Below the pieces are notes generated by a model. The model worked only from the letters and a program-made list of their open reading frames with translations. It had not been told where the DNA came from and made no database searches. A stretch of 64,000 nt of DNA from an uncultured Alphaproteobacteria bacterium (GTDB lineage Bacteria > Pseudomonadota > Alphaproteobacteria > Reyranellales > Reyranellaceae). A program made the position numbers and the translations under genes. The stretch is from contig CAVXZJ010000010.1 in the NCBI GenBank assembly GCA_963766285.1, positions 74,250 to 138,249 on the forward strand. Reading direction: 5' to 3'. Below, piece by piece: positions 1-64,000 of this stretch (within the stretch, counting starts at the first letter, position 1; the number at the start of each line of letters is the position of its first letter).

Positions 1-1
1 G

Positions 2-2347
2 TTGGCGCGCGCGGGCGGTGTGACGCACGACGTCTTCGAAGGCCTGATCCGGCTCGAGAGCCGGACCGAACTCTTCCTGCCGATGTTCCTGCCGCCCCTG
101 TTGTTCAACGCCGGCCTGACGATCGACGTACGCCGGCTGTTCGACGAGATCTTCGCCGTGCTGCTGCTCGCCATCGTGGCAGTGCTGGTCTGCATCGGCG
201 TGGTGGCGGCGGTGGTGCACCACACGACCGGCATCGACCTCATGGTCTGCCTGCTGCTGGGTGCGATCGTGTCGACCACCGATCCGGCGGCAGTCATCGC
301 CATCTTCCGCGACGTCGGGGCGCCCAAGCGGCTGTCGATCCTGGCCGAGGGCGAATTGCTGTTCAACGACGCCGTCGCCATCTCGACGTTCGCGTTCGTC
401 ATGGACATCCTGGTCGCCCGCGCCTCGCCCGAGATGGCGGGGCATTTGCCGACCGACCTGATGACGCCGGTCGTCCATTTCCTGCGCGAGTTCCTGTTCG
501 GCATCCTGTTCGGCTTCGCGCTGGCGCGAGGGGCGATGTTCATCCTGCCCCGGCTGAACGATTCGGAGCCGGCCATCGCCTCGGTGACGGTCAGTCTCGC
601 CTACCTCAGCTTCGTTGTGGCCGAGCACTATCTCAATATCTCGGGCGTCGTCGCCGTGGTCATGGCGGCCCTCACGGTCGCGGCCTACGGACCCACACAT
701 CTTCATCCCAAGCAATGGACGGCCTTGCGCCAGATCTGGTCGCAACTCGAGTTCTGGAGCAACTGCCTGATCTTCATCCTGGCCTCGATGCTGGCGGCCA
801 CCGTGCTGCCGCAGATCTCGTGGCTCTACATCTGGGGTGTGGCCGCGGTCGCGGCGAGCGCGCTCACGGCGCGGCTGCTCGTGGTGTTCGGCATGCTGCC
901 GTTGCTCGAAGTGACGCGGCTCGTGCAGCCGGTCGACAGCCGGTACAAGGCGATCCTGGTGTGGGGCGGCCTGCGCGGTGCCGTCACCATCGTGCTCGCC
1001 ATGGTGGTGCTCAGCGATCCGCGCCTGTCGGACGAGGTCCGCAAGTTCGCCGCTGTCATCGCCACGCTGTTCGTGATGCTCACTCTGTTCGTCAACGCAA
1101 CGACGCTCGGCCTCGTCATGCGCCTGCTCGGCCTCGACCGGCTGACCCGCATCGAACTGGCGCTGCGCGACCGCGTGCTGGCCCTGTCGCGGGTCAACGT
1201 CGCCCGCCAGCTTCAGGAGATCATGCGCACCCACAATGCGCGCACCGGCGGCCTCGACATCGACCCGGCGTCGGCCGGCGAGCCCGAGGCCGACCAGGCG
1301 CCGGCCGATCTGGCGCTCGAGCTCGACGAGCGGTTGACGGTCGGCCTGCTGACACTGTCGTCGCAGGAAAAGGAGCTCTACTTCGCGCTGTTCGACCAGC
1401 AGACCCTGTCGCGGCGCATGGTGGCCCTTCTGACAGCGCGCGCCGACCGGCTGATCGATGCGGTGCGCGACCGCGGCGTCGAGGGCTATGAAGACACCGC
1501 GCATGGCTTCGCGCTGCCGGCGCCGGCTTTCCGCGCGGCGCTCTGGCTGCACCGCGCACTGGGCTACGAAGGCGCGCTGACGGCACAGCTCGCCGACCGA
1601 TTCGAGATCCTGATGGTTTCGCAGGACGTGCTGGCAGCGATCGCCGCCTTCAACAGCAATTCGATCCCCGACCTGCTGGGCGCCGACGCAGCGGCGCGCC
1701 TGGCGTCCGTCATCCAGGACCGCCAGCAGCTCGTCGACGGCGCGCTCAAGGCGCTGTCGCTGCAGTATCCGGGCTACGCCAACTCCGTGCAGCGGCGCGA
1801 GTTCGAACGCGCGGCCATCCGGTTCGAATCGCTGGAGTACACGCGCCGTCTCGATGAATCGATCATCAGCCGAGAGGTCTATGCGACTTTGCGCGACGAA
1901 TTGAACAAGCGCCGCCGCGCCATCATCGAGCGCCCGCCGCTCGACCTCGGCCTCGAACTCGCCGGCATGATCGGCCGCGTGTCGCTGTTCGCGTCTCTCG
2001 ACAAAGAGGCGGTGCGCGAGGTCGGCCGCCGGCTGCGCGCCCTGGTGGCGCTGCCGGGCGAGAAGATCATCGCCGTCGGCGGTCCGCCGGATGCGATGTA
2101 CTTCATCGCCGCCGGCGAGGTCACGGTGCACGTCGGCGGAAACCGGGTGGTGCTGAAGGAAGGCGATTTCTTCGGCGAGATGGGGCTGCTCGAGTCGCGG
2201 CCGCGCAATGCCGACGTCGTGGCAAACGGCTACTGCCACCTGCTTGTCCTGCGGCGCAGGGACTTCGACAGTCTGCTGGCGCGCCGGCCGCAGGTGCGGG
2301 CCGAGATCCAGGCCGTGGCCGCCCAGCGCGTTGCCCCACCGGGGTAA
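2..2347 (+). CDS. CPA1-family cation:proton antiporter with C-terminal cyclic nucleotide-binding domain (5' partial)
   Basis: Multi-TM N-terminus with STTDPAAV and GE(L)LFNDAV antiporter motifs and WGGLRGAVT. C-terminal CNBD (GDFFGEMGLL..RPRNADV). Confidence 0.9.
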   Translation: MARAGGVTHDVFEGLIRLESRTELFLPMFLPPLLFNAGLTIDVRRLFDEIFAVLLLAIVAVLVCIGVVAAVVHHTTGIDLMVCLLLGAIVSTTDPAAVIAIFRDVGAPKRLSILAEGELLFNDAVAISTFAFVMDILVARASPEMAGHLPTDLMTPVVHFLREFLFGILFGFALARGAMFILPRLNDSEPAIASVTVSLAYLSFVVAEHYLNISGVVAVVMAALTVAAYGPTHLHPKQWTALRQIWSQLEFWSNCLIFILASMLAATVLPQISWLYIWGVAAVAASALTARLLVVFGMLPLLEVTRLVQPVDSRYKAILVWGGLRGAVTIVLAMVVLSDPRLSDEVRKFAAVIATLFVMLTLFVNATTLGLVMRLLGLDRLTRIELALRDRVLALSRVNVARQLQEIMRTHNARTGGLDIDPASAGEPEADQAPADLALELDERLTVGLLTLSSQEKELYFALFDQQTLSRRMVALLTARADRLIDAVRDRGVEGYEDTAHGFALPAPAFRAALWLHRALGYEGALTAQLADRFEILMVSQDVLAAIAAFNSNSIPDLLGADAAARLASVIQDRQQLVDGALKALSLQYPGYANSVQRREFERAAIRFESLEYTRRLDESIISREVYATLRDELNKRRRAIIERPPLDLGLELAGMIGRVSLFASLDKEAVREVGRRLRALVALPGEKIIAVGGPPDAMYFIAAGEVTVHVGGNRVVLKEGDFFGEMGLLESRPRNADVVANGYCHLLVLRRRDFDSLLARRPQVRAEIQAVAAQRVAPPG

Positions 2348-2391
2348 ACCGGCTACTAACCGCGCCGATTATAGGCTTTCCGGAGTTTTTC

Positions 2392-2709
2392 ATGTCGCTC
2401 GACAAGGACATGGTGGCGCGCATTGCGCGGCTTGCCCGTCTCAAGGTGCCGGAGGAAGAGCTTGCCCCGCTGGCAGGCGAGCTTTCGGGTATTTTTGCCT
2501 GGATCGAGCAACTGAACGAAGTCGACACGAAGAACGTCGAGCCGCTGTCGAGCATCTCCGAAGTGACCCTGCCGATGCGTGCCGACAAGGTGACGGATGG
2601 CGGCGTGGCGGAGAAGGTGCTGGCGAACGCGCCGGGCGGCGCCGTCTATATCGATCCGACCGACAGGAATGCGGGCGGCTTCTTCACCGTGCCGAAGGTC
2701 GTGGAGTAG
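2392..2709 (+). CDS. gatC: Asp-tRNA(Asn)/Glu-tRNA(Gln) amidotransferase subunit C
   Basis: IARLARL, EQLNEVDT..VEPL and FFTVPKVVE motifs; directly upstream of gatA. Confidence 0.95.
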   Translation: MSLDKDMVARIARLARLKVPEEELAPLAGELSGIFAWIEQLNEVDTKNVEPLSSISEVTLPMRADKVTDGGVAEKVLANAPGGAVYIDPTDRNAGGFFTVPKVVE

Positions 2710-2712
2710 GCG

Positions 2713-4185
2713 ATGGCGGCTCTCACCGATCTCACGCTCGCGCAGCTCTCCGCGGCGATGGCGAAGAAGGAAGCCAGTGCCCTCGAAGTGGCCGACGCGC
2801 ATCTGAAAAAACTCGACGAGCATCGTGCGCTCAATGTCTTCATCACCGAGACGCCCGACAAGGCGCGCGAGATGGCGAAAGCCTCCGACGCGCGCCGCGC
2901 GAAGGGCCACGCGGGACTGCTCGAAGGCGTGCCGCTCGCGATCAAGGATCTCTTCTGCACCGAAGGCGTGCAGACCACGGCCGGATCTCACATCCTCGAA
3001 GGCTTCGTGCCGCCGTATGAGAGCACGGTGACCGCCAACCTGTGGAAGGCGGGCGCCACGATGGTGGGCAAGACGAACCTCGACGAATTCGCCATGGGCT
3101 CGTCCAACATGACCAGCCATTTCGGCGGCGTCGAGAACCCGTGGAAGCGCAAGGGCGACAACCGCAAGCTGGTGCCCGGCGGCTCGTCCGGTGGCTCGGC
3201 CGCGGCGGTCGCGGCGTACATGGTGCCGGGCAGCACCGGCACCGACACCGGCGGCTCGATCCGCCAGCCCGCGTCCTTCTGCGGCATTGTCGGCATGAAG
3301 CCGACCTACGGCCGCTGCTCGCGCTGGGGCGTGGTCGCCTTCGCAAGCTCGCTCGACCAGCCCGGTCCGTTCGCGCGCACCGTCGAGGACACGGCGATCC
3401 TGCTGCAGGCGATGTCGGGCCACGATCCGAAGGATTCGACCTCAGCGCCGTTGGCCGTGCCGGACTTCGCCGCCGCCGCGCGCAACCCCGATATCAAGGG
3501 CCTCAGGGTCGGCATCCCGAAGGAGTATCGTGTCGACGGCACCGCGCCCGAGATCACCGCGCTCTGGGACAGGGGCGTGGAGATGCTGAAGGCTGCGGGC
3601 GCCACCGCCGTCGAAGTGTCGTTGCCGCACACCAAATATGCGCTGCCGGCCTACTACATCGTGGCGCCCGCCGAGTGCTCGTCGAACCTCGCGCGCTACG
3701 ACGGCGTGCGCTACGGCCTGCGCGTGCCGGGCAAGGACCTCACCGACATGTACGAGAGCACGCGCGGGGCGGGCTTCGGCAAGGAAGTGCGCCGCCGGAT
3801 CATGATCGGCACCTATGTGCTGTCGGCCGGCTACTACGACGCCTACTACAAGAAGGCCCAGCAGATCCGTGCGCTGATCGCCAGGGACTTCAAGGACGCC
3901 TTCCAGAAGTGCGACGTGCTGCTGACGCCGACGGCGCCGACCGCTGCCTTCGCCGCCGGCGAGAAGATGGACGATCCGGTGACCATGTACCTGAACGACA
4001 TGTTCACCATCCCGGCCTCGATGGCGGGCCTGCCCGGCATCTCCGTGCCCGCCGGCGTCGACAAGGACGGTCTGCCGCTTGGCCTGCAGCTGATCGGCCG
4101 CGCGTTTGACGAGGAGACCGTGCTCAAGGCCGGCGGCGCGCTGGAGAAGGCCGCAGCCTTCACGGGACGCGCCGCGGGTTACTGA
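2713..4185 (+). CDS. gatA: Asp-tRNA(Asn)/Glu-tRNA(Gln) amidotransferase subunit A
   Basis: Amidase signature [37 protein letters not shown]. Confidence 0.98.
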
Positions 4186-4189
4186 CCGG

Positions 4190-5263
4190 ATGGGCGCCCG
4201 CCGCATCGTTATCTGCGGCGGCGGCGCCATCGGCACCGCGATCGCCTATTTCCTCGCGCGTCGTGGCGCGCAGCCGATCGTCGTCGAGCGCCACGCCGTC
4301 GGTGGCTCGGCGTCCGGCAAGTCCGGCGGCTTCCTCGCTTACGACTGGTGCCGCGGAACGCCAGTCGACCAGCTCGCTCGTCGCAGCTTCACGCTGCATG
4401 CGGAACTTGCCGATGAGCTCGACAATCCGTGGGGATACCGGCGGCTCGAAACCTTCGCCGGTCACGCGACCGCAGGCGTGGATGGCAAGGGAACGCGCGG
4501 TCGCGCGTGGCTTTCGCCCAGCGTAACGCTTACGGGGCAGATCGGTTCGCCCGATACGACGGCTCTGGTCGAGCCGCACGCCTTCACGACCGGCCTGATG
4601 CGCGCCGCCGAAGCGAATGGCGCGACCTTGAAGCAAGGCACGGTCGCAGATCTCGTACGAGGGACGGATGGCGCAGTGCGGGGCGTCGAACTCGACACCG
4701 GCGAAACGATAGAAGGCGACGCCGTTGTCATTGCCATGGGCCCATGGTCGATCCTTGCCGCGAACTGGCTGCCGCTGCCTCCGGTCTACGGCTTGAAGGG
4801 CCACAGCCTGATCTTCCGTACGGGTGACGCCATTCCGGCCGAAGCGCTCTTCCTCGAATACCAGGAAGAGAGCGGCGAGGTGCTGACTCCGGAAGTCTTC
4901 GCGCGCGCCGACGGAACGGTCTGGGCCTGCGCCGTCTCCAGCACCTCACCCTTGCCAATCGATCCGGCCGGCGTGGCGGCAGACGAGGGTGCGCATGAGC
5001 GCCTCGAAAAACTCTGCCGCAGCCTTTCGCCGGCCATCGCCGATGCACCCGTCGTGGCGCGCCAGGCCTGCTTTCGGCCCGTTACCGAGGACGGCGTGCC
5101 GCTGATCGGCGCGGTGCAGGGTGTGACGGGCGCCTACGTCGCGACCGGCCACAGCGTCTGGGGAATGCTCAATGCGCCGGCGACCGGCGAGGCGATGGCC
5201 GAACTGATCCTCGACGGTGCGACCCGGCACGTCGATCTGGCGCGGTTCTCGTCACGGCGGTAG
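4190..5263 (+). CDS. FAD-dependent oxidoreductase (DAO/glycine oxidase-like)
   Basis: GGGAIG Rossmann motif, ASGKSGG, C-terminal ATGHSVWG. ATG at 4190. Confidence 0.88.
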   Translation: MGARRIVICGGGAIGTAIAYFLARRGAQPIVVERHAVGGSASGKSGGFLAYDWCRGTPVDQLARRSFTLHAELADELDNPWGYRRLETFAGHATAGVDGKGTRGRAWLSPSVTLTGQIGSPDTTALVEPHAFTTGLMRAAEANGATLKQGTVADLVRGTDGAVRGVELDTGETIEGDAVVIAMGPWSILAANWLPLPPVYGLKGHSLIFRTGDAIPAEALFLEYQEESGEVLTPEVFARADGTVWACAVSSTSPLPIDPAGVAADEGAHERLEKLCRSLSPAIADAPVVARQACFRPVTEDGVPLIGAVQGVTGAYVATGHSVWGMLNAPATGEAMAELILDGATRHVDLARFSSRR

Positions 5264-5289
5264 GCTCCCGCCCAAATCGGGAGCGAACC

Positions 5290-7010
5290 ATGGCGGACTT
5301 CGATCTGGTCATTCGCGGCGGCACGGTCGCCGATGGCATGGGCACCGGCACGCGCGAGGCCGATGTCGCCATCAAGGACGGCAAGATCGCCGCGGTCGGC
5401 GCCGTCCCGGGCAGGGGCGCCGAGGAGATCGCGGCCAAGGGGCTGCTGGTCACGCCGGGCTTCGTCGACATCCACACGCATTACGACGGGCAGGCGACCT
5501 GGGACTCCCGTCTGCAGCCCTCGAGCTGGCATGGCGTCACCACGGCGGTGATGGGCAATTGCGGCGTCGGCTTCGCGCCGGTGAAGGTCGAGGACCGCCA
5601 GCGGCTGATCGAGCTGATGGAAGGCGTCGAGGATATTCCCGGCGCGGCGCTCGACGAAGGCCTGAGCTGGTCGTGGGAATCGTTCGGCCAGTATCTCGAT
5701 GCGCTGGAGGCGCGGCCGCGCGACATGGATCTCGGCGCGCAGCTGCCGCACGGCGCGCTGCGCGTCTTCGTCATGGGCGAGCGCGCGGCGAAGCTGGAGG
5801 AGGCGACAGCCGGAGGAAGTGGCGCAGATGCGCGCGTTGACCGCGCAGGCGATGCGCGACGGCGCGATCGGCTTCTCGACGTCGCGCACGCTCAACCATC
5901 GCACCGTGAAGGGCGATCCGACGCCGTCGCTGCGCGCCTCCGAGGCCGAGCTGCTGGGCATCGCGCTCGGCATGAAGGACGCCGGTCGCGGCGTCATCGA
6001 ATTCATCTCCGACTTCAACACGCCGACATCCCGAGAGCGAGTTCGAGATGATCGACCGCCTGCTGGCGGCGAGCGGCCGGCCGTTCTCGGTGTCGCTGGC
6101 GCAGCGCCACTCGCGGCCCGACGGCTGGCGGCGCCTGCTCGGTCTCGTCGAAGGGCTGGCGGCCAAGGGCTATGCGGCCAAGGCGCAGGTGGCGCCACGG
6201 CCGATCGGCGTGCTGCAGGGCCTGCAGGCGAGCCGCACGCCGTTCTCGATGTGCGCGTCCTACAAGGCGATCGCGCAGAAGAGCGTGGCCGAGCGCCTCG
6301 CCATCCTGCGCGATCCGACGTTCCGTGCCCAGCTCCTGAAGGAGGCGCACGAACCCCTGCGCTCCGACATGGCGGCGCGCCTCACCGACTACGACCGCAT
6401 GTTTCCGCTCGGCGATCCGCCGAACTACGAGCCGGCCGAGGAAACTTCGCTCGGCGCCCGGGCGCGCCGCGAGGGCTGCGATCCGCGCGAGGTCGTCTAC
6501 GACTACATGATCGAGGGCGAGGGCAAGAACTTCATCTTCGCGCCGTTCGCCAACTTCGCCGCCTACAATCTCGACTGCTGCAGCGAAATGATGCAGAGCC
6601 CGCACACGCTGATCGGGCTGGGCGACGGCGGCGCCCATGTCGGCCTGATCTCGGACGGCTCCTTCCCGACGTCGCTGCTGGCGCACTGGGGCCGCGACCG
6701 CAAGAACGGCAGACTGGATGTGTCTTGGCTGGTGAAGCGGCACACGGCGGACAACGCTGCCGCCGTCGGCCTGGCCGATCGCGGAAGGATCGCCCCGGGC
6801 TACAAGGCCGATCTCAACGTCATCGACTTCGACAAACTCCGTGTCGAGGCGCCGGTGATGAAGTGGGACCTGCCGGCCGGTGGCAAGCGCCTGCTGCAGA
6901 AGGCGCGCGGCTATCGTGCGACGATCGTCTCGGGCGCGATCACCTACCGCGATGGCGAAGCGACCGGTGCGCTGCCCGGCCGCCTTGTGCGCGGGGCGCA
7001 GCGGCCCTGA
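5290..7010 (+). CDS. N-acyl-D-amino-acid deacylase-like amidohydrolase (two apparent frameshifts, ~5810 and ~6035)
   Basis: PGFVDIHTHYD, GNCGVGFAP, SDGGAH-like GLGDGGAHV and GYKADLNVID spread over three consecutive frames. Confidence 0.85.
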
Positions 7011-7113
7011 CGGCTCCTCGCCACGCGCTCTCTCGACCGTGAAGTGCGCGCGCCGCATATTGATGCGACGGTGGAGCGAATTGGTTTGCACGTTCGCTTC
7101 GGGGAGATCCTTC

Positions 7114-7617
7114 ATGCGCATCTGGCGCCTGCTTGCCGTCACGCTGCTCGTGGCCTCCGTGCCGGTCGCCGCGTCGGCGCAAGGCGACGATGCTGCCTAC
7201 TGCGCAGCCTTGTCGGACATGGCCAATCGCTATCTCGTCAGCAACACAGGGAACGGCCACGGCCAGCCCGATCTGGAAGTGCGCGAAGCGACGGTCGCCT
7301 GCAGCTCCGGGCAGTATGCCCGGGGCATTCCCGTGCTGGAGCGCAAGCTGCGGGCCGGCCGATTCACACTGCCCACGCGCACGTCGGCGTCCGCGCCGGC
7401 CGCTGCGCCGGTGCAAGGCGACGACGCCTCCTATTGTGCAGCGCTGTCGGCCCTCGCCAACAAGTACCTGGTCAGTAATACCAGCCAGGGCAATGGATCG
7501 CCCGACCTCGACACGCGTGCCGCGACCAACGATTGCGCCAAGGGAAATTTCGCCAGGGGCATTCCCGTGCTCGAGCGCAAGCTGCGCAGCAACGGCTTCA
7601 CGCTACCCAAGCGCTAA
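7114..7617 (+). CDS. Secreted protein with two tandem copies of a two-cysteine DDAAYC...IPVLE domain
   Basis: Signal peptide ending ASA-Q, then two ~67-aa repeats (QGDDAAYCAALS...RGIPVLERKLR..FTLP.R). Confidence 0.8.
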   Translation: MRIWRLLAVTLLVASVPVAASAQGDDAAYCAALSDMANRYLVSNTGNGHGQPDLEVREATVACSSGQYARGIPVLERKLRAGRFTLPTRTSASAPAAAPVQGDDASYCAALSALANKYLVSNTSQGNGSPDLDTRAATNDCAKGNFARGIPVLERKLRSNGFTLPKR

Positions 7618-8580
7618 TCGGCCTTGATGTTGTTGTCGGAGATGACCTTGAACCAGCGCTCCTGCTCGCCTTTCTGGAAGGCGGCGAACTCGTCGGGCGT
7701 GCTGGCGATGATCTCCATGTCGATCTGCTCGGCGAATTTCCGGGCGACGTCGGGCGCACGCGCGGCCTTGGCGAGTTCGACGTTCATGCGGTCGACGATC
7801 AGGCGCGGCGTGCCGGTCGGCACGTAGACGCCCCACCACGAATAGGTCGGATAGGTCTTCAGGCCCTGTTCACCGAGCGTCGGCACGGCGGGCAGGGTGG
7901 GCGCGCGCTTGTCGCCCGTGGTCGCGAGAGCGCGCAGCTTGCCTGCGCGGAAATGCGGTTGCAGCGCCCCCAGGGTCGTGACCGTCACGTCGGTGACGCC
8001 CGCCAGCACGTCCTGCACCGTGGGGCCGCCGCCTTTGTAGTAGATCTGGTTGAGCTCGAAGCCATTGGCCTTCTGCAGGTAGGCCGTGGTCAGCAGCGCA
8101 CCGCTCGCCGACAGCAGGCCCACGCTCACCTTGCCCGGCCGTGCCCTGGCGTCGGCGACGACATCCTCGATGTTCTTGTATGGCCGGTCGGGATGGCAGG
8201 CGACGGCGAGCGGTGCGCGGCCGACCAGCATCACGTTCTGCAACTCGCTGTCCTTGTAAGGCAGGTTGGGCGTGAAGGCGGGGCTGAGGATGTGGCTGTC
8301 GAAATGTGATCATCCACGTCATGCCGTCGGGCGGCGCCTTGGCCGCGATCGCCGCCCCGATCGCGCCGGCGGCGCCCGGCTTGTTGTCGATCACGGTCTG
8401 CCAGCCGGTATTCTCGCTCACCTTGGCGGCGAGCAGGCGCGCCACCGGATCGGTCGTGCCGCCGGGCGGGAAGGGCACGACGACGCGGATGCTGCCCTTG
8501 GGCCACTCGGCCTGCGCGCGGGCGAGCGGCGGCGCGGCAAGAGTTGCCGCAGTCCCGGCGAGAAGAGCGCGGCGCTTCAT
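7614..8580 (-). CDS. Bug/TctC tripartite tricarboxylate transporter substrate-binding protein (frameshift ~8303)
   Basis: Tat-like signal MKRRALL, VVPFPPGGTTD, IDNKPGAAGAIG, YKGGGP, LPAVPTLGE, WWGVYVPTGTP. Confidence 0.9.
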
Positions 8581-8582
8581 GG

Positions 8583-9562
8583 TCAATCGCCCTTGATGTC
8601 GTTTTCCTTGATCACCTTGAACCAGCGCTCCTGTTCGCTCTTCTGATAGGCGGCGAATTCCTCGGGCGCTGGTGGTCAGGATCTCCATGTTGAACTGCTC
8701 GACGAACTTCTGCGTCACGTCGGGCGAGCGCACGGCCTTGGCGATCTCGGCATGCATCCTGTCGATGATCGGCCGCGGCACGCCCGCCGGGCAGTAGACG
8801 CCCCACCAGGAGTAGGACGGAAAGCTCTTCACGTTCTGCTCGATCAGCGTCGACGTGTCGGGCAACGCCGGCGTGCGCTTCTCGCTCGTCACGGCGATCG
8901 GGCGCACCTTCTTCGAATTGATGTGCGGGCTCACCGAGGTGAGGCTCTGGATGGCGACGTCAGTGACGCCGGCCAGCAGGTCCTGGTTGACCGGTCCGCC
9001 GCCCTTGTAGGGGATGACGTTGAGGTCGACGTCGTTTTCCTTCCTGATGTACGCCATCAGCACCAGCGCCTGGCTCGCGCCCAGCACACCGACGCTCACC
9101 TTGCCAGGCCGCTTCTTGGCGTCCTCGATCACCTCGGCGAACGTCTTGTAGGGACGGTCGGGATGGGCGCAGATCGCCTGCGGCGTGCGGCCGATCTCCA
9201 TGACGTTGAACAGGTCGGAGTCCTTGTACGGCAGGGTGCGCCGCGAAGGCCGGATTGAGGATGTGACTGTCGAAGGTGATCATCCAGGTCTGGCCGTCGG
9301 GCGGCGACTTTGCGGCGACGGACGCGCCGACCACGCTGGCGCCACCCGGCTTGTTGTCGACGATGATGTTCCAGCCGGTCTGGTCGGCGAGCTTGGCCTG
9401 GATGATGCGCGCTACCGGATCGGTCGAGCCGCCGGGCGGGAAGGGCACGACGATCTTGAGCTGGCCCTTGGGCCAGTCGCCGGTGCCCTGGGCGCGGACG
9501 ATAGCGGGGCTGGCGAGAGCGGCGGCGCCCGCAAGCACTGCGCGGCGGCGTAGGATCGTCAT
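8583..9562 (-). CDS. Bug/TctC substrate-binding protein, tandem paralog (frameshifts ~9240 and ~8665)
   Basis: VVPFPPGGSTD, IVDNKPGG, PYKGGGP, WWGVYCPAGVP; closely similar to the adjacent gene. Confidence 0.88.
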
Positions 9563-9605
9563 GGAAGTTCTCCCGGTCTTTTCATGTGGCTTGGTTGGCG
9601 GCACA

Positions 9606-10073
9606 CTACTTCAGCGGCTTGCTCATGGGAAAGCCCGAGGCCGTGCCGAATTGTCCCGCCGGCCGTCCGTTTTCCACGTAGCCGTTGGCGAGATAGAAGC
9701 GCCGCGCCGTGGCCGTGCTCGCCAGAGTGCAGCGATCGACGCCACGTTCGATCGCGCGTTGCTCGAGGGCTTTGAGGACCGCCCGACTCGCGCCCCGGAA
9801 GCGCGCGTCGGGCGAGACATAGTTCAAGGTGGTCTCGCCGCTGTTGCGGACGGCGCCGACGGCCAGGATGCGGTCGTCCTCGACGGCGACCAGCACCGAA
9901 TTATCCGGCTCGGCAAGCCAGCGCCTGAAGATCTCCGGCTTCTTGTTGGCCAGCCACGCCTCGAGGATCGCGGGATGGCCGCGGTGATCGGCCTCGCAGA
10001 GTTCGGCGATCAAGCGCCGCATGACCTCGCAGGCGGCTTCCGCGTCGGCCGGTATGGCATCCCGTATTTCCAT
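9606..10073 (-). CDS. GNAT family N-acetyltransferase
   Basis: MEIRDA start, [10 protein letters not shown] motif [11 protein letters not shown]. Confidence 0.88.
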
Positions 10074-10137
10074 GATGGCAGAAGGGCATAGCGCGATCTT
10101 TTTGCAAAGAGCCACCCGAGTCGCTATTTACCCCTTT

Positions 10138-11586
10138 ATGTCACTGATCAAAGGCGAAACCGGCGACTGGGAGATCGTGCTTGGGCTCGAAGTCCATGCC
10201 CAGGTGATCTCCGACGCCAAGCTCTTCTCCGGCGCACCGACCAGCTTCGGCGCCGATCCCAACACCCAGGTGTCGCTGGTCGACGCCGCCATGCCCGGCA
10301 TGCTGCCCGTGATCAACGAGCGTTGCGTGGAACAGGCGGTGCGCACCGGTCTTGGCCTCAACGCCAAGATCAACCTGCGCTCGGTGTTCGACCGCAAGAA
10401 CTACTTCTACGCCGATCTGCCGCAGGGCTATCAGATCTCGCAGTTCAAGGACCCGATCGTGGGCGAGGGCGCGGTCGAGATCGATCTCGAGGGCGGCGGC
10501 ACCAAGACGATCGGTATCGAGCGACTGCATCTCGAGCAGGATGCAGGCAAGAGCCTGCACGACCAGCACCCGAGCCAGACCTATGTCGACCTGAACCGCT
10601 CGGGTGTGGCACTGATGGAGATCGTGAGCCGGCCCGACATGCGCAATGCCGACGAGGCGGCGGCGTACCTGACCAAGCTGCGCTCGATCGTGCGCTATCT
10701 CGGCACCTGCGACGGCAACATGGACGAGGGCTCCATGCGCTGCGACGTCAACGTGTCGGTGCGCAAGCCCGGCGATCCGCTGGGCACGCGCTGCGAGATC
10801 AAGAACGTGAACTCGATCCGCTTCGTGAAGCAGGCCATCGAGTACGAAGCGCGCCGCCAGGTCGAGGTGATCGAAGGCGGTGGCAAGATCGTGCAGGAGA
10901 CGCGCCAGTTCGAGCCGGCCAAGGGCGAGACGCGCGCGTCGCGCTCGAAGGAAGATGCGCACGACTATCGCTACTTCCCCGATCCGGACCTGTTGCCGCT
11001 GGTGATGACGCAGGAATTCGTCGACGGCATCAAGGCGACCCTGCCCGAGCTGCCCGACGCCCGTAAGGCGCGCTTCATCAAGGAATACGGCCTCACGCCC
11101 TACGACGCAGGCGTGCTGGTCCTCGAGAAGGAGACGGCGGCCTTCTTCGACGGCGTGGCCAAGGGGCGCGATGCCAAGGAGGCCGTGAAGCTGGTCACCG
11201 GCGACTTCTTCGCCATGCTGAACCGGCGCGGCGTATCGATCGCCGGGTCGCCGATCACGGCGGCGCATCTCGGCAAGCTGCTCGACCTCCAGAAGGACGG
11301 CACCATTTCGGGCCGAATCGCCAAGGACCTGTTCGTGGCGATGGAGGAGACCGGCAAGGATCCGGCCGTGCTCGTCGAGGAGCGTGGGCTGCGGCAGGTC
11401 ACGGACACCGGCGCGATCGAAGCGGCGATCAAGGAGATCATCGCAGCGAATCCCAAGCAGGTCGAAGCCTACAAGGCCAAGCCCACGATGATGGGCTGGT
11501 TCGTCGGCCAGGTGATGAAGTCGACCGGCGGCAAGGCCAATCCCAAGATCGTCAACGAGCTGCTGAAGAAGGCGCTCGACTCTTGA
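10138..11586 (+). CDS. gatB: Asp-tRNA(Asn)/Glu-tRNA(Gln) amidotransferase subunit B
   Basis: [52 protein letters not shown]. Confidence 0.98.
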
Positions 11587-13432
11587 GGTCCGCGGGCTGC
11601 TGAGCCCGCTTGGGATCGGCATCCTGTCCGGGCGCGGCACCGCCATTGGCGCGCTGCTCGGCGGGCTTGTCGCCGCGCGTCAGGTTGAAGGCGGTGTTGA
11701 TCAGGCCGACGTGGCTGAAGGCCTGCGGGAAGTTGCCCTGGTGGCGCTTTTCGCCCGGCTCGTACTCCTCGGCCAGCAGGCCGAGGTCATTGCGGATGGC
11801 GAGCAGGCGCTCGAACAGCTTCTTCGCATCGGCCTTGCGCCCGATCGACATGTAGGCGTCGCAGAGCCAGAAGCTGCAGGCGAGGAACACGCCCTCGCCG
11901 GGGCTGAGGCCGTCGTCGGTGCGATGCGTGTTGTAGCGCATGACGAAGTCCTGTCGCAGCAGCGCCTTCTCGATCGCCTCGACGGTGCCGACGAAGCGGC
12001 TGTCGTCGGGCTCGATGAAACCGGTCTGCGCCAGCAGCAGCACGCTGGCGTCGAGGTCGGTGCCGTCGTACGCGGCCTTGAATGTGTTGCGGGCGGGGTC
12101 GAAGCCCTTGGAGCAGACGTCGGCGTGGATTTCCTCGCGAATCCTGCTCCAGGTCTCGACGTCGCCCGTCAGATCGTGCTTCTCGACAGCCTTGATGCCG
12201 CGGTCGAAGCACACCCAGGCCATGACCTTGGAGTAGACATAGTGACGTGTCGGCCCGCGCGATTCCCAGATGCCGCTGTCGGGCTTGTCCCAGATCTCGG
12301 CGACGTGCGCGAGCAGGGTACGCTGCATCTCCCAGCCGGAGTCGGTCGAGGCGAGCCCGCCCTTGCGCGCCTGTTCGAAGGAATCCATCAACTCGCCATA
12401 GACGTCGAGCTGGAACTGCTCGTGGGCGGCGTTGCCGATGCGCACTGGCCTGGAATCGGCGTAGCCCGGCAGCCACTCGACTTCCCATTCCTTGAGCCGC
12501 CGCTCGCCGCGCAGGCCGTACATGATCTGCATCTCGTCGGGGGAGCCCGCGACCGCGCGCTGCAGCCAGTCGCGCCAGGCCGCGGCCTCGTCGTAGATGC
12601 CGGCGTTCATCATGGCGAGGAGGGTGAGCGTGGCGTCGCGCAGCCAGCACAGCCGGTAGTCCCAGTTGCGCTCGCCGCCGAAGCGCTCGGGCAGCGACGT
12701 GGTGGGGGCGGCCACGATGCCGCCGCTCGGCATGTAGACCAGCCCCTTGAGCGTGATCAGCGACCGCATGATCGCTTCCTTGTAGGGGCCTTCGGTCTTG
12801 GTCGTGGCCGTCCAGTCGCGCCAGAACTTCTCGCACAGCTCGAGCGATTCCTCCGCATCGACCGGCGCGGGCACGTCGAGATGCGAGGGGCCGTAGCTCA
12901 GCACGAAAGGCACCGACTTGCCCTCGGTGAGGGTGAACTGCGCCACGGTCTTGAAGTTCTCGCCGCGGAAATGGGCCGGCGTTCGCAGCACGGCCATGTC
13001 GGGACCGGCCACGGCGCGCATCGTGCCGTCCTCGAGGCGGGTCACCCATGGCGTCGTGGCGCCGTAACCGAAGCGCAGCATCAGCTCCATGCAGACGGCG
13101 ACCTCTCCGGCGTCGCACCGCACGATGCGGATCAGGTCCGACGCCTCGCCGCGCGGCAGCATGAAATCGATCAGGGTGATCGTGCCGCCCGCGGTCTCGA
13201 AAGTGGTTTCGAGGATCAGCGTGTCGGGGCGATAGCGGCGCTTGGTCGACCTGATCTCCTCGAGCGGCGTGATCAGCCAGAAGCCGTTGCTCTGGCCGCC
13301 CAGCAGGGAGGCGAAGCAGGCATCGGAATCGAAGGTGGGCCAGCACAGCCAGTCGATCGAGCCGTTCTTGCCGACCAGCGCCGCCGTCTGGCAGTCGCCG
13401 ATCATGCCGTAATCCTCGATCGCTGTTCTCAT
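11552..13432 (-). CDS. Glycoside hydrolase family 15 (glucoamylase/trehalase-like)
   Basis: [48 protein letters not shown]. Confidence 0.93.
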
Positions 13433-13494
13433 GCGCAACAAAAACGTCCCGGTTCTGGTTCGGTTCCGCACGGGCCTCGTGCTAGGCTGATCAC

Positions 13495-14265
13495 ATGATC
13501 GCGAAGCTTTATGCCATGACCTGCGGCCATCTGACAGGTCCACTCGGCCACCTGATGGAGGGCGCCGGCGACGGCACCGTCGGCCTGCCGATCCCGTCCT
13601 TCCTGATCGAGCATCCCAAGGGCCGCGCGCTCTACGACACCGGCATGCATCCCGACCTGCGCACCAATCCGGCGTCCCGCATCAGCGAGCGCGCGCTCAA
13701 GCTGTTCGATCTCAGCGGTTATGGACCCAGGGACGACGTGAAATCGAAGCTCGAATCGATCGACCGCGATCCGGCCGGGATCGACTTCATCATCGTCTCG
13801 CACATGCACTTCGATCACTCGGGCGGCAACGGGCTGATCCCCAATGCCACGCTGGTTGTGCAGAAGCCGGAATGGCAGGCCGTCAACGACGCCGAAACCG
13901 CGGGCAAGCTGGGGTTCAACAAGGGCGACGTCGACTACGGCCATCCGGTGAAGGTCGTCGAAGGCGAGCACGACCTGTTCGGCGACGGCAGCGTCGTGGC
14001 TTTCCCGACCTACGGCCATACGCCCGGTCACCAGTCGCTCAAGGTGCGCACGGAGAAGGGCGAGATCGTCCTCACCGGCGACTCCTGCTACTTCTGCCGC
14101 ACCTTGCGCGAACGCCGGTTGCCGCGGTTCGTCTACGACCGCGAGGCCATGCTGGCCTCGCTCGACCGGCTCGAAGCGCTCGAGAAGGGCGGCGCCAGGC
14201 TGATCTTCGGCCACGATCTCGAGTTCTGGAAGGACGTGCCGCAGGCACCGCTGCCGCTCTTCTGA
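13495..14265 (+). CDS. Metallo-beta-lactamase fold N-acyl homoserine lactonase family protein
   Basis: SHMHFDHSGG (HxHxDH), GHTPGH and downstream GD; LYDTG. Confidence 0.85.
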   Translation: MIAKLYAMTCGHLTGPLGHLMEGAGDGTVGLPIPSFLIEHPKGRALYDTGMHPDLRTNPASRISERALKLFDLSGYGPRDDVKSKLESIDRDPAGIDFIIVSHMHFDHSGGNGLIPNATLVVQKPEWQAVNDAETAGKLGFNKGDVDYGHPVKVVEGEHDLFGDGSVVAFPTYGHTPGHQSLKVRTEKGEIVLTGDSCYFCRTLRERRLPRFVYDREAMLASLDRLEALEKGGARLIFGHDLEFWKDVPQAPLPLF

Positions 14266-14879
14266 TGAGGATCTGCTTCGTCGGCGACAGCATGACCAAC
14301 GGCACCGGCGACCATGAGCATCTCGGATGGGTCGGCCGCGTGCTGCAGGACGAGCGCAAGCGCCATCCGGAGTTGACCGGATACAATCTCGGCGTCCGCC
14401 GCGACCGCGCGGACCAGATCCGCACGCACTGGAAGAGCGAGGTCGAGCGCCGCCTGCCGCCTGAATACGAAGGCCGCGTGGTCTTTTCCTTCGGTGGCAA
14501 TGACGCCGTGCAGCAACGCGATCCCGGGCTCACCCTGAAGGACACCGAAGCGATGCTCGGAGACGCGAAAACGCGTTGGCCGGTCTTCATGATCGGCGCC
14601 GTGCCGATGGTGGAGGAGGGCAATCGCGCGCGGTCGCGAGCGCTCGATCAGGCCTACGCGCCGCTGTGCGCGCGCCTGGGCGTGCCGTTCCTGTCGGTGT
14701 TCGATGCGCTGCTGGCGACGCCGGTGTGGCTCGACGAAGCCCGCGCCGGCGATGGGGCGCATCCGGGCGCCGGCGGCTATCGCCGGATGGCCGGGCTCAT
14801 CCTGGCGAGTCCGGTCTGGCAGAGGTGGATGGCCGCTTGGGTCTCGTCCCTGGTTCTTGTGCCTAGTTCTGCGGCATGA
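14265..14879 (+). CDS. SGNH/GDSL hydrolase
   Basis: FVGDS block I, NLGVRRD, FGGND, DGAHP. Start overlaps the upstream stop (TGATG). Confidence 0.85.
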   Translation: MRICFVGDSMTNGTGDHEHLGWVGRVLQDERKRHPELTGYNLGVRRDRADQIRTHWKSEVERRLPPEYEGRVVFSFGGNDAVQQRDPGLTLKDTEAMLGDAKTRWPVFMIGAVPMVEEGNRARSRALDQAYAPLCARLGVPFLSVFDALLATPVWLDEARAGDGAHPGAGGYRRMAGLILASPVWQRWMAAWVSSLVLVPSSAA

Positions 14880-15612
14880 ACTCGATCAGCAGGCCGCCGG
14901 TGCTCTCGGGCGACACCAGCACGCGATCGCCCTCGGTGACGGCAAACGGCACATTGTTGGCGCGCAGCAGCGCCTGGAGCGGCCGGGCGCGTTCGACGGC
15001 GACGGCAATGCCCACGATCGACGGCTTGCGCAGCGGTTCCATCGCCTCGATCGCCTTGTATTCCTTCAGCCACGCCGCCGGCGACCAGATCAGCAGTTCG
15101 ACCATGCCGGTTCGCACGAGCGTGCAGCCGTCGAATATCTCCTCGGTTTCGCCGCTCCACGCGTCCTTGAGTTCCCTGGCGGTCTTCTTGGGATCGTCCG
15201 ATACGGCGTGCACGCAGATGAAGGCGAGCGCGCCGTTGGCATGGACGACCAGCTCGGGCTCGACGAAGGCCTCCGGATTGAACTGCTTGACCGTCAGCCA
15301 CGGCACCGGCCCGCCGCCTTCGCCGACGATCAGGCTGCCCTCGATGTCGCCGTCGTCGCCTTCCCATTTGAAGCTGCGCTTGTCGCCCTTGAGCTCCTCG
15401 ACATTCATCGCGAGGTTCATGAAATCGACCGGGCTTTCGGCGATCTCGATGTAGTTCGGGATGTCTTCGTCGGCAGGCACGAAACAAATGCAGCGCGGCC
15501 AGACGCCATCGGGCGTCAGGGTGAAGCCAAGCTGCTCCAGCCGGGTGGCGGTGACCCCGGGCTCGGTGGCGTTGATCGTCAGATGGTCGATATCGAGGGC
15601 GGAAATCTTCAT
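14863..15612 (-). CDS. VOC/glyoxalase-like domain protein
   Basis: IDHLTI start, LEQLGFTLTP, HANGA, LLIEF end. Confidence 0.75.
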   Translation of the reverse strand: MKISALDIDHLTINATEPGVTATRLEQLGFTLTPDGVWPRCICFVPADEDIPNYIEIAESPVDFMNLAMNVEELKGDKRSFKWEGDDGDIEGSLIVGEGGGPVPWLTVKQFNPEAFVEPELVVHANGALAFICVHAVSDDPKKTARELKDAWSGETEEIFDGCTLVRTGMVELLIWSPAAWLKEYKAIEAMEPLRKPSIVGIAVAVERARPLQALLRANNVPFAVTEGDRVLVSPESTGGLLIEFMPQN

Positions 15613-15635
15613 GCCGCCTCTTACAGGCGCGCGCT

Positions 15636-16028
15636 TCAGGCTTCCAGCGTCTTCTTCAGGAAGGGGGTGGCGTGGTCCATCATTCCGGCAACCGCGGGGG
15701 CCAGTTCGTCGGGCAGCAGGTCGATGGTCCAGACCAGCCGGCATTGCCCCGCACCCTCCGGGAAGATCTGCACGGCGGCGCTGTAGTGCGATGCCCGGCC
15801 CTCGGGGATGCAGTAGACAAGCCGCCTGGCCTCGTCGTCCAGCGTGACCAGCCGCTCCCGCGCCACCATGCCGTTGAAAAAAGTGACGATCCTGTCGGCG
15901 CCGTCCATCTCGAGGCCGGTCAGGAAGCCCGGCGCCACTTTCGTGTGCACCTGGCCGAAGTCGCGCACGGCCGCCCACACCTTGTCGATGGATGCGTCGA
16001 GCGGCAGTTCGCGGCGATTGGTTGCCAT
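15636..16028 (-). CDS. SRPBCC (polyketide cyclase-like) family protein
   Basis: ASIDKVWAAVRDF, RIVTFFNG.VARERLVTLDDEARRLVY. Confidence 0.88.
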   Translation of the reverse strand: MATNRRELPLDASIDKVWAAVRDFGQVHTKVAPGFLTGLEMDGADRIVTFFNGMVARERLVTLDDEARRLVYCIPEGRASHYSAAVQIFPEGAGQCRLVWTIDLLPDELAPAVAGMMDHATPFLKKTLEA

Positions 16029-16114
16029 GGTTGATCGTCCCTCGTTGTTGCGGCTTCATCCAGCCGCCAGGCCTGCTGCGGGTCTGGCGGTTTTCGGACG
16101 CAACAGGTTCAGCC

Positions 16115-16627
16115 ATGGACAAGCCCAGGACACCCGAGGTCGAAGCCTATTGGAAGGAGTACCGTTGCGCGCGCGGTGTGCCTGAGCAGCCGTACGACGT
16201 CTGCCGCATGGGTGACAGCGCCGGCATGGGCGACCAGCTGCTGAAGATCATCCTGAACGGCCCCAAGCGAGCGACGGCCTGCCTGCTGCGCGAGATCGAA
16301 GCCGGCGGCGAAGTCATGGCGACGGTCGGCGGTCATGTGGTGGTGCTCGACGGGCGCGACAAGCCGCGTGCCATCTGGCGCACCAAAACGGTCGAGGTGA
16401 AGCCGCTTGATCGGGTCGACGACGCCTTTGCCTGGGACGAGGGGGAAGGCGATCGCACGCGGGCCGACTGGCTCGCTCTTCACACACGCTATTTCGCGAG
16501 GCGCGCGGAGGCGGAGGGCTTCACCTTCGATCCGTCTATGCCCGCGGTGTTCGAGCGATTTACTGTGGTCTGGCCGCCGGAGCATGCCGACCCCGGCGAA
16601 GCAAAAATGAACGCGGAGGAAAAATGA
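16115..16627 (+). CDS. ASCH domain protein
   Basis: LNGPKRAT, VVLDGRDKPRAI, FAWDEGEGDRT...W...H..YF. Confidence 0.9.
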   Translation: MDKPRTPEVEAYWKEYRCARGVPEQPYDVCRMGDSAGMGDQLLKIILNGPKRATACLLREIEAGGEVMATVGGHVVVLDGRDKPRAIWRTKTVEVKPLDRVDDAFAWDEGEGDRTRADWLALHTRYFARRAEAEGFTFDPSMPAVFERFTVVWPPEHADPGEAKMNAEEK

Positions 16628-17917
16628 CGATTTTCCGGAGCCTGAGCCTCGCGGCGCTGGGCCTTTCGATCGTGGTGCCGGCGTGGGCCCAGGGGATTCC
16701 GAAGGCGCAGTCGCCGGAGGAAGTGGGGCTCTCTTCGCCCCGGCTGAAGCGACTGTCTGATCGCCTCAACGAAGGCGTCAAGGCCGGGGAGCTGCCGGGC
16801 GCGGTGGTCCTGATCGCACGCAACGGCAAGGTCGCGCTGTTCGAAGCCTATGGCTTCCGCGACAAGGATGCCAAGGCGCCGATGAAGACCGACACGATCT
16901 TCCGCATCGCCTCGATGACCAAGCCGATCGTGGCCGTCGCGGCGCTGATGCTGATGGAGGAGGGCAAGCTCTCGCTCGCGGATCCGGTGTCGAAGTACAT
17001 CCCGGCCTTCGCCGACACGAAGGTTTCGGTGAAGAAGGCCAACGCCGACGGCACCGTCGAGATCGCGCTGGAGCCGCAGTTCCGGCCGATGACCGTGCAG
17101 GACCTGATGCGCCACACTTCGGGCCTGACCTATGGTGCGGTCGGCAGCAACGAAGTGAAGCAGTCCTACATGGACATGAAGGTGATGGTGCCCGAGCAGA
17201 CCAACGCGGAGATGGTGGAGAAGCTTTCCAAGCTGGCGTTGCTCTACCAACCGGGTACGCATTGGGAATACTCGATGGCGATCGACGTGCTGGGCAGGGT
17301 GGTCGAGGTCGCCTCGGGCCTGACTCTCGACAGGTTCATCGAGGAGCGCATCACCCGGCCGCTCAAGATGGTGGACAGCGGCTTCGACGCCTCACCGGAC
17401 AAGAAGGATCGTGCCGCCCATCCGCAGAAGGAAGGGCCGAAGAACGAGATGCCGCGCATCCCGGACGTCACGCTCAGGACGGTCTGGAAATCCGGCGGCG
17501 GCGGCATGGTCTCGACGGCCGCCGATTATGCGCGCTTCGCCGCAGATGCTGGCCAACGGCGGCCAGCTCGACGGCGTGCGGCTGCTGTCGCGCAAGAGCG
17601 TCGAGTTGATGACCTCGAACCATTTGCCGCCCGACATCCAGATGGGCGACGACATGTATCGCTTCGAGGCGTTGGAACCGAGCGCCCGCATGGGCCAGGG
17701 CTTCGGCCTCACCGTCGCGGTGCGCACCGACGCGGGTCGCAATCCGCTGCCCGGATCGGTGGGCGACTATTTCTGGGGCGGGGCCTACGGCACCTACTTC
17801 TGGGAAGATCCGCACGAGCACCTGTACGTGATCTTCATGATGCAGTCGCAAACCGCGCGGCTACCGTACCGCTATTTGATGCGCGACATGGTGTATCAGG
17901 CCTTGACCGGCAACTAA
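16624..17917 (+). CDS. Serine hydrolase, beta-lactamase class C family (frameshift ~17545)
   Basis: ASMTK (SxxK), LMRHTSGL, QPGTHWEYS, WGGAYGTYFW in the second frame. Confidence 0.9.
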
Positions 17918-17957
17918 TGGGCAACCTTATCCGCATTGAGGGCGTTTCAGCCCGGAA

Positions 17958-19308
17958 GTGCGGAGTAGGTATTTGTCCTCCCGGTGGGTGCATAGAATAA
18001 CGGCACGTTCGTACCGCTCCTGGGTGTTGGTGCTGGGCATGGTCGTGATCGCCGGCGGGGCATACTTCGCCTGGCACCATTGGCATGCGTTGGAAGCCGA
18101 AAGGCAGGCAAAAAGCAAGCCGCCTGCCGCGATTCCGGCCACGGTAGCAGCGGCCGAGAAGGCCGACTTTCCCGTCTACCTGAAGGGCCTGGGCACGGTG
18201 CAGCCCTTCAACACGGTCACGGTGAGGAGCCGCGTCGACGGCGAAGTCATCAAGATCGGCTTTCGCCAGGGCGAGATGGTGAAGGAGGGCGCCCTCATCG
18301 CCGAGATCGACCCACGCCCCTACCAGGCCGCGCTCGACCAGGCCGAGGCCAAGAAGAAGCAGGACGAGTTCGGACCTTGCCAACGCCCGCCTCGACCTGG
18401 CGCGGTTCACCGACCTGGCCAGGCAGAACTTCGCCACCCGCCAGCAGCTCGATACGCAGACTGCGAAGGTGAGCGGCCTCGAATCGCAGATCAAGGGTGA
18501 CGAGGGCGTGATCGCAAATGCGCGCACGCAGGTCGCCTATACCAAAATCACGGCGCCGATCTCCGGCCGTACCGGTTTTCGTCTGGTCGACCAGGGCAAC
18601 AACGTTCACGCAGCCGACACCACCGGCATTGTGACGATCGTGCAGCTGCAGCCGATCTCGGTCGTGCTGACCGCGCCCGAGGAGCAGGTCGTCGCGATCA
18701 ACAAGGCCCTCGCCGGAGGCGACGTGCAGGTGATCGCGCAGACTTCCGACGGCACGAAGACGCTGTCGACCGGCAAACTCGCGCTCGTGAACAACGAGGT
18801 CGACCCGGCTGCCGGCACGATCCGCATGAAGGCGAGATTCGAAAACCAGGATTACGCGCTGTGGCCCGGCCTGTCGGTCTCCACGATGCTGCTGGTCGAG
18901 ACGCTGAAGGGTGTCACGGTGGTGCCGCAGGATGCCATCCAGCACGGGCCGGACGGTCTCTTCGTCTATGCCGTCGGAAGCGACAACAAGGTCGACATCA
19001 GGCCGGTGAAGGTGAGCCAACAGGGCAACAATCGCGCCGTCGCGACGGCGGGCCTGTCGCCCGGCGACAAGGTCGTGGTCTCCGGCCAGTCGCGTCTGCA
19101 AAAGGGCACCTTGATCAAGCCTGTCGAGGGCAAGCCGCAGGACAATTCGCCATCGCCCGCCAAGCCGCCGGAAGTTGCGGAGACCTCGTCGGCACCGTCC
19201 TCGTCCACGGTGCAATCGCCTACGGGGCGTCACGGCCAAGTCGCCCTGACATGGCGATCAACGTTTCCGCGCCGTTCATCCGCCAGCCGATCGCCACATC
19301 GCTGCTGA
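17958..19308 (+). CDS. RND efflux periplasmic adaptor, MdtA-like (frameshift ~18370; start and end uncertain)
   Basis: GLGTVQPFNTVTVRSRVDG, EIDPRPYQAAL, ITAPISGRTG, NEVDPAAGTI, LWPG. Confidence 0.88.
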
Positions 19309-22300
19309 TGGTCGGTATCCTGTTCTGCGGCCTCGTCGCCTATCCGAGGTTGCCGGTGGCGCCGCTGCCGCAGGTCGACTTCCCGACCATCCAGGTTTCC
19401 GCCTCGCTGCCTGGCGCAAGTCCCGAAACGATGGCGTCGGCCGTCGCCCAGCCGATCGAGAGCCAGCTCTCGCAGGTGCCGGGCGTGGCGCAACTCACGT
19501 CGATCAGCACCTCCGGCTCGACCGCAATCACCATCCAGTTCGATCTCGACCGCAATATCGACGGTGCTGCCAACGATGTGCAGGCTGCGATCAACGCCGC
19601 CGGCGGCCAGCTGCCCAAGAATCTTCCGAGTCCGCCCAGCTATCGCAAGGTGAACCCGGCCGACTTGCCGATCCTGCTGCTCGCGGCGACCTCCGACACG
19701 ATGACGCTGATCGACGTCGACGACGAGGTCGAGACCAAGCTCGCCCAGCAGATCAGCCAGATCTCGGGCGTCGCGCAGGTGCTGGTCGGCGGCCAGCAGA
19801 AGCGTGCGGTACGCATCCAGCTCGATCCCGCCAAGCTGGTCGCCAAGGGCCTGTCGCTCGAGGACGTGCGCAACCAGCTGTCGCTCGCAACCGTCGACAG
19901 CCCGAAGGGCACGCTGGACGGCCAAACGCGCTCCTACGCGATCTACGCCAACGACCAGATCCTCGAGGCCGAGCCGTGGAACGACGTCATCGTCGCCTAC
20001 CGCAACGGCGGCGCCCTCAGGGTCCGCGACATCGGCTTGGCGGTGGCTGCACCCGAGGATTTGCGGTCGGCAGGGTGGGCCGACGGCAAACGGGGCGTCT
20101 TCCTGGTGATCTTCCAGCAGCCGGGCGCCAACGTGGTCAACACCGTGGGCCGCATCCAGGCGGCATTGCCCAGGCTGACCGCGACCATGTCGCCCGCGAT
20201 CCACGTCTTCACGCTCAGCGACCGCACCCAGACCATTCGCGCGTCGCTGCACGACGTTCAGTTCACCCTGCTGATCACCATCTTCCTGGTGGTCATGGTG
20301 ATCTTCGCTTTCCTGCGCAATGTCTGGGCGACCGTGATCCCGACGGTCACCGTGCCGCTCGCCCTGCTCGGCGCCTGCGCGCTGATGTGGGTCACGGGAT
20401 ACACGCTCGACAACCTCTCGCTGATGGCGCTCACCATCTCGGTCGGCTTCGTCGTCGACGATGCGATCGTGATGCTGGAGAACATCACACGCTACCTGGA
20501 AGAAGGCGACTCGCCCATGGAAGCGGCGATGAAGGGCGCCGGCGAAATCGCCTTCACCATCGTGTCGATCAGCATCTCGCTGGTCGCCGTGCTGATCCCG
20601 CTGCTGCTGATGCCGGGCATCATCGGACGCCTGTTCCGCGAATTTGCCGTGACGCTATCGATGACGATTCTGGTGTCGATGATCGTGGCGCTTACCTTGA
20701 CGCCGATGATGGCGTCGCGCTTCCTGAAATCCGAGAAGAAGGAGGAGCACGGCAAGCTCTACCAGTGGAGCGAGCGCGGTTTCGACGCCATGCTGAAGGG
20801 CTACGAGCGCGGCCTCGACCTGGTGCTCGATCATCGCCTGATCACGATGCTGGTGTTCATCGCCACGCTGGGGCTCTCGGTCTTCCTGTTCGTCGTCATC
20901 CCGAAGGGCTTCTTCCCGCAGCAGGACACCGGCCTGCTCACCGCCATCACCGAGACGAGCGAGGATGCTTCCTTCGGTGCGATGGCCCAGCACCAGGTCG
21001 AACTGGGCGATCTCGTTCTCAAGGATCCTGCCGTCGCCCATGTTGCGATGGCGGTGGGCGGCGCCGGCAACCCGCTGAACACCGGCCGTATGTTCATCAC
21101 CCTGAAGCCGCGCGACCAGCGCGCCGCCAGCGCCGACCAGGTCGTGGCGCGGCTCAGCGCCCAGTCGCAGCAGATCCAGGGGGCGAAGCTTTTCCTGCAG
21201 GCCGCCCAGGATGTCCGCGTCGGCGGCCGGGCCTCGCGCACGCAGTATCAGTACACGCTGCAGGCGCCGGATATCGGCCAGCTGAACGAGTGGTCGCCCA
21301 AGATCCTGGAGAAACTGAAGACCCTGCCACAGCTGCGCGACGTGGCCTCCGATCAGCAGATCTCGGGCACGACGCTGACGCTCGCGGTCGATCGCGATGC
21401 CGCCGCGCGCTATGGCCTGTCGATGCAGATTATCGACGACACGCTGTACGACGCCTTCGGCCAGCGCCAGATCGGCCAGTACTTCACGCAGCTGCTGAGC
21501 TACCACGTCGTCATGGAAGTGCTGCCGGCGATGCAGGGCGATGTCGGCACGCTCGACAGGATCTTCCTGAAGTCGCCGACGACGCAGGGCGAAGTGCCGC
21601 TCTCGGCTGTCGCCAAGTGGACAACCGATCCGGTGCAGCCGCTCTCGATCAGCCATCAGAGCCAGTTTCCGGCCGTCACGATCTCCTTCAATCTCGCGCC
21701 CGGCGTGGCGCTGGGCCAGGCGACCGATGCCGTGAACCAGGCGACGCAGCAGATCGGCGTGCCGCCGACCATCACGCGCACCTTCCAGGGCAATGCGCAG
21801 GCCTTCCAGGACTCGCTCTCCACCGTGCCGATGCTGATCCTGGGCTCGCTTGTCGTGGTCTATCTCGTGCTGGGCATCCTCTACGAGAGCTACATCCATC
21901 CGATCACGATCCTGTCGACCCTGCCGTCGGCCGGCGTGGGAGCGCTCGCCATCCTGATGTTGTTCGGCTTCGACTTCAGCCTGATCGCGCTGATCGGCCT
22001 GATCCTGCTGATCGGCATCGTCAAGAAGAACGGCATCATGCTGGTCGACTTTGCCATCGTGGCCGAGCGCACCGAGCATCTGTCGGCGCACGACGCAGTG
22101 CGGAAGGCAGCGCTGCTGCGCTTCCGGCCGATCATGATGACGACCTTCGCCGCCCTGCTGGGCGGCGTGCCGCTGATGCTGGGCACCGGCACCGGCTCGG
22201 AGATCCGCCAACCGCTCGGCTACGCGATGGTGGGCGGCCTGATCGTCAGCCAGGTGCTGACGCTTTTCACCACGCCGGTGATCTATCTCTATCTCGACGG

Positions 22301-22385
22301 GTTCTCCGACTGGCTCGGCCACTTCCGCAAGAAGAAGGACGGCCACGAAGGCTCTGCCGAGCCCTCGCCACATCCCGCCGAATAG
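19251..22385 (+). CDS. RND efflux permease, MdtB/MdtC-like
   Basis: PFIRQPIATSLL, LPQVDFPTI, GFVVDDAIVMLENI, GIVKKNGI, RFRPIMMTT. Confidence 0.95.
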   Translation: MAINVSAPFIRQPIATSLLMVGILFCGLVAYPRLPVAPLPQVDFPTIQVSASLPGASPETMASAVAQPIESQLSQVPGVAQLTSISTSGSTAITIQFDLDRNIDGAANDVQAAINAAGGQLPKNLPSPPSYRKVNPADLPILLLAATSDTMTLIDVDDEVETKLAQQISQISGVAQVLVGGQQKRAVRIQLDPAKLVAKGLSLEDVRNQLSLATVDSPKGTLDGQTRSYAIYANDQILEAEPWNDVIVAYRNGGALRVRDIGLAVAAPEDLRSAGWADGKRGVFLVIFQQPGANVVNTVGRIQAALPRLTATMSPAIHVFTLSDRTQTIRASLHDVQFTLLITIFLVVMVIFAFLRNVWATVIPTVTVPLALLGACALMWVTGYTLDNLSLMALTISVGFVVDDAIVMLENITRYLEEGDSPMEAAMKGAGEIAFTIVSISISLVAVLIPLLLMPGIIGRLFREFAVTLSMTILVSMIVALTLTPMMASRFLKSEKKEEHGKLYQWSERGFDAMLKGYERGLDLVLDHRLITMLVFIATLGLSVFLFVVIPKGFFPQQDTGLLTAITETSEDASFGAMAQHQVELGDLVLKDPAVAHVAMAVGGAGNPLNTGRMFITLKPRDQRAASADQVVARLSAQSQQIQGAKLFLQAAQDVRVGGRASRTQYQYTLQAPDIGQLNEWSPKILEKLKTLPQLRDVASDQQISGTTLTLAVDRDAAARYGLSMQIIDDTLYDAFGQRQIGQYFTQLLSYHVVMEVLPAMQGDVGTLDRIFLKSPTTQGEVPLSAVAKWTTDPVQPLSISHQSQFPAVTISFNLAPGVALGQATDAVNQATQQIGVPPTITRTFQGNAQAFQDSLSTVPMLILGSLVVVYLVLGILYESYIHPITILSTLPSAGVGALAILMLFGFDFSLIALIGLILLIGIVKKNGIMLVDFAIVAERTEHLSAHDAVRKAALLRFRPIMMTTFAALLGGVPLMLGTGTGSEIRQPLGYAMVGGLIVSQVLTLFTTPVIYLYLDGFSDWLGHFRKKKDGHEGSAEPSPHPAE

Positions 22386-22904
22386 CTAGCCCGCGATCCG
22401 CATCTTGCCGAGGAAGTCGCGCTTGCCCAGCGGCACACCCTTCTGGCGCAGGATGTCGTAGGCCGTGGTCGCATGGAAATAGAAGTTGGGCAGCGAGAAC
22501 GACATCAGGAAACCCTCCGCCTTGAAAGGAATCTTGCGGTCGCCGACCGTGAAGATCACGTCATTGCCTTCGATCGCATTGACGGCTTCGGGTTTGATGG
22601 CCTCGAGCGAGGCCTTCGCCTCGCTCACCAGCTTCTGCAAACCGACATAGTCCTCGCCGGCGGGCTTCGGCGGCGAGAAGGCGCCAGCCATCGCGCCTTT
22701 GACTCCGCCGGCGGAATGGTGCGCCACCGAGACGACCTGGAAGCGGAAAGGCGCCATGTCGGGAAACAGCTTGGTCTCGACGATTTCGTTCGGATCGATT
22801 CCCTTCTCCTTGCAATGAGCAAGGCCCTTGGCGAGGAAACCCTCGACGCCGCCAAGGACCTGAAGGAATGACGTGACGCTGAGGTCGTAGAGTGAAACGG
22901 CCAT
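22386..22904 (-). CDS. DUF1993 family protein
   Basis: LFPDMAPFRFQ, LPNFYFHATTAYDILRQKGVPLGKRDF. Confidence 0.9.
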   Translation of the reverse strand: MAVSLYDLSVTSFLQVLGGVEGFLAKGLAHCKEKGIDPNEIVETKLFPDMAPFRFQVVSVAHHSAGGVKGAMAGAFSPPKPAGEDYVGLQKLVSEAKASLEAIKPEAVNAIEGNDVIFTVGDRKIPFKAEGFLMSFSLPNFYFHATTAYDILRQKGVPLGKRDFLGKMRIAG

Positions 22905-22930
22905 GTGAAGTGTCTCCTTTGTGGATGATG

Positions 22931-23773
22931 TTATGTCGTTGGAATCAGGTCGGCCAGCGCGCGGTGATCGGTGAGCCACGCCCATTCGTCGTAGCGCTTC
23001 ACGAGTTCCAGCGAATTCAGGAACTCGATCGCGCCCATCGGCCGGCCGAAGACATGCGCATGAACCGTGATGTCGAGGCAGCCGGCCGGCCGGCCGAGCC
23101 GCGGCCAGTTCGCGACGATGCGCTCGAGGATGCGCGTGAAAGCCTCCGGCTCCGCACCGTATCGGACGTAGAGCGGCATGTCGTTCACCTCCATGGTGAA
23201 GGGCACGGCCGCAATCTCGCCCGACGGCGTCCGGTGGCGATAGGGCAGGTCGGAATCGAAGAAGTCGGCATGCCAGACGAAGCCCGCCTTCGCGAGCAAT
23301 GCCGAGGTGCGCTCGCTGGGCGTGCAGCGCGGGCTCAGCCAGCCGGGCGGCGGACTGCCTGCGCTCGTGGCAATAGCACGGATGCAGCGCTCGAGGTCGC
23401 GCGCTTCTTCCTCCGGCGTCTGGTACGACGGGATGATGTTCTGCCCCCAACCGTGCGCGGCCACGACATGGCCGGCGCCGGCGATCGCGCGCATCAGCTC
23501 GGGATGGCGCTCCGCCAGGATGCCGCTCACGTAGAAGACGGCGCGCAGCTTCTGGTTCTCCAGGATGTCGAGGAGGCGCCACGCGCCGACCTTCGGCCCG
23601 TACTCCGCCCACGAGCGCGCCTGCAGGTCGAGCACGCCGGCACGCAGCGGATTGCCCATCGGGCCGATGCCGGGTGCGGAATCGTCGGTCCAGCCTTCGA
23701 GCATGACGCTCACCGAAATCGCCAGCGGCTTGTCGTTCGGCCAGCCCGCGGGCAGTGACTTGGCAGGGATCAT
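22931..23773 (-). CDS. Polysaccharide deacetylase family protein (PuuE-like)
   Basis: WPNDKPLAISVSVMLE, EYGPKVGAWRLL, VAAHG, GWLSP, HAHVFGRP. Confidence 0.85.
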   Translation of the reverse strand: MIPAKSLPAGWPNDKPLAISVSVMLEGWTDDSAPGIGPMGNPLRAGVLDLQARSWAEYGPKVGAWRLLDILENQKLRAVFYVSGILAERHPELMRAIAGAGHVVAAHGWGQNIIPSYQTPEEEARDLERCIRAIATSAGSPPPGWLSPRCTPSERTSALLAKAGFVWHADFFDSDLPYRHRTPSGEIAAVPFTMEVNDMPLYVRYGAEPEAFTRILERIVANWPRLGRPAGCLDITVHAHVFGRPMGAIEFLNSLELVKRYDEWAWLTDHRALADLIPTT

Positions 23774-23858
23774 GAAGGGCTCGCAGTCGTGGATGGACGG
23801 CGCCGAATGTGGACAATCGCAAACCGAAAGTCGATCATTCCGGCACAGGAGACGCCCC

Positions 23859-24590
23859 ATGATCGACGTTCATTACTGGCCGACACCGAACGGCTTCAAG
23901 ATCACCATCATGCTCGAGGAGTGCGGCCTGCCGTACAAGATCGTGCCGGTGAACATCGGCACGGGCGAGCAATTCAAGCCCGAGTTCCTGAAGATCAGCC
24001 CCAACAACCGCATGCCGGCGATCGTCGATCATGATTCCCTCGACGATGGTAAGGGGGGCGGCGGCGCGCCGGTCGCGGTCTTCGAGTCGGGCGCGATCCT
24101 GCAGTATCTCGCCGAGAAGACGGGCAAGTTCCTGCCAAAGGACCTGCGTGGCAAATACGAGGTCCTGCAGTGGGTCAACTGGCAGATGGGCGGCCTCGGC
24201 CCGATGGCCGGGCAGGCCAACCACTTCCGCATGTACGCGCCGCAGTTCAATCCGGTCGAGGCGCTGAAGTACGGCCAGGACCGCTACACCAACGAGGTCA
24301 ACCGGCTGTTCGGCGTGCTGAACAAGCGGCTCGCCGATCGCGACTTCGTGGCGGGCGCGATCTCCATCGCCGACTTCGCGATCTGGCCGTGGCTCGTCGG
24401 CTTCAAGAACTTCGGCCAAAGCATTGACGACTTCGAGCACCTCAAGCGCTATTTCGAGGAGACGATGGGCAAGCGTCCCGCGGTGTTGAAGGGCAAGGCT
24501 GTCGGCCTCGAGCTGCGTCCGACGCCCGGCATCAACACCGAGGAGCAGCGCAAAATACTGTTCGGCCAGACCGCCTCGGTCGTGCGCTAA
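23859..24590 (+). CDS. Glutathione S-transferase, YfcG-like
   Basis: WPTPNGFKI, FLKISPNNRMPAIVD, FESGAILQYLAEKTG, WQMGGLGPMAGQ. Confidence 0.93.
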   Translation: MIDVHYWPTPNGFKITIMLEECGLPYKIVPVNIGTGEQFKPEFLKISPNNRMPAIVDHDSLDDGKGGGGAPVAVFESGAILQYLAEKTGKFLPKDLRGKYEVLQWVNWQMGGLGPMAGQANHFRMYAPQFNPVEALKYGQDRYTNEVNRLFGVLNKRLADRDFVAGAISIADFAIWPWLVGFKNFGQSIDDFEHLKRYFEETMGKRPAVLKGKAVGLELRPTPGINTEEQRKILFGQTASVVR

Positions 24591-24611
24591 GGACGCGCCG
24601 ACGGCTGAAAT

Positions 24612-24632
24612 CGTCCCCTAGGGTAGGGGACG
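24612..24632. terminator. Hairpin between convergent genes, possible terminator
   Basis: CGTCCCCTA-GGG-TAGGGGACG, perfect 9-bp stem. Confidence 0.45.
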
Positions 24633-24738
24633 GGTAAAATGTTGACTGGCGTGCATTAAACAAAATTCGTCCCTGTTTCGCCACCCCCTCTTTTGCATTG
24701 TCTGAAATGTGTGCAAATCGGCCCGGGGCGGCCGTTGC

Positions 24739-25707
24739 TCACGCGTTGAGCTGCATCACGTCGCGCGCGGCCCGGGCGACCCGGCGGCGCAGCGCGACGG
24801 GCTGCAGAACTTCCGCTTCCCCGCCCAGTTTCAGGAGGTCGAGGGCGGCCTGCTCGATCGATTCGATGGGGATGGTCACTCTGCTCCAGCCGCCGCGCGC
24901 TTCCGGCTCGACCGAATCCTGCGCGGCCTGCAGCACCGTGGCGCCGAGCGTTTCGAGCCGCGCCATGCCGCGCTTCGACACGCGCAGGCGGGCGGTGCCG
25001 CGATAGAGGCCGATCTCGTAGGCGCGCGACGATGCCGTCCAGAAGCGCACGAGATCGAAATCCTTCGGTCGCGTGAAGCGCTCGCCGGTCGGCTGGAGAT
25101 CGACAATGTTGGAGACGCGATAGGTGCGCAGGTGCTCGGCCACCGCGGCCACGACGTACCAGGTCCCCGCCTTGAGCACGAGGCCGAGCGGCTGCAGGCG
25201 TCGCAAGACGGGCTTGTCGCTGCCGCCGCGCTTGTAGTGCACGTCGACCGAGGTCTCGCCCCACACGGCGGTGGCGATCGCCGGGAGGAGGCGTGCCGAG
25301 GCGGCGCTGCGGAACCAGTCGACCGGGTCGAGATGGAAGCGGGCGGATAACCGCCGCGCGTTGGCACGCGTGCTTTCGGGCAGCGCTGCCGTCAGTTTGA
25401 GCTGGGCCGTCGCCAGCGCATCGGCCAGCCCCATTTCCGCGGCGGGGCCGGGGAGGCCTGCAATGAACAGGGTTTCCGCTTCGGCGGGCGACAGCCCGGT
25501 CAGCTTGGTGCGATAGCCGTCGAGCAGCTGAAAGCCGCCGCCGGGCCCGCGATCGGCATAGACCGGCACCTCTGCCGCGCTCAGCTGGTCGATGTCGCGG
25601 TAGATCGTGCGCACCGAGACCTCGAATTGGGCGGCCAACTGCTCGGCCGTCAGCCGGCCGCGGTTCTGCAGCAGGAGGAGGATCGACATCAGGCGGCTGG
25701 CACGCAT
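24739..25707 (-). CDS. YafY-family HTH-WYL-WCX transcriptional regulator
   Basis: MRASRLMSILLLLQ, VSVRTIYRDI, GPGGGF, PLGLVLKAGTWYVVA, RTYRVSNI. Confidence 0.93.
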   Translation of the reverse strand: MRASRLMSILLLLQNRGRLTAEQLAAQFEVSVRTIYRDIDQLSAAEVPVYADRGPGGGFQLLDGYRTKLTGLSPAEAETLFIAGLPGPAAEMGLADALATAQLKLTAALPESTRANARRLSARFHLDPVDWFRSAASARLLPAIATAVWGETSVDVHYKRGGSDKPVLRRLQPLGLVLKAGTWYVVAAVAEHLRTYRVSNIVDLQPTGERFTRPKDFDLVRFWTASSRAYEIGLYRGTARLRVSKRGMARLETLGATVLQAAQDSVEPEARGGWSRVTIPIESIEQAALDLLKLGGEAEVLQPVALRRRVARAARDVMQLNA

Positions 25708-25725
25708 GGCGGAAAACTTAACATG

Positions 25726-25752
25726 AATACCTGACGGTTCCTGACAGGTATT
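25726..25752. promoter_or_regulatory. Candidate operator of the WYL regulator
   Basis: AATACCTG-N11-CAGGTATT perfect inverted repeat in the 78-bp divergent intergenic region. Confidence 0.6.
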
Positions 25753-25785
25753 GGCAGTTAATTTGCCGTTCGAAAGGAGACCGCC

Positions 25786-26280
25786 ATGCTGAATTCCCTG
25801 ATCGAGCGTCCGCCGACGAAGAGTCCCGACTTCGACTTCCTGATGGGGATCTGGCGCGTCCGTCATCGCTATCTGCTGAAGCGGCTGGCCGACTGCGACG
25901 ACTGGATCGAGTTCGACGGAAGCTGTGCGGCGCGCAAGATCCTGAACGGCTTCGGCAACACCGACGAAAGCGAGATCAACCTGCCCGGCAGTCCCTATCG
26001 CGGCATGAGCCTGCGGACCTGGGATCCGGAGTACGGCAGGTGGTCGATCTACTGGCTCGACTCGCGCCGGCCGGGCCGCCTCACGCCGCCGGTGAAAGGC
26101 GGGTTCGCCAGGGGCATCGGCACGTTCCACGGCGAGGACGAGCACGAGCGCCGCGCGATCCGCGTGCGCTTCGTGTGGTCGCGCATCGCGCGGGACTCGG
26201 CGCGCTGGGAGCAGGCCTTCTCGCTCGACAAGGGCGCCAGCTGGGAAACCAACTGGATCATGGACTTCATACGGATGTAA
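25786..26280 (+). CDS. DUF1579-like hypothetical protein
   Basis: DFDFLMGIWRVRHRYL, WSIYWLDS, RFVWSRI, RWEQAFS.D.G.SWETNWIMDF; AAGGAG RBS. Confidence 0.8.
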   Translation: MLNSLIERPPTKSPDFDFLMGIWRVRHRYLLKRLADCDDWIEFDGSCAARKILNGFGNTDESEINLPGSPYRGMSLRTWDPEYGRWSIYWLDSRRPGRLTPPVKGGFARGIGTFHGEDEHERRAIRVRFVWSRIARDSARWEQAFSLDKGASWETNWIMDFIRM

Positions 26281-26282
26281 CG

Positions 26283-26588
26283 ATGACCGGAAAGAGTTTC
26301 GCCGTTCTCAATGCGCGCGGTCCCGAATGGGATCATGCGAAACCGATGGAACAGCACGACGGCTGGCGCGCCCACGCCGATTTCATGAATACGCTGGTGG
26401 CGGAGGGCTTCATCCTGCTGGGCGGCCCGCTCGAGGGCACCCGCGACGTGCTGCTGATCGTTCGCGCGGAGGACGAGGCCGAAGTGACGGCGCGGCTCGC
26501 GCCCGATGTCTGGATGCTGAACGGCTTGTTGCAGCGGCGCTGGATCGCGCCCTGGAGGCTGCGATTGGGTTCGCTCGGCCACCCTTGA
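26283..26588 (+). CDS. YCII-related protein
   Basis: GWRAHADFMNTLVAEGFILLGGPL, DVW. Confidence 0.75.
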   Translation: MTGKSFAVLNARGPEWDHAKPMEQHDGWRAHADFMNTLVAEGFILLGGPLEGTRDVLLIVRAEDEAEVTARLAPDVWMLNGLLQRRWIAPWRLRLGSLGHP

Positions 26589-26646
26589 CGCTCGGGCATC
26601 CGACAACCACGTTGACGGAGCCCCAGAAGGGCGGGAGGCACCGTCA

Positions 26647-27252
26647 ATGCAGCCGGAAGAACGTGACCTGATCGCAGGCCTGTTTGGCCGTCTGAAGGCG
26701 TTCGAGTCCCAGCCGCGCGATCCCGAGGCCGATCGGTTGATCGCCCAGTCGATCGCGGGCCAGCCCGGCGCCCCCTATCTGCTGGTGCAGACCGTGCTGG
26801 TGCAGGAGCAGGCGCTGAAGGCCGCGCAGACTCGCCTTGCCGAGCTCGAAGCCAAGGCCGCTGCCGCGCCCGCTCCGGGATTCCTGGCAAGTGCGCCCAG
26901 GATCGGACCGTGGGGCGGCGCTTCCGTCCCGCCGACCCAACCCGTGCAACAGGCGCCCGCCGCGCCGGCATTCGCGCCGCAAGCCGCCGGTGGCGGATTT
27001 CTCCGCCAGGCCATGGTCACGGCGGCAGGCGTCGCCGGAGGTGCGCTGCTGTTCGAGGGCATCCGCAACATGATGGGTCACAATCCGGGGCCGTTCGGCA
27101 GTTCGGTCGCGAACGCCGCGCCGTCGCCGCTCATGCCGCCCGATCACATGCCGCCGGATCAACTGAGCTCGGCCGATCTTGCGCAGGACGATGGCGCCGC
27201 CGACGACTACGATACGACATCGGACGATTCCGGTGGATCCGACGATATCTAA
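26647..27252 (+). CDS. DUF2076 family protein
   Basis: MQPEERDLIAGLFGRL, PGAPYLLVQTVLVQEQAL, GGGFLRQAMVTAAGVAGGALLFEGI. Confidence 0.88.
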   Translation: MQPEERDLIAGLFGRLKAFESQPRDPEADRLIAQSIAGQPGAPYLLVQTVLVQEQALKAAQTRLAELEAKAAAAPAPGFLASAPRIGPWGGASVPPTQPVQQAPAAPAFAPQAAGGGFLRQAMVTAAGVAGGALLFEGIRNMMGHNPGPFGSSVANAAPSPLMPPDHMPPDQLSSADLAQDDGAADDYDTTSDDSGGSDDI

Positions 27253-27264
27253 AAGGGGGGAATC

Positions 27265-27897
27265 TTGGCGACCATAGAACTTCATACCTGGGGCACGCCC
27301 AATGGCCGCAAGGTCTCCATCATGCTCGAGGAGTGCGGATTGCCGTACAGCGTGCACAAGGTCGACATCTCCAAGGGCGAGCAGTTCAAGCCCGAGTTCC
27401 TGAAGATCAGCCCGAACAACCGCATCCCGGCCATCCTCGATCCCGACGGTCCGGGCGGCAAGCCGCTCAGCGTCTTCGAATCGGGCGCGATCCTGATCTA
27501 CCTCGCCGAGAAGACCGGAAAATTCCTGCCGAAGGATCCCGTCGCCAGATACCAGACGCTCGAATGGCTGATGTGGCAGATGGGCGGAGTCGGGCCGATG
27601 TTCGGCCAGGCCCACCATTTCCTGCGCGCGGCGCCGACCAAGATCGAGTACGGCATCAAGCGCTACGTCGACGAGGCCAAGCGCCTGTACGGCGTGCTCG
27701 ACAAGCAGCTCGCCTCGCATGCTTTCTCGGCCGGCGCCGAATACACGATCGCCGACATGGCGATCTTCCCGTGGACGGCACGGCACGAGTGGCACCAGGT
27801 GAACCTGGCGGACTTTCCCAACGTGAAGCGCTGGTACGACGCCATCAACGCCCGGCCCGCCGTGGTCAAGGGCATGGCGGTGCCGTATCTCAACTAG
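27265..27897 (+). CDS. Glutathione S-transferase, YfcG-like (TTG start)
   Basis: WGTPNGRKV, FLKISPNNRIPAI, FESGAILIYLAEKTG, WQMGGVGPMFGQ. Confidence 0.93.
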   Translation: MATIELHTWGTPNGRKVSIMLEECGLPYSVHKVDISKGEQFKPEFLKISPNNRIPAILDPDGPGGKPLSVFESGAILIYLAEKTGKFLPKDPVARYQTLEWLMWQMGGVGPMFGQAHHFLRAAPTKIEYGIKRYVDEAKRLYGVLDKQLASHAFSAGAEYTIADMAIFPWTARHEWHQVNLADFPNVKRWYDAINARPAVVKGMAVPYLN

Positions 27898-27967
27898 AGC
27901 GTGACGACTTTTCGTCGAATCACGCGCCGGCTCGGCACGGGCGCCGCTTCGCTGCGAGTCAAGCGCA

Positions 27968-28405
27968 ATGGCCCTTCGGCCATTGCGCTCCCCGGGCCGG
28001 CGCGAAAAGGTAAAGTCGTCACGCTTTAAGCCGGCCGTGCTGGCGGCGCTGTTGCTGCTGGGCGCCTGCGCTCCGCAGCAACAGGCGCCGGCCTGCGCCG
28101 CACCGCTCAAGCCCGCGGTCGAGGTCGATCTTTTCTACGGCGCGGTGAGTGACGCCGACTGGGCATCCTATCTCGCCGGGGAAGTGACGCCGCGCTTTCC
28201 CGCCGGGCTGACGGTGCTCGACGGCGCCGGACAGTGGCGTGGCCCGTCCGGCGCGATCTCACGCGAACGCTCGAAGCTGCTGATCATCGTCGTGTTCGAT
28301 GCGCCGGCGCACGTGCCCAAGGTGCAGGCGATGATCGACGTCTATCTCGAGCGTTTCCACCAGCAGGCCGTGCTGCACACCGAACACGCGGTGTGCGCGG
28401 GCTAG
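27968..28405 (+). CDS. DUF3574 family lipoprotein
   Basis: LLGAC lipobox, EVTPRFPAGLTVLDGAGQW, RFHQQAVL. Confidence 0.85.
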   Translation: MALRPLRSPGRREKVKSSRFKPAVLAALLLLGACAPQQQAPACAAPLKPAVEVDLFYGAVSDADWASYLAGEVTPRFPAGLTVLDGAGQWRGPSGAISRERSKLLIIVVFDAPAHVPKVQAMIDVYLERFHQQAVLHTEHAVCAG

Positions 28406-28923
28406 CCGAACACGAGGCCGAGCCCGATCGCGGCGATCAGCGCCCACAGCAGGTTGAACTCGGTGAAGGCCACGAACAGGGTCGCGCCGATGGTGATCGC
28501 GATGCCGAGCAGGTTCGGGTTGGAGGATTCGACCATCACGGCGCCGCTCGCCAGGATCATGCCGATCGCGACCGGCACCAACCCGTCCTTGAAGATCAGC
28601 AGCCATTTCGATCGCCCGGCACGCAGCATCAGCTTGCTCGCGGCGAAAGCCAGCAGGCAGGGCGGGACCAGGGTGGCGAGCGTCGCGGTCAGCAGGCCGG
28701 CGAGGCCCGCGACCTGCCAGCCGATCAGGCTCACGATCATGACATTGGGGCCGGGCGCGAGCTGGGCCAGGGCGAACAGGTTGGCGAACGTGCGCGCGTC
28801 CATCCAATGGTAGACGTCCACGGCCTGGCGATGCATCTCGGGCACGACCGCGTTGGTGCCGCCGAACTGCAGGAGCGACAGCCAGGCGAAAGTGCCAGCG
28901 AGCTGTTGCAGCAGGTCGCTCAT
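28402..28923 (-). CDS. Short-chain chromate transporter subunit
   Basis: FGGTNAVVPEM, ALAQLAPGPN. Confidence 0.88.
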   Translation of the reverse strand: MSDLLQQLAGTFAWLSLLQFGGTNAVVPEMHRQAVDVYHWMDARTFANLFALAQLAPGPNVMIVSLIGWQVAGLAGLLTATLATLVPPCLLAFAASKLMLRAGRSKWLLIFKDGLVPVAIGMILASGAVMVESSNPNLLGIAITIGATLFVAFTEFNLLWALIAAIGLGLVFG

Positions 28924-29467
28924 CGCCGCTGCCACCAGACCGAGGCGATCGAGAGCGGCCCCAGCACCAGGATCGCCAGCAACATCGGTAGATGGAAGAG
29001 ACCCACCGAGACGAATGCGGCGAGGCCGATCGCGATGGCCGCGATATTGGGCTTGATGCGTCGGGCGAGCTTGATCGCGGTGCCGATCACCATGCCGGCC
29101 GCGGCCGCTGCGCCCGCTGCCATCGCGGCGCCGACACCGGGCAGGCCGGCGATGTGGTCGTAGACGATCGCGATGGCGATCTCAGCACCAGGATCGGCGT
29201 ACCGGCGATCCCCAGGGCCGAAACGATCGCACCGGCGGTGCCGCGGAAGCGATCACCGATCATGATGGCGCAATTCACGGTATTGGGGCCCGGGATCACC
29301 TGGCCGACACCGAGGAGCGCCGCGTATTCGCGGTCGTCGAGCCAGCGCTTCTCCTCGACGATGATGTGCCGCGCCCACGGCGCCACGCCGCCGAAGCCGA
29401 GCAGGCCGATCTTCGCGTAGCCCAGGAAGAGCTGGAGCAGAGTGGGCGGGGTCAGCGCTCCGCCCAC
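28920..29467 (-). CDS. Short-chain chromate transporter subunit (frameshift ~29195; start uncertain)
   Basis: KIGLLGFGGV, GQVIPGPNTVN, FRGTAGA; continues in the second frame as MAAGAAAAAGMVIG. Confidence 0.82.
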
Positions 29468-30618
29468 TTGATCAGCTTTCCGACGAAGGCGTCGCACGAA
29501 TCCATTTGCGACCTGGCCACGAACTCGTTGGGCTGGTGTGCCTGCGAGATATCGCCCGGTCCGCAGATCACCGTCGGCACGCCGTGGGCGCGGAAGATGC
29601 CGGCTTCGGTGCCGTAGGGCACGGCGTAGGTGCGGTTGCCGCCGGTCCATTGCAGGGCGAGTTTCGCCGCCTCCTCGTTCTCCTCGGGCTTGAGGCCGGG
29701 TACGAAGGAACGGCGCTTGATGGTGATGTTGGCGTCGGGATGCTTGCTGCGCATTTTCGGCAGCAGCAGTTCGGCGACGTATCGTTCGGCGCGGCGCTGC
29801 ACCTCGGTGTAGTCGTCGCCGGGCAGGGTACGGTAGCCCCAGTTGAGCACGCACTCGCGCGCCAGGATGTTGCCCGCCGTGCCGCCGCTCACGATGCCGA
29901 CATTGATCGTGGTGTGATTGGGCATGGTGTCGAGATGCGGGTGCTTGCGTTGCGCCAGCTCCACCTGCAGCTCGTTCAGCCAATGGATGAACTCGCCGGC
30001 GAAGTGAATGGCGCTGACGCCGAGATGGGTCATCGAGGAATGCGCCTCGACGCCGGTGAAGGTGGCGTTGAGGCCGCCGCCGGCGTTCTGCGCGTTGACG
30101 ACGCTCATCATGGTGGGCTCGCCCACGATCACGGCCTGCGGACGCGGCACATTGCCCATCAGTTTCTCGGCCAGCGAATGCGCGCCCAGGCAGCCGATCT
30201 CCTCGTCGTAGGAGAAGGCGAAGTGCATCGGAACCTTGAGGCTCGCCTTCTGGAAGGCCGGCACATGCGCCAGCGCGACCGCGATGAAGCCCTTCATGTC
30301 GCAGGTACCGCGGCCGTAGAGCTTGCCGTCGGCTTTTTCGGTCAGGGTCCAGGGATCGGTCGTCCACGCCTGGCCGTCGACCGGCACGACGTCGGTGTGG
30401 CCCGAAAGGACGATGCCGCCCGCGGCGTCGGGACCGATCGTGGCGTAGAGGTTGGCCTTGGTGCCGTCGTCGTTCGGCACGAGGGTGCTGCTCACCCGAT
30501 GGTCGTCGAGATAGGACTGGATGTACTTGATGAGATCGAGATTGGAGTTGCGCGACGTGGTGTCGAAGGCCACCAGGCGCTTCAGCATCTCGATCGAATC
30601 GATGGGTTCCGAGGTCAT
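29452..30618 (-). CDS. argE: Acetylornithine deacetylase
   Basis: LVAFDTTSRNSNL, LSGHTDVVP, GRGTCDMKGF, DEEIGC, VGEPT, GTEAG, QAHQPNE. Confidence 0.93.
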   Translation of the reverse strand: MTSEPIDSIEMLKRLVAFDTTSRNSNLDLIKYIQSYLDDHRVSSTLVPNDDGTKANLYATIGPDAAGGIVLSGHTDVVPVDGQAWTTDPWTLTEKADGKLYGRGTCDMKGFIAVALAHVPAFQKASLKVPMHFAFSYDEEIGCLGAHSLAEKLMGNVPRPQAVIVGEPTMMSVVNAQNAGGGLNATFTGVEAHSSMTHLGVSAIHFAGEFIHWLNELQVELAQRKHPHLDTMPNHTTINVGIVSGGTAGNILARECVLNWGYRTLPGDDYTEVQRRAERYVAELLLPKMRSKHPDANITIKRRSFVPGLKPEENEEAAKLALQWTGGNRTYAVPYGTEAGIFRAHGVPTVICGPGDISQAHQPNEFVARSQMDSCDAFVGKLIKWAER

Positions 30619-30766
30619 CCGGCGAGCCTCGCATGGAACGGTCCAGGCGTCCAAATGCCTGATATTGCCTGCGAAATCGGTGGTTGGTTTGACACTTTGC
30701 CCCCCGGCCGCTAGAAGCGCCGGGCATCCGCCGTGGATATAAGTCGCCGGGGCCTTGACGGGCTGC

Positions 30767-30859
30767 GGAGGGGTGGCCGAGTGGCCGAAGGCGGCGGTTT
30801 GCTAAACCGTTATAGGGAGATAATCCCTATCGTGGGTTCGAATCCCATCCCCTCCGCCA
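30767..30859 (+). tRNA. tRNA-Ser(GCT)
   Basis: GGAGGGG/CCCTCCG acceptor arm with encoded CCA, anticodon GCT at 30801-30803, long variable arm, GGTTCGAATCC T-loop. Confidence 0.97.
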
Positions 30860-30898
30860 TTACTTTATAGGCCAGTAAAATAAGCATTTTAAGGGGGC

Positions 30899-30923
30899 CT
30901 TCCACACAGGTCTTCCACACAGG
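30899..30923. repeat. Tandem 12-bp direct repeat just downstream of the tRNA (integrase arm-site-like)
   Basis: CTTCCACACAGG at 30899 and 30912. Confidence 0.6.
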
Positions 30924-30967
30924 AACAAAGAAAGAACATTGCGGCGCGATGGTGCTAGGGTTCGCCC

Positions 30968-31165
30968 ATGATTGGGCGGGTTGCAGAACTATCGTCGGCG
31001 GAGATCGACCGCCAGTTCCCGTACACCTCGCGGGTAATCCAGCGCACGCTTTGGGAAACGTCGGACCATCTCAAGGTGAACGAGTGCCTCAGTAAAATCA
31101 CGAACGAGCATCGCTGCGGCTACTGGAACGAAGTCGGCACCTATATTCGTCTCCGAAGCTCATGA
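30968..31165 (+). CDS. Small hypothetical ORF, possibly a degenerate mobile-element remnant
   Basis: 65-aa ORF in the AT-richer patch after the tRNA; no recognisable domain. Confidence 0.3.
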   Translation: MIGRVAELSSAEIDRQFPYTSRVIQRTLWETSDHLKVNECLSKITNEHRCGYWNEVGTYIRLRSS

Positions 31166-31378
31166 CTCCTCCAATTTGGATGCAAAATATAAGGCCTTTG
31201 TTCTAGCGCCTGATATCCGAAGTGCGGGGCTGCATTGCGTCAGCTTCCGCTTGCACTGCTTGCAACCTGCAGTACGCAGTCCTAACAGTTGAGGGTCTCG
31301 GTTTGAGGGTGCTACGGCGCCAAGTGCGTGGGAAGCACCCTCCGTGCATCGGGGCGATTAGCAAGAGGGGGTATACTC

Positions 31379-32002
31379 ATGATGAAGAAGCTTCTGATCA
31401 CGTCGGCAGCCGTACTGCTGCTGGCGGCATGCCAACAGCAGCAGGCAGCCAGCCCGCCGCCTGCCGCGCCCCGGGCGCAGGGTTTCAGCGTGTACTTCGA
31501 CACCGGCCAATCGGCATTGTCGTCCGAAGCGACCGCAACTGTTGCGCAGGCGGCCGCTGCCTACAAGCAGGGCGGCGTCAACGTTGGAGTGCGCGGCCAC
31601 GCCGATACCGTGGGCAACTCGGAGTTCAACCTACAGCTCTCGCAGCGGCGCGCGGCGTCCGTGAAGGCCGCCCTGCAGAGCAACGGCGTACCGGGGTCGG
31701 CGATCCTGAGCGGCGGCGTAGGCGAGGATCTCCTGCCAGTCCCGACCGCCGAAAACGTCCCCGAGCGGCTCAATCGCACCGTCCGTATTGTCGTCGCGAG
31801 ACAGGCGCTCATGAGCGACGCGGACTATTGCCAGGCCCTCAGCGTTCTCTATCGTCGCTATCGCCCGGCCACCATCGATGAAGCGGCAGCTCACGCGATG
31901 GGCATATGCCCGACCGATCCGGCATCGGCCATTCCCGTCCTCGAGGACGCCGTCAGTCAGATGAAGATCCCGCTGCCCTCGCGCGTCCTGGCGCGCAGCT
32001 AG
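31379..32002 (+). CDS. OmpA-family lipoprotein with C-terminal two-cysteine (DxxYC...IPVLE) domain
   Basis: LLAAC lipobox; VYFDTGQS, GHADTVG..FNLQLSQRRA, NRTVRI; C-terminal SDADYCQALS...IPVLE...LPSR. Confidence 0.9.
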   Translation: MMKKLLITSAAVLLLAACQQQQAASPPPAAPRAQGFSVYFDTGQSALSSEATATVAQAAAAYKQGGVNVGVRGHADTVGNSEFNLQLSQRRAASVKAALQSNGVPGSAILSGGVGEDLLPVPTAENVPERLNRTVRIVVARQALMSDADYCQALSVLYRRYRPATIDEAAAHAMGICPTDPASAIPVLEDAVSQMKIPLPSRVLARS

Positions 32003-32021
32003 CCAACTAAACCGAAATCCG

Positions 32022-32059
32022 CGGGGGGCGGTCAAAGGTGACTCCCCCCGTTTTCGTTT
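32022..32059 (+). terminator. Rho-independent terminator after the OmpA gene
   Basis: CGGGGGG..GTCA/TGAC..CCCCCCG stem followed by TTTTCGTTT. Confidence 0.7.
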
Positions 32060-32219
32060 GCGGCTGCACGCCGTGCTCGTGCATGCCCCGCCCTGAGTAA
32101 CGCCCTTCATCATGGGCGCGGTCGTTGTCAGGGTGAAGAGCCGCTGTATTCCGTGCGCGGAAAGTTCGGTCTAGTCTTCATCATCAGCGAGGCGATGCTG
32201 ATTTAGATGGGATGGGTCG

Positions 32220-34522
32220 ATGCTTGACCAGGCAAGTCCACTCGAGATCGACCTCGGCCGCCCGATCGGCGTCAGTCCGCAACTCTCCGCGCACGTCACC
32301 GACGAACGTCGCGTCCTGCTGCTGGGTGAGTCCCGCAGCTTTCGCCTGGGCGGCAAGCTCTATGTCGCGCTGCTGCCCTTCCTTGACGGCACCCGTACAG
32401 GGCAGCAGGTCGTGGAAGCCTTCGCCGGCCGCGTCGCAGCCGACCGCCTGCGTTCGGTCCTGCAGGACATGCTCAAGAAGGAATACATCCGCTATATCGA
32501 TCCGGCGGCGCCGATGGCGCGTCAGGCACTGTGGGTCGAACTCGGGCTTTCGCCGGCAGAGGCCGAGCGGCGTTTGCGCGGCCAGTCGCTGGCGGTAAAG
32601 GCCGCGTCCCGGGACGGATCGCTGGCAGTGGCGGCAAAGGCGCTGAAGCAGGCGCTGGTGGCCAGCGGAATGCCCGTTGTGGCCGCGAAAGACGCCGCAA
32701 TCGTCGTCATGGTTGTCGACGATTACCTGCGGCGCGATCTGGCGGTCGTGAACCGGCGCATGCGCAAGGCGGGCCGCTCGTGGATCCCGTTCAAGGCCGG
32801 TGGCAGCATGCCGATGATCGGCCCGCTGTTCCGTCCGGACCGAGCGCCGTGCTGGGCGTGCCTGGCGAACTTCATCGTCGAGAACCGGCCGGGCGACAGG
32901 GTCGTCGATCAGACGCTCGAAGCGGTGCGGCCCGCCAGGGCCCGGACACCGGCGACCCTGGCGATGGCCGCAGGCTTCGGAGCACTGGAACTCGCGCGCG
33001 AGCTTGCCGGCGAGCAGCCCGCAGGGCTCGAACGCCACGTGCTGAGCTTCGACCTGAAGGAGCGTGCCTTCAGGCGACACGAGATCCGGATCGATGCCAA
33101 TTGTCCGGTGTGCGGCACTCGTGAGAAGCCGCGCGCCGTGCTGGAGCGCGCCAAACGGCCGATCGTGCTGCGCCCGCAACCGGTCCAGCCACAGGTCGAC
33201 GGCGGCTGGCGCACGCTCACCGCCGAGCAGGTCGTGCAGAAGCTCGACCGCTATGTCAGCCCGATCACGGGCATCATCTCCGGACTGGAAGACATGTCGC
33301 TCGGACTGGGCCTGCCGGTGTTCGCCGCACGACAGACCAATCCCGTGCCTGTCGGTCCGCGGCAGAACCGCCTGATCGGCCGTCCCAGCGGCGCGGCCGG
33401 CAAGGGCATGAGCGAGGCGCAGGCCAAGGCGAGCTGTCTCGCGGAGGCAGTCGAGCGCTACCTCTGCGGCTACACCGGACGGGAGCCGCGCATGCGTGCG
33501 ACATGGGATCGCGTCAGGAAACAGGCGCCGCATCCCTGCACCTACCTGAACTACAGCGAGCATCAGTACGATATCCGCGAGGAGTGGAACAAAGCCAATG
33601 GCGGCTTCAATTGGGTAGGCGAGCGTTTCGACGAGACGCGGGCGATCGAGTGGACGCCGGCCTGGTCGCTGAGCCGCAATGCGCTGCGCTGGCTGCCGAC
33701 GCGCTATTGCTATTTCAACTACAGCGACACCGTGGAAGGCGAAGAGAATATCTTCTGCCGCGGCAACTCCAACGGCTGTGCCTCCGGCAGCACCATCGAG
33801 GAAGCGATCGTTCAGGGGTTCTTCGAACTGATCGAACGCGATGCGTGCGCTCTGTGGTGGTACAACCGCGTCCGCCGCCCGGCATTCGACCTCGACGCGC
33901 TGGACGACCCCTTCGTCCGCCGCGCGCGCGCCTGGGCGGCCGCCCGCAAGCGCGGCGTATCGGTTCTCGATCTGACGACCGATCTCGGCCTGCCGGTGGC
34001 GATGGCTGTGTCGCACAGCCTGGCCGATGGCGGTTCGATCGTTTTCGGGTTGGGCGCGCATTTCGATCCCGCCATCGCCGTGAGCCGCGCCCTGGCCGAG
34101 CTCAATCAGCTGGCCTCGCTGGAGGACATCAAGGCGATCAAGGAAGCACCGGACGCCGCGGGCGATCCTGTCGATACGATGGTGGAGTGGCTGCGCGGCC
34201 ACACGCTCGAGACCGATCCGTATTGCGTGCCGGATGGCGTCGTGTCGACGGGGCGGTACGCTGCTCCGCCGATCGGCGACCTCAAGCAGGCGGTCGGAGC
34301 GTTGTGTCCGTGCCGTCTCGGATCGCGGTTACGACATGATCGTGCTCGACCATCTCGCGGGCCGAGGTGGATTTCGCCGCCGCGCGCGTGGTCGTGCCGG
34401 GCCTGCGTCACTTCTGGGCGCGGCTGCGCGAGGGCCGGCTCTACCGTGCGCCGGTCGACATGGGCTGGCTCGGCGCGCCGCATGCGGAAGCGGATCTCAA
34501 CCCGGTGCCATTTTTCCTGTGA
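32220..34522 (+). CDS. Fused RRE/E1-like-YcaO cyclodehydratase of a TOMM/LAP RiPP pathway (frameshifts ~34305 and ~34350)
   Basis: PCWAC and CPVC Zn motifs, SCLAEAVERY and NSNGCASG...FFELIERD YcaO motifs. After frame correction it ends RVVVPGLRHFWARL...LNPVPFFL* (TGA 34520-34522). The 1217-aa ORF call is an artefactual fusion. Confidence 0.9.
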
Positions 34523-34529
34523 GGCTCCC

Positions 34530-35873
34530 GTGACCGGCGTCGTCGACCTCGTCTACCGTTTCGAACCCGACGTGCAGAAGGTCGAGCGCACGGGCGATGG
34601 GATCGCGATCCATGTCAGGAACTGGAAGACCCTGAACGTTTCACCGCCGACGGCGGCGGGCGCGAACGCGATCGTCGCGCTGATGGACGGCGCCACCCTC
34701 GAACGTCTCGCGCAAATCGGCGGCTCGACCGGGATCGCCAGCCACTACGCCGAACGATTCTCGCGGGCGCGCCTGCTGGTATGGGACATCGTCGACGCAG
34801 AGGGACCGCTGGCCCGTGCGACCTCGCTGACGGCGGGCTACCGGCCGCGCGAAGATGCGCCACCCGAACAGCCGCTCGCCCTCAGCCGCTTTGCCTATCT
34901 GCGTGCGGATGGCCCGCGCATGATCGTCGAGTCGGGGCTCGTGCGGGCGTGCCTCGTGCTCGAGCCGCGCGGACTGGCGGCACTCGCGCGTTCGCTGGAA
35001 CATCCGCACACCGCCGCTGTCGACGATTTTGCCGGCGTACTTTGGCGGATGGGCTTCTTCGAGCCGGCAGGCCTCGAGGAGAGCGACGTCCGGGCCTGCT
35101 GGGAGTTTCACGATCTCCTGATGCACGAGCAGAGCCGGTTCAATCGCAGCCAGCCGCGCCGCGGCCTTTACCGGCTGGAAAGCAAGGTCCCCGAGCCCCC
35201 CGCGGTGAAGCCCGCGATGCCCGGCACCCGCATTGCCTTGCCCGCGGTCGAGACGGCGCGCCTGGCGAGCTCCAGCGGGCGGCTGGAAGACGTCCAGGAC
35301 CGCCGGCGCTCGCTGCGCGCCTACGCCGACAGGCCGCTGCCGCTGCAGGCTCTTGGCGAATTCCTCTGGCGGACGGCCCGCACGCGAGCGAGCTTCGACG
35401 CCGGTGGGCATTCGCTGCTGACGCGCGGCTATCCCGCAGGCGGCAGCATCCATGAACTCGAATTCTACGTCGCCGTGCGCTCCTGCGAGGGACTCGAGCC
35501 GGCGCTTCATCACTACGACAGCCACGGCCATGCGATGATCCGGCTCGAAGGATCGGCCAGGGGCGCCGCCCGGATCGTCGAGAACGCGTTTGCGGCGATG
35601 GCGCTGGAGCCCGGGCAGGTCATGCCGCAGGCCGTCATCGTGCTGGCCTCGCGCGTGCCGCGGCTTGCCTGGAAATACGAGGGTGTCGCCTACCGCCTCG
35701 CGCTCCTCAACGCCGGCGTGGTGATCGAACTCATGTATCTGGTAGCGACCGACATGCGGTTGTCGCCGTGCGCCAACGGCTCGGCCAATTCGCGCCCGTT
35801 CGAGGAGTCGACGGGCCTCGATCCCCTCGCCGAAACCGCACTGGCCGAGTTTTGCCTCGGCGTGCCTGCGTGA
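34530..35873 (+). CDS. SagB-type FMN-dependent peptide dehydrogenase
   Basis: GTG start 7 nt after the YcaO stop; WEFHDLLMH, RRRSLRAY, YPAGGSIHELEFY, AWKY, LNAGV. Confidence 0.9.
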   Translation: MTGVVDLVYRFEPDVQKVERTGDGIAIHVRNWKTLNVSPPTAAGANAIVALMDGATLERLAQIGGSTGIASHYAERFSRARLLVWDIVDAEGPLARATSLTAGYRPREDAPPEQPLALSRFAYLRADGPRMIVESGLVRACLVLEPRGLAALARSLEHPHTAAVDDFAGVLWRMGFFEPAGLEESDVRACWEFHDLLMHEQSRFNRSQPRRGLYRLESKVPEPPAVKPAMPGTRIALPAVETARLASSSGRLEDVQDRRRSLRAYADRPLPLQALGEFLWRTARTRASFDAGGHSLLTRGYPAGGSIHELEFYVAVRSCEGLEPALHHYDSHGHAMIRLEGSARGAARIVENAFAAMALEPGQVMPQAVIVLASRVPRLAWKYEGVAYRLALLNAGVVIELMYLVATDMRLSPCANGSANSRPFEESTGLDPLAETALAEFCLGVPA

Positions 35874-36745
35874 CCAGCGGGATTACGGAGAAGCGCGCCA
35901 GCGAGCTGACCGCGGCCGAGGTCGACGCCTTCCATGTCGATGTCCTGGGGGAGCAGCGCGTCCGGACGGCTGGTGCTGGCCTCTTCAACGGATTCGGCCG
36001 CGCGGCCCTGGCAGGAGAAGAACTCGTCGGTCTGATGGCCGGGGACTTTGTGTCCCGCAACGACGATACGGGCGAATGGCTGCTCAATCTGCGCGGCGGC
36101 GTGCATCCGCGGTTGCGACGCCGCGGCATCGGCCGGCGCCTGATGGAGAGACTTGTCGTGGACTGCCACGAGCTGGAAGGGGGCGTCGATATGCTGGCGA
36201 CTCTTACCGAAGCCGAACTCGACGCAGGCGGCCCCTTCGTGTCGGCGCTCGGCTTCGAAGAGACCGTCGGGATGGTCCGTTATCAGGCCAATCCACGGAT
36301 CGTTCCCCTGCTGCCGCGCAATGGTGCGTTTGCGACGCGTGCCTATCGCGGCGGGGAGCCCGCCACGGATGCGGCAATCGCCGATCTCTACGGTCGCGCC
36401 TATCGCGGCCGCCGCAGCGTGCCGCAGCTCAGGCTCGGGTTTTCATCCGATCTGGCCTACCTGCTCGTCTTCGATGGCGATCTGCTGGTCGGCCACGCGA
36501 CAGCCCAGAAGGTAAACGACGTCTGCTTCATCGACAGCATCGTGGTGGCACGTTCTCACTGGGCGTCGGGTGCAGCCGATGCCCTGTCCGGGGCAATCCA
36601 TCGTCACGCGCTGCAGCAGGCCGCGCGTCTCGTCGTGGCCTACGTCGAGGCAAGCAATCGGGCGAGCCGCGCGCTGATCGAGCGCCACGGAATGACCGAG
36701 GTCGCGACCTTCAGCCGCTTCCGTCGGACCGTGGCCAGGATATGA
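35870..36745 (+). CDS. Tandem GNAT acetyltransferase of the RiPP operon
   Basis: GTGA overlap with the dehydrogenase; VHPRLRRRGIGRRL (GNAT 1) and VVARSHWASGAA...EASNRASRAL.ERHGM (GNAT 2). Confidence 0.85.
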   Translation: MTSGITEKRASELTAAEVDAFHVDVLGEQRVRTAGAGLFNGFGRAALAGEELVGLMAGDFVSRNDDTGEWLLNLRGGVHPRLRRRGIGRRLMERLVVDCHELEGGVDMLATLTEAELDAGGPFVSALGFEETVGMVRYQANPRIVPLLPRNGAFATRAYRGGEPATDAAIADLYGRAYRGRRSVPQLRLGFSSDLAYLLVFDGDLLVGHATAQKVNDVCFIDSIVVARSHWASGAADALSGAIHRHALQQAARLVVAYVEASNRASRALIERHGMTEVATFSRFRRTVARI

Positions 36746-36781
36746 CGGCGAAAGAAGAACGCGCTGCAGAAGGCCTCGGGC

Positions 36782-36937
36782 CTACCGGTCCGGCGCCGAC
36801 GGGAAGACAGGGCACAAGTTCTGGCACCCGGGATGGGAAAGCGTTTCGGCGCGATCGAGTGCTTCATCCGAGAGTTCGTCGTCGAACTCCGGAACGAACC
36901 CTTCCTGTTCCTGTGGCGCGATTTTCTGAACAGACAT
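36782..36937 (-). CDS. Candidate RiPP precursor peptide (51 aa)
   Basis: Translated by hand: MSVQKIAPQEQEGFVPEFDDELSDEALDRAETLSHPGCQNLCPVFPSAPDR*. AGGAGG RBS 5 nt before the ATG; acidic leader with ELSDEAL. Confidence 0.8.
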   Translation of the reverse strand: MSVQKIAPQEQEGFVPEFDDELSDEALDRAETLSHPGCQNLCPVFPSAPDR

Positions 36938-37018
36938 TGAAGCCTCCTGGGGAACTCCCGCCCAGGTAGCATGAATACTAATTCGATGACTTACAACACC
37001 CGCTATGTGCAGAATTAA

Positions 37019-37050
37019 ATTGAAAGGGCATAAATCCGGCCCCTTTCAAT
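37019..37050. promoter_or_regulatory. Inverted repeat in the AT-rich divergent region upstream of the precursor
   Basis: ATTGAAAGGG-N12-CCCTTTCAAT, perfect 10-bp arms. Confidence 0.5.
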
Positions 37051-37076
37051 GGCGATGAAACAATAGGGGGCAATCG

Positions 37077-37610
37077 ATGAATGCCGCCGAATACACCGCT
37101 ACCGAACGCCTGCGCGATGGAAGATCGGTGCAGATTCGGGCGCTGCATCCGGGCGATCGGGCCGAGATGCTTGCCGCCGTCGGGCGATTCAGCAAGCAGT
37201 CGCTATACCGCCGGTTCTTTGCGCCGAAACGAAGCTTCAGCGAGCGCGAAATCGAATTCTTTCTCAACGTCGACTTCATCGGCCACGTGGCACTGGTGGC
37301 CGTGCTCTCCGAAGGGGAGCGGCAGGTGATTGCGGGCGGTGCGCGGTACATCATCGCGCAACCCGGCCGGGCGGAGCTTGCGTTCGCAATCGACGACCCG
37401 CATCAGAAGCTGGGTATTGCCACCCGCCTGATTGCCCATCTCGCCGAGATCGCCCGCGCGGCTCAACTCGAGGCGTTTGTCGCCGAAGTGCTGCCGGAGA
37501 ACGCGCCGATGCTCAAGATATTCGAACGCTGCGGACTGGCGATGACGACGCGCCGGGAGAGGGGCGTCGTTCACGTGACGCTCGCTCTTACCGCCGCGGG
37601 CGGTGCTTGA
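37077..37610 (+). CDS. GNAT acetyltransferase (Pat-like stand-alone domain)
   Basis: LRDGRSVQIRAL.P.D, SLYRRFF, AELAFAIDDPHQKLGIATRL, VLPENAPMLKIF. Confidence 0.9.
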   Translation: MNAAEYTATERLRDGRSVQIRALHPGDRAEMLAAVGRFSKQSLYRRFFAPKRSFSEREIEFFLNVDFIGHVALVAVLSEGERQVIAGGARYIIAQPGRAELAFAIDDPHQKLGIATRLIAHLAEIARAAQLEAFVAEVLPENAPMLKIFERCGLAMTTRRERGVVHVTLALTAAGGA

Positions 37611-37641
37611 GACGAGGGCGCAGCCTGCGGTGCCGCATCGA

Positions 37642-37974
37642 CTACTGGCGCTTTGGCAATTTCGACAGTTCGGCCACGATCGCGCGATCGATCACCGTGA
37701 ACAGGTAGGCGTCGGGCGCGAGGGTGCATCCGCCGCGCACCAGCAGCGCAAGCCGGGCGCCCTGCTCGTCGTCGGGGATCGAGACGCCATGATAGCGGGC
37801 GGAATGCTCGGCCAGGAAGATCGCCAGCTGCTTGCGCGGCTCGACCGGCATGTTCTGGGCGTCGCGGCACGTCATGTAGGCAGCGGTGTCGAAGCTGGGC
37901 GCCTGGCCCTGCGCCTGCGCGATCGCCGAAGCGGCGACGAGGGTGACAGCGGCGGTAAGAATGGCGTGGGTCAT
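37642..37974 (-). CDS. Secreted hypothetical protein, possibly HdeA/HdeB-like
   Basis: Signal peptide, MTCRD...GC..AP two-Cys pattern. Confidence 0.55.
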   Translation of the reverse strand: MTHAILTAAVTLVAASAIAQAQGQAPSFDTAAYMTCRDAQNMPVEPRKQLAIFLAEHSARYHGVSIPDDEQGARLALLVRGGCTLAPDAYLFTVIDRAIVAELSKLPKRQ

Positions 37975-37985
37975 GTGCGCTTCCT

Positions 37986-38204
37986 CTACCTGTTGTTGCC
38001 GATGGCGGTGCCGCCGATGTAGCCGACCGCGCCGCCGATCAGGCCGGCACCGACGACCTGGCCGAAGCTGCCGCCGGCCACCATGCCGATGCCGGTGCCG
38101 AGAGCACCGCCGGCGACGGCGCCCTTCTGGCCGGGGGACATGTTCTCGCAGCCGCCCGACAGGGTGGCCGCGGAAATTGCCAGAGCAATGAGAACCTTGC
38201 GCAT
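37986..38204 (-). CDS. Glycine-zipper lipoprotein
   Basis: LSGGC lipobox followed by GAVAGGALG...GAGLIGGAVG. Confidence 0.85.
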   Translation of the reverse strand: MRKVLIALAISAATLSGGCENMSPGQKGAVAGGALGTGIGMVAGGSFGQVVGAGLIGGAVGYIGGTAIGNNR

Positions 38205-38344
38205 GACGCCCCCTTTGATCGACGCCGTCACGGCGTCACGTCCGATATCTGCCAGTCTTTTTCCGGCTTGAAAATCGCAATCTCGGCAGCCTTCCGCATG
38301 ACATCAGGATCGCGTTCCACTCGTCGACATCGCGGGACCTGGCG

Positions 38345-38520
38345 GCGGACAAAGTAAAGGCCGGTCGCTTGGGGACGACCGGCCTTCCTTGAAGAGCCTG
38401 CTGGGTTGGGAAGTCGAAGCCTTGGGTGTGTGGGAAGGGGGCTTCGACGAACGGCCTGGGTGGGCCGGTGCAGGCTATGGGAACTGGTGGTGGGTCGGTC
38501 TGCGCCGCTGGCGCTCATTC
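38345..38520 (-). ncRNA. Candidate multi-hairpin small RNA with C-rich loops ending in a terminator
   Basis: Perfect stems at 38357-38386 (11 bp, followed by UACUUU), 38413-38448 (9 bp) and 38452-38467. Loops read UCCCCAAG, CCCUUCCCACACACCCAA and CACCCA on the minus strand. No credible ORF. Confidence 0.45.
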
Positions 38521-38805
38521 CTTGGTGATTGAATTAAATGTAATAAAATCAATTGTCTCGACGCCGATCTAACGAAGGCACTTTACCTGATGGCGGGCGG
38601 ATTTAAACATGCAATTATGCATATCTTGAAGGTTCTACTGTTCATTTTTAAAGGGCTTTACCAGCTGTTTTATGCAGGCTTGAATATCTGAATCCCTCTT
38701 AAATATCCGAAAATATGATATATTATCATTTATAATCAATAGATTAGTGCATAATCTTCAGAATAGAAAATCGGCTTCCCGGGATTGAAACACTGCAATT
38801 TGAAG

Positions 38806-40590
38806 CTAGCGCGCAACAACAAGATGATCGGGCGCCAAACCTGCGTGGTGGCGGTCATGCATCGCTCTGTAGGCCGCCTCCAGATGGCGTGTGTAGGCCG
38901 CGATATCGAACAACGGAGTCGTCAGGCGGTTGTCGGCCAGCCGCCGCTTGAGGGTTTGCAAGCGCCCGGGATCGGTCGCCAGTTCGACGGCGAGCGCTTC
39001 GAACGCCGATGACGAAGGCACGATCAGTTCGGGGAGATCAATCGCCTTCAGCAGGCTGGCGGCGACTCGTCCGGCAAATGTCTCGCCCAGCTGCGTGAGG
39101 ACCGGCAGCCCTGCCCACAGGGCGTCGCTGACCGTCGTGTGACCGTTGTAGGGCGCGGTATCGAGAAACAGGTCGGCCACGCGATGCCGCGCCAGGTGTT
39201 CCGGCAAGGCCATGCGCGGCGCGAACACGAGACGCCCGCCATCCACGCCGCGCTGGACCGCTTCGCGTCGCAGGTTCGCGGCGGCAACTTCATTGTCCTC
39301 GAGCAGCCACAGCACGCTGCCGGGCACGGCGCGCAGGATCCTCATCCAGACCTCGAAGACGTCGGGCGTGATCTTGAAGTTGTTGTTGAAGGAGCAAAAG
39401 ACGAAGCGATCGGGCGGCAGGCCAAGTTCCTGTCGCGAAAACACCCGCTCGGAGATCCGGCGCTTGCTGTCGTTGGGCTGGTAGCAATCGGGGAGATAGA
39501 CGATTTTTTCGGAATAGTCGGAACGATGAGCGGCGGGGATCAGCGTCGGATCGGCGATCAGATAGTCGATGTAGTCGGCCCCCATCGTCCCGGGATAGAC
39601 GAGATAGTTGACCTGGAGGGGCGCCGCGCGCCGGGCAAATATGCCGGCCCTCGGCCCGCTCTGGAAGCCGTTCAGGTCCACGGCGATATCCAGCTCGAGC
39701 TTGCGCGCCTCCAGCGCCACCTCACGGTCGGTTTGTCCGTTGATATCGACAAAGGCGTCGAACGCTGCCGTCAGACGCCGGCGCATGTCGTCGGCGGTGT
39801 TCTTGCCGAACGACAGGCCGACGATTTCGAAGCGCGAGCGGTCGTGCTTCTCGAAGAGCTCCGCCATCAGGAAGGCGGTCGCATGGTTCTCGAAATTCGG
39901 CGAAAAGTAGCCGACCTTTATCCTGTCACGCCTGGCGCGCCGGCCGATCGCCGGCAGCGAATGGTCCGGCGGATGGCGATCGAGCACCCATCCCCTGGCC
40001 GCGCGATGCTGGACGGCGCGCGAACTGGTTTTCGACAGCAGTGCATAGGGCGACGACGCCTTTTGGCCCGCATCCACCTTCTTCACGAGCAGAGCGACCT
40101 CTTCATGCCAATCGCGCCAGTCGCAAATCCTCATTTTTGTGTGCAGGCGGGTTCCGAGCGCATAGCTGAGGCCCGGCTTCCGTGAAATCGCCTGGTCGAA
40201 GCTCGCCACCGCCTGCTCGAAACGGCGCAGGTCGATGAGGGCATGCGCCCGATTGAAGTGCGCATCCGCGAAGTTCTTGTCGAGCGCGATCGCCCTGTCA
40301 TGGCTGGCAAGAGCTTCTTCGGGCCGCCCCAATCCCTTGAGGGCGATACCCAGATTGTCGTGAACCGGCGCAAACCGGGAGTTAATGGCGATGGCCCGCC
40401 TGAACAGCTCGATCGCACGCTCCCTTTGGCCGCTTTGCAGGGCAACGACGCCGAGCAGATGAAGCGCGTGGAAATTGTCCGGTTCGGATGCGAGAATTTC
40501 CTCGTACAGTTTGCGCGCCTGCGCCAGTTTCCCTTGTTGATGCAACGGCACGGCCTGCTGCAGCTTCTGCTGGGTCGTCGGAGGCTTCAT
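38806..40590 (-). CDS. TPR-containing GT41 (O-GlcNAc transferase/SPINDLY-like) glycosyltransferase
   Basis: N-terminal TPRs; KVGYFSPNFENHAT, DIAVDLNG, RAAPLQVNYL.YPGT, FCSFNNNFKI, DLFLDT.PYNGHTT.SDALWAG. Confidence 0.92.
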   Translation of the reverse strand: MKPPTTQQKLQQAVPLHQQGKLAQARKLYEEILASEPDNFHALHLLGVVALQSGQRERAIELFRRAIAINSRFAPVHDNLGIALKGLGRPEEALASHDRAIALDKNFADAHFNRAHALIDLRRFEQAVASFDQAISRKPGLSYALGTRLHTKMRICDWRDWHEEVALLVKKVDAGQKASSPYALLSKTSSRAVQHRAARGWVLDRHPPDHSLPAIGRRARRDRIKVGYFSPNFENHATAFLMAELFEKHDRSRFEIVGLSFGKNTADDMRRRLTAAFDAFVDINGQTDREVALEARKLELDIAVDLNGFQSGPRAGIFARRAAPLQVNYLVYPGTMGADYIDYLIADPTLIPAAHRSDYSEKIVYLPDCYQPNDSKRRISERVFSRQELGLPPDRFVFCSFNNNFKITPDVFEVWMRILRAVPGSVLWLLEDNEVAAANLRREAVQRGVDGGRLVFAPRMALPEHLARHRVADLFLDTAPYNGHTTVSDALWAGLPVLTQLGETFAGRVAASLLKAIDLPELIVPSSSAFEALAVELATDPGRLQTLKRRLADNRLTTPLFDIAAYTRHLEAAYRAMHDRHHAGLAPDHLVVAR

Positions 40591-40604
40591 TGCGCCGCCA
40601 CCCT

Positions 40605-40652
40605 TCAATCGCCGACCAACGGCATCACTTCGGCGGCGAACCGCTGCAGTCG
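40605..40652 (-). pseudogene. Orphan C-terminal fragment of an LLM oxidoreductase gene
   Basis: Encodes RLQRFAAEVMPLVGD*, matching the end of the LLM gene at 41731 (RLQRFAAEVMPLVG*). Confidence 0.75.
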
Positions 40653-40852
40653 AGCTTCCATGTGCCGACGAGGCCCCAGCGCGAGATCGCCTGGGCAGCG
40701 GTCTCGGCGCGCGGGCCTGGGCAGGAGACGAGTAGCGCCAAGGTGGCGGAAATGAACAGACCCGATCGAATGTGCATGCCGTACCCCCCAGTCTCATGCA
40801 ATCGCAGCCTGTCATCGCCAAGCCCTGCCTTTCAAGTCATTTGCGCACCCGG

Positions 40853-41039
40853 GGAGTCGGGCTTTACCGGTCTGGTCTCCGAGACGTTCCAAGGGATGTA
40901 CGCGCCGGCCGGCACGCCCGCCGACATCGTGCAGAAGGTCGCGCGCGACACGCTCGAGGTGCTGGCCGGTCCCATGGTCATCGGCAAGCAGCGCGACGTC
41001 GGCTTCGACGTGCGCAAGTCGGGGATGGAGCTGCAATAG
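40853..41039 (+). pseudogene. C-terminal fragment of a Bug/TctC gene
   Basis: ESGFTGLVSETFQGMYAPAGTPADIVQKV...GFDV with no upstream coding region. Confidence 0.7.
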
Positions 41040-41046
41040 AAAATCG

Positions 41047-41616
41047 CTAATGAAATTTCTTGCCGTCCCTCATCATTTGAACAATTAAATCCATGCGCTT
41101 CGTTCGCGTCTCGGGCTTCTTCGCAGTCTGGAGGCGCCAAACAATCGCAAATACGTTCGCTCTATTCAATGACTCGAAGAACGAGAGCGCCCGTTCGTCT
41201 TTCTTAAGCTCGCGAAGAAAATCCGCCGGTATCTCCATGGTGCTTGCAGCATCATACGCCTTGTCCCAGCGCCCATCTTTTTTGGCAGCATCGACTTCTT
41301 TCTGGCCGCTGACAGTCATGCGCTTTGTTTTAATGAGCCGTGTGGCATGTTCACAGTTCTTCTTCGACCAAATGCTCCTCGCGCGGCGAGGCGTGAATTT
41401 CTGCAGCCATGAGTTTTCATCGCCCTTGTTTTTCTGGCCGTCTATCCAGCCGTAGCAGAGTGCTCCGTCGAGAGCGTCGGCATAGGTAACCGTCTTCTTT
41501 CCGGAGCCCTTTTTATGGATGCGCAGCCAGATGCCGTCTGATGTTGCATGATTCGCATCGAGCCATCTGCGCCAAACCGCGGCTGATGGGAAGGATTTGG
41601 TGCGTTTTTCTTGCAT
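41047..41616 (-). CDS. YdeI/OmpD-associated family protein
   Basis: ALCYGWIDG, QKFTPRRARSIWSKKN, GQKEVDAAKKDGRWDKAY, AKKPETR; AT-richer than its neighbours. Confidence 0.92.
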   Translation of the reverse strand: MQEKRTKSFPSAAVWRRWLDANHATSDGIWLRIHKKGSGKKTVTYADALDGALCYGWIDGQKNKGDENSWLQKFTPRRARSIWSKKNCEHATRLIKTKRMTVSGQKEVDAAKKDGRWDKAYDAASTMEIPADFLRELKKDERALSFFESLNRANVFAIVWRLQTAKKPETRTKRMDLIVQMMRDGKKFH

Positions 41617-41623
41617 GAGGGTC

Positions 41624-41654
41624 TTGACAATTATTGCGTAATACGCAATATATG
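41624..41654 (+). promoter_or_regulatory. TTGACA -35 box overlapped by a perfect palindrome
   Basis: TTGACA at 41624-41629; TATTGCGTA-A-TACGCAATA at 41632-41650. Confidence 0.5.
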
Positions 41655-41730
41655 CGTGTTGCTCTATTCACTGTCTGGAGGGCGTCGGCCAGTTAGCGCA
41701 ATTAGCGCTACCCCGCTACCCCCACCGTCC

Positions 41731-42672
41731 CTACCCGACGAGGGGCATGACCTCGGCGGCGAAGCGCTGCAGGCGCTCGATGCTGGCGCTCGTCGACTCG
41801 CCGCGGAAGTCGAAGATCAGCTCGTGCACGCCGATGGTGGCAAACGAGCGGATGTCGGCCGCGATCTGCTCGGGCGTACCCGAGAAGCTGCGGCGCGTGC
41901 CGTCGCGGTCGGGCACGGCGTTGTCGTAAAGCGGCGCCTTGTAGGAGATGGTGAGGGCGGAGAAATCGCGGCCCTCGGACTCGCTCATCTGCTTCAGGGT
42001 GGCGAGGTGTGTGCGCATCTCGTCGGGCGGCAATGGCGAGGCCGCGATGGCGCCGACCGGGTGCCAGCCGTTGCCATGCTTCGCCGTACGGCGGAGCGCA
42101 GCGCGCGAGTGGCCGCCGACCCAGATCGGCGGATGCGGCTTCTGCAGCGGCGGCGGCTCGGCGCGGATGTCCTTGTACTCGTAGAACTGGCCCGCGAAGC
42201 TCGCCGGCGACTGGGTCCAGAGCTGCTTGAAGATCGTGAGCCACTCGTCGGTGACGGCGCCGCGCTTGTCGAAGTCGGGGGTGTCGAGGGCCTCGAACTC
42301 TTCCTTGAGCCAGCCGACGCCGACGCCCAGGGTGACGCGGCCGCCGGACAGGACATCGAGCGACGCCACCATCTTCGCGGTGAGCACGGGGTTGCGGTAG
42401 GGCAGGACGAGGACGGAGGTGACGAGGCGCAATCGCTCCGTGGCGCCCGCCACCACGCCCAGGATGGAAAAGGTCTCGAGCGCGTCGCCGCCGCTGGGGT
42501 GCTTTTTGTCCAGCGTGTAAGGATATGCCGACTCGCTCTCCACGGGGAAGACGATGTGATCGGCGATCATGGCGGAGTGCAATCCGAGCCGCTCGCCTTC
42601 ACGGGCGAGGGACAGGACGCCGTCGCGTGTGGCGGTGGGACCGCGTGTCGGAAGATAGAAGCCGTAGCGCAT
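41731..42672 (-). CDS. LLM-class (F420-dependent-like) oxidoreductase
   Basis: IADHIVFP, LVTSVLVLPYRNP, DVLSGGRVTLGVGVGWLKEEF, PPIWVGGHS. Confidence 0.92.
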   Translation of the reverse strand: MRYGFYLPTRGPTATRDGVLSLAREGERLGLHSAMIADHIVFPVESESAYPYTLDKKHPSGGDALETFSILGVVAGATERLRLVTSVLVLPYRNPVLTAKMVASLDVLSGGRVTLGVGVGWLKEEFEALDTPDFDKRGAVTDEWLTIFKQLWTQSPASFAGQFYEYKDIRAEPPPLQKPHPPIWVGGHSRAALRRTAKHGNGWHPVGAIAASPLPPDEMRTHLATLKQMSESEGRDFSALTISYKAPLYDNAVPDRDGTRRSFSGTPEQIAADIRSFATIGVHELIFDFRGESTSASIERLQRFAAEVMPLVG

Positions 42673-42748
42673 GGAGCGATGCTGCCCCTATGATCCCCGA
42701 GGAGACAAGCAGCTAAACAAGCAAAAGAGTGATTCAGGGCGGAAAAGC

Positions 42749-44467
42749 ATGGTGCAGGACAGCAGCAATTACTGGAAGAAGTCACGCGTGGAGATGCGCG
42801 CGGCGGGCTTCGATCCGGACAAGACCGTGAAGACGAATTCGGTCGTCACCATCGCCAGCGCCTATACCAATGCCCATCGCTGCAACAACCGCGTGCGCAC
42901 GATCACCGACCTGCTGGTCGAGCTGCTGGCGGAGAAGGGCGGGCAGGGACTGATCGTCGGTGCGCCCGCGGTGTCGGATGCGTTGACGCAGGGCACGCCC
43001 ACGGCGGGCTATAGCCTGGTGTCGCGCGACGTGGTGGCGGATTGTTTCGAGATCGGCCATTACGCCCATCACGGCGACGCGATGATCGTGATCTCCGGCT
43101 GCGACAAGACCGGAGCGGCCGCGCTTATGCCGCTCGCCCGGACCAACGCGTTCGGGCTCGTGCTGTACCCGGGCACGAGTTCGCCCGGCAAAGTGTCGTT
43201 CGGTGCGTGGGCCGCGAAGGGCAACAATCTCACGATCATGGACTACGTCGAGGCCCGGGCGGCCAACGAGGCGAGCCGCATCTCGGGCGACGAACTGCTC
43301 GAGATCGAGCGCAACGTGATGCCGGGCAGCGGCACCTGCGGCGCGATGTTCACCGCCAACACCATGAGCACAATCGCCGAGTTGATCGGCATGATGCTGC
43401 CGCGCGGCGCCTCGCATCCGGCCGACTACGATGCGAGAAGCGACATCCACGCCGATGTGCGGGCGCAGGCGCGTGCCTCGGTAGAGGCGCTCTACCGGCT
43501 GATCGCGGCCGGCCTCAGGCCGCGCGACATCATGACCGAGCGCGCCTTCGAGAACGCGATCACGACGGTCTACGCCATGGGCGGCTCGACCAACATGTAC
43601 CTGCACCTGCTCGCGATCGCGCGCGAGGCGCAGGTGCCGATCGGCATCGAACGCATTCAGCAGATCGGCGAGCGGGTCCCACTGATCGCCAACCTGCAGC
43701 CGCATGGCCCCTACGCGATGGTGAGCCTGCATGCGCTGGGCGGTGTGCCGGTCGTGATGAAGGAACTGCTGCGCGCCGGCCTGTTGCACGGAGACGCGAT
43801 GACCGTGACCGGCAAGACCCTGGCCGAGAACCTCGCTGCAGTGCCGGCGCTCGAAGAGCTCGGCAAGCAGGACATCGTGTTTCCGGTCAAAAAGCCGATC
43901 GCCGCGCCCAACAATCACATCAGCGTCCTGAAGGGCAATCTGGCGCCCGAGAGCTGCCTGCTGAAGCTGTCGGGCAAAACGCTGGAAAAGGGCGAGTTCC
44001 GCGGCACGGCGAAGGTGTTCGAATCGGAGGCCGAGACGATGAAGGCGATCCGCGCCGGCGAGATCGTGCCGGGCACCGTGATCGTCGTGCGCAACGTCGG
44101 TCCCGTGGGCGGGCCGGGCATGCCCGAGATGGTGATGCTGACCATCCAGTTGCAGGGCCGCGGCCTCGGCGAGGACGTGGCGTTGATCACCGATGGCCGC
44201 TTCTCAGGCGTGAGCCACGGCATCCTGATCGGCCACATCTCGCCGGAAGCCGCGCGTGGAGGCCCGATCGCCGCAGTGCGAGACGGCGACACGATCGTGA
44301 TCGATCCGGCGAAGCGCACATTGAACGTCGACATTCCGGCCGAGGAACTGACCCGGCGCATGGCCGGTTGGCGCGCCCCCGACCTGTCGGACCGCGTACG
44401 GCCGGGCTCCGTGCACGACAAGTACATTCGGCTGGTCTCGTCGGCCCATCGCGGCTGCGTGGTCTAG
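42749..44467 (+). CDS. IlvD/Edd-family dehydratase (dihydroxy-acid dehydratase-like)
   Basis: Fe-S ligands in RCNN, GCDKT and [10 protein letters not shown]; [29 protein letters not shown]. Confidence 0.92.
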
Positions 44468-44511
44468 AACATGATGCCTTTAGGCCGACCGATGGTTGAT
44501 CCAAAAGCCTT

Positions 44512-44620
44512 CCTCATCCTGAGGAGGCCCGCAGGGCCGTCTCGAAGGATGGGAACGAGCACCACGCCTGTTGCCCATCCTTCGAGACGCGCCGCAAGCG
44601 CGGCGCTCCTCAGGATGAGG
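44512..44620. repeat. REP/RIME-like nested palindromic intergenic element
   Basis: Outer arms CCTCATCCTGAGGAG/CTCCTCAGGATGAGG and inner arms GTCTCGAAGGATGGG/CCCATCCTTCGAGAC, both perfect 15 bp. Confidence 0.85.
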
Positions 44621-44643
44621 ACGATGGCTTGAAGGAGCAGGGC

Positions 44644-46330
44644 ATGGATTACGAAGTCCCGGACTACGAAGTCATCGTCATCGGCGCGGGCGTGGGCGGC
44701 ATCTATCAGATCAAGCGGCTGGCGGATCTCGGCATCAAGGCCACGGTGCTGGAACTGGCGGGCGATCTCGGCGGCACCTGGTACTGGAACCGCTATCCCG
44801 GCGCGCGTTTCGACTCGGAGAGCTACACCTACGGCTACTCGTTCTCGAAGGAGCTGCTCGACGAGTGGCACTGGAAGGAGCGATTCTCCGGCCAGCCGGA
44901 GAATCTCGCGGTACCTGAACTACGTCGCCGACAAGTTCGACCTGCGCAAATACATGCAGTTCAACGTCCGCGTCGAGGCGGCGCACTTCGACGAGGCCAA
45001 CACGCTATGGCGCCTGACGCTCTCGGATGGGCGCACGCTCAGCTGCCGCTTCGTGGTCATGACCCTGGGGCTGCTGTCGCAACCGACCTTGCCGCGCCTC
45101 GAGGGCATGGACTCTTTCAAGGGCCGCTCGTTCCACACCTATTACTGGCCGCAGGAGCCGGTCGATCTCGCCGGCAAGAAAGTGGCGGTGATCGGCACCG
45201 GCGCCACGGCGATCCAGGTGATCGGCGAGATCGCGGACAAGGTGGGCGAGCTCACCGTGTTCCAGCGACGGCCGAACTGGAGTGCGCCGCTCAACAACAG
45301 CCCGATCTCCGCGGCCGAGATGGCCGACATTCGCCGCCGCTACGACGAGATCTTCGCCGCCTGCGCGCGCTCGCCCGGTGGCTTCGTGCACGAGCCGGAC
45401 CGGCGTGGCTTCTACGAGGTATCGCGCGAGGAGAGGCAGGCGCTATGGGACAAGCTCTATGACGAGCCGGGCTTCGGCATCTGGCTCGCCAACTTCCGAG
45501 AGATCTTCATGGACGAGGAGGCCAATGCCGAACTCTCCGAGTACATCGCCGGGCGCATCCGTCGCCGGGTCAAGGACCCCAGGGTGGCCGAGAAGCTGAT
45601 CCCTACGGATCATGGCTTCGGCATCCAGAGGGTGCCGCTGGAGACGCGTTATTTCGAGGCCTACAACCGGCCCAACGTGCATCTGGTCGACTTGCGCGAG
45701 ACGCCGCTGGCGCGGGTGACGGCGCGGGGGTTGCAGACGACGGAGCGGGAGTACGAATTCGACATCATCGTCTATGCCACGGGCTTTGACGCCATCACCG
45801 GCGCGTTCGATCATATCGACATTCGTGGCACTCCAAACTCCACAGGGGCCGGGCAGTCCCTGCGCGACAAGTGGCGGGACTCCTGCTCGACCTTCCTCGG
45901 CATGATGATCCATGGCTTCCCGAACCTGCTGATGCCGGCTGGTCCGCAAAGCGGCTCGGCCTCGACCAACTATCCGCGCGGCATCGAGACCGGCGTCGAC
46001 TGGTGCACCGACTTTCTGCGGGAGGTCTTGAAGCAGGATCGCACGCGCTTCGAGGCGACCGCGGAGGCCGAGGCGAAATGGACGGCGCACGTTGTCGGCA
46101 TGTACTCGATGATGCTGATGCGCAAGGCCAAGGGGTGGTTCACCGGCTACAACTCCAATGTCACGGGCCATGAGGAGGGCAAGGTGCGCTACTTCGTCTA
46201 CAACGGCGGCGCGCCGAAGTATGTCGCCCGCATCAACGAGGTCGCCGCCAGGGGCTACGAGGGCATCGACCTCGGAAACGCACCGAGGGGTGCATTGGGA
46301 CGTTCAGCCGCCGCCGCCAAGGCTTCGTGA
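44644..46330 (+). CDS. Baeyer-Villiger monooxygenase (frameshift ~44907)
   Basis: GAGVGG, GGTWYWNRYPGARFD, FKGRSFHTYYWP (FxGxxxHxxxWP), GTGATAIQ, ATGFD. Confidence 0.92.
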
Positions 46331-46348
46331 TCGGGAGGCAGGATTAGC

Positions 46349-47996
46349 GTGGAAAGTTTCGACTACGTCATCGTGGGCGCCGGCTCGGCCGGCAGCGTGC
46401 TCGCCAGCCGGCTGAGCGAGGACGGCAAGGCGACGGTCTGCGTGCTGGAGGCGGGGCCGTCGGATTGGCATCCTTTCATCCATATCCCGGCCGGTTTCAT
46501 GTATACGCTGGTCAATCCCAGGGTGAACTGGCTCTACACGTCCGAGCCCAGCGAGTGGACGGGCGGCCGGCGCATTGCCGCGCCCCGCGGCAAGACATTG
46601 GGCGGCTCGAGCTCGATCAACGGCCACATCTACAATCGCGGCCAGCGCCTGGATTTCGACGGCTGGGCGCAGCGCGGCAATCGCGGCTGGGGCTATTCCG
46701 ACGTGCTGCCGTACTTTCGTCGGACCGAACACCGCATGGCGAGCGCCAACGACGCCGATTCGACGTTCCGCGGCAGCGACGGCAATTTGCCGATCACCGA
46801 TCTGGAATGGCGCGATCCTTTGTGCGAGGCCTTCATCGAGGGCGCGGTCCAGATGGGCATCCCGCGCAACAGCGACTACAACGGCGCCCGCCAGCAGGGG
46901 GTGAGCTACGTCCAGCGCATCATCCGCAACGGCCGGAGAGTCAGCGCCGCGCGCGGTTACCTGCATCCGGCGATGAAGCGCGCCAATCTCGACGTGTGCA
47001 CGCACGCCCATGCGACGGAGATCGTGCTCGAGGGCAAGCGCGCGGTCGGCGTCCGGTATCGCAAGGGCGGCAGGGACGGCGCGCCGATGGAAGTGCGCGC
47101 GGCGAAGGAAGTGATCCTGTGCGGCGGGGCGGTGAACTCGCCGCAGCTCCTGCAGGTCTCGGGCATCGGCCCGGCGCCGCTGCTGCAGTCGCTTGGGATT
47201 ACGGTGAAGCATGCGCTGGCAGGCGTCGGCGAGAACCTGCGCGACCACTACGCGCCGCGCTTCGTGGCGAGGGTCAAGAACGCCGGAACGATCAACGAGA
47301 AGTCGCACGGCCTCAGGCTGGTCGGCGAGGTGATGAAATACGCCGTGGCGCGCAAGGGCATCCTCGCGCTCAATCCGACCCTGATCTACGTGTTCTGGAA
47401 GTCCGACGAGGCGGTCGACAACTACGACCTGCAATTCACCTTCACACCCGCGAGCTACAAGGAAGGCGTGCAGTCGAAGCTCGACGACTTTCCCGGCATG
47501 ACCATCGCGTCGTGGCAGCAGCGGCCGGACAGTGTCGGCTATGTGCGCGCGAAATCCTCCGATCCGTTCGCGGCGCCGACCATCCAGCCCAATTACCTGG
47601 CTGCGGAAAGCGACCGGAGGGTCCTGCTGGCCGGCATGAAGATCGCGCGCCGGCTGCTGAGGTCGCAGGCGCTCAGCAAGTACTACGATCGCGAGGAGTT
47701 TCCCGGCGCCGAGAAGCAGTCCGACGAAGAGCTGATGACGGCCGCCAAGCAGCGCGGCACGACGACCTTTCATCTGATGGGGACGTGCCGCATGGCGCCC
47801 GACAGCGATCCGACATCGGTGGTCGACGACCAGCTTCGCGTGCGCGGCCTCGAAGGCCTGCGCGTCGTCGACGCCTCGGTGATGCCCACCATGCCGTCCG
47901 CGAATCTCAACGCCTCGGTGCTGATGATCGCCGAGAAGGCCGCCGACATGATCCGCGGCAAGGCGGCTCTCGAGTTCGGTCAAGCTCGCCGATTGA
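46349..47996 (+). CDS. GMC oxidoreductase (choline dehydrogenase-like); true stop probably 47994-47996
   Basis: GAGSAG, RGKTLGGSSSING, GENLRDH, FHLMGTCRM, DASVMP...N.NA. An extra T at ~47975 fuses it to the MFS gene in the ORF track. Confidence 0.9.
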
Positions 47997-48049
47997 GAAG
48001 CGGACTCGGCTCGGCTAGGCTGAAGCCGCAGTTCGGGGGAGTTTCAGTC

Positions 48050-49306
48050 CTGGAAAAGCCCAACACGCGCCGGGTCGTCATGGCGGGCGCGATCGGCAAC
48101 GTGCTCGAATGGTACGACTTCGCGGTCTATGGCTACTTCGCCGCCGCCATCGGGCGTGCGTTCTTTCCCAAGGAAGATCCGGTCGCGCAGGTGCTCGCAG
48201 CCTTCGGCATCTTCGCCGTGGGCTTCCTCATGCGCCCCGTGGGTGGCGCTCTGTTGGGTTACGTCGGCGACAGGTTTGGACGCCGCACCGCGCTTACCGT
48301 ATCGGTGGCGGCGATGGCGATCCCGACGTTCCTGGTAGGCGTGCTGCCGGGTTACGCCGTGCTGGGCGTGGCGGCGCCCTTCGTGCTGACGGCCTTGCGC
48401 ATGATCCAGGGACTCTCGGTCGGTGGCGAATATACGACCTCGATCGTCTTCATGGTCGAGCATGCACCTCCCGGGCAGCGTGGTTTCATCGGCGCCATGG
48501 CCGGCTGCGGCGCAATCGGCGGCATTCTCCTGGGCTCGGCGACGGGAGCCATCCTGGCGCAGCTCATGCCCGCTGACACCCTCGAGGCCTGGGGCTGGCG
48601 CATCCCGTTCGTGCTGGGGTTGCTGGTCGGACTGGCGGGCTACTTCCTGCGGCGCACGCTCGTCGATGAGCCGCGCACCCGGGCGTCGGGCCGCTCGCCG
48701 TTCGTCGAGACCGTCCGCACGCACTGGCCGGTCCTGCTGCGCCTGTCCGGCCTTTCCTGCTTCAACGCCGTCGGCTTCTATCTCTCCTTCGTCTACATCG
48801 TGAGCTGGCTGCAATTCGCCGACGGCATCGCCCCGGCCCATGCGCTGGGCATCAACACGTTCAGCATGGTCGCCATGCTGCTGGTCATGGTGGGGGCCGG
48901 CTTGCTGTCCGATCGCATCGGCCGCAGGCCGGTGCTGCTGATCGCCACCACCATCGGCGTGGTGGGGGCGTACCCTTTCTTCTGGCTGATGTATCACGGC
49001 GAGGTCAGCGTGATCCTGCTCGGGCAGCTTGGCTTCGCCCTGGCTGTCGGCATGTTCGTCGGTGCCCAGCCCACGGCCATGGTCGAGGCGGCGCCGGTCG
49101 AGGTGCGGTGCACGGCGATCGCGCTCGGCTACAACCTGACCCTCGGCCTCGTGGGCGGCGTGAGCCCGATGGTCGCGACCTGGCTCGTCCATCGTACCGG
49201 CGACAATCTCATGCCGGCCTTCCTGATCATGGCGGCGGCGGCGATTTCGTTCGTCGCCACCCTGTTCCTCAAGGACGCAAGCCGCGACGCCCTGGCGATA
49301 GCCTAG
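48050..49306 (+). CDS. MFS transporter, MHS/ProP-like (start approximate)
   Basis: GNVLEWYDFAVYG, GFLMRPVGG, GDRFGRR, QGLSVGGEY, WGWRIPF. Confidence 0.92.
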   Translation: MEKPNTRRVVMAGAIGNVLEWYDFAVYGYFAAAIGRAFFPKEDPVAQVLAAFGIFAVGFLMRPVGGALLGYVGDRFGRRTALTVSVAAMAIPTFLVGVLPGYAVLGVAAPFVLTALRMIQGLSVGGEYTTSIVFMVEHAPPGQRGFIGAMAGCGAIGGILLGSATGAILAQLMPADTLEAWGWRIPFVLGLLVGLAGYFLRRTLVDEPRTRASGRSPFVETVRTHWPVLLRLSGLSCFNAVGFYLSFVYIVSWLQFADGIAPAHALGINTFSMVAMLLVMVGAGLLSDRIGRRPVLLIATTIGVVGAYPFFWLMYHGEVSVILLGQLGFALAVGMFVGAQPTAMVEAAPVEVRCTAIALGYNLTLGLVGGVSPMVATWLVHRTGDNLMPAFLIMAAAAISFVATLFLKDASRDALAIA

Positions 49307-49324
49307 CGCCGCAGCTCGGCCGGC

Positions 49325-50287
49325 TCAGGCCTCCATTTCGGGCACGACCCAGAGCGGGGCTTCGCCGCGCGCCACCCTCTGCACGTTGTCGAAGCCGTTG
49401 CGCAGGCGGGTGATGTTGCTTTCCCATGTCGGCCCGGCGAGATGGGCCGTCAGGATGACATTGTCGAGCTTGAGCAGCGGATTGTCGGGCGGCGTCGGCT
49501 CCTCGTCGAAGACGTCGAGGCCCGCGCCGAACAGCTTGCCGGCGGACAGCGCGGCGGTCATCGCCTTCTCGTCGATCACCGGACCGCGCGAGGTGTTCAC
49601 GATGATGGCGGACGGCTTCATCATGGCGAGTTCCTGCGCACCGATGAGGTGATGCGTGCTCTGGTTCAGCGGCACATGGAGCGACAGGATGTCCGAGCCG
49701 CGCAGGATCTCCGGCAGCAGGCGGAAGCGCACGCCCAGCGCATCCTCTTCCTCCTCCTTGAGGCGGGCGATGTCGTAGTAGTGCACGGTCATGCCGAAGG
49801 CGCGCGCCAGGCGCGCCACCTTCTTGCCGATCGTGCCCAGGCCGACGATGCCCAGCACCTTGTTGCGGACCTCGTGGACCTTGGGCGGCGAGTTGCCGTG
49901 CCAGCGGCCGGCGGTGACGTTGGTGTGCTGGGTGATCAGGCGGCGGGAGACCGAGAGCATCAGCAGCACGGCGTGCTCGGAGACGGCGACGGAATTGGCG
50001 CCGCCGTTGTTGCACATCGGCACCTTGTGCTTGTTCATCGCCTTCAGGTCGGCGCGGTCGTAGCCGGCGCTCAGCAGCTGGATCAGCCTGAGGTGCGGCG
50101 CGTCTTTGTAGAGCTGCTCGTTCACATATTGCTGCACGAAGCCCACGAAATAGTGGCTGCCGGCATAGGCCGCCTTCTGCTCGGGCGAATTGTGCAGCGC
50201 CTTCACGATCTCGAAGCCCTTGGGGGCGAGGTCGTCGACCATGGACAGCGTGTCTTTCGGGCCGACGACGAGTATGCGTTCAACCAT
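49325..50287 (-). CDS. D-isomer-specific 2-hydroxyacid dehydrogenase
   Basis: SAGYD, NSVAVSEH, GLGTIG, SLHVPL, NTSRGPVID, LDVFDEEP, TAHLAG. Confidence 0.92.
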   Translation of the reverse strand: MVERILVVGPKDTLSMVDDLAPKGFEIVKALHNSPEQKAAYAGSHYFVGFVQQYVNEQLYKDAPHLRLIQLLSAGYDRADLKAMNKHKVPMCNNGGANSVAVSEHAVLLMLSVSRRLITQHTNVTAGRWHGNSPPKVHEVRNKVLGIVGLGTIGKKVARLARAFGMTVHYYDIARLKEEEEDALGVRFRLLPEILRGSDILSLHVPLNQSTHHLIGAQELAMMKPSAIIVNTSRGPVIDEKAMTAALSAGKLFGAGLDVFDEEPTPPDNPLLKLDNVILTAHLAGPTWESNITRLRNGFDNVQRVARGEAPLWVVPEMEA

Positions 50288-51332
50288 CTTGGAGTGCCTC
50301 CGCAGCGATACGATGGCCTGTCAGCAGGCCGGGCAGCCTCCCGGGCTCGGTGCGGCCCCAGCCGCACTCCGCCGAGAAACCGAAATCTGACGCATGGCGC
50401 CGGGCGGCGGCGATGCGCGCCTTGTCGCCGGCCGCATCGTCGAAATGGAGCAGGCCGAGATAGAGCTTCGTGCCGGCAGGCCGCTTCCACTTCGCAAGCG
50501 GCGCATAGTAGGCGTCGTCGACGCGATCCCTGGGCACCGGGATATGGAAGAAGTCGATCGGGCGCTTTGTGGCGGCGGCGATTCCCTCGAGCATCTCGAC
50601 CAGGATCGCCGAATCCTTCGGCTGCACCAGATGCTCGTCGCGCGGCGAGCCGTAGCAGAGGTGAAAGCCGAGTTCGGCACCGGCGGGCACCGCATCGCCC
50701 AGCCGGCCCAGCATGTCGAAGGTCTGCTTCTTGTAGTCGGCCGGCCGGTCCTCGAAGTAATTCTCGAAGGCCAGCACCTCCTGGCAGACATCCCACTGGA
50801 TCGCGAGATCTTTCGCTGGAATCGTTTTGGCGATGTTGGCCAGAGCCGCCTTCAGCGCACGCTCGTACACGCCGAAATAGGTCTGGCGCGCGGCGCCGCT
50901 GACGTAGAGATAGCCGCTGGCGTGCGGCGTCGACAGGCAGACCTGGAAGCGCGTATGGGCCGCGATCGCGCCCAGGTCGCGCAGCCGCTTGAACACATCC
51001 CAGGAGGCAAGGGCGGCCTTGTCGTAGCCGGTCTCGAACACGACCTTGTCCGCATCAGTGCCGGGCTTGAAGCGGACCTGTTCGATCTCGCGCACGACCT
51101 TGCCGTCCCATTGGACGAACTTGTAGGGCGGCACCGTCGGATCGACCTCCATGGCGGGATGATCGAGCAGCATCTGGCGTTGGAAGTAGACCCAGCGCGA
51201 GCGCTCTCCCGTCTCGCCGTCGGGCATGCGGCTGAGATGTGGCCCGAGCTCGGCGGACAGGCGGCGGAACACCTGCTCGCTGCTGTCGAGCGGAACGCTG
51301 CCGATCAGGTGCAGACGCTCGCCAGCTTGCAT
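50280..51332 (-). CDS. Divergent MetE-like (cobalamin-independent methionine synthase II fold) protein
   Basis: HLIGSVPL, PDGETGER, IQWDV, GFHLCYG (HxC) and AECGWGR putative Zn ligands. Confidence 0.7.
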   Translation of the reverse strand: MQAGERLHLIGSVPLDSSEQVFRRLSAELGPHLSRMPDGETGERSRWVYFQRQMLLDHPAMEVDPTVPPYKFVQWDGKVVREIEQVRFKPGTDADKVVFETGYDKAALASWDVFKRLRDLGAIAAHTRFQVCLSTPHASGYLYVSGAARQTYFGVYERALKAALANIAKTIPAKDLAIQWDVCQEVLAFENYFEDRPADYKKQTFDMLGRLGDAVPAGAELGFHLCYGSPRDEHLVQPKDSAILVEMLEGIAAATKRPIDFFHIPVPRDRVDDAYYAPLAKWKRPAGTKLYLGLLHFDDAAGDKARIAAARRHASDFGFSAECGWGRTEPGRLPGLLTGHRIAAEALQDG

Positions 51333-52306
51333 CACGCCACTTTCTCGAGCTTCTGCAGCGACCGCAGGAACTTCGGCACAGGCACGCCGGGATGCGTGCT
51401 CGGCCAATTGGTGTAGCTCACTTCACCGACATAGATGCTGCCTTGAGAATCGACGGCAAGCCCGTGCGGCGAGAGAAACTTGCCGGGCTCCTGGCCAGGC
51501 CCGTCCTGGCCGCCCAGCCGCGCGATCGTCTTGCCCTTGGCGTCGACGATCGACAGGCGAGGGCCGATGTTCTTGTGGTTCGTGTTGACCGGCATGCCCG
51601 GTCCCAGCTCGCCGATGATGAATTGCGGATGCCCCCCGCGCCCTTGGCCGCCGCAGCAATAGAGCGCGCAAGGCCGGTGCATGTTGTTCCACTGCGCCTC
51701 GTACTTGCCGTTGCCGTCGAACACCTGCACGCGATGGTTCTCGCGGTCGGCGACATAGACCCAGCCGTCCTCGTCGGCGACGACGTTGTGCACGATGTTG
51801 AACTCGCCGGGATCGGTGCCGGTCGTTCCCCAGCACATCAGGTGCTTGCCGTCGGGAGAGTATTTGTGGACGCGGCTGTTGCCGTAGCCGTCGGAGACGT
51901 AGATCTCGCCCTTGGGCGACAGCGCCGTATGGGTACAGCGGTTGAACGGCTTGCCGCTCAGGAAAGGGGCGGGCTGGTTGGGCACGCCGATGGTCAGCAG
52001 CACCTTGCCCTCGGTGGTGATCTTGCGGACCGTATGGTCGCCGTCGTCGGTGCAGTAGAGCGTGTCGTCGCTGTCGATGTGCAGGCCATGCGCCCTGGCG
52101 AACAGGCCTTCGCCCCACGAGCGCAGGAAGGTGCCGTTGCGCTCGAACACCATCATCGGGTGCTGGCCGCGGTTGAAGACATAGACGCGGTCCTTGCTGT
52201 CGACGGCAACCGCCGCGACATCTCGGAACTCCCAGCCGTCGGGCAACCTGGCCCAGTTTTCGACCACGCGGTAGCGATGCTCTCCGCTTCCCAGGATCAC
52301 GCTCAT
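51332..52306 (-). CDS. NHL-repeat protein, peptidyl-alpha-hydroxyglycine alpha-amidating lyase-like
   Basis: AVDSKDRVYVFNRG, AHGLHID, YVSDGYGNSRVHKY, YVADRENHRVQVFD, PHGLAVDSQG. Confidence 0.88.
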   Translation of the reverse strand: MSVILGSGEHRYRVVENWARLPDGWEFRDVAAVAVDSKDRVYVFNRGQHPMMVFERNGTFLRSWGEGLFARAHGLHIDSDDTLYCTDDGDHTVRKITTEGKVLLTIGVPNQPAPFLSGKPFNRCTHTALSPKGEIYVSDGYGNSRVHKYSPDGKHLMCWGTTGTDPGEFNIVHNVVADEDGWVYVADRENHRVQVFDGNGKYEAQWNNMHRPCALYCCGGQGRGGHPQFIIGELGPGMPVNTNHKNIGPRLSIVDAKGKTIARLGGQDGPGQEPGKFLSPHGLAVDSQGSIYVGEVSYTNWPSTHPGVPVPKFLRSLQKLEKVA

Positions 52307-53997
52307 TGCATCACGCTCGCGATCTTTTCCGCCGTCATCAGGGTCGGAAAGTTGGTGTTGGCACAGGGCACGATCGGGAAGACCGAGGCATCGACGACCC
52401 TGAGGCCCTGGACGCCCTTGACCCTGCCCTGGGTGTCGACGACCGCCATCGGATCGTCGGCGCGGCCCATGCGGCAAGTACAAGAGGCATGCCATACGCC
52501 AATCGTGTTCTTCCGGACGAACTCCTCGAGCGCGTCGCCGTCGGTCATGACCTGGTCGAAGGTGAATCCCTCGACCACGAAATTCTCGATCATGTAGCGG
52601 CGCAACGCCTGCGGTCCGTCGAGCAGCCGGGCGATCACGGCGGTCAGGAGCCTGTTCTTGTCGTTGACCACGCCGATCTTGCGGACCTTGTCGGTGTAGG
52701 ACGCCGGGAAGGGCGTGTCGGCCACGGCCTTCACCATGTCGGTCATCTGCAGGGCGGCCATTTTGCGGAAGCCGAACATCAGCCGGTCGACGTCGCGGCG
52801 ATCGGACAGCAGGTTGAATTCGACCGTCGGTTCGGCGCGCGCATCACGCGAGGCGAGCTTGACCTGGCCGGTCTCCGAGTAGGTGCGGTTGATGAAGGTC
52901 AGCAGCGAGGCGATCTGCTCGCCGACCGCGTGCCATGCCGACTTGTTGACCACCGCGGTGAACATGTCGCCCTGGGGAATGCCCGGCAGGCCCGAGGAAT
53001 AGCGGATGCCGAGCTGGATATGCCGGCGCGTATGCTCGTTCATGCGCGCGCCCCGCTTCATGAACGACGACAGCGAGATCGACGGATGATCCATCAGGCG
53101 CTGGCCGACGCCTTCGAGGGCGGCGACGACGGGAATGCCCATGTCGTTGAGATGACCGGCCGGACCGATGCCGGCGCGCAGGAGATGCGCAGGAGAATGG
53201 ATGGCGCCGCAGGACAGGATCACCTCGCCGGCGCGAAACTCGGTCTCTTTGCCCGCGACCATGGCGGTGACGCCGACGCAGCGCGTGCCCTCGAGCAGCA
53301 GCGCCTTCACCTGGGTGTCGGTCGAAATGGTGAGGTTGGGCCGCTGGCGTGTCGCGGCATCGAGGTAACCCATTGCCGCGGAGACCCGCTGTTCGGACGC
53401 ATTCGAATGGGTCACGGGAAAGTAGCCGTCGATGAACTCGCCGTTCTGGTCGGGCACGAAATTCATGCCGGCCTGCCGGCAGGCTTCGGCGACGGCGGAT
53501 GCGTATCGGGTCCAGTGTTCGACCGGAATGCGGCGCACCGGGATGCGGCCGTCCTGCCCATGGTACGGACCGTCGAAATCGAGATCGCGCTCGACCTTCT
53601 TGAAGAACGGCAGCACGTCGTCCCAGCCCCAGCCGTCGGCGCCGCGCTTCACCCATTCGGCGTAGTCAGTCGGCGCGCCGCGATTGGCCATCTGGCCATT
53701 GATCGAGGAGCCGCCGCCCAGGACGCGCGCCTGCTCGTACTTGCGCAGTGGTGGCCGGTTCTCGTGCGGATTATTGTGAGAGACGACCTGGGTCGTGACT
53801 TTGAGCTCGGTCCAGTGAAAACGGGGATCGAAATAGGCCATGCCGGAATAGGAGTCGCGGATCTCCGGCGGCTCCTGACCGGGCGGCGTATCCTGGCCCG
53901 CCTCGCACAGCAGCACCTTGCAGGCGCTGCGCGCCGAGAGCCGGTTCGCCATGACCGAGCCGGCCGAGCCGCCGCCCACGATGATATAGTCGTACAA
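52303..53997 (-). CDS. GMC oxidoreductase (likely TTG start)
   Basis: YDYIIVGGGSAG, ARVLGGGSSING, GVGQRLMDH, WHASCTCRMG, NTNFPT. Confidence 0.92.
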   Translation of the reverse strand: MYDYIIVGGGSAGSVMANRLSARSACKVLLCEAGQDTPPGQEPPEIRDSYSGMAYFDPRFHWTELKVTTQVVSHNNPHENRPPLRKYEQARVLGGGSSINGQMANRGAPTDYAEWVKRGADGWGWDDVLPFFKKVERDLDFDGPYHGQDGRIPVRRIPVEHWTRYASAVAEACRQAGMNFVPDQNGEFIDGYFPVTHSNASEQRVSAAMGYLDAATRQRPNLTISTDTQVKALLLEGTRCVGVTAMVAGKETEFRAGEVILSCGAIHSPAHLLRAGIGPAGHLNDMGIPVVAALEGVGQRLMDHPSISLSSFMKRGARMNEHTRRHIQLGIRYSSGLPGIPQGDMFTAVVNKSAWHAVGEQIASLLTFINRTYSETGQVKLASRDARAEPTVEFNLLSDRRDVDRLMFGFRKMAALQMTDMVKAVADTPFPASYTDKVRKIGVVNDKNRLLTAVIARLLDGPQALRRYMIENFVVEGFTFDQVMTDGDALEEFVRKNTIGVWHASCTCRMGRADDPMAVVDTQGRVKGVQGLRVVDASVFPIVPCANTNFPTLMTAEKIASVMQ

Positions 53998-54111
53998 GGT
54001 CGTTTCCCCGTTTTGTTGCCGACACGCTAGCACGGCTGCGGGGAAAAGCGACGGCGCCTTGCCGGCTTCGATGGAGCCTGCAATCGTGGCTTCTCACCGA
54101 GGAGGTTTCGT

Positions 54112-54522
54112 ATGCCGGACATCACAACCGCAAACAGCGACGTCGCCACGCCGGAACTGATGAAGGCGATTTCAGCGGCCTTCAACAGCCGCGATGTCGA
54201 CCGGATCGCCGCCTTCTTCACCGAGGACGCCACCTTCTGGCTGGCGCGCGGTCCGGAGCCGGTCGGCCGCACCCTCAAGGGCCGCGAGACGATCCGCAAG
54301 ACACTGGCCGATCGTTTCAAGGTGATCCCCGACATGCGCTGGGACCACAAGGAATACATCTACGCCGGCAACCGGGCGATCTCGGTATGGACCGTGCGCG
54401 GCAAGGGCGCAGACGGCGAAGACCTGAATTATCAGGGCTGCGACATCTACACATTCCGCGGCGGAAAGATCTCGGCCAAGGATACCTACTGGAAGCTCGT
54501 GGAGAGCAAGGACCGTCTCTGA
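54112..54522 (+). CDS. SnoaL-like / NTF2-family protein
   Basis: AFNSRDVDRIAAFFTEDA, GCDIYTFRGGKISAKDTY. Confidence 0.88.
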   Translation: MPDITTANSDVATPELMKAISAAFNSRDVDRIAAFFTEDATFWLARGPEPVGRTLKGRETIRKTLADRFKVIPDMRWDHKEYIYAGNRAISVWTVRGKGADGEDLNYQGCDIYTFRGGKISAKDTYWKLVESKDRL

Positions 54523-54593
54523 AGACGCCAAAACGCCCCAATTGGCGGGCAACACATCCTTCCTGCCGGCGTTTGTCTGCCAGGAGGCCCGTA

Positions 54594-54833
54594 ATGAATC
54601 GCATCTTGCTCGTCATCGCGCTCGCCACCGTCGCGGGCACGGCAATGGCCCAGGAAGCAGAAACCGATCCGGCCGCCACGGCTGCCCGGCAGGAAATCGA
54701 ACGGTCGGGTTATCGCGACGTTCGCGGCTTGGCGCAGGATTCGGACGGCGTCTGGCACGGTCGCGCCCTTCGCGGCGATACGGAAATGCAGTTGCTCGTG
54801 GATCCGGACGGCAAGGTGTCGGTCAATCGATGA
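54594..54833 (+). CDS. Small secreted PepSY-like protein
   Basis: Signal peptide; IERSGYRDVRGL..DSDGVWHGRA...VDPDGKV; AGGAGG RBS. Confidence 0.75.
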   Translation: MNRILLVIALATVAGTAMAQEAETDPAATAARQEIERSGYRDVRGLAQDSDGVWHGRALRGDTEMQLLVDPDGKVSVNR

Positions 54834-55087
54834 AGAGCGCGCTTCTTCTGGTGACGATGACGGTCGCGGCACTGCCGGCCGCGGCCCAGACCCGCGCGCC
54901 GGCTGCGGCGAACCAGACCAACGCGGGCGGGACGGCCACCGTGCAGTCGCACATGAAGTCACTGGGCTACAAGGACATCCATGACCTGCGTCAAGGGCCT
55001 GACGGTCAATGGATCGGCAAGGCCACCCAGAACGGCGTCGAGCACACAGTGACCGTCGAGCCGAACGGAACGACCACCGCGCGCTAA
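54830..55087 (+). CDS. Small secreted PepSY-like protein
   Basis: Signal peptide; MKSLGYKDIHDL..GPDGQWIGKATQNG...VEPNG; ATGA overlap with the upstream gene. Confidence 0.75.
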   Translation: MKSALLLVTMTVAALPAAAQTRAPAAANQTNAGGTATVQSHMKSLGYKDIHDLRQGPDGQWIGKATQNGVEHTVTVEPNGTTTAR

Positions 55088-55173
55088 AGTTCCTTTCGAA
55101 CGAGCGCCGCGCCCTCTGCGAGCGCTTTCAACTTTCCGAACGCCGTCGCACGCGGCAGATACTTCATGCCGCA
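55084..55173 (-). pseudogene. Displaced 3' end of the MetE-like gene
   Basis: Encodes CGMKYLPRATAFGKLKALAEGAALVRKEL*, homologous to the current tail CGMKYLSRATAYGKLAALVEGTRIVRRELS* at 57631-57723. Confidence 0.88.
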
Positions 55174-55190
55174 AATTTCACCGCCAATAA

Positions 55191-55290
55191 AATCAATGAG
55201 TTACAGGGTGATGGGACAAAGGTGGGACCGATATTGCACGCCACAATTTCTGTCATCCAAATAATCAATGACTTACTGGGTGGTGGGACA
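55191..55290. repeat. 28-bp imperfect direct repeat at the island end
   Basis: AATCAATGAGTTACAGGGTGATGGGACA (55191) vs AATCAATGACTTACTGGGTGGTGGGACA (55263), 25/28 identical. Confidence 0.8.
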
Positions 55291-55305
55291 ATTTCCTGGT
55301 GCGCG

Positions 55306-56261
55306 CTAGAGCGGATTCCGATTGGGTAGACCATAGCCAGCGTTGATGAAGTAGTTTTCACATTCGTTGGAGCTGAAGTGTTGGAGGAGTTGGCCGACGG
55401 CGTCCCACAGTGTGCTGATGGTGCGTGCGGCGGCTTTGCGCAGCAGGGCTTTGAGCTTGGCGAAGACCTGTTCTATCGGATTGAGGTCCGGACTGTACGG
55501 CGGCAGGTAGAGAAGATGGGCGCCGACAGCCTCGATCGCGATGCGCACGCCGGCACCCTTGTGGGAGCCCAGATTGTCCATGACGACGATATCGCCGGCG
55601 GCCAGGGTCGGAACCAGGAACTGCTCGACATAGGCGGTGAAGGTCTCGCCGTTGATTGGTCCGTCGATGACGCACGGCGCGGTGATGGCATCGCGGCGCA
55701 GGGCGGCGAGGAAGGTGCTGGTCGTCCAATGCCCGTGCGGTACCGAGGCAACCAGGCGCTGGCCACGTGGAGCACGGCCGTAGGGCCGTGCCATGTTCGT
55801 CTTCACCCAGGTCTCGTCGATGAAGACAAGGCTCGCCGGAGTCAGGTCCGGCTGGGCCTCTCGCCAGATCGCGCGCGAGGCGGCAACGTCCGGCCGCTCT
55901 TGCTCGGCAGCATGGAGCGTCTTTTTTTACGCGTCAGCCCGAGCGCCTCCAGATAGCGGTGGAGCGATGTGCGGCCCACCGTGATCCCCTCGACCATCAA
56001 CTGATCCCGCAGCTCGTCGAGTGTGTGATCGGGATGGTTCGACACCAGGTGGCGCACCAATGTCCTATGCGGTGCCAGCACGAACGATTTCTTGGCCCCC
56101 TTGGACGGCGCCACGCTCCCCGTTCGCTTCCAGTGCCGTATAAGCTTGATCGCGCAGCTCTCGCTGACGGCGAACCGCTTGGCCGCCGCCCGGCGCGATA
56201 GACCGTTCTCAACCGCCACGACAATCCGCTTGCGAAGATCCAAGGAAAGGGCTCGGGCCAT
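55306..56261 (-). CDS. IS630 transposase, orfA/orfB joined by a -1 frameshift
   Basis: MARALSLDLRKRIV HTH; A7 run at 55922-55928; VFIDETWVKTNM, VMDNLGSHK, LPPYSPDLNPIEQVFAKLK. Confidence 0.93.
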
Positions 56262-56357
56262 TCATGCTGGCCTCCTGCGATCCAGCCCTAAGCTTAAATC
56301 ACACTTCGAGACCAAACGGAATCAACTTCCGAGTCCTCCAAACAGGAATGTGCTCTA
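55307..56357 (-). mobile_element. IS630-family insertion sequence
   Basis: TA duplication at both ends; terminal inverted repeats TAGAGC(GG/AC)ATTCC. Confidence 0.92.
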
Positions 56358-56420
56358 GCTTTTCAAATCGGATAGCGGACGTGAGGTGGCCATCACGAAA
56401 CCGACCTGCTAGAAGTCTAC

Positions 56421-57401
56421 CTAGAGCGTGAGATTGCCGTAGTCGTGGGTGTATTCACCCGCCTGAAAATCTCCCAACCGTTGGTTTATGCTCTTGCCCG
56501 GCCAAAGATAGTCGACCCGCTTCTCTGCCGGCCAATAAACTGCCGTGTACACTGTAGGAAACGACGCTCTGCGCGAATAGAGAGGCGGTGACTGGAAGCT
56601 CTCAATGAGCTGCGAAAGCGTTAATCCAGGTTGTGACAGACGACGGGCAAGTGCGTCGCGGCGTTCAACCGTTAGATTTGCGGCGGCGTTTGTCGGCCAG
56701 ACAACGTGCTCCTGATGATTGGTGCAGATGGGTTCGGTCGTTACCAATGGTGTTCGGTCAGGACCGAGGAATAGCGTCGCGAAGCGTCCCGACTTGTCGA
56801 GCAACGTCACATTTTGCGATTGAGCAATGGGAACCCGGCTCAGCGCTACGATGGCTTCGCTGACGTTCCGGCAAGTCTCCAGAACGTAGCGTAGGATTAT
56901 GATGATTGCGAAACCACGCCCCTGCGCAGGGCTACCTCCAAACGTCAGGCTTGCAACAAGTCCGTCCTCGTTCATTCCATCGAGACAACCTCCCCAGGGT
57001 CGCTGCGACTTTGAAATCACTTCGCGCCCGAACCACGCCGTAGACTCGAAGCGGTCGGTGACAATATCCAGACTGAAATCGTAGTTGCGCACGAGCGCGG
57101 GGCCGCAGTTGCCGAGCCAGACGGCGTGACTGCACCCGCTAACTTCGGGCGATGGACGATAGTGGCTTAGAATTTGATGGGCGCGCTCGTCGTCACCGAC
57201 CATGTCGCATACACGATCATAGTGTGGCAGCAGCTCGGGCATATGGTTGAACAGGGCTGCTCGGCATTCAATGGCCGAGGGTGGAGTAGCTCGCCCAGCC
57301 CCCAAGTACCACTGCTCGGTCTCTGCGCGGCCAGCCACGAAGCGTCTGAGCCAATCATGGTCGGGCTGACTTTCGCGAGCGAATATAAAGCGCTTAAGCA
57401 T
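56421..57401 (-). CDS. C45-family Ntn cysteine hydrolase (acyl-CoA:6-APA acyltransferase-like)
   Basis: SGCS nucleophile context, LVRNYDF, GCLDGMNEDGL, RYVLETC, CTNHQ. Confidence 0.85.
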   Translation of the reverse strand: MLKRFIFARESQPDHDWLRRFVAGRAETEQWYLGAGRATPPSAIECRAALFNHMPELLPHYDRVCDMVGDDERAHQILSHYRPSPEVSGCSHAVWLGNCGPALVRNYDFSLDIVTDRFESTAWFGREVISKSQRPWGGCLDGMNEDGLVASLTFGGSPAQGRGFAIIIILRYVLETCRNVSEAIVALSRVPIAQSQNVTLLDKSGRFATLFLGPDRTPLVTTEPICTNHQEHVVWPTNAAANLTVERRDALARRLSQPGLTLSQLIESFQSPPLYSRRASFPTVYTAVYWPAEKRVDYLWPGKSINQRLGDFQAGEYTHDYGNLTL

Positions 57402-57630
57402 TTGTCGAGGATAGTCCGGTCAGGCCATGTCCGCCATCGAGGGCAAAGCGGGCTCGTTGCGACCATCACGAAATCGAGGCTCGTGTCACATAGCGTCATT
57501 TCGCGGTGCGGCGGAATTTGGTCGCTATCGGGCATAGGGCCGCCGTCTTTCGGTCGAGGTGGGACAGTTTGAGACGAAACGACCACGAGCCCCGGCGAGC
57601 CCCAGCGAGCAAAAGTGGGACTGTCCCACC

Positions 57631-58662
57631 CTATGACAGCTCACGTCGGACAATGCGGGTGCCTTCAACTAGGGCAGCGAGTTTCCCGTATGCGGTCGCG
57701 CGGCTTAAATACTTCATGCCGCAGTCGGGCGCCGGCAGCAGCTTGTCCGGCGACAGATATTTCAGCCCCGCGCGGATACGCTCGGCGATCTTCTGCGGTG
57801 TCTCGATCTCGGGATCGCTGAGGTCGATCACGCCCAGCATGACCTTCTTGGGCGCGAGATCCTTCAGTACGCCGAGGTCGATTTTGGGCTGTGCCAATTC
57901 GATCGAGATCTGCTGGGCGATCGTGTCGGAGAGTTGCGGCAGGAATGAATAGCCGGTGGGCTTGAGGCCGGTGACGACGGCGGCATAGCCGAAGCACAGA
58001 TGCACGACGGTCGGCACCGTGATGCCCTGCAGCGCGCGGTTGATCGCCTTCACGGCGTAGCGGCTGGCCTCTTCGGGATTGTTGCGCAGCCATGGCTCGT
58101 CGAGCTGGATCACGTCGGCGCCGGCCTTCACCAGGTCGAGCGCCTCGGCGTTCACCGCAGCGGCGTAGTCCATGCACATCTCTTCATTGTCCTTGTAGAA
58201 CTCGTTCTTCACCTGCTGGCCCATGGTGAAGGGGCCGGGCAGGGTGATCTTGGCGAGCTTGGCCGTATTGGCGCGCAGGAACTGCATGTCGCGCAGCTCG
58301 ACGGGACGGGTGCGCCTGATCTTGCCGACGACGCGTGGCACCGGCGTCCTGTTGCCGCCGCGATTGACCAGCTCGAACGGATGTTCGTCGTCGACGCCCT
58401 CGAGCGCCGTCGCGAACCGGTTGGAATAGCTTTCGCGCCGGATCTCGCCGTCGGTCACGATGTCGATGCCGGCCCGTTCCATGTCGCGGATGGCCAGCAG
58501 CGTGGCGTCGTCCTGCGCCTGCTCGAGATAGGCTTCGTCGACCCTCCACAGTTCCTTGTAACGCGTGCGCGGCACGATCTTGCTCAGCATCGCGCGGTTC
58601 ACCAGCCAGTCGGGCTGGGGGTAGGAGCCGACGACGGTCGTCTGCAGCAGAGGCTCGGCCAT
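57631..58662 (-). CDS. Cobalamin-independent methionine synthase, short MetE-like catalytic domain
   Basis: TTVVGSYPQP, GIDIVTDGEIRR, IQLDEP, VHLCFG, APDCG. Confidence 0.92.
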   Translation of the reverse strand: MAEPLLQTTVVGSYPQPDWLVNRAMLSKIVPRTRYKELWRVDEAYLEQAQDDATLLAIRDMERAGIDIVTDGEIRRESYSNRFATALEGVDDEHPFELVNRGGNRTPVPRVVGKIRRTRPVELRDMQFLRANTAKLAKITLPGPFTMGQQVKNEFYKDNEEMCMDYAAAVNAEALDLVKAGADVIQLDEPWLRNNPEEASRYAVKAINRALQGITVPTVVHLCFGYAAVVTGLKPTGYSFLPQLSDTIAQQISIELAQPKIDLGVLKDLAPKKVMLGVIDLSDPEIETPQKIAERIRAGLKYLSPDKLLPAPDCGMKYLSRATAYGKLAALVEGTRIVRRELS

Positions 58663-58670
58663 GTATGCTC

Positions 58671-59627
58671 CTATTGCGCCTTGATGCCGGCAGCCTTCAC
58701 CAGCTCGCCATTTTCGGCGAGCTCGCGCACGACGAGCGCGTCGAATTCGGCGGGCGTGGTCGGCGCGGGATCGGCACCAACCTTGGCCAGCCGCTCCTTG
58801 ACTTCGGGCAGGGCGAGCACGGCGACCAGTTCCTTGTTCAGCCGTTCGATCGCCGCCGGTGGCGTCCCGGCCGGCGCGAACACGCCCGCCCAGTAGTTGT
58901 AGGCGCTGCCCTTGTAGCCGGCTTCCTCGGTCGTCGGCACATTGGGCAGCACCGAAGCCCGTGCCGGGCTGCCGACCGCCAGAGCCATCAACCGCCTGTC
59001 GTTCACGATCGACAGCGCCGATACCACCGGCGAGAAGAAGTAATCGACCCGGCCTCCCATCACGTCGTTCAGTGCTTCGGGCGTGCCTTTGTACGGCACA
59101 TGCAGGACGTCGATCCTGGCCGCGACCTTGAACTTCTCTCCGTTCATGTGAGTGGCGCTGCCGATGCCGGCCGAGGCGAACGACATCTTGCCCGGCTGTG
59201 CCTTGGCCTGGTTCACCAGGTCGGCCACGGTCTTCCAGCCTTTGTCGGGCGACACGACCAGCACATTGGGCTGGCGGGCGATGATGGTCACGCCCATCAA
59301 GTCCTTGGCGGTGTCGTAGGGCAGCTTCTCGTAGATCCAGGGATTGACGGTGTGACCCGACGAATTGACCAGCAGCGTGTAGCCGTCGGGTGCGGCCTTG
59401 GCGACCTGGGCCGCGGCGATGGTGCCGCCGGCGCCGGGCCGGTTCTCGATGATCACCGGTTGGCCCAGCCGCTCGGACAGCTCGTTGGAGACGGAGCGCG
59501 CCATCACGTCGGTCGCGCTGCCCGGCGTGAAGGCCACGATGATGTGAACCGGCTTTTGCGGCCAGGTTTGTGCCTGGGCCGTGGTGGCGAAGAGCGCAAG
59601 ACCTGCCGCGGCAATCAAGAGACGCAT
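58671..59627 (-). CDS. Bug/TctC substrate-binding protein
   Basis: VAFTPGSATD, IENRPGAGGTI, PDGYTLL, HVPYKG, LPNVPT..E.G, APAGTP. Confidence 0.92.
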   Translation of the reverse strand: MRLLIAAAGLALFATTAQAQTWPQKPVHIIVAFTPGSATDVMARSVSNELSERLGQPVIIENRPGAGGTIAAAQVAKAAPDGYTLLVNSSGHTVNPWIYEKLPYDTAKDLMGVTIIARQPNVLVVSPDKGWKTVADLVNQAKAQPGKMSFASAGIGSATHMNGEKFKVAARIDVLHVPYKGTPEALNDVMGGRVDYFFSPVVSALSIVNDRRLMALAVGSPARASVLPNVPTTEEAGYKGSAYNYWAGVFAPAGTPPAAIERLNKELVAVLALPEVKERLAKVGADPAPTTPAEFDALVVRELAENGELVKAAGIKAQ

Positions 59628-59649
59628 GAATTCCCCTTTCAGTTGCTCT

Positions 59650-61027
59650 TCACCCGGCGGCAACTTGCCGGCTGATGCTGGGCACGTTCAAGCGGCCCAG
59701 CATTCGCTCACCCGATGCGGCGAGCTTGCCACGAATGGCCTCGATATCGGTGCGCAAAAGTTTGCCGTCGCGCTTGGCGAAGCGGCCGGCGACCAGCACG
59801 TCGCGCATGCGGGCGCCCGAGCCCTGCATGACCACGGTCGCGAGGGCATCGTGAACCGGCCACATGGCGAGCGCGCCGAGCGACATCACGGCGATGTCTG
59901 CCTGCTTGCCCACGGAAAGGCTGCCGATGCGGTCGGTCATGCCGAGCATTTCAGCACCCCGTGTCGTAATCCAGTCGAATGCCTCGGCGGCGGGGATGGT
60001 CGAGGTGCTTGGGATGCCGCCGCTGCTGGCGCGCTCGGCTGCATTGTCGAGGGCGCGCTGCGACGCCAGCGCCATGCGCGCCACCGTGAACATGTCGCCG
60101 CCGATGGCCGACTTCGAGATCCACGCCGACCGATGGCGCCGACCCCAGCGCCCGGAGGCGGCCGGTGATCGGATGGCCATGCCCCTGCGCCATCTCGTTC
60201 TCCGGCGTGATCGAGAAGCTGACGCGGAGATCGACGAAGGCCCGGAGCTGGGCGTCGCTGAGATTGTTGCCGTGAACGATGTTGATGTGCGGACCCACCA
60301 GGCCGTGCTGCATCAGCGTCTCCCAGCCGCCCGGCGTCTTCGCCTCGCCACCGCCCTGGTGCATCGACGCGACCAGTCCCATTTCCCGCGCGAGGGAGAA
60401 GTCGTGGGCACTGACCTCGAGGGTCGAGTAGTGCGGCCCGAGCACGGCTAGGCCCAGAGTGACGAGAGCGTTGCGATCCGCCAGGGGGCCTTTCAGCAGC
60501 CGCTCGATCTCCTTGCGCGGATGCGGCACTTCGGAGAAGTGCGGCTCGCCGGGTCTGGGATCCGGTTTGGGCGAGCCGTGGAAGAACGCGGCGCGGATGC
60601 CGCTCTCCTTGAGGCCGGCAACGCCCGCATCGGTATGCTCGGGCGTGGGATTGTTGTGGCACCAGTCGACGAGGGTGGTCACGCCATGGTCGAGCTGGTT
60701 CAGGGCGCCGGCCAGAGTCGCGATGTGAATATCCTCGGGCGTGAAGACCGTTGCGAGCCCGGCGTGGACGTGGCGGAAATATTCCAGCAGCGTCCAGTTC
60801 GCCGCCACCGACCTCAAGGCGGTCTGCCAAGTGTGCATGTGGGCGTTGATCAGGCCGGGCAGCACGAAATGACCGGCGCAATCGATGCTCTCGGCGTTGG
60901 CAGCGGACAGGTCAGGGGCAATCGCCGCAATTCTGCCGTCGTCGATCAGCACATCGCCTCTGGGCAGGATGCCCAGCGCCTTGTCCTGGGTGACGACGAT
61001 CCCCGATTTCAGCAGCAGCTTGCGCAT
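59650..61027 (-). CDS. Amidohydrolase, Atz/Trz-like deaminase family (frameshift ~60113)
   Basis: PGLINAHMHTWQ, SMHQG, NIVHGN, GVDLE, GSLSVGKQADI. Confidence 0.88.
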
Positions 61028-61029
61028 CG

Positions 61030-61959
61030 TCAGGCGAGCCCGTCGCTCACCTTCACGTTCTCGGGCACCAGCTTCATGCCGGCGGCGCGGGCCAACTCGA
61101 CCAGCAGCACGGAGAAGTCGATGTCGCCGGGATACTGGTTGGCGAGCGATTGAAGGCTCTCGCGCGTGGCCGATGCCGTCGGCATGGTCACGCCCTGCGC
61201 CTTGGCCGCTCCCATGCCCAGTTCGAGGTCCTTCAGCAGGAGCTTCGGCGTGAACGTGGTCGTGAAGTCGAGATTGACGAGGGCCGGCGTCTTGTAGCGC
61301 GTGTACATCGAGCCCAGCACGCTGCTGTTGATCAACTCCAGGAACACATGGCGCGGGATGCCGGCTTTCTCGGCCAGCAGGGTGATCTCGCACAGGGAAT
61401 GGATGATCACGCCGAACATCGTGTTGTGCGCGATCTTCCAGATGCGCGACAGCTCGCCCTCGCCGACATAGAGTTCCTGGCGCCCCAGCGCCGCCAGCAG
61501 CGGCTTGACGGCGTCGTATTCGGCTCGCGGCCCCGACGCCACGACCAGCAGCTTGCCCGCCTTGGCGACGCGGGCATTGCCCGACACCGGCGCGCTCAGG
61601 TAGGTGACCCCCATTTCCGTCAGGCCCTTGCGGATCTCCGCCGAGCCGGTATCCGAGATCGACGACATATCGACCACGCGCTTCGGTCGCGCGTTGCCCG
61701 CGAGCACGCCGTCCTTGCCGAACAGGATCTCCTTCAGGTCGTCGGTGGTGGACACCATCGTGAAGACGGTGGCGCAGTGCGCCATGGCAGTCTTGTCCGT
61801 CACGACCTCGGCGCCAATCCGGGCCAGTGGATCGGCCTTGGAAGCCGTGCGGTTCCACACCGAAAGCCCGTGGCCGGCCGCGACCAGGCGGGCCGCCATC
61901 GCCTCCCCCATGCGGCCAAGGCCGATCCAACCGATGGAATGCGATGCTTTGCTGCTCAT
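61030..61959 (-). CDS. NAD(P)-dependent oxidoreductase, 3-hydroxyisobutyrate dehydrogenase family
   Basis: GWIGLGRMG, VWNRT, APVSG, KIAHN, KDLELG. Confidence 0.92.
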   Translation of the reverse strand: MSSKASHSIGWIGLGRMGEAMAARLVAAGHGLSVWNRTASKADPLARIGAEVVTDKTAMAHCATVFTMVSTTDDLKEILFGKDGVLAGNARPKRVVDMSSISDTGSAEIRKGLTEMGVTYLSAPVSGNARVAKAGKLLVVASGPRAEYDAVKPLLAALGRQELYVGEGELSRIWKIAHNTMFGVIIHSLCEITLLAEKAGIPRHVFLELINSSVLGSMYTRYKTPALVNLDFTTTFTPKLLLKDLELGMGAAKAQGVTMPTASATRESLQSLANQYPGDIDFSVLLVELARAAGMKLVPENVKVSDGLA

Positions 61960-62025
61960 ATCGTGAAACCCTTACGCGAGTTCTGCGTTGCTCGTTGCGC
62001 CGCAGTGTGGGAGGGGTTTCAGTCG

Positions 62026-63819
62026 ATGTCCATGGCCGGCCGGTCGTTCGCCTTTCTGGCACTTCTGCTTGTCGCCTCGTGCAGCGGGCATTTGCCGAAC
62101 ACGGCGCTGCGCCGCCACGAAGCCAATTCCTATTACAAGGTCAACGATTCGACGCCGCTGGTGGCGCTGATGCGCGAACGCCATATCTCGCCGCCGGACG
62201 AAACCTCCGCGACACCGCTGCTCGAGCAGTTGCAGGCCGAGCTTGCCAAGAGCGATCGCTCGGGCCGCTACAACGGCGTGACCTACGAACTTACGCGCGG
62301 GAACCTGTTGGGATCCGGCTGGATCGTGCAGACGCCCGACGCCTGGGGACGGCGCGCGGCCGACCTGAAATTCTATCCGCTCGACTGCAAGGACTGCGAG
62401 AAGGACGTCCTGCTGCCATCCTGCAGCAGCGACGCCGACTGCGGCGGCGGCACCTGCGGAACGATCTGGCCGGCGCCGGGCAGCAATACGCGACGCAAGG
62501 TATGCTTCGGTCATTCCGACGGGCTGCTGGTCGGGCTTTACGACCTGATCGCCGGCGCGAAGAGCAGCGTCGACATCAATCTTCTGCAACCGGCGCCGGA
62601 TGCGCGCTTCCTCGCCGCCCTGAGAGCGGCGTTCGGCGCATTGGCGCGCAGCGGCCGGCCGGTCTCCATCCGCATCCTGCTGGGTCAGTACGACACCGGT
62701 CTGGTCGACACCCGCGATTTCCTCTCCCAAGTGAGCGCAGAGGTCAAAGACGTGCCGGGGGCGCACATCAGGATCAGCGTGGCGGCGATGCAGTCCTGTA
62801 CGTCGTTCGAGGACTGCGACAGCTTCTCGTGGAACCATTCGAAGATCGTGAGCGTCGACGGACGCGAAGCGCTCGTCGGCGGCCATAATCTCTGGACGAA
62901 GGACTATCTGATCGGCGATCCGGTCAGCGATCTGTCGATGCGGATCAGCGGGCCGGCGGCGGCCAGCGCCTCGCGCTTTGCCGATACGCTCTGGGAATAT
63001 GTCTGCAGCAATCTCAAACAGACGAAGGTGATCTTCCTGTCGAGCCTGGCGACCGATCGGAGTTTGCCCGAAGGCGGGTGCCCGCCGCCGTCGCCGGCGG
63101 CAAATGCCGCGACCGCGACCGGCGGCATGCCGGTCATGGCGGTCGGCCGGCTGGGCTCGGGAATCACCAAGGACTTCGCCAACCACAGCGATCTTGCGCG
63201 CGACCTGATGCTGGGCACCGCCAGGCACACGATCCGGATCGCGCAACAGGACCTTGGCTTCGTCTTCGGCCGGGCCGACACGCTGTTTCCCGAAAGCAAT
63301 CTGGAGCGGCTGGTGGCGTTCCTGATGCGCGGCGGGGGCGACATCTACATCGTGCTGTCGGACGAGGGCGCGACCGGCAACAGTGGCAGCAGCTATTCGA
63401 ACGGCGTGCCGCTCATGACCTTCGCCCGCCACCTGCGCGAGATGGTGCAGGGCAGGTTCGAGGCGAAGGATCCGCAGTCGCGCTACGCAATACGCACCGG
63501 ACCGGATCCGGCGAATGCGCTGTTGTGTGAACATGTCCATCTGGCGCCGTTCCGCTTCGGCCCCGACAGCAAGTGGCCCGACCACGCGACCTTTGCCACC
63601 CATGCCAAGCTCTGGATGATCGACGACCGCGCCTTCTACATCGGCTCGGACAACATGTACCCGGTCAATCTCCAGGAGTTCGGCTATATCGTCGACGACA
63701 GGAAGGCGGCGGGCGAGTTGCTCGATGCCTACTGGAATCCGCTGTGGCAATGGTCGCAGGCGGCCGCCGTCTCGGGGCCCGGGGTCAAGAAGTGCATCTT
63801 CCGCGAGATCATAAACTAG
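62026..63819 (+). CDS. Phospholipase D family lipoprotein
   Basis: LVASC lipobox; two HKD motifs, WNHSKIVSVD..GGHN and THAKLWMIDD..GSDN. Confidence 0.9.
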   Translation: MSMAGRSFAFLALLLVASCSGHLPNTALRRHEANSYYKVNDSTPLVALMRERHISPPDETSATPLLEQLQAELAKSDRSGRYNGVTYELTRGNLLGSGWIVQTPDAWGRRAADLKFYPLDCKDCEKDVLLPSCSSDADCGGGTCGTIWPAPGSNTRRKVCFGHSDGLLVGLYDLIAGAKSSVDINLLQPAPDARFLAALRAAFGALARSGRPVSIRILLGQYDTGLVDTRDFLSQVSAEVKDVPGAHIRISVAAMQSCTSFEDCDSFSWNHSKIVSVDGREALVGGHNLWTKDYLIGDPVSDLSMRISGPAAASASRFADTLWEYVCSNLKQTKVIFLSSLATDRSLPEGGCPPPSPAANAATATGGMPVMAVGRLGSGITKDFANHSDLARDLMLGTARHTIRIAQQDLGFVFGRADTLFPESNLERLVAFLMRGGGDIYIVLSDEGATGNSGSSYSNGVPLMTFARHLREMVQGRFEAKDPQSRYAIRTGPDPANALLCEHVHLAPFRFGPDSKWPDHATFATHAKLWMIDDRAFYIGSDNMYPVNLQEFGYIVDDRKAAGELLDAYWNPLWQWSQAAAVSGPGVKKCIFREIIN

Positions 63820-63872
63820 TCGTGATTTGATCCGGTCCCGGTCGCGGCGCGTATTGGCTTCAGGAGGCCAAC

Positions 63873-64000
63873 ATGAAGATAGTGCGATGGACCGCCGCTC
63901 TTGCGTTCGTGCTTCCGCTTTCCGCCGCGGTGCTTTCCTCGGGAGCGCAAGCCGATGACGCTGCCTACTGCCGGGCACTGGCTGCCAGGTACCAGATGTA
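63873..64000 (+). CDS. Secreted DDAAYC-domain protein (3' partial)
   Basis: AGGAGG RBS; MKIVRWTAALAFVLPLSAAVLSSGAQADDAAYCRALAARYQM... runs off the window. Confidence 0.75.
   Translation, partial: MKIVRWTAALAFVLPLSAAVLSSGAQADDAAYCRALAARYQM

Follow-up and report, generated by a model that had tools for sequence, protein, structure and literature searches.

A probable four-gene cassette for a small linear azole-containing peptide in an uncultured alphaproteobacterium

What product, if any, is made by a compact group of genes at 32220-36937 of the window (the whole stretch of 64,000 nucleotides analysed here), when the largest of these genes is broken by two frameshifts? The sequence-only reading had taken the group for an apparently uncharacterised azole-type RiPP cluster, and each statement that it made about the sequence itself was upheld on checking. 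Our analysis makes it likely that these genes form a four-gene cassette for a small linear azole-containing RiPP (LAP/TOMM type) that draws its enzymes from the cyanobactin/NHLP lineage. The cassette contains a fused RRE/E1-like-YcaO protein, a SagB/ThcOx-type dehydrogenase, a tandem GNAT and a convergent gene for a 51-aa precursor (Table 1). Support for the azole-type assignment comes from family models, from homologues of solved structure and, most decisively, from a precursor family found beside orthologous enzyme pairs.

Table 1. Features of the cassette and its surroundings, in window coordinates.
Feature	Position	Strand	Basis or remark
tRNA-Ser(GCT), context only	30767..30859	+	ARAGORN
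Upstream region common to window and L032	32146..32219	+	homology to L032 begins exactly at 32146; left of it unrelated
Leader-binding (wHTH/RRE) + E1-like + YcaO cyclodehydratase	32220..34522	+	766 aa after removing two extra bases; family models, structure homologues
YcaO gene sub-parts (approximate)	wHTH 32274-32489; TIGR03882 domain 32775-33278; YcaO domain 33396-34408	+	profile matches
Extra G, first +1 frameshift in YcaO gene (GTC-GAG -> GTCGGAG)	34296..34296	+	comparison with relatives
Extra T, second +1 frameshift in YcaO gene (GACCA-CTC -> GACCATCTC)	34353..34353	+	comparison with relatives
SagB/ThcOx-type FMN-dependent azoline dehydrogenase	34530..35873	+	447 aa, GTG start; TIGR03605, PF22767, PF00881
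Tandem-GNAT acetyltransferase	35870..36745	+	291 aa; two GNAT domains, GTGA overlap with dehydrogenase stop
Precursor peptide gene, 51 aa	36782..36937	-	leader motif recurring beside YcaO-SagB in about 14 loci; identical in L032
Intergenic, 5' of precursor gene	36938..37076	.	L038 homology stops at 36959; only 36938-36959 common to L038

The genes are arranged as the compact, translationally coupled operon that had been described. The YcaO gene runs from its ATG to a true TGA stop at 34520-34522, the GTG of the dehydrogenase gene begins 7 nt past this stop, and the TGA of the dehydrogenase (35871-35873) overlaps the GTG of the GNAT gene as GTGA; L032, an intact relative, has the same order and spacing by its gene calls. 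The operon promoter, 5' UTR and ribosome-binding site presumably lie in the upstream region common to both loci. On the other strand, a GGAGG stands 6 nt 5' of the precursor ATG, and the precursor promoter is presumably within the adjoining intergenic region, where no consensus sigma-70 site was found.

The HMM check that had been proposed was run on the corrected proteins, and TIGR03604, TIGR03882, PF02624, PF21084, TIGR03605 and PF22767 all exceed their curated cut-offs, with E-values for the cassette enzymes far past chance. For the YcaO protein, scored as the 766-aa version with the two extra bases deleted, these matches reach 237.7 bits for TIGR03604 (cut-off 219), 112.9 bits for TIGR03882 (cut-off 36.9) and E 1.7e-86 for PF02624, and the N-terminal RRE-like segment corresponds to the wHTH model PF21084 at residues 19-90. 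The protein aligns over its full length to TruD (4bs9), LynD (4v1t) and MusD (7u58) at E about 1e-134, and shares with TruD/LynD/PatD and MusD the same fused three-domain architecture of wHTH/RRE, E1-like domain with two CxxC motifs, and YcaO domain. Its own CxxC motifs (CWAC and CPVC) align with those of TruD, and its corrected C-terminus is indeed NPVPFFL. The dehydrogenase scores 122 bits against TIGR03605 (cut-off 78) and carries the ThcOx domain PF22767 together with PF00881; like ThcOx and CyaGox it has this domain at its N-terminus and a Lys-Tyr motif, and its WKY aligns with the WKY of CyaGox (5lq4, E 5e-45).

The precursor has a leader of approximately residues 1-31, including E17-FDDELSDEALDRA-E31 with an L22(X)4L27 element, and a core of approximately T32-R51 (TLSHPGCQNLCPVFPSAPDR) with Cys38 and Cys42. 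The version in L038 is 71% identical, in-frame indels being the only differences. The leader motif is (E/D)FxDELSDEALDR; together with the short core after it, which contains Cys and is hypervariable, it occurs in 1 to >9 copies beside orthologous YcaO-SagB pairs of Alphaproteobacteria (leader with Cys core in L001, L003-L006, L008-L013, L015, L037 and L038). Within this family F18, D20, L22, D24, E25, L27, D28 and R29 are invariant or almost so, and the Cys column is >90% conserved; judged by these sequences, the precursor family is genuine. The leader motif includes the L(X)4L element that has been shown experimentally to be the RRE-binding element of PatE/LynD and MprE/MprC, and the window leader has the same 'ELSxEAL' form of it as PatE (PMC12455567). 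The precursor peptides matched no NCBIfam model, and those of the window clade gave no match to TIGR03793 even at E<=10. A literature search found no characterised pathway with this precursor, which agrees with the earlier description of the cluster as uncharacterised. It is the short precursor that is undescribed; the cassette enzymes are unremarkable representatives of a well-studied lineage, that of the cyanobactin/NHLP heterocyclases and ThcOx oxidases.

Two known groups are close enough to need separating from this family. Cyanobactin systems have PatA/PatG proteases/macrocyclase and PatE-type recognition cassettes, which are absent here, as judged from the genes of L032, whereas precursors of the window family are 38-54 aa long with a single short core, their hosts are soil and freshwater Alphaproteobacteria, and a tandem GNAT is added in the window. 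NHLP-type azole systems (methanotroph MprC/MprD/MprE1-10; the NHLP/Nif11 group of Cox et al. 2015) have a homologous YcaO-SagB pair and, like the window family, several precursor genes in tandem whose cores are hypervariable. However, neither the folded NHLP domain of ~60 residues nor the GG cleavage site is present in window-clade precursors, no PCAT-type NHLP exporter accompanies the window cassette, and the YcaO protein is only 36-43% identical to those of the NHLP-associated clade. True NHLP precursors, ending in ELSDEALDxVAGG, go with paralogous YcaO clades at a greater distance, which are sometimes found in the same genomes (L016, L019, L021).

From these parts a pathway can be proposed. 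The precursor would be made from its convergent minus-strand gene, and its acidic leader, through the L(X)4L within EFDDELSDEALDRAE, may dock as a beta-strand on the N-terminal winged-helix (RRE) domain. The fused E1-like/YcaO enzyme, using ATP, would then cyclodehydrate Cys38 and Cys42, and possibly Ser/Thr, to azolines, which the FMN-dependent dehydrogenase would oxidise to thiazoles (-20 Da per ring). Since the core contains no Lys, the target of an acetyl transfer would be the new N-terminus, and by analogy with GodH the tandem GNAT most likely acts there once the leader has been removed. Leader removal and export would be supplied from outside the cassette, which encodes no leader protease, no exporter and no immunity gene. 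A TIGR01194 peptide exporter, a Band_7 protein, an AurF-like protein and DUF697, which accompany most other members of the family, are all absent from the whole window.

The part of this scheme most exposed to an alternative is the acetyltransferase. Goadsporin is made by a linear azole peptide pathway in which the GNAT GodH acetylates the N-terminus after leader removal, and this is the likeness that we follow; the goadsporin system differs in coming from an actinomycete, in its separate or differently organised cyclodehydratase components, in having dehydratases and in its single-domain GNAT. The window protein does have two GNAT domains and does belong to the cassette, as had been claimed, but it is not a trait of the wider family: beside YcaO-SagB it is limited to the close lineage of the window, L032 and L038, and no other short-leader locus has it. 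This distribution, the Lys-free core and an unrelated second GNAT at 37077-37610 just past the cassette would all suit a real cluster whose GNAT is no tailoring enzyme, acting instead in self-protection by acetylating the mature or processed peptide, or being an unrelated neighbour. Immunity through an acetyltransferase has precedent among other peptide antibiotics, as with MccE and microcin C. We consider such a role possible but rather unlikely, as the gene overlaps that of the dehydrogenase, is co-inherited in the four-gene cassette while the flanks differ among the window, L032 and L038, and is under strong purifying selection (dN/dS = 0.10). Moreover, in other RiPP clusters its homologues are embedded with a radical-SAM enzyme on one side and LanM on the other (rSAM-GNAT-LanM), at least once with a convergent 50-aa ORF next to them, as in the window.

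This GNAT family is rare, with 19 proteins in 5.8e9, and its C-terminal domain bears an invariant RSHWxxGxxD motif (alignment A1). A sequence search of the PDB gave no match. The AlphaFold model has a tandem-GNAT fold (pLDDT 90.5), with MAB_4324, VipF and MshD as best PDB matches; these and the clavulanic-acid CBG protein share the two-GNAT fold (Foldseek E 4e-17 to 1e-13, TM 0.6-0.7), and in MshD too it is the C-terminal domain that is conserved. Sequence identity to this group is only 11-18%, however, and its members belong to thiol, aminoglycoside or effector biology, whereas the context of the window family is RiPP clusters.

The two frameshifts that had been noticed in the YcaO gene are present in the window, as single extra bases defined relative to L032, whose locus is 98.5% identical. 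Left uncorrected, frame 1 is an uninterrupted reading frame over 32220-35873 and encodes an artificial 1217-aa YcaO-junk-dehydrogenase fusion. Were the shifts real, the YcaO protein would lack its C-terminal ~75 residues and read through into the dehydrogenase, and the pathway would be dead or decaying in this strain. In the alignment with TruD the lost region falls on the conserved end, and work on BalhD and other YcaO proteins has found it to be needed for activity. Such decay would fit a cassette without the exporter set of most relatives, as well as insertions that are specific to the window, lie 57 nt apart and are the sole frame-breaking differences in the 12.3 kb common to the window and L032, a clustering that is unlike uniformly random errors.

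We nevertheless hold real frameshifts to be improbable. Because the insertions are missing from all relatives found (L032, L038 and contigs of runs X1-X3 and X9), because the six substitutions after the first insertion are all synonymous in the original frame (one is a stop in the fused frame), because the YcaO gene is under purifying selection (dN/dS = 0.14), and because at least eight further frameshifts fall in at least five unrelated genes of the window, the two breaks are most likely assembly artefacts. The genes for an amidohydrolase, two TctC proteins and ChrA each lie in pieces over different frames, with complementary Pfam coordinates, and splits were also seen in a beta-lactamase-like and an RND MFP gene. 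The second insertion borders a 42-nt stretch (34312-34353) common to other YcaO genes of the same metagenomes, where consensus or polishing errors could plausibly arise, and the source contig of 1.19 Mb fits a long-read assembly. No reads of the window itself were found in any indexed run. If, as is most probable, the frameshifts come from a long-read assembly prone to indels, the gene in the living organism is most likely intact, as it is for P0001, a 766-aa protein 99% identical to the window YcaO.

A different chemistry for the YcaO protein, be it backbone thioamidation or amidine formation, or a cyanobactin-like macrocycle instead of a linear azole peptide, is very improbable. In favour of such readings, the McrA-glycine thioamidation model TIGR03266 is matched below threshold (137 bits, cut-off 365) and the nearest solved structures are cyanobactin heterocyclases. 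Against them, the YcaO protein passes the cut-off of the SagD model for azoline formation and has a fused leader-binding domain, an azoline dehydrogenase is translationally linked, Cys is almost universal in family cores, and the intact relative L032 has neither TfuA nor a PatA/PatG-type subtilisin protease within 10 kb.

The origin of the linear-azole cassette was earlier attributed to horizontal acquisition, on the grounds of a tRNA-Ser 1.4 kb upstream and of AT-richer patches. The tRNA is in place, 1361 nt 5' of the cassette, and no direct repeat derived from it was found flanking or downstream of the cassette. The compositional argument is weak, as the G+C of the cassette (0.67-0.69) is the same as in the rest of the window (0.64-0.70). 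The borders were compared as well: homology to L038 spans only 32211-36959, and in run X6 an independent metagenome contig carries the left flank of L032 type, joined at the breakpoint 32146. Synteny breakpoints exactly at the cassette borders, together with tRNA adjacency in other loci, suggest that the cassette is a portable unit.

The cassette at 32220-36937 is an uncharacterised cluster for a linear azole peptide, with enzymes of the cyanobactin/NHLP lineage, and both the observation and the main interpretation of the sequence-only reading are correct. It comprises three co-directional genes and one small convergent gene, and the operon layout claimed for it, a short gap followed by a stop-start overlap, is the same in our translations and in the gene calls of the intact relative L032 (98.5% identical), which show an identical arrangement. 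As assembled, the frame that begins at the YcaO start codon remains open until 35873 and spans 1217 aa, but this open frame is very probably an artefact, caused by two frame changes. Three-frame translation follows the YcaO protein in frame 1 until roughly 34295 and in frame 2 until roughly 34352, after which frame 3 leads to the stop, so that its C-terminal end, ...LNPVPFFL, is read in a shifted frame. A scan of the cassette for consensus promoters and terminators gave none above shuffled expectation. Directly 3' of the OmpA-like lipoprotein gene lies a G6...C6 inverted repeat followed by TTTTCGTTT, which looks like a putative intrinsic terminator parting that gene from the cassette; it escaped the scan, probably owing to its long loop.

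Cassette genes, neighbouring features and split genes in the window
Feature	Position	Strand	Remarks
YcaO gene	ATG 32220 to TGA 34520-34522	+	three-frame translation
SagB-type dehydrogenase gene	GTG 34530 to TGA 35873	+	7-nt gap after YcaO stop
Tandem GNAT gene	GTG 35870 to 36745	+	GTGA overlap with dehydrogenase stop
Precursor gene, 51 aa	36782-36937	-	GGAGG 6 nt ahead of ATG
OmpA-like lipoprotein gene	31328-32002
Inverted repeat, putative terminator	32021-59
Single-domain GNAT gene	37077-37610	+	divergent from precursor gene
Amidohydrolase gene	5290-7010	+	in pieces across three frames; PF07969 1-135 / 195-472
Two TctC/Bug receptor genes	7614-9604	-	split; PF03401 1-57 / 75-261; second N-terminus / 70-273
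Beta-lactamase-like gene	16624-17917	+	split; shift near 17530 (by eye)
RND membrane-fusion gene	17958-19308	+	split; shift near 18365 (by eye)
ChrA chromate transporter gene	28920-29440	-	split; PF02417 1-87 / 89-163

The domain scores of the YcaO protein were computed on the frame-corrected 766-aa product, with one base removed per shift. It scores above the cut-off of the SagD-type cyclodehydratase model TIGR03604 (237.7 bits, cut-off 219.25), of the leader-peptide-binding/E1-like domain model TIGR03882 (residues 186-353, 112.9 bits, cut-off 36.9) and of the winged-helix model PF21084 (residues 19-90, 33 bits, cut-off 24.1), and it matches PF02624 at E 1.7e-86. Among solved structures, TruD and LynD, two cyanobactin heterocyclases, align with residues 16-764, and MusD, which belongs to the muscoride pathway, aligns from residue 222 onwards (E 6e-134 to 4e-128); these alignments cover both CxxC motifs and the C-terminal region, with CWAC and CPVC lying on CWHC and CPTC of TruD. 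The protein thus has the TruD/LynD/PatD-type fusion of a leader-binding winged helix, an E1-like domain and a YcaO domain, and is predicted to form azolines, in agreement with the fused RRE/E1-YcaO, two CxxC motifs and NPVPFFL end that had been read from the sequence. The WKY motif noted earlier in the SagB-type dehydrogenase is likewise borne out: it lies on the WKY of the cyanobactin oxidase CyaGox (5lq4, E 5e-45) in a protein that passes TIGR03605 (122.2 bits, cut-off 78.4) and the ThcOx N-terminal domain model PF22767 (51.4 bits, cut-off 27.7) and also matches PF00881. The locus differs from a cyanobactin pathway, which has PatA/PatG-type subtilisin proteases/macrocyclase and a PatE-like multi-cassette precursor, whereas the window precursor has a single core. 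The genes called up to 10 kb to either side of the cassette in L032, and the neighbours scanned in the window, include no cyanobactin-type peptidase or DUF gene. A contig of 233 nt from a leaf-litter metatranscriptome (run X12) aligns with 33979-34211 of the YcaO gene at 4 mismatches, which suggests that the YcaO gene of a close relative is transcribed in nature; DNA carry-over is possible.

The two frame changes could in principle mark a decayed gene, yet they are very probably an artefact of assembly. Compared with L032, an ENA metagenome contig that encodes the intact 766-aa protein P0001, the window has an extra G at 34296 and an extra T at 34353, and these are the only frame-breaking differences over the 12.3 kb common to both. 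Neither base is present in the 86.5%-identical relative L038, in short-read contigs from three sequencing runs (X1-X3) or in a contig about 91% identical from a fourth (X9). In the YcaO gene, window and L032 differ by 26 synonymous and 11 non-synonymous substitutions, and the resulting dN/dS of 0.14 is not above that of neighbouring genes. The six substitutions that follow the first insertion are all synonymous when read in the original frame, but would all be non-synonymous in the fused one, where one of them creates a stop. The window's own strain was absent from all indexed runs, the best word share being 0.48 to an L032-like strain, and a scan of the metagenome collection for either allele at both sites returned two chance matches only, neither of them YcaO. 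At least 10 frameshifts occur in the first 35 kb of the window, and five or more unrelated genes (listed in the table) are each broken up over two or three frames into pieces whose Pfam coordinates complement each other, so the assembly here is indel-prone and apparent pseudogenes in it are untrustworthy. The source contig, at 1.19 Mb, is typical of long-read assembly, and split YcaO genes also occur in the long-read MAG loci L019, L026, L030 and L038. A stretch of 42 nt (34312-34353) recurs in other YcaO genes in the same communities, and the second insertion stands at its edge, which is a plausible site for consensus or polishing errors.

The precursor that the sequence-only reading proposed belongs to a family with a conserved leader, found beside orthologous YcaO-SagB pairs. 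Relatives were sought by tblastn and with a small HMM of the leader motif, (E/D)FxDELSDEALDR, and related small ORFs adjoin orthologous pairs (YcaO identity 53-69%) at about 14 loci (L001, L003-L006, L008-L013, L015, L037 and L038). The hosts of these short-leader loci are Reyranella-like and other alphaproteobacterial MAGs and one cultured Rhodospirillales isolate, and each locus has from one to more than nine tandem copies, the maximum being in L010. In an alignment of 27 peptides, leader positions F18, D20, L22, D24, E25, L27, D28 and R29 vary little or not at all, and the core that follows has 8-25 residues, is hypervariable and almost always contains Cys (for example ...DRAEGFKLNCGGCNCY, ...DRANALFCCYSGCHR and ...DRPTADSAQICVGWCGSE). 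Within the window's lineage the core is kept, with TLSHPGCQNLCPVFPSAPDR in the window versus TVHPGCQGCLCPVFPSAPDR in L038 and in-frame indels only. The 51-aa precursor is therefore genuine and the mark of a family and, since its ORF stands beside cyclodehydratase and dehydrogenase genes, the locus has the make-up of a LAP/TOMM cluster. The precursor has no match in NCBIfam or Pfam even at E<=10 and none among PDB peptides, and the protein database returned only two relatives in a word-index search that is not suited to reach them. Our literature search found neither the leader motif nor a description of the family, which upholds the earlier claim of an uncharacterised cluster. Arrays of precursors with unrelated Cys-rich cores were seen in several relatives: at least nine in L010 (8900-12450), seven in L008 (16700-21550), five in L012 (9296-10423) and about 12 ORFs of 45-60 aa beside P0048, a protein on a JGI contig. 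The layout of these arrays is combinatorial, as it is for prochlorosins or in NHLP arrays.

More distant YcaO-SagB loci (YcaO identity 36-43%; L014, L016, L018, L019, L021, L029 and L030) carry genuine NHLP precursors (TIGR03793 65-91 bits, cut-off 50.9) whose leaders end in ...PPKPxxxLSDEALDxVAGG. The short precursors of the window, L001 and L037 give no match to this model at E<=10, and one L037 precursor has a single chance-level match (E 0.079) to an unrelated model. The two kinds of leader have the terminal ELSDEAL element alone in common, and the leader of the window's clade is in effect the last segment of an NHLP leader without the folded nitrile-hydratase-like domain. The shared L-S-D-E-A-L is an L(X)4L element, which binds the LynD RRE in the complex with PatE and which MprC needs in order to modify NHLP substrates (PMC12455567), and it therefore suggests a specific docking model. 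The same element assigns the system to the cyanobactin/NHLP/Nif11 group that Cox et al. 2015 described (PMC4603692). Paralogous YcaO-SagB clusters occur together in some genomes, where short-leader precursors accompany one cluster and true NHLP precursors the other: L015 and L016 (Rhodospirillales URHD0017), L013 and L019 (MFD05513.bin.2.159), and L010 and L021 (SMAG_U12666). Such genomes offer a natural pair for a study of leader and enzyme specificity.

In most of the short-leader loci there are, in addition, genes for an AurF-like di-iron protein, a DUF697 protein, a Band_7/SPFH protein and a 541-aa ABC protein that matches the cyclic-peptide exporter model TIGR01194 (322 bits, cut-off 286). 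An assignment of the ABC protein as an ABC-F ribosome-protection factor was rejected, as it is a TIGR01194 exporter with a permease domain. None of the four proteins was found anywhere in the 64-kb window. The set was seen beside YcaO-SagB genes at 10-20 loci, among them L033 (8268-9869 and 14002-16808) and L037 (13651-17298).

The third enzyme had been called a tandem GNAT, and two Pfam GNAT stretches in its sequence, together with an AlphaFold model (pLDDT 90.5) whose top Foldseek matches are the tandem GNATs MAB_4324, VipF, MshD and the clavulanic-acid CBG protein, support a protein with two GNAT folds per chain. In an alignment of 15 homologues the invariant residues R228, S229, H230, W231, G234 and D237 sit in the C-terminal domain, and this second domain is probably the catalytic one, as in MshD. 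The score against the RiPP N-terminal acetyltransferase model NF041716 (HaaN) is only 19.1 bits, where the cut-off is 250; a GodH/HaaN-like acetylation of the RiPP core is a possible function by analogy. Within the precursor family the gene occurs in the window, L032 and L038 only, and its own family is rare (19 proteins among 5.8 billion). Three of the five homologues with listable contexts (38-44% identity) are flanked by a radical-SAM enzyme on one side and a class II lanthipeptide synthetase on the other, and one of these three is followed by a convergent 50-aa ORF as in the window; a fourth adjoins the same ParA-like gene, and the fifth lies in an unrelated polysaccharide-type neighbourhood with small ORFs on both sides of it. 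These contexts speak for a RiPP-associated enzyme and against a neighbour by chance. The GNAT may tailor the peptide or protect the producer; its occurrence in lanthipeptide/radical-SAM clusters is a hint of a module for tailoring or immunity that can be reused. On the contigs of homologues at 42-44% identity (P0127, P0128 and P0129 from JGI 3300056388 and 3300047160, and P0131 from ENA ERZ27301951) the order is radical-SAM, tandem GNAT, (convergent 50-aa ORF), LanM, ParA/MipZ-like ATPase, DUF697, and one such cluster also holds an NRPS-like gene.

Beyond the gene identities and the precursor family, we infer all steps of the pathway by homology. The leader would dock through L22(X)4L27 on the wHTH/RRE of the fused cyclodehydratase. 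ATP-dependent cyclodehydration would then convert Cys38 and Cys42, and perhaps Ser/Thr, to azolines, which the FMN-dependent dehydrogenase would oxidise to thiazoles. A host protease may cut off the leader, just after ...LDRAE(G) as the family alignment suggests, and the GNAT may acetylate the freed N-terminus, the N-terminus being proposed because the core is without Lys. If expressed, the cassette would yield a small thiazole peptide, and one from soil Alphaproteobacteria of a group that has been little mined; as no more than three enzymes and a 51-aa precursor are needed, it is an easy target for heterologous production. Short leaders that keep only L(X)4L provide a natural test of the minimal leader for a TruD/LynD-type heterocyclase, and the wider family adds to this with loci that hold up to about 12 hypervariable precursors each and with genomes that also contain sister NHLP clusters. 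What is new here is modest, namely a minimal leader family missing from curated models and the tandem GNAT; the YcaO and SagB genes would let standard genome-mining tools flag the cluster. A more far-reaching proposal, which we think unlikely to hold, is that the short acidic leaders (xFxDELSDEALDR with a Cys-rich core of 8-25 residues) are an undescribed, minimised NHLP/cyanobactin offshoot and a combinatorial library for Alphaproteobacteria of soil and freshwater, and that the rare tandem GNAT with its convergent gene of about 50 aa is a portable RiPP module, joined to YcaO/SagB here and to radical-SAM and LanM elsewhere. If this were true, the window would yield a new Pro-rich peptide, an N-acetylated bis-thiazole.

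The homology with L032 sets in at 32146, which is 74 nt ahead of the YcaO start codon, and the left sides are unrelated: L032 has FRG and T5orf172 genes there, and the window has the lipoprotein gene and a tRNA-Ser gene. Genes with T5orf172 and FRG domains are typical of mobile or defence islands. An independent metagenome contig from run X6 has the L032-type flank with the same breakpoint, so the junction is real. Homology to L038 is restricted to 32211-36959, exactly the four genes, so that in differing surroundings the cassette behaves as one unit. Other loci of the family also lie beside a tRNA gene (tRNA-Phe at L015:9192-9267 and L037:9186-9261, tRNA-Arg at L033:8040-8116). As to the horizontal acquisition suggested earlier, the breakpoints at the cassette's borders and the tRNA adjacency at other loci point to a portable unit, but the G+C content of the cassette (0.67-0.69) is the same as the window's and no tRNA-Ser-derived direct repeat flanks it, which rules against a classical tRNA island.

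Several family clusters are 0.7-2 kb from a tRNA gene, as is the window's, and an rve integrase-core fragment lies near the cluster in L037 (7350-7907). Left of the cassette, L032 has at least 10 kb of unrelated DNA, with its T5orf172/FRG genes at 8460-9424. Outside the cassette, the stretches 38001-39000, 41001-42000 and 55001-57500 have a G+C content of 0.57-0.61, where the rest has about 0.66, and their GC3 is low. The single-domain GNAT gene next to the precursor gene is common to L032 and lies beyond the segment shared with L038, and is for that reason probably not a member of the cassette; its product resembles the C-terminal domain of the protein acetyltransferase Pat (NF058543, E 8e-27, below the cut-off).

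Follow-up and report, generated by a model that had tools for sequence, protein, structure and literature searches.

A probable precursor of a linear thiazole-containing peptide encoded beside a YcaO-dehydrogenase operon, and the large short-leader family to which it belongs

The window analysed here, a stretch of 64 kb of DNA, contains a 51-codon open reading frame on the minus strand (36782..36937) that very probably encodes a genuine RiPP precursor, a substrate which the adjacent YcaO-dehydrogenase(-GNAT) operon would turn into a linear thiazole-containing peptide. The assignment is drawn from comparisons of genes and genomes. A preliminary description of this DNA had proposed that the peptide is a substrate of the YcaO and dehydrogenase enzymes by way of an ELSDEAL leader, and conserved homologues near related YcaO operons lend support to that proposal. 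A precursor beside a YcaO operon is what RiPP specialists would expect; the interesting parts are the size of the peptide's family, the hypervariability of its members, the minimal leader and a (P)VADR/APDR tail. The assignment would supply a substrate for a widespread alphaproteobacterial clade of PatD-like cyclodehydratases that is publicly annotated merely as 'TOMM precursor leader peptide-binding protein', and it adds a new precursor family, with thousands of hypervariable members, that is recognised by no curated model.

The peptide gene and its conservation

The reading frame translates as MSVQKIAPQEQEGFVPEFDDELSDEALDRAETLSHPGCQNLCPVFPSAPDR from an ATG that is the earliest start codon available in frame. 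The gene sits 2.26 kb downstream of YcaO and is convergent with the GNAT gene, whose stop ends at 36745, so that 36 nt (36746..36781) lie between the two. These coordinates, the peptide sequence, the convergent gap and the AGGAGG element 5 nt upstream of the ATG had been given in the preliminary description and were all confirmed in the sequence. The counts it gave for the tail of the peptide (2 Cys, 2 Ser, 1 Thr and 4 Pro) were correct as well. It had also called the gene hidden: the ORF did fall below the cutoff of the first ORF list, but gene callers had already called it in public assemblies.

We searched a collection of 5.8 billion proteins for homologues of the window peptide. The identical peptide was present on several soil-metagenome contigs, and there was one divergent homologue (P0002, 50 aa, 71% identical), which is encoded on contig L001 in the same convergent placement after GNAT-ThcOx-YcaO. 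The window-type subfamily, whose members end in ...CPVFPSAPDR, has only two distinct members. The features of the peptide gene are listed here, with L001 as the reference for comparison.

36782..36937, minus strand: precursor peptide gene, 51 codons plus stop; leader approximately residues 1-31/32, core approximately residues 32/33-51
36943..36948, minus strand: Shine-Dalgarno element AGGAGG, followed by a 5-nt spacer (CTTCA) and the ATG; unchanged in L001 despite diverged flanks
36938..36996, minus strand: 5' untranslated and putative promoter region, partly conserved with L001 (TTGTAA ... TAT.CAT ... GGGA.TTCCCCAGGAGGCTT)
36854..36877, minus strand: leader recognition motif ELSDEALD (E21-D28), in which L22 and L27 form an L(X)4L pair
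36785..36844, minus strand: predicted core T32-R51, TLSHPGCQNLCPVFPSAPDR; family conservation stops after LDR plus about three residues

We infer the promoter assignment; no sigma-70 consensus was found upstream of the peptide gene, and no terminator was found between the convergent genes. The exact position of the cleavage site between leader and core is a predicted one. Cys38 and Cys42 are the likely thiazole sites, and the C-terminal APDR resembles the (P)VADR ending that recurs in the family. Rfam gave no match to the peptide-gene region, and Pfam and NCBIfam gave no usable match to the window peptide. A profile search of the PDB with the peptide family returned only a chance match (E 1.4).

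In this high-GC DNA, 135 ORFs of at least 40 aa occur within the 16 kb around the peptide gene. A 51-codon ORF alone is therefore not above chance, and the weight of the argument rests on comparative evidence. Alignment of the window and L001 DNA revealed three indels inside the ORF, each of them 3 nt long. Seven codons carried synonymous differences only, some of them inside ELSDEALDR and CPVFPSAPDR, and the latter segment is identical in the two peptides with DNA that differs synonymously. The dN/dS ratio of the peptide gene between window and L001 was 0.24 (Nei-Gojobori, 49 codons). Its GC3 was 0.69, compared with 0.75-0.84 in the neighbour genes. At the level of alignment, these comparisons show that the ORF is conserved as a coding sequence.

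The comparison with L001 also delimited the cluster. In a BLAST comparison, the window and L001 are homologous over exactly 32211..36959; this segment opens at the YcaO start and closes 22 nt upstream of the peptide ATG, and the flanks are unrelated on either side. Thus, the four genes, with the peptide gene among them, behave as one 4.75-kb unit. A second GNAT gene (37077..37610) was considered as a cluster member and rejected, because the L001 homology stops at 36959. Two runs of soil metatranscriptomes provided short contigs over 36810-36992 and 36649-36849; at a depth of 2-3, strandless, and with DNA carry-over possible, these contigs are a weak sign of peptide-gene transcription.

A family of short-leader precursors

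We aligned 20 YcaO homologues and scanned one genome per species, which yielded 80 loci; six-frame translations of all loci were then searched with the window peptide and subsequently with a family HMM. The preliminary description had set the lack of conserved homologues near related YcaO operons as the outcome that would speak against its proposal, and such homologues were found. Among the 15 loci with a YcaO of 59-88% identity, 12 carry family precursors (1-8 per locus, L001 and L002 included), and the window is the thirteenth carrier. The three YcaO loci without a precursor are two very short contigs and L005. Five precursor genes lie in tandem in L013 and eight in L012, a single one lies immediately upstream of YcaO in L006 and L007, and divergent ones occur in L008 and in L035, the locus of the cultured Rhodospirillales bacterium URHD0017. 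The family HMM found no second precursor in the 64-kb window. The region upstream of the window's YcaO (30650-32300) was examined as a site for a precursor and rejected; just an OmpA/MotB-like lipoprotein gene and implausible ORFs are found there.

The precursors share a layout: M..(12-16 acidic residues)..EF[DT]DELSDEALDR and about three more residues precede an unrelated tail, whose median length is 18 aa. Metagenome contigs were also scanned with the peptide as the starting point, which added 15 further loci; most of them are short, their arrays hold as many as 8 genes, and L087 extends far enough to include YcaO and the dehydrogenase. When the protein collection was searched with a profile, at least 2092 clusters (90% identity) of 37-110 aa were retrieved at E <= 1e-3. 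None has a Pfam domain, and they are called 'hypothetical protein' wherever any name is given.

In the sampled family members, the leader hardly varies (MSE.EM.TEAEVEDFTDELSDEALDRAEG), and the cores behind it are hypervariable. Residues F18, D20, L22, D24, E25 and D28 are invariant in 24 members, and E21, L27 and R29 are nearly so. Cysteine was present in 157 of 165 distinct family tails (95%), at least two cysteines were present in 128 (78%), and cysteine makes up 14% of tail residues. About one fifth of the cores, the window's included, end in a conserved (P)VADR or APDR. An NCBIfam search of 24 relatives, with E up to 10 allowed, produced nothing usable: one of them reached E 0.11 to Nif11, and none matched NHLP.

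Four peptides on longer contigs had their neighbourhoods looked up. L100 carries YcaO, the dehydrogenase and an array of about ten precursors. In L101, a precursor array lies beside mobile-element genes; YcaO is absent from the 10 kb on one side of the array, and the other side reaches the contig end after 2.4 kb. Two of the four peptides turned out to be at contig ends, which is expected of precursor arrays since repeated leaders break assemblies. The loci related to the window carry Reyranella or Enhydrobacter labels, and one YcaO homologue (P0035) occurs in Rhizobium leguminosarum. The ilvD product of the window shares a cluster, at >=90% identity, with a MAG named Enhydrobacter sp.; labels and cluster agree with an origin in Reyranella-like Alphaproteobacteria.

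By homology and gene neighbourhood, these searches show a family of at least 2000 small proteins, often encoded in tandem, beside one YcaO clade. Its tandem arrays offer a ready view of natural core diversity among soil bacteria. Our literature search, of incomplete coverage, found no published description of the short-leader family, and an earlier description is possible; Alphaproteobacteria and acetyltransferases both go unmentioned in a 2015 survey of TOMM clusters.

The origin of the leader is suggested by more distant relatives. At loci whose enzymes belong to the same YcaO family with 35-40% identity, the precursors are of NHLP/Nif11 type and end in ...LVLP..P.ELSDE[AED]LDxVAGG, followed by a Cys-rich core. 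An hhalign comparison of the short-leader family with NHLP-type leaders matched DELSDEALDRAEG to ELSDExLDxVAGG (91.8%, E 7e-7, 16 columns), which indicates that the short leader is the counterpart of the enzyme-facing C-terminus of NHLP-type leaders. The short-leader family lacks the nitrile-hydratase-like domain, and the Gly-Gly position reads AEG in most relatives and AET in the window.

Cyanobactin leaders carry the motif LAELSEEAL, to which ELSDEAL had been likened in the preliminary description. The comparison is functionally apt, because the L(X)4L pair is kept, and experiments have established this pair as the point of contact with the recognition domain (RRE) for PatE with LynD as well as for MprE7, an NHLP substrate, with MprC (PMC12455567). 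The minimal leader of the window family, a 16-residue remnant of the NHLP type, fits this contact and, as far as the alignments indicate, appears to be enough to recruit the enzyme.

The operon and the proposed pathway

The YcaO, dehydrogenase and GNAT neighbours named in the preliminary description were confirmed by Pfam and NCBIfam, and the boundaries of the three genes were mapped from intact L002 orthologues.

32220..34522, plus strand: fused winged-helix(RRE)/E1-like/YcaO cyclodehydratase of the PatD/TruD/LynD type (PF21084, TIGR03882, PF02624, TIGR03604)
34530..35873, plus strand: SagB/ThcOx-type FMN azoline dehydrogenase, 447 aa, GTG start (PF22767, PF00881, TIGR03605); orthologue in L002
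35870..36745, plus strand: two-domain GNAT acetyltransferase, 291 aa, with Pfam GNAT domains at residues 85-180 and 211-310 of a 325-aa ORF; orthologue in L002
34296..34353, plus strand: stretch between two 1-nt insertions private to the window (extra G at 34296, extra T at 34353), from three-frame translation and comparison with L002 and L003

The intact YcaO orthologue of L002 has 766 aa, and the intact enzyme aligns from residue 16 to the C-terminus with TruD (4bs9), LynD (4v1t) and MusD (7u58) at E ~1e-134. TIGR03882, which matches the window YcaO, is the model for the 'TOMM precursor leader peptide-binding protein'. For the dehydrogenase, a match at E 9e-43 was obtained to CyaGox (5lq4), an oxidase of cyanobactin pathways. 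GNAT begins within the last 4 nt of the dehydrogenase gene, so the operon is tightly packed. The preliminary description had made GNAT part of that operon, and this holds for the window; it does not hold for the family, because the gene is restricted to the subclade of the window, L001 and L002 and is missing from most other members. In its place, relatives have an M1 aminopeptidase (L013), an M20 peptidase (L011) or DUF697/EcsC-like genes. GNAT had no sequence relative in the PDB and no PADLOC match, and its AlphaFold2 single-sequence model (pLDDT 38) was unusable. No protease, ABC exporter, LanB-like or TfuA-like gene was found within 10 kb in the Pfam lists of L002 and L003.

We propose the following pathway. 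The L22(X)4L27 segment of the leader would form a beta-strand against the winged-helix recognition domain at the N-terminus of the PatD/LynD-type cyclodehydratase. With ATP, the YcaO domain would cyclodehydrate Cys38, Cys42 and possibly Ser/Thr to azolines, and the ThcOx/SagB flavoprotein would oxidise these to thiazoles, a change of -20 Da each. A protease encoded elsewhere would remove the leader near A30-E31-T32, where related leaders have, in the alignment, their AGG/AEG cleavage region. GNAT might acetylate the freed N-terminus in the manner of GodH, or else serve in self-protection. With its short leader, such a four-gene module of 4.75 kb would be convenient for designer thiazole peptides. 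More tentatively, and on a reading that we hold to be less likely than not, the window peptide may be an outlying member of a huge natural library of short-leader thiazole peptides from soil Reyranellaceae and their relatives, in which the (P)VADR/APDR tail could be a follower for an undescribed, PatG-independent C-terminal processing or cyclisation, and the GNAT subclade could make an N-acetylated variant.

Other explanations of the peptide gene were weighed against this pathway. Short ORFs are abundant in high-GC DNA and the GC3 of this one is below that of its neighbours, as might be seen in a chance ORF if the conserved element were non-coding, for instance a small RNA or a terminator region located between the convergent genes. 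That explanation is effectively refuted by the conservation and family data: the indels are in frame, the differences lean to synonymous ones at the low dN/dS given above, the ribosome-binding site is conserved, more than 2000 homologues are recognisable as proteins with diverged DNA, and Rfam is without a match. A real small protein could also have a role other than that of a substrate, for example in immunity, in regulation or as a chaperone-like partner of the YcaO operon. A peptide gene kept beside the operon is compatible with such a role. We nevertheless give this role very little probability, since an invariant leader followed by a hypervariable tail with 14% Cys, in arrays of up to 8 paralogues, is the signature of RiPP substrates, and since the homology of the leader to NHLP leaders falls in their segment that binds the recognition domain. 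It is also very unlikely that the peptide is the substrate of another YcaO chemistry, such as the backbone thioamidation or amidine macrocyclisation of thioviridamide, bottromycin and streptamidine. YcaO enzymes do catalyse several amide activations, but the window-type enzyme can be aligned over its full length with TruD, LynD and MusD, which form azolines, a SagB/ThcOx azoline oxidase is translationally coupled to it, the neighbourhood is without a TfuA-like gene, and the cores are strongly enriched in Cys.

The assembled state of the YcaO gene raises a different question, which bears on the source strain. Each of the insertions at 34296 and 34353 moves the YcaO reading frame, so that the conserved end of the protein, ...VVVPGLRHFWARL...LNPVPFFL, falls in other frames in the window. 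The two insertions let the original frame run on into the dehydrogenase, and the resulting 1217-aa ORF (32220..35873) is therefore an artefact. Either the pathway is inactive in the source strain or the assembly is wrong at two bases; with the two frameshifts, the operon as assembled may not work. If the insertions are true mutations, the precursor would be real but its pathway dead in this genome, with a cyclodehydratase that lacks its C-terminus and is joined out of frame to the dehydrogenase, and a peptide that persists as an unmodified relic. We regard this as unlikely, though of appreciable probability. The insertions occur in the window alone: L002 and L003, which are 98.5% identical to it, have neither extra base, and the two bases are also missing from related contigs (~97-98% identical) of four soil metagenome runs. 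They are just 57 nt apart within one gene, and they remove an end (...LNPVPFFL) that is conserved across the YcaO clade and in TruD. On the other hand, the peptide, dehydrogenase and GNAT genes are all intact, the window has a further private single-base insertion at 44907, in the coding region of an FMO-like gene, and the related assemblies L003 and L001 likewise show split genes, as is typical of long-read indel errors. A dead pathway in this one genome is compatible with the precursor assignment at the level of the family.

Comparison with known systems

The peptide gene adjoins a YcaO cyclodehydratase with an E1-like/RRE leader-binding part, an FMN-dependent SagB-type dehydrogenase is present in the cluster, and a conserved leader is followed by a variable core rich in Cys, Ser and Thr. 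On this TOMM/LAP gene content, we class the window peptide as the predicted precursor of a short-leader linear azole peptide, with an NHLP-derived leader. The preliminary description had called it unlike the textbook families. That judgement was right in that the peptide is not a member of the PatE, NHLP or Nif11 families; it was too strong for the leader, which is no orphan and aligns with the C-terminal 16 residues of NHLP/Nif11-type leaders.

The relation to NHLP (TIGR03793) and Nif11 (TIGR03798) precursors is one of homology over these last 16 leader residues. NHLP/Nif11 precursors adjoin more distant members of the same fused YcaO family, and both they and the window family have hypervariable cores and multiple precursor genes (PMC2887384). 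In contrast, the nitrile-hydratase-like or Nif11 domain of ~60-80 aa is absent from the window peptide, whose whole leader has ~31 aa; the Gly-Gly site is replaced by AET in the window and by AEG in most relatives; and no peptidase-containing ABC exporter lies near window-type loci. The peptide is therefore not an NHLP or Nif11 member, as the curated models are unmatched and both the long domain and the Gly-Gly site are absent.

Cyanobactin systems resemble the window more in their enzymes. TruD, LynD and MusD align end to end with the window-type cyclodehydratase, CyaGox aligns with the dehydrogenase, and the leaders of PatE and of the window peptide (ELSDEAL) both contain an L(X)4L segment. 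Active cyanobactin clusters always encode the PatA and PatG proteases (PMC4663559), whereas no Peptidase_S8 or PatG-like gene occurs within 10 kb in L002 and L003, by their Pfam lists. The PatE model TIGR03678 matched neither the window peptide nor 24 relatives at E up to 10, and the RSII/RSIII flanks, G(L/V)E(A/P)S or AYDG, do not occur in the window peptide. It also has a single core, and its host is not a cyanobacterium. Lacking PatA/PatG, a match to the PatE model and the cassette flanks, the system is not a cyanobactin one.

Compared by domain content, the closest described pathway is that of goadsporin, less its dehydroalanine-forming enzymes. Goadsporin is produced by Streptomyces, whereas the window derives from an alphaproteobacterium, and the leader families are unrelated as far as tested. 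The goadsporin cluster also has the LanB-like, dehydroalanine-forming GodF/GodG and a resistance gene, while window-type loci have neither within 10 kb. The likeness lies in the proportions of the precursor and in the enzyme set. GodA has a 30-aa leader and a 19-aa core that becomes a linear azole peptide, and the window peptide divides into approximately 31 and 20 residues. GodH acetylates the N-terminus of goadsporin once the leader is removed (PMC5303826), and the fused cyclodehydratase GodD, the dehydrogenase GodE and the N-acetyltransferase GodH are, by domain content, the same three types of enzyme that the window operon encodes.

Single-base insertions in the YcaO frame

Two single-base insertions, at 34296 and 34353, are private to the window assembly and shift the YcaO frame twice. 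Neither extra base was present in the near-identical contigs L002 and L003 (98.5% identical to the window) or in four soil runs. The 1217-aa YcaO-dehydrogenase fusion ORF (32220..35873) is an artefact of these two insertions. A further private single-base insertion lies at 44907, within an FMO-like monooxygenase gene, and bears on the question of indel errors in the window assembly.

Flanks of the YcaO cluster

Synteny of the window with L002 and L003 breaks at 32146, a short distance before the YcaO gene begins and 1.3 kb away from a tRNA gene. Beyond the break, L002 and L003 carry genes for FRG and T5orf172 domains, whereas the window carries a lipoprotein gene:

30767..30859, tRNA-Ser(GCT) gene
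31328..32002, OmpA/MotB-like lipoprotein gene

The DNA upstream of YcaO is a variable region adjoining a tRNA gene. On the other side, a second GNAT gene (37077..37610) is divergent from the peptide gene, and its product resembles the acetyltransferase domain of Pat. It is probably not a member of the cluster, because it falls outside the block common to the window and L001, the contig with the 71%-identical peptide homologue.

An intergenic stretch of 270 bp (38520..38790), within the part of the window alignable with L002 and L003, has a G+C content of ~38%, against 65-70% for the genome; a search of this stretch against Rfam gave no match at or above the gathering score. Directly after the ilvD stop, the window has a 166-bp insertion (44468..44633) that L002 and L003 lack. 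With its long inverted repeat, CCTCATCCTGAGGAGG ... CCTCAGGATGAGG, this insertion resembles a small mobile element of the MITE/REP type.

Accessory genes, core endings and divergent precursors

A DUF697/EcsC-like gene, with a possible role in export or immunity, recurs immediately adjoining the precursor arrays of related clusters; the window's own cluster has none. Two related clusters carry peptidase genes.

Accessory genes in related clusters
L011 15810-16328, DUF697/EcsC-like, beside precursor array
L096 6275-6940, DUF697/EcsC-like, beside precursor array
L100 10435-10953, DUF697/EcsC-like, beside precursor array
L101 10545-11009, DUF697/EcsC-like, beside precursor array
L013 6195-8900, M1 aminopeptidase
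L011 16676-17929, M20 peptidase

The family cores are hypervariable, except that 31 of 165 (~19%) end at the C-terminus in (P)VADR, VANR or APDR. SAPDR forms the terminal residues of both the window peptide (36785..36799) and the L001 peptide. This recurrent ending may be a C-terminal follower or a processing signal.

Loci whose YcaO is 42-48% identical encode small, more divergent ORFs, in which L.DE[AS]LDR(P) is followed by a Cys-containing tail:

L017 6350-7858 and 12645-12815
L021 7363-7542
L022 2385-3452

The short-leader type therefore reaches past the Reyranella-like clade.

Follow-up and report, generated by a model that had tools for sequence, protein, structure and literature searches.

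A probable att-flanked integrative element without an integrase at the 3′ end of a MetE-like gene in a Reyranella-like soil bacterium

Integrative elements that insert into the end of a gene carry a replacement for the part that they displace; prophages, ICEs, IMEs and genomic islands do so at tRNA and tmRNA genes and at fda, rpsI, rplL and guaA. In attachment sites of the lambda type, a P and a P′ arm flank the core of attP and contain repeated arm-type sites, which serve a heterobivalent tyrosine integrase together with accessory proteins. The ICESt1/ICESt3 family, which occupies the 3′ end of fda in Streptococcus thermophilus, reportedly provided the first described cis-mobilizable elements (CIMEs). 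Such elements have no integration and transfer genes of their own and retain their attL and attR sites (PMC5704250). Here we analyse a locus within a 64,000-nt stretch of DNA (the window) from a Reyranella-like soil bacterium, where an insertion lies within the last 30 codons of a MetE-like gene (Table 1). We read positions 55174-57708 as a CIME-like, att-flanked integrative element that lacks an integrase and is served by a recombinase in trans, with a probability of roughly 80%.

The 15-mer ATACTTCATGCCGCA occurs exactly twice in the window, the starts of its copies being 2550 bp apart. Allowing one mismatch yielded no further match in the window, 100 shuffles yielded 0 matches, and the identity of the copies stops on both sides (G at 55158 versus A at 57708; A at 55174 versus G at 57724). 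On the minus strand each copy leads into a tail homologous to the other. Counted with the core, the orphan tail (55084-55173) reads CGMKYLPRATAFGKLKALAEGAALVRKEL before its stop, and the in-use tail (57631-57723), which ends a 343-aa ORF at 57631-58662, reads CGMKYLSRATAYGKLAALVEGTRIVRRELS before its own. The tails share 21/29 residues, and their DNA beyond the core is identical at only 39/75 positions, which argues against a recent duplication. The two ends are homologous from the core onward and no earlier, the frame upstream of the orphan core reading IDFIGGEI, which is un-MetE-like. At its other end the orphan tail interlocks with a PepSY-like gene: in GCGCGCTAAAGTTCC, positions 55085-55087 spell the TAA of that gene, and 55084-55086, read on the complementary strand, give the orphan TAG. 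The in-use tail stands apart in both sequence and codon usage: TTA and CTA, which make up 0 and 6, respectively, of the 951 Leu codons in 21 window genes, are among its codons; its GC3 is 0.58 versus 0.89 in the gene body; and its residues Y12, A16 and T22 are found in 0/119 close homologues. Every invariant position of the family is nevertheless kept, and the tail aligns to the end of 3RPD with the reading frame preserved. The repeat and its spacing, the two homologous tails with these translations, the interlocked stops and the atypical Leu codons had all been reported in an earlier note on this DNA, and each was reproduced here.

By sequence, the interrupted gene is MetE-like. Its product scores below the cut-off for all NCBIfam methionine-synthase equivalogs (best 254 versus 392), and a function as methionine synthase is putative. 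The closest solved structure is the B12-independent methionine synthase 3RPD (E = 4.8e-55), whose CGM aligns with the CGM encoded in the core; the Cys of this motif we take, from established knowledge of MetE, to be a Zn ligand. The PepSY-like genes on the chromosomal flank are named from weak Pfam PepSY_2 matches that stay below the cut-off (16.7 and 22.4 versus 24.3 bits).

Table 1. Positions of the element, its attachment sites and the neighbouring genes in the window
Feature	Position	Strand	Description
Two small PepSY-like genes	54594-55087 (54594-54833, 54830-55087)	+	Chromosomal flank; converges on the metE-like gene in relatives
Orphan native tail, B′ side of attR	55084-55158	-	LPRATAFGKLKALAEGAALVRKEL, then stop
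Core copy 1 (attR)	55159-55173		ATACTTCATGCCGCA; CGMKY encoded on the minus strand
P arm	55174-55309		Two modules of about 62 nt, 72 bp apart: 55158-55219, 55230-55291
Secondary IS630-family insertion, 1049 bp	55310-56358	-	Pfam HTH and DDE_3, NCBIfam transpos_IS630
Cargo gene, 326-aa C45-family autoproteolytic acyltransferase/hydrolase (AAT)	56421-57401	-	Pfam AAT 114.9 bits; NCBIfam C45_proenzyme 129 bits
P′ arm, non-coding	57402-57630		Palindrome, short repeats, GGTGGGACA, dispersed repeat
In-use replacement tail, P′ side of attL, element-borne	57631-57708	-	LSRATAYGKLAALVEGTRIVRRELS, then stop
Core copy 2 (attL)	57709-57723		Second ATACTTCATGCCGCA copy
Target gene body, 343-aa Meth_synt_2 (MetE catalytic-domain-like) protein	57724-58662	-	Pfam Meth_synt_2 115 bits

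The 2550-bp insert comprises a 1501-bp element and a later IS630 insertion, with a GC content of 0.52-0.59 throughout versus about 0.65 in the flanks. The element itself consists of the replacement tail, two GTGGGAC-rich arms and the single C45/AAT gene (GC 0.57, GC3 0.62). Both modules of the P arm end in AATCAATGA.TTAC.GGGTG.TGGGACAA, with GGTGGGACC between the modules, and the second begins with the decayed core-like sequence GATATTGCACGCCACA, so that part of the structure may be a relic. In the P′ arm, the palindrome GTGGGACtGTCCCAC (57615-57630) stands immediately past the in-use stop, together with GC-rich short repeats (57586-57612), GGTGGGACA (57558-57566) and a 46-nt dispersed repeat (57487-57532). 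All three exact window matches of GGTGGGACA lie inside the insert, and five of the nine window matches of the 7-mer GTGGGAC/GTCCCAC cluster in 234 nt from the two arms (Poisson p = 5.6e-12). The hairpin that follows the stop of the in-use tail folds no better than shuffled sequences and is unconvincing as a terminator; Rfam and tRNA scans of the region found nothing. The secondary insertion has the DDE_3 transposase, the terminal inverted repeats (imperfect here) and the TA target duplication, here TA(G), of the IS630 family, its transposase being split into ORFs 55842-56261 and 55306-55806 around an A7 run. It is absent from metagenomic relatives of the element: in runs X23, X43, X44 and X37, position 55309 is joined straight to CTTTTCAAATCG, the sequence found from 56359 onward, and the unfilled TA(G) target site is visible. 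Because these relatives show no missing module, the IS deleted nothing detectable. Homologues of the C45 protein at 65-79% identity occur in unrelated contexts, with neither metE tail nor arms and away from metE-like genes, and the C45 gene was therefore rejected as a handle on the element; on the 1587-bp contig of a 91% homologue (P0001), a short ORF lies upstream in the same arrangement as in the window.

Comparison with relatives indicates which of the two tails is native. A single tail is present in 16/16 close genomic relatives and in 119/119 close protein homologues with a recognisable tail; two ties apart, these tails are nearer to the orphan than to the in-use tail, and the orphan tail is identical to the sole tail of the 16 relatives at 23-28 of 29 residues. 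In ten recovered loci the metE-like gene converges on PepSY-like genes and the island is absent, with direct convergence of the metE-like stop and the PepSY-like gene in L005, L006, L007, L009, L012, L087-L089 and L161-L163. The closest relative, L184, is colinear with the window on both sides and lacks the insert, and the orphan tail continues colinearly with the relatives' empty sites into the PepSY-like gene. With a single tail of the orphan type at island-free loci, it is the orphan tail that is native, and the in-use tail was imported; no relative examined carries both. The earlier note had proposed that the metE-like gene is the attB of an integrated island and that relatives should show an empty site; the empty sites, the imported tail and the metagenomic attL, attR and attB contigs described below uphold this proposal. 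Gaps between the metE-like and PepSY-like genes in L001, L002, L011 and L014 were considered as sister islands and rejected, as they hold a single tail and ordinary genes. A protein search with the 40-aa tail region returned three native-type tails, at contig ends or in a frameshifted gene, and zero element-type tails, and neither the MetE-like nor the C45 protein of the window had an exact match on record among public assemblies. For annotation, the C-terminus of the MetE-like gene is accordingly best described as chimeric, and the short orphan fragment beside the PepSY-like genes as the native gene end instead of a separately derived pseudogene.

Relatives of the element were recovered from metagenomes as Logan contigs, which are short and not linkable to one genome. 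Contigs with attL come from X23 (434 nt), X37 (612 nt) and X44 (590 nt). Contigs with attR, which lack IS630 and link the PepSY-like gene, by way of the native tail and the core, to both P-arm modules, come from X44 (872 nt), X37 (333 nt) and X45 (255 nt), and the empty attB turns up in X44, one of these runs (605 nt, depth 19.6), and in X47. In a further class, represented in four studies, the core has an element-type tail on one side and a P arm on the other (P′-core-P; X7, 48 nt; X37, 660 nt; X44, 261 nt; X46; X49). These junctions belong to relatives with different cargo and fit a circle as well as a tandem array or a free replicon; tandem accretion is the simplest reading of the contigs from X37 and X44. 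Across the family, the arms are common and the cargo differs. The P arm recurs at 85-97% identity in contigs from several studies, 57487-57723 is conserved in X7, and 57586-57722 differs from the X37 and X44 contigs at 4/137 positions; such identity of the arms despite different cargo suggests that the att regions are under selection. Contigs identical to the window occur in one low-depth soil run only (X1), where they cross the IS630/cargo junction and none spans a core.

The source of the recombinase was sought in the element, in the window and among relatives. The only genes in the insert are the C45 gene and the IS630 transposase, with no recombinase gene, and a scan of 48 window ORFs found neither a recombinase nor an IntI-like ORF. 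The search that the earlier note had suggested, for integrase-bearing elements with this core and these repeats, returned no member among the fetched relative loci or the viral contig collection. None of the relatives' loci that were fetched and scanned contained a GTGGGAC cluster. Pattern scans of the viral contigs gave 0 matches to the P-arm motif, 0 to the attP junction and 19 unrelated matches to the 16-nt palindrome; the MetE-like protein had no provirus-borne relative among them, and a plasmid search with the attR region matched metE-like genes only. A recombinase-free element must rely on an enzyme in trans for integration and any excision, and after these searches that enzyme is hypothetical. 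The earlier note had further supposed that the element lost its integrase. It is right that the element contains none; the loss does not follow, as the IS-free relatives reveal no missing module.

Most probably, a small site-specific element recombined its attP with the 15-bp core in the CGMKY codons of the MetE-like gene, which served as attB. Alongside the core the element brought a homologous version of the gene's last 25 codons, so that the imported tail completes the interrupted gene and the native tail is stranded at the far end. The recombinase acting in trans would most likely be the tyrosine integrase of a related autonomous element, a class to which the arm repeats and the long core point. 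The repeat, the two tails, the empty sites, the foreign composition, the missing recombinase gene and the attL, attR, attB and P′-core-P junctions of related elements are observed; the class of the enzyme, its supply in trans and any present mobility of the window copy are inferred.

It is unlikely, by contrast, that the insert is an immobile fossil of a larger integrase-bearing island or prophage whose recombination module was deleted. The absent integrase, the IS630 that landed in the element and the decayed core-like copy in the P arm would all suit a fossil, as would the window-identical X1 contigs, which span no core. However, the two 15-bp cores are identical and motifs are kept in both arms, the arms are conserved in relatives that carry different cargo, family members are joined end to end in four studies, and the IS-free relatives show that the IS removed no adjoining module. 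A much smaller chance attaches to an origin without site-specific recombination, in which homologous or illegitimate recombination brought in a foreign fragment with an orthologous metE-like 3′ end and the DNA downstream of it, or a local duplication produced the tail. The homology of the two tails speaks for such an origin, as does the native tail of L161-L163, LSRATAFGKLRALVEG, which resembles the in-use tail at 25/30 positions; yet the orphan end becomes homologous precisely at the core, upstream of which nothing resembles metE, the DNA of the tails has diverged past the core, C45 homologues elsewhere do not adjoin metE-like genes, and one core forms the junction in the attL, attR and P′-core-P contigs of several variants. 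We consider an assembly artefact at the short repeat least likely of all: in favour of the misassembly raised in the earlier note is that neither core of the window strain is covered by its own reads, but attL and attR of related elements recur with this architecture in metagenome contigs of independent origin, window-identical X1 contigs cross the IS630/cargo junction, and a 15-bp repeat is shorter than the usual assembly k-mers. Neither misassembly nor the other outcome that the note would have taken as a refutation, cargo-free relatives with both tails, applies here.

Taken together, a site-specific, att-flanked element accounts best for the locus, and its features can be set beside the described systems. 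As in other integrative elements at gene ends, the core lies in the gene and recurs as a direct repeat, a 3′ end is imported, the native end is stranded and relatives have empty sites, whereas no integrase stands next to the att site. In a full-text literature search, no report of integration into a MetE-like (Meth_synt_2) gene came up, and the locus would add this gene to the protein-coding genes that serve as attachment sites. The conserved att-proximal segments, about 125-220 bp on the P′ side and about 150 bp on the P side, are reminiscent of a lambda attP: a 7-9-nt motif occurs in them six times, in both orientations, and a second motif, AATCAATGA, is repeated as well; the difference is that the arm motifs here are candidate sites, which could serve another protein or none.

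Integron cassettes provide a further parallel, as they too are small, promoter-poor units, often of one gene, that are recombinase-free and can form arrays of variable cargo at a single site. The window differs from an integron in having no IntI gene in its 48 ORFs, a 15-bp core, TGCGGCATGAAGTAT, without GTTRRRY, an attachment site inside a coding gene, and ends that are long arms with direct repeats. A broader idea, possible though doubtful, is that the 3′ end of the MetE-like gene is a gene-capture platform in soil Reyranellaceae, where tiny recombinase-free cassettes with a lambda-like attP around interchangeable cargo are inserted, stacked in tandem and exchanged by a dedicated recombinase encoded elsewhere. 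Were this so, the platform would be functionally analogous to an integron, yet built on the end of a coding gene and on arm-type att sites. Should a cognate integrase be found, the pair would constitute a compact, gene-restoring integration system and a tractable case for the spread of single genes by trans-mobilised mini-islands.

The closest likeness is to CIMEs. The window element likewise sits between attL and attR where a protein-coding gene ends, and has neither integration nor transfer genes; CIMEs also occur next to related elements at a shared site, arranged in tandem (accretion). It differs in its size of 1.5 kb, its one gene, its alphaproteobacterial host and its target, and descent from an ICE or IME is putative. 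This kind of mobile element is therefore already known, and the window element is a new example of it: a very small, recombinase-free, att-flanked element documented in an alphaproteobacterial soil lineage, whose relatives appear in several soil metagenomes at empty and filled sites and with their ends joined.

The 15-mer ATACTTCATGCCGCA, hereafter the core, occurs exactly twice in the 64-kb window (starts 55159 and 57709), where shuffled sequences lead one to expect none, and comparison of the two copies shows their flanks diverging immediately at either edge. Read on the minus strand, either copy spells CGMKY and runs on in frame into a tail that ends at a stop codon: the in-use tail now ends the MetE-like ORF, while the orphan tail is stranded beside PepSY-like genes, its TAG interlocked, as CTAA, with the TAA stop of the PepSY-like gene that converges on it. 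Between the tails, 21 of 29 residues agree by hand count, as do 39 of the 75 bases after the core. Across 21 window genes TTA accounts for 0/951 and CTA for 6/951 Leu codons, and the in-use tail has both; its GC3 is 0.58 versus 0.89 in the MetE-like gene body. The repeat, the homologous tails, the interlocked stops and the atypical TTA/CTA codons, all confirmed as first described, therefore make the observation of the earlier note real as written.

The target gene encodes a Meth_synt_2 protein (Pfam, 115 bits) that falls under the cut-off of every NCBIfam methionine-synthase equivalog; its nearest solved relative is 3RPD, and the alignment reaches the final residues. "MetE-like" is the right name, for a putative function. 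No metE site is reported in PMC10322971, although our literature search was limited and a metE target may be reported elsewhere. At one relative's locus, L017, tandem metE-like paralogues that match the query at 76% and 55% identity each have a complete tail. In two ENA metagenome contigs, L088 and L089, the gene is called as two ORFs, through a frameshift or an assembly error; the 69-aa "partial" database protein P0122 is a product of these split calls.

Scanning one genome for each species gave 80 loci; the nearest, with 82-86% protein identity, come from MAGs of Reyranella and other Rhodospirillales. A single tail was present in 16/16 close loci, identical to the orphan tail at 23-28 of 29 positions and to the in-use tail at 20-24 of 30. 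Among the best 120 proteins of a large protein collection (83-92% identity), 119 had a recognisable tail; none was nearer to the in-use than to the orphan tail, two were ties, and the two intermediate tails come from loci (L161-L163) that are also empty sites. The in-use residues Y12, A16 and T22 recur in 0/119 of these homologues, and every invariant position is still present in the in-use tail, which is foreign. At L005, L006, L007, L009 and L012 the metE-like stop abuts a converging PepSY-like gene, colinear with the window's reconstructed attB (body, core, orphan tail, PepSY-like gene). L184, at 92% protein identity the nearest relative on a long contig, aligns colinearly with the window on both sides of the insertion point and has no insert. 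These single orphan-like tails and insert-free loci show that the orphan tail is the native end, that the in-use tail was imported and that the empty site proposed earlier, a metE-like gene converging on the PepSY pair, exists in relatives.

The spacer between the metE-like and PepSY-like genes in Reyranella relatives ranges from 0 to about 6 kb and holds ordinary-looking genes; none of the variable spacers tabulated below carries a second tail. The spacer of L184 is 134 nt, AT-rich and contains a hairpin. It seems that this intergenic site also attracts other insertions.

Coordinates of the insert, its flanks and neighbouring features (window positions unless a locus handle precedes)
Feature	Position	Strand or location	Remarks
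Orphan tail	55084-55158	minus	without gene body
P arm (element end, orphan side)	55174-55309	non-coding	two ~62-nt modules, 72 bp apart
IS630-family element	55310-56358	between cores	HTH and DDE_3 ORFs, imperfect inverted ends, TA(G) duplication
IS630 transposase ORFs	55842-56261; 55306-55806		split around A7 run (GTAAAAAAAGAC, coding strand)
31-nt direct repeats	56374-56404; 57447-57477	one each side of C45 gene	74% identity
C45/AAT autoproteolytic acyltransferase/hydrolase (cargo)	56421-57401	between cores	326 aa
P' arm (element end, in-use side)	57402-57630	non-coding	palindrome GTGGGACtGTCCCAC immediately follows in-use stop
Dispersed repeat CACATAGCGTCATTTCGCGGTGCGGCGGAATTTGGTCGCTATCGGG	57487-57532 (possibly from 57447)		46 nt
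In-use tail	57631-57708	minus	closes 343-aa ORF 57631-58662
tRNA-Ser(GCT)	30767-30859		
wHTH + YcaO cyclodehydratase + ThcOx + nitroreductase fusion	32220-35873	about 1.4 kb downstream of tRNA-Ser(GCT)	1217 aa
GMC oxidoreductase + MFS/sugar transporter	46349-49306		985 aa, longest ORF there
metE-like paralogues	L017:8001-9026; 9149-10168		tandem
metE-like gene, two ORFs	L088:1139-2192; L089:65-1107		
Variable spacers	L001:9029-10467; L002:9029-14948; L011:9026-13311; L014:1644-3660; L004:9032-9668	metE-like/PepSY-like interval	

The GC content of the insert is 0.52-0.59, against ~0.65 outside. The 7-mer GTGGGAC/GTCCCAC occurs nine times in the window, with five of them confined to 234 nt belonging to the two arms (p = 5.6e-12). 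The second P-arm module opens with a decayed core copy, which could be a relic of earlier accretion. Metagenome contigs of relatives keep the two-module P arm, for which a function is likelier than scarring alone. The 46-nt repeat matched no Rfam family; soil metagenome X7 covers it at a depth of ~165, against ~6 on either side, and shows it between many different flanks. A copy of 89% identity (L112:5145-5191) lies just downstream of a C45 gene. The 31-nt repeats may be pieces of this dispersed repeat or a trace of cargo acquisition.

Rhodospirillales commonly carry homologues of the C45 gene at 65-79% identity, invariably in different surroundings; the gene was thus acquired as cargo and is no native neighbour of a metE-like gene. 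The sole close homologue, the database protein P0001 (91%; JGI sample 3300067032), lies on a 1587-bp contig, about the size of the IS-free element, where a 52-aa partial ORF in the same orientation ends 215 nt upstream (229 nt in the window). The contig probably carries the same element. Family members have arms in common and different cargo, since the C45 gene lacks coverage in runs bearing arm relatives: zero at at least 80% identity in the four runs mapped at that threshold (X44, X37, X43, X45), and essentially none at at least 88% in X7 and X23. IS-free alleles show that the IS630 insertion was a late event in the window lineage, its two sides being contiguous beforehand. The A7 split of its transposase reflects a frameshift, whether programmed or inactivating; IS630-like sequence is very abundant in soil runs, with depth up to ~2000.

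Public sequencing runs, mostly soil metagenomes, contain attB, attL, attR and joined-end architectures, which thus exist in nature; these junctions belong to relatives of the element, not to the source strain's own copy. No reads of the source strain itself turned up among the runs; window-identical pieces, including the IS630/cargo junction, occur in one soil run (X1) at depth 3-4, with the cores outside coverage. Sample S7 (X7, X23) yielded three contigs: 434 nt of metE body, core, element-type tail and hairpin (attL); 113 nt running from the P arm through 55309 straight to CTTTTCAAATCG, which follows the IS in the window (an IS-free allele); and 48 nt of GTCGCGCGGCTTAA, core and AATTTCACCGCC, fusing the in-use tail to the P arm. 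The last has 30-nt end overlaps with neighbouring contigs, fitting a branch of a k = 31 graph (k inferred). Two runs of another study, X44 and X37, gave attR contigs of 872 and 333 nt (PepSY-like gene, native-type tail, core, both P-arm modules, unfilled IS site), an empty-site contig of higher depth (PepSY-like gene, tail, core, metE body) and attL contigs of 612 and 590 nt with a variant element-type tail, LSRSTAYGKLR. In their 660- and 261-nt contigs a P' segment, with 4/137 differences from the window, continues through the core into a diverged P arm. As this P arm is unlike that at attR in the same runs, at similar depths (4-6), a putative tandem of two related elements fits the joined ends better than a circle, although the contigs cannot be linked. 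Similar junctions (tail', core, P arm) were also seen in X49 and in X46, an RNA library with possible DNA content. X47 contains an empty site with a body encoding SPDKLLPAPD, as the window does, and P-arm words occur in runs from seven studies.

The insert contains no recombinase gene, and Pfam found no integrase, resolvase or other recombinase in 48 ORFs covering the window, the IS630 transposase aside. The earlier proposal that the element lost its integrase thus holds as to absence; no evidence points to removal of a recombination module by the IS, and IS-free alleles bear no sign of it. Nor did the integrase-bearing elements with core and repeats that the earlier note suggested looking for turn up in fetched loci, viral contigs or plasmids: the relatives' fetched loci scanned had no GTGGGAC clusters or arm similarity, and the viral and plasmid scans returned nothing relevant.

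Elsewhere in the window, no integrase adjoins the tRNA-Ser(GCT) gene. The 1217-aa fusion is possibly an azoline-forming RiPP enzyme, and the 985-aa ORF may be a genuine fusion or a pair of neighbouring genes merged by a mechanical ORF call.

The original reading is correct in its essentials. The data fit Campbell-type integration at the core inside the MetE-like gene, in which the element would bring a substitute 3' end and so keep its target functional. The 15-bp identity, the arm lengths conserved between variants (~125-220 and ~150 bp) and the motifs repeated in both orientations point to a tyrosine integrase, which would be supplied in trans, and this copy may still be competent. That the insert is instead a dead remnant is unlikely. 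Its capture by homologous or illegitimate recombination, or its origin by local duplication, is very improbable, because homology sets in precisely at the core, which also forms the junction in several variants. Misassembly at the cores is hardly credible, given that independent contigs show attL and attR of relatives.

Small size, the lack of a recombinase, relatives with variable cargo and natural polymorphism of the site make the element notable. It differs from an integron cassette, an identity we rejected, in that the window has no IntI-like ORF and the core no GTTRRRY. Cis-mobilizable elements (CIMEs) keep their att sites and lack integration and transfer genes (PMC5704250), a structure that this element shares; should tandem accretion at the site be confirmed, it would be a further match. 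The element would thus work like a CIME, with a putative ICE or IME ancestry and putative mobilisation in trans, and we class it as one provisionally only.
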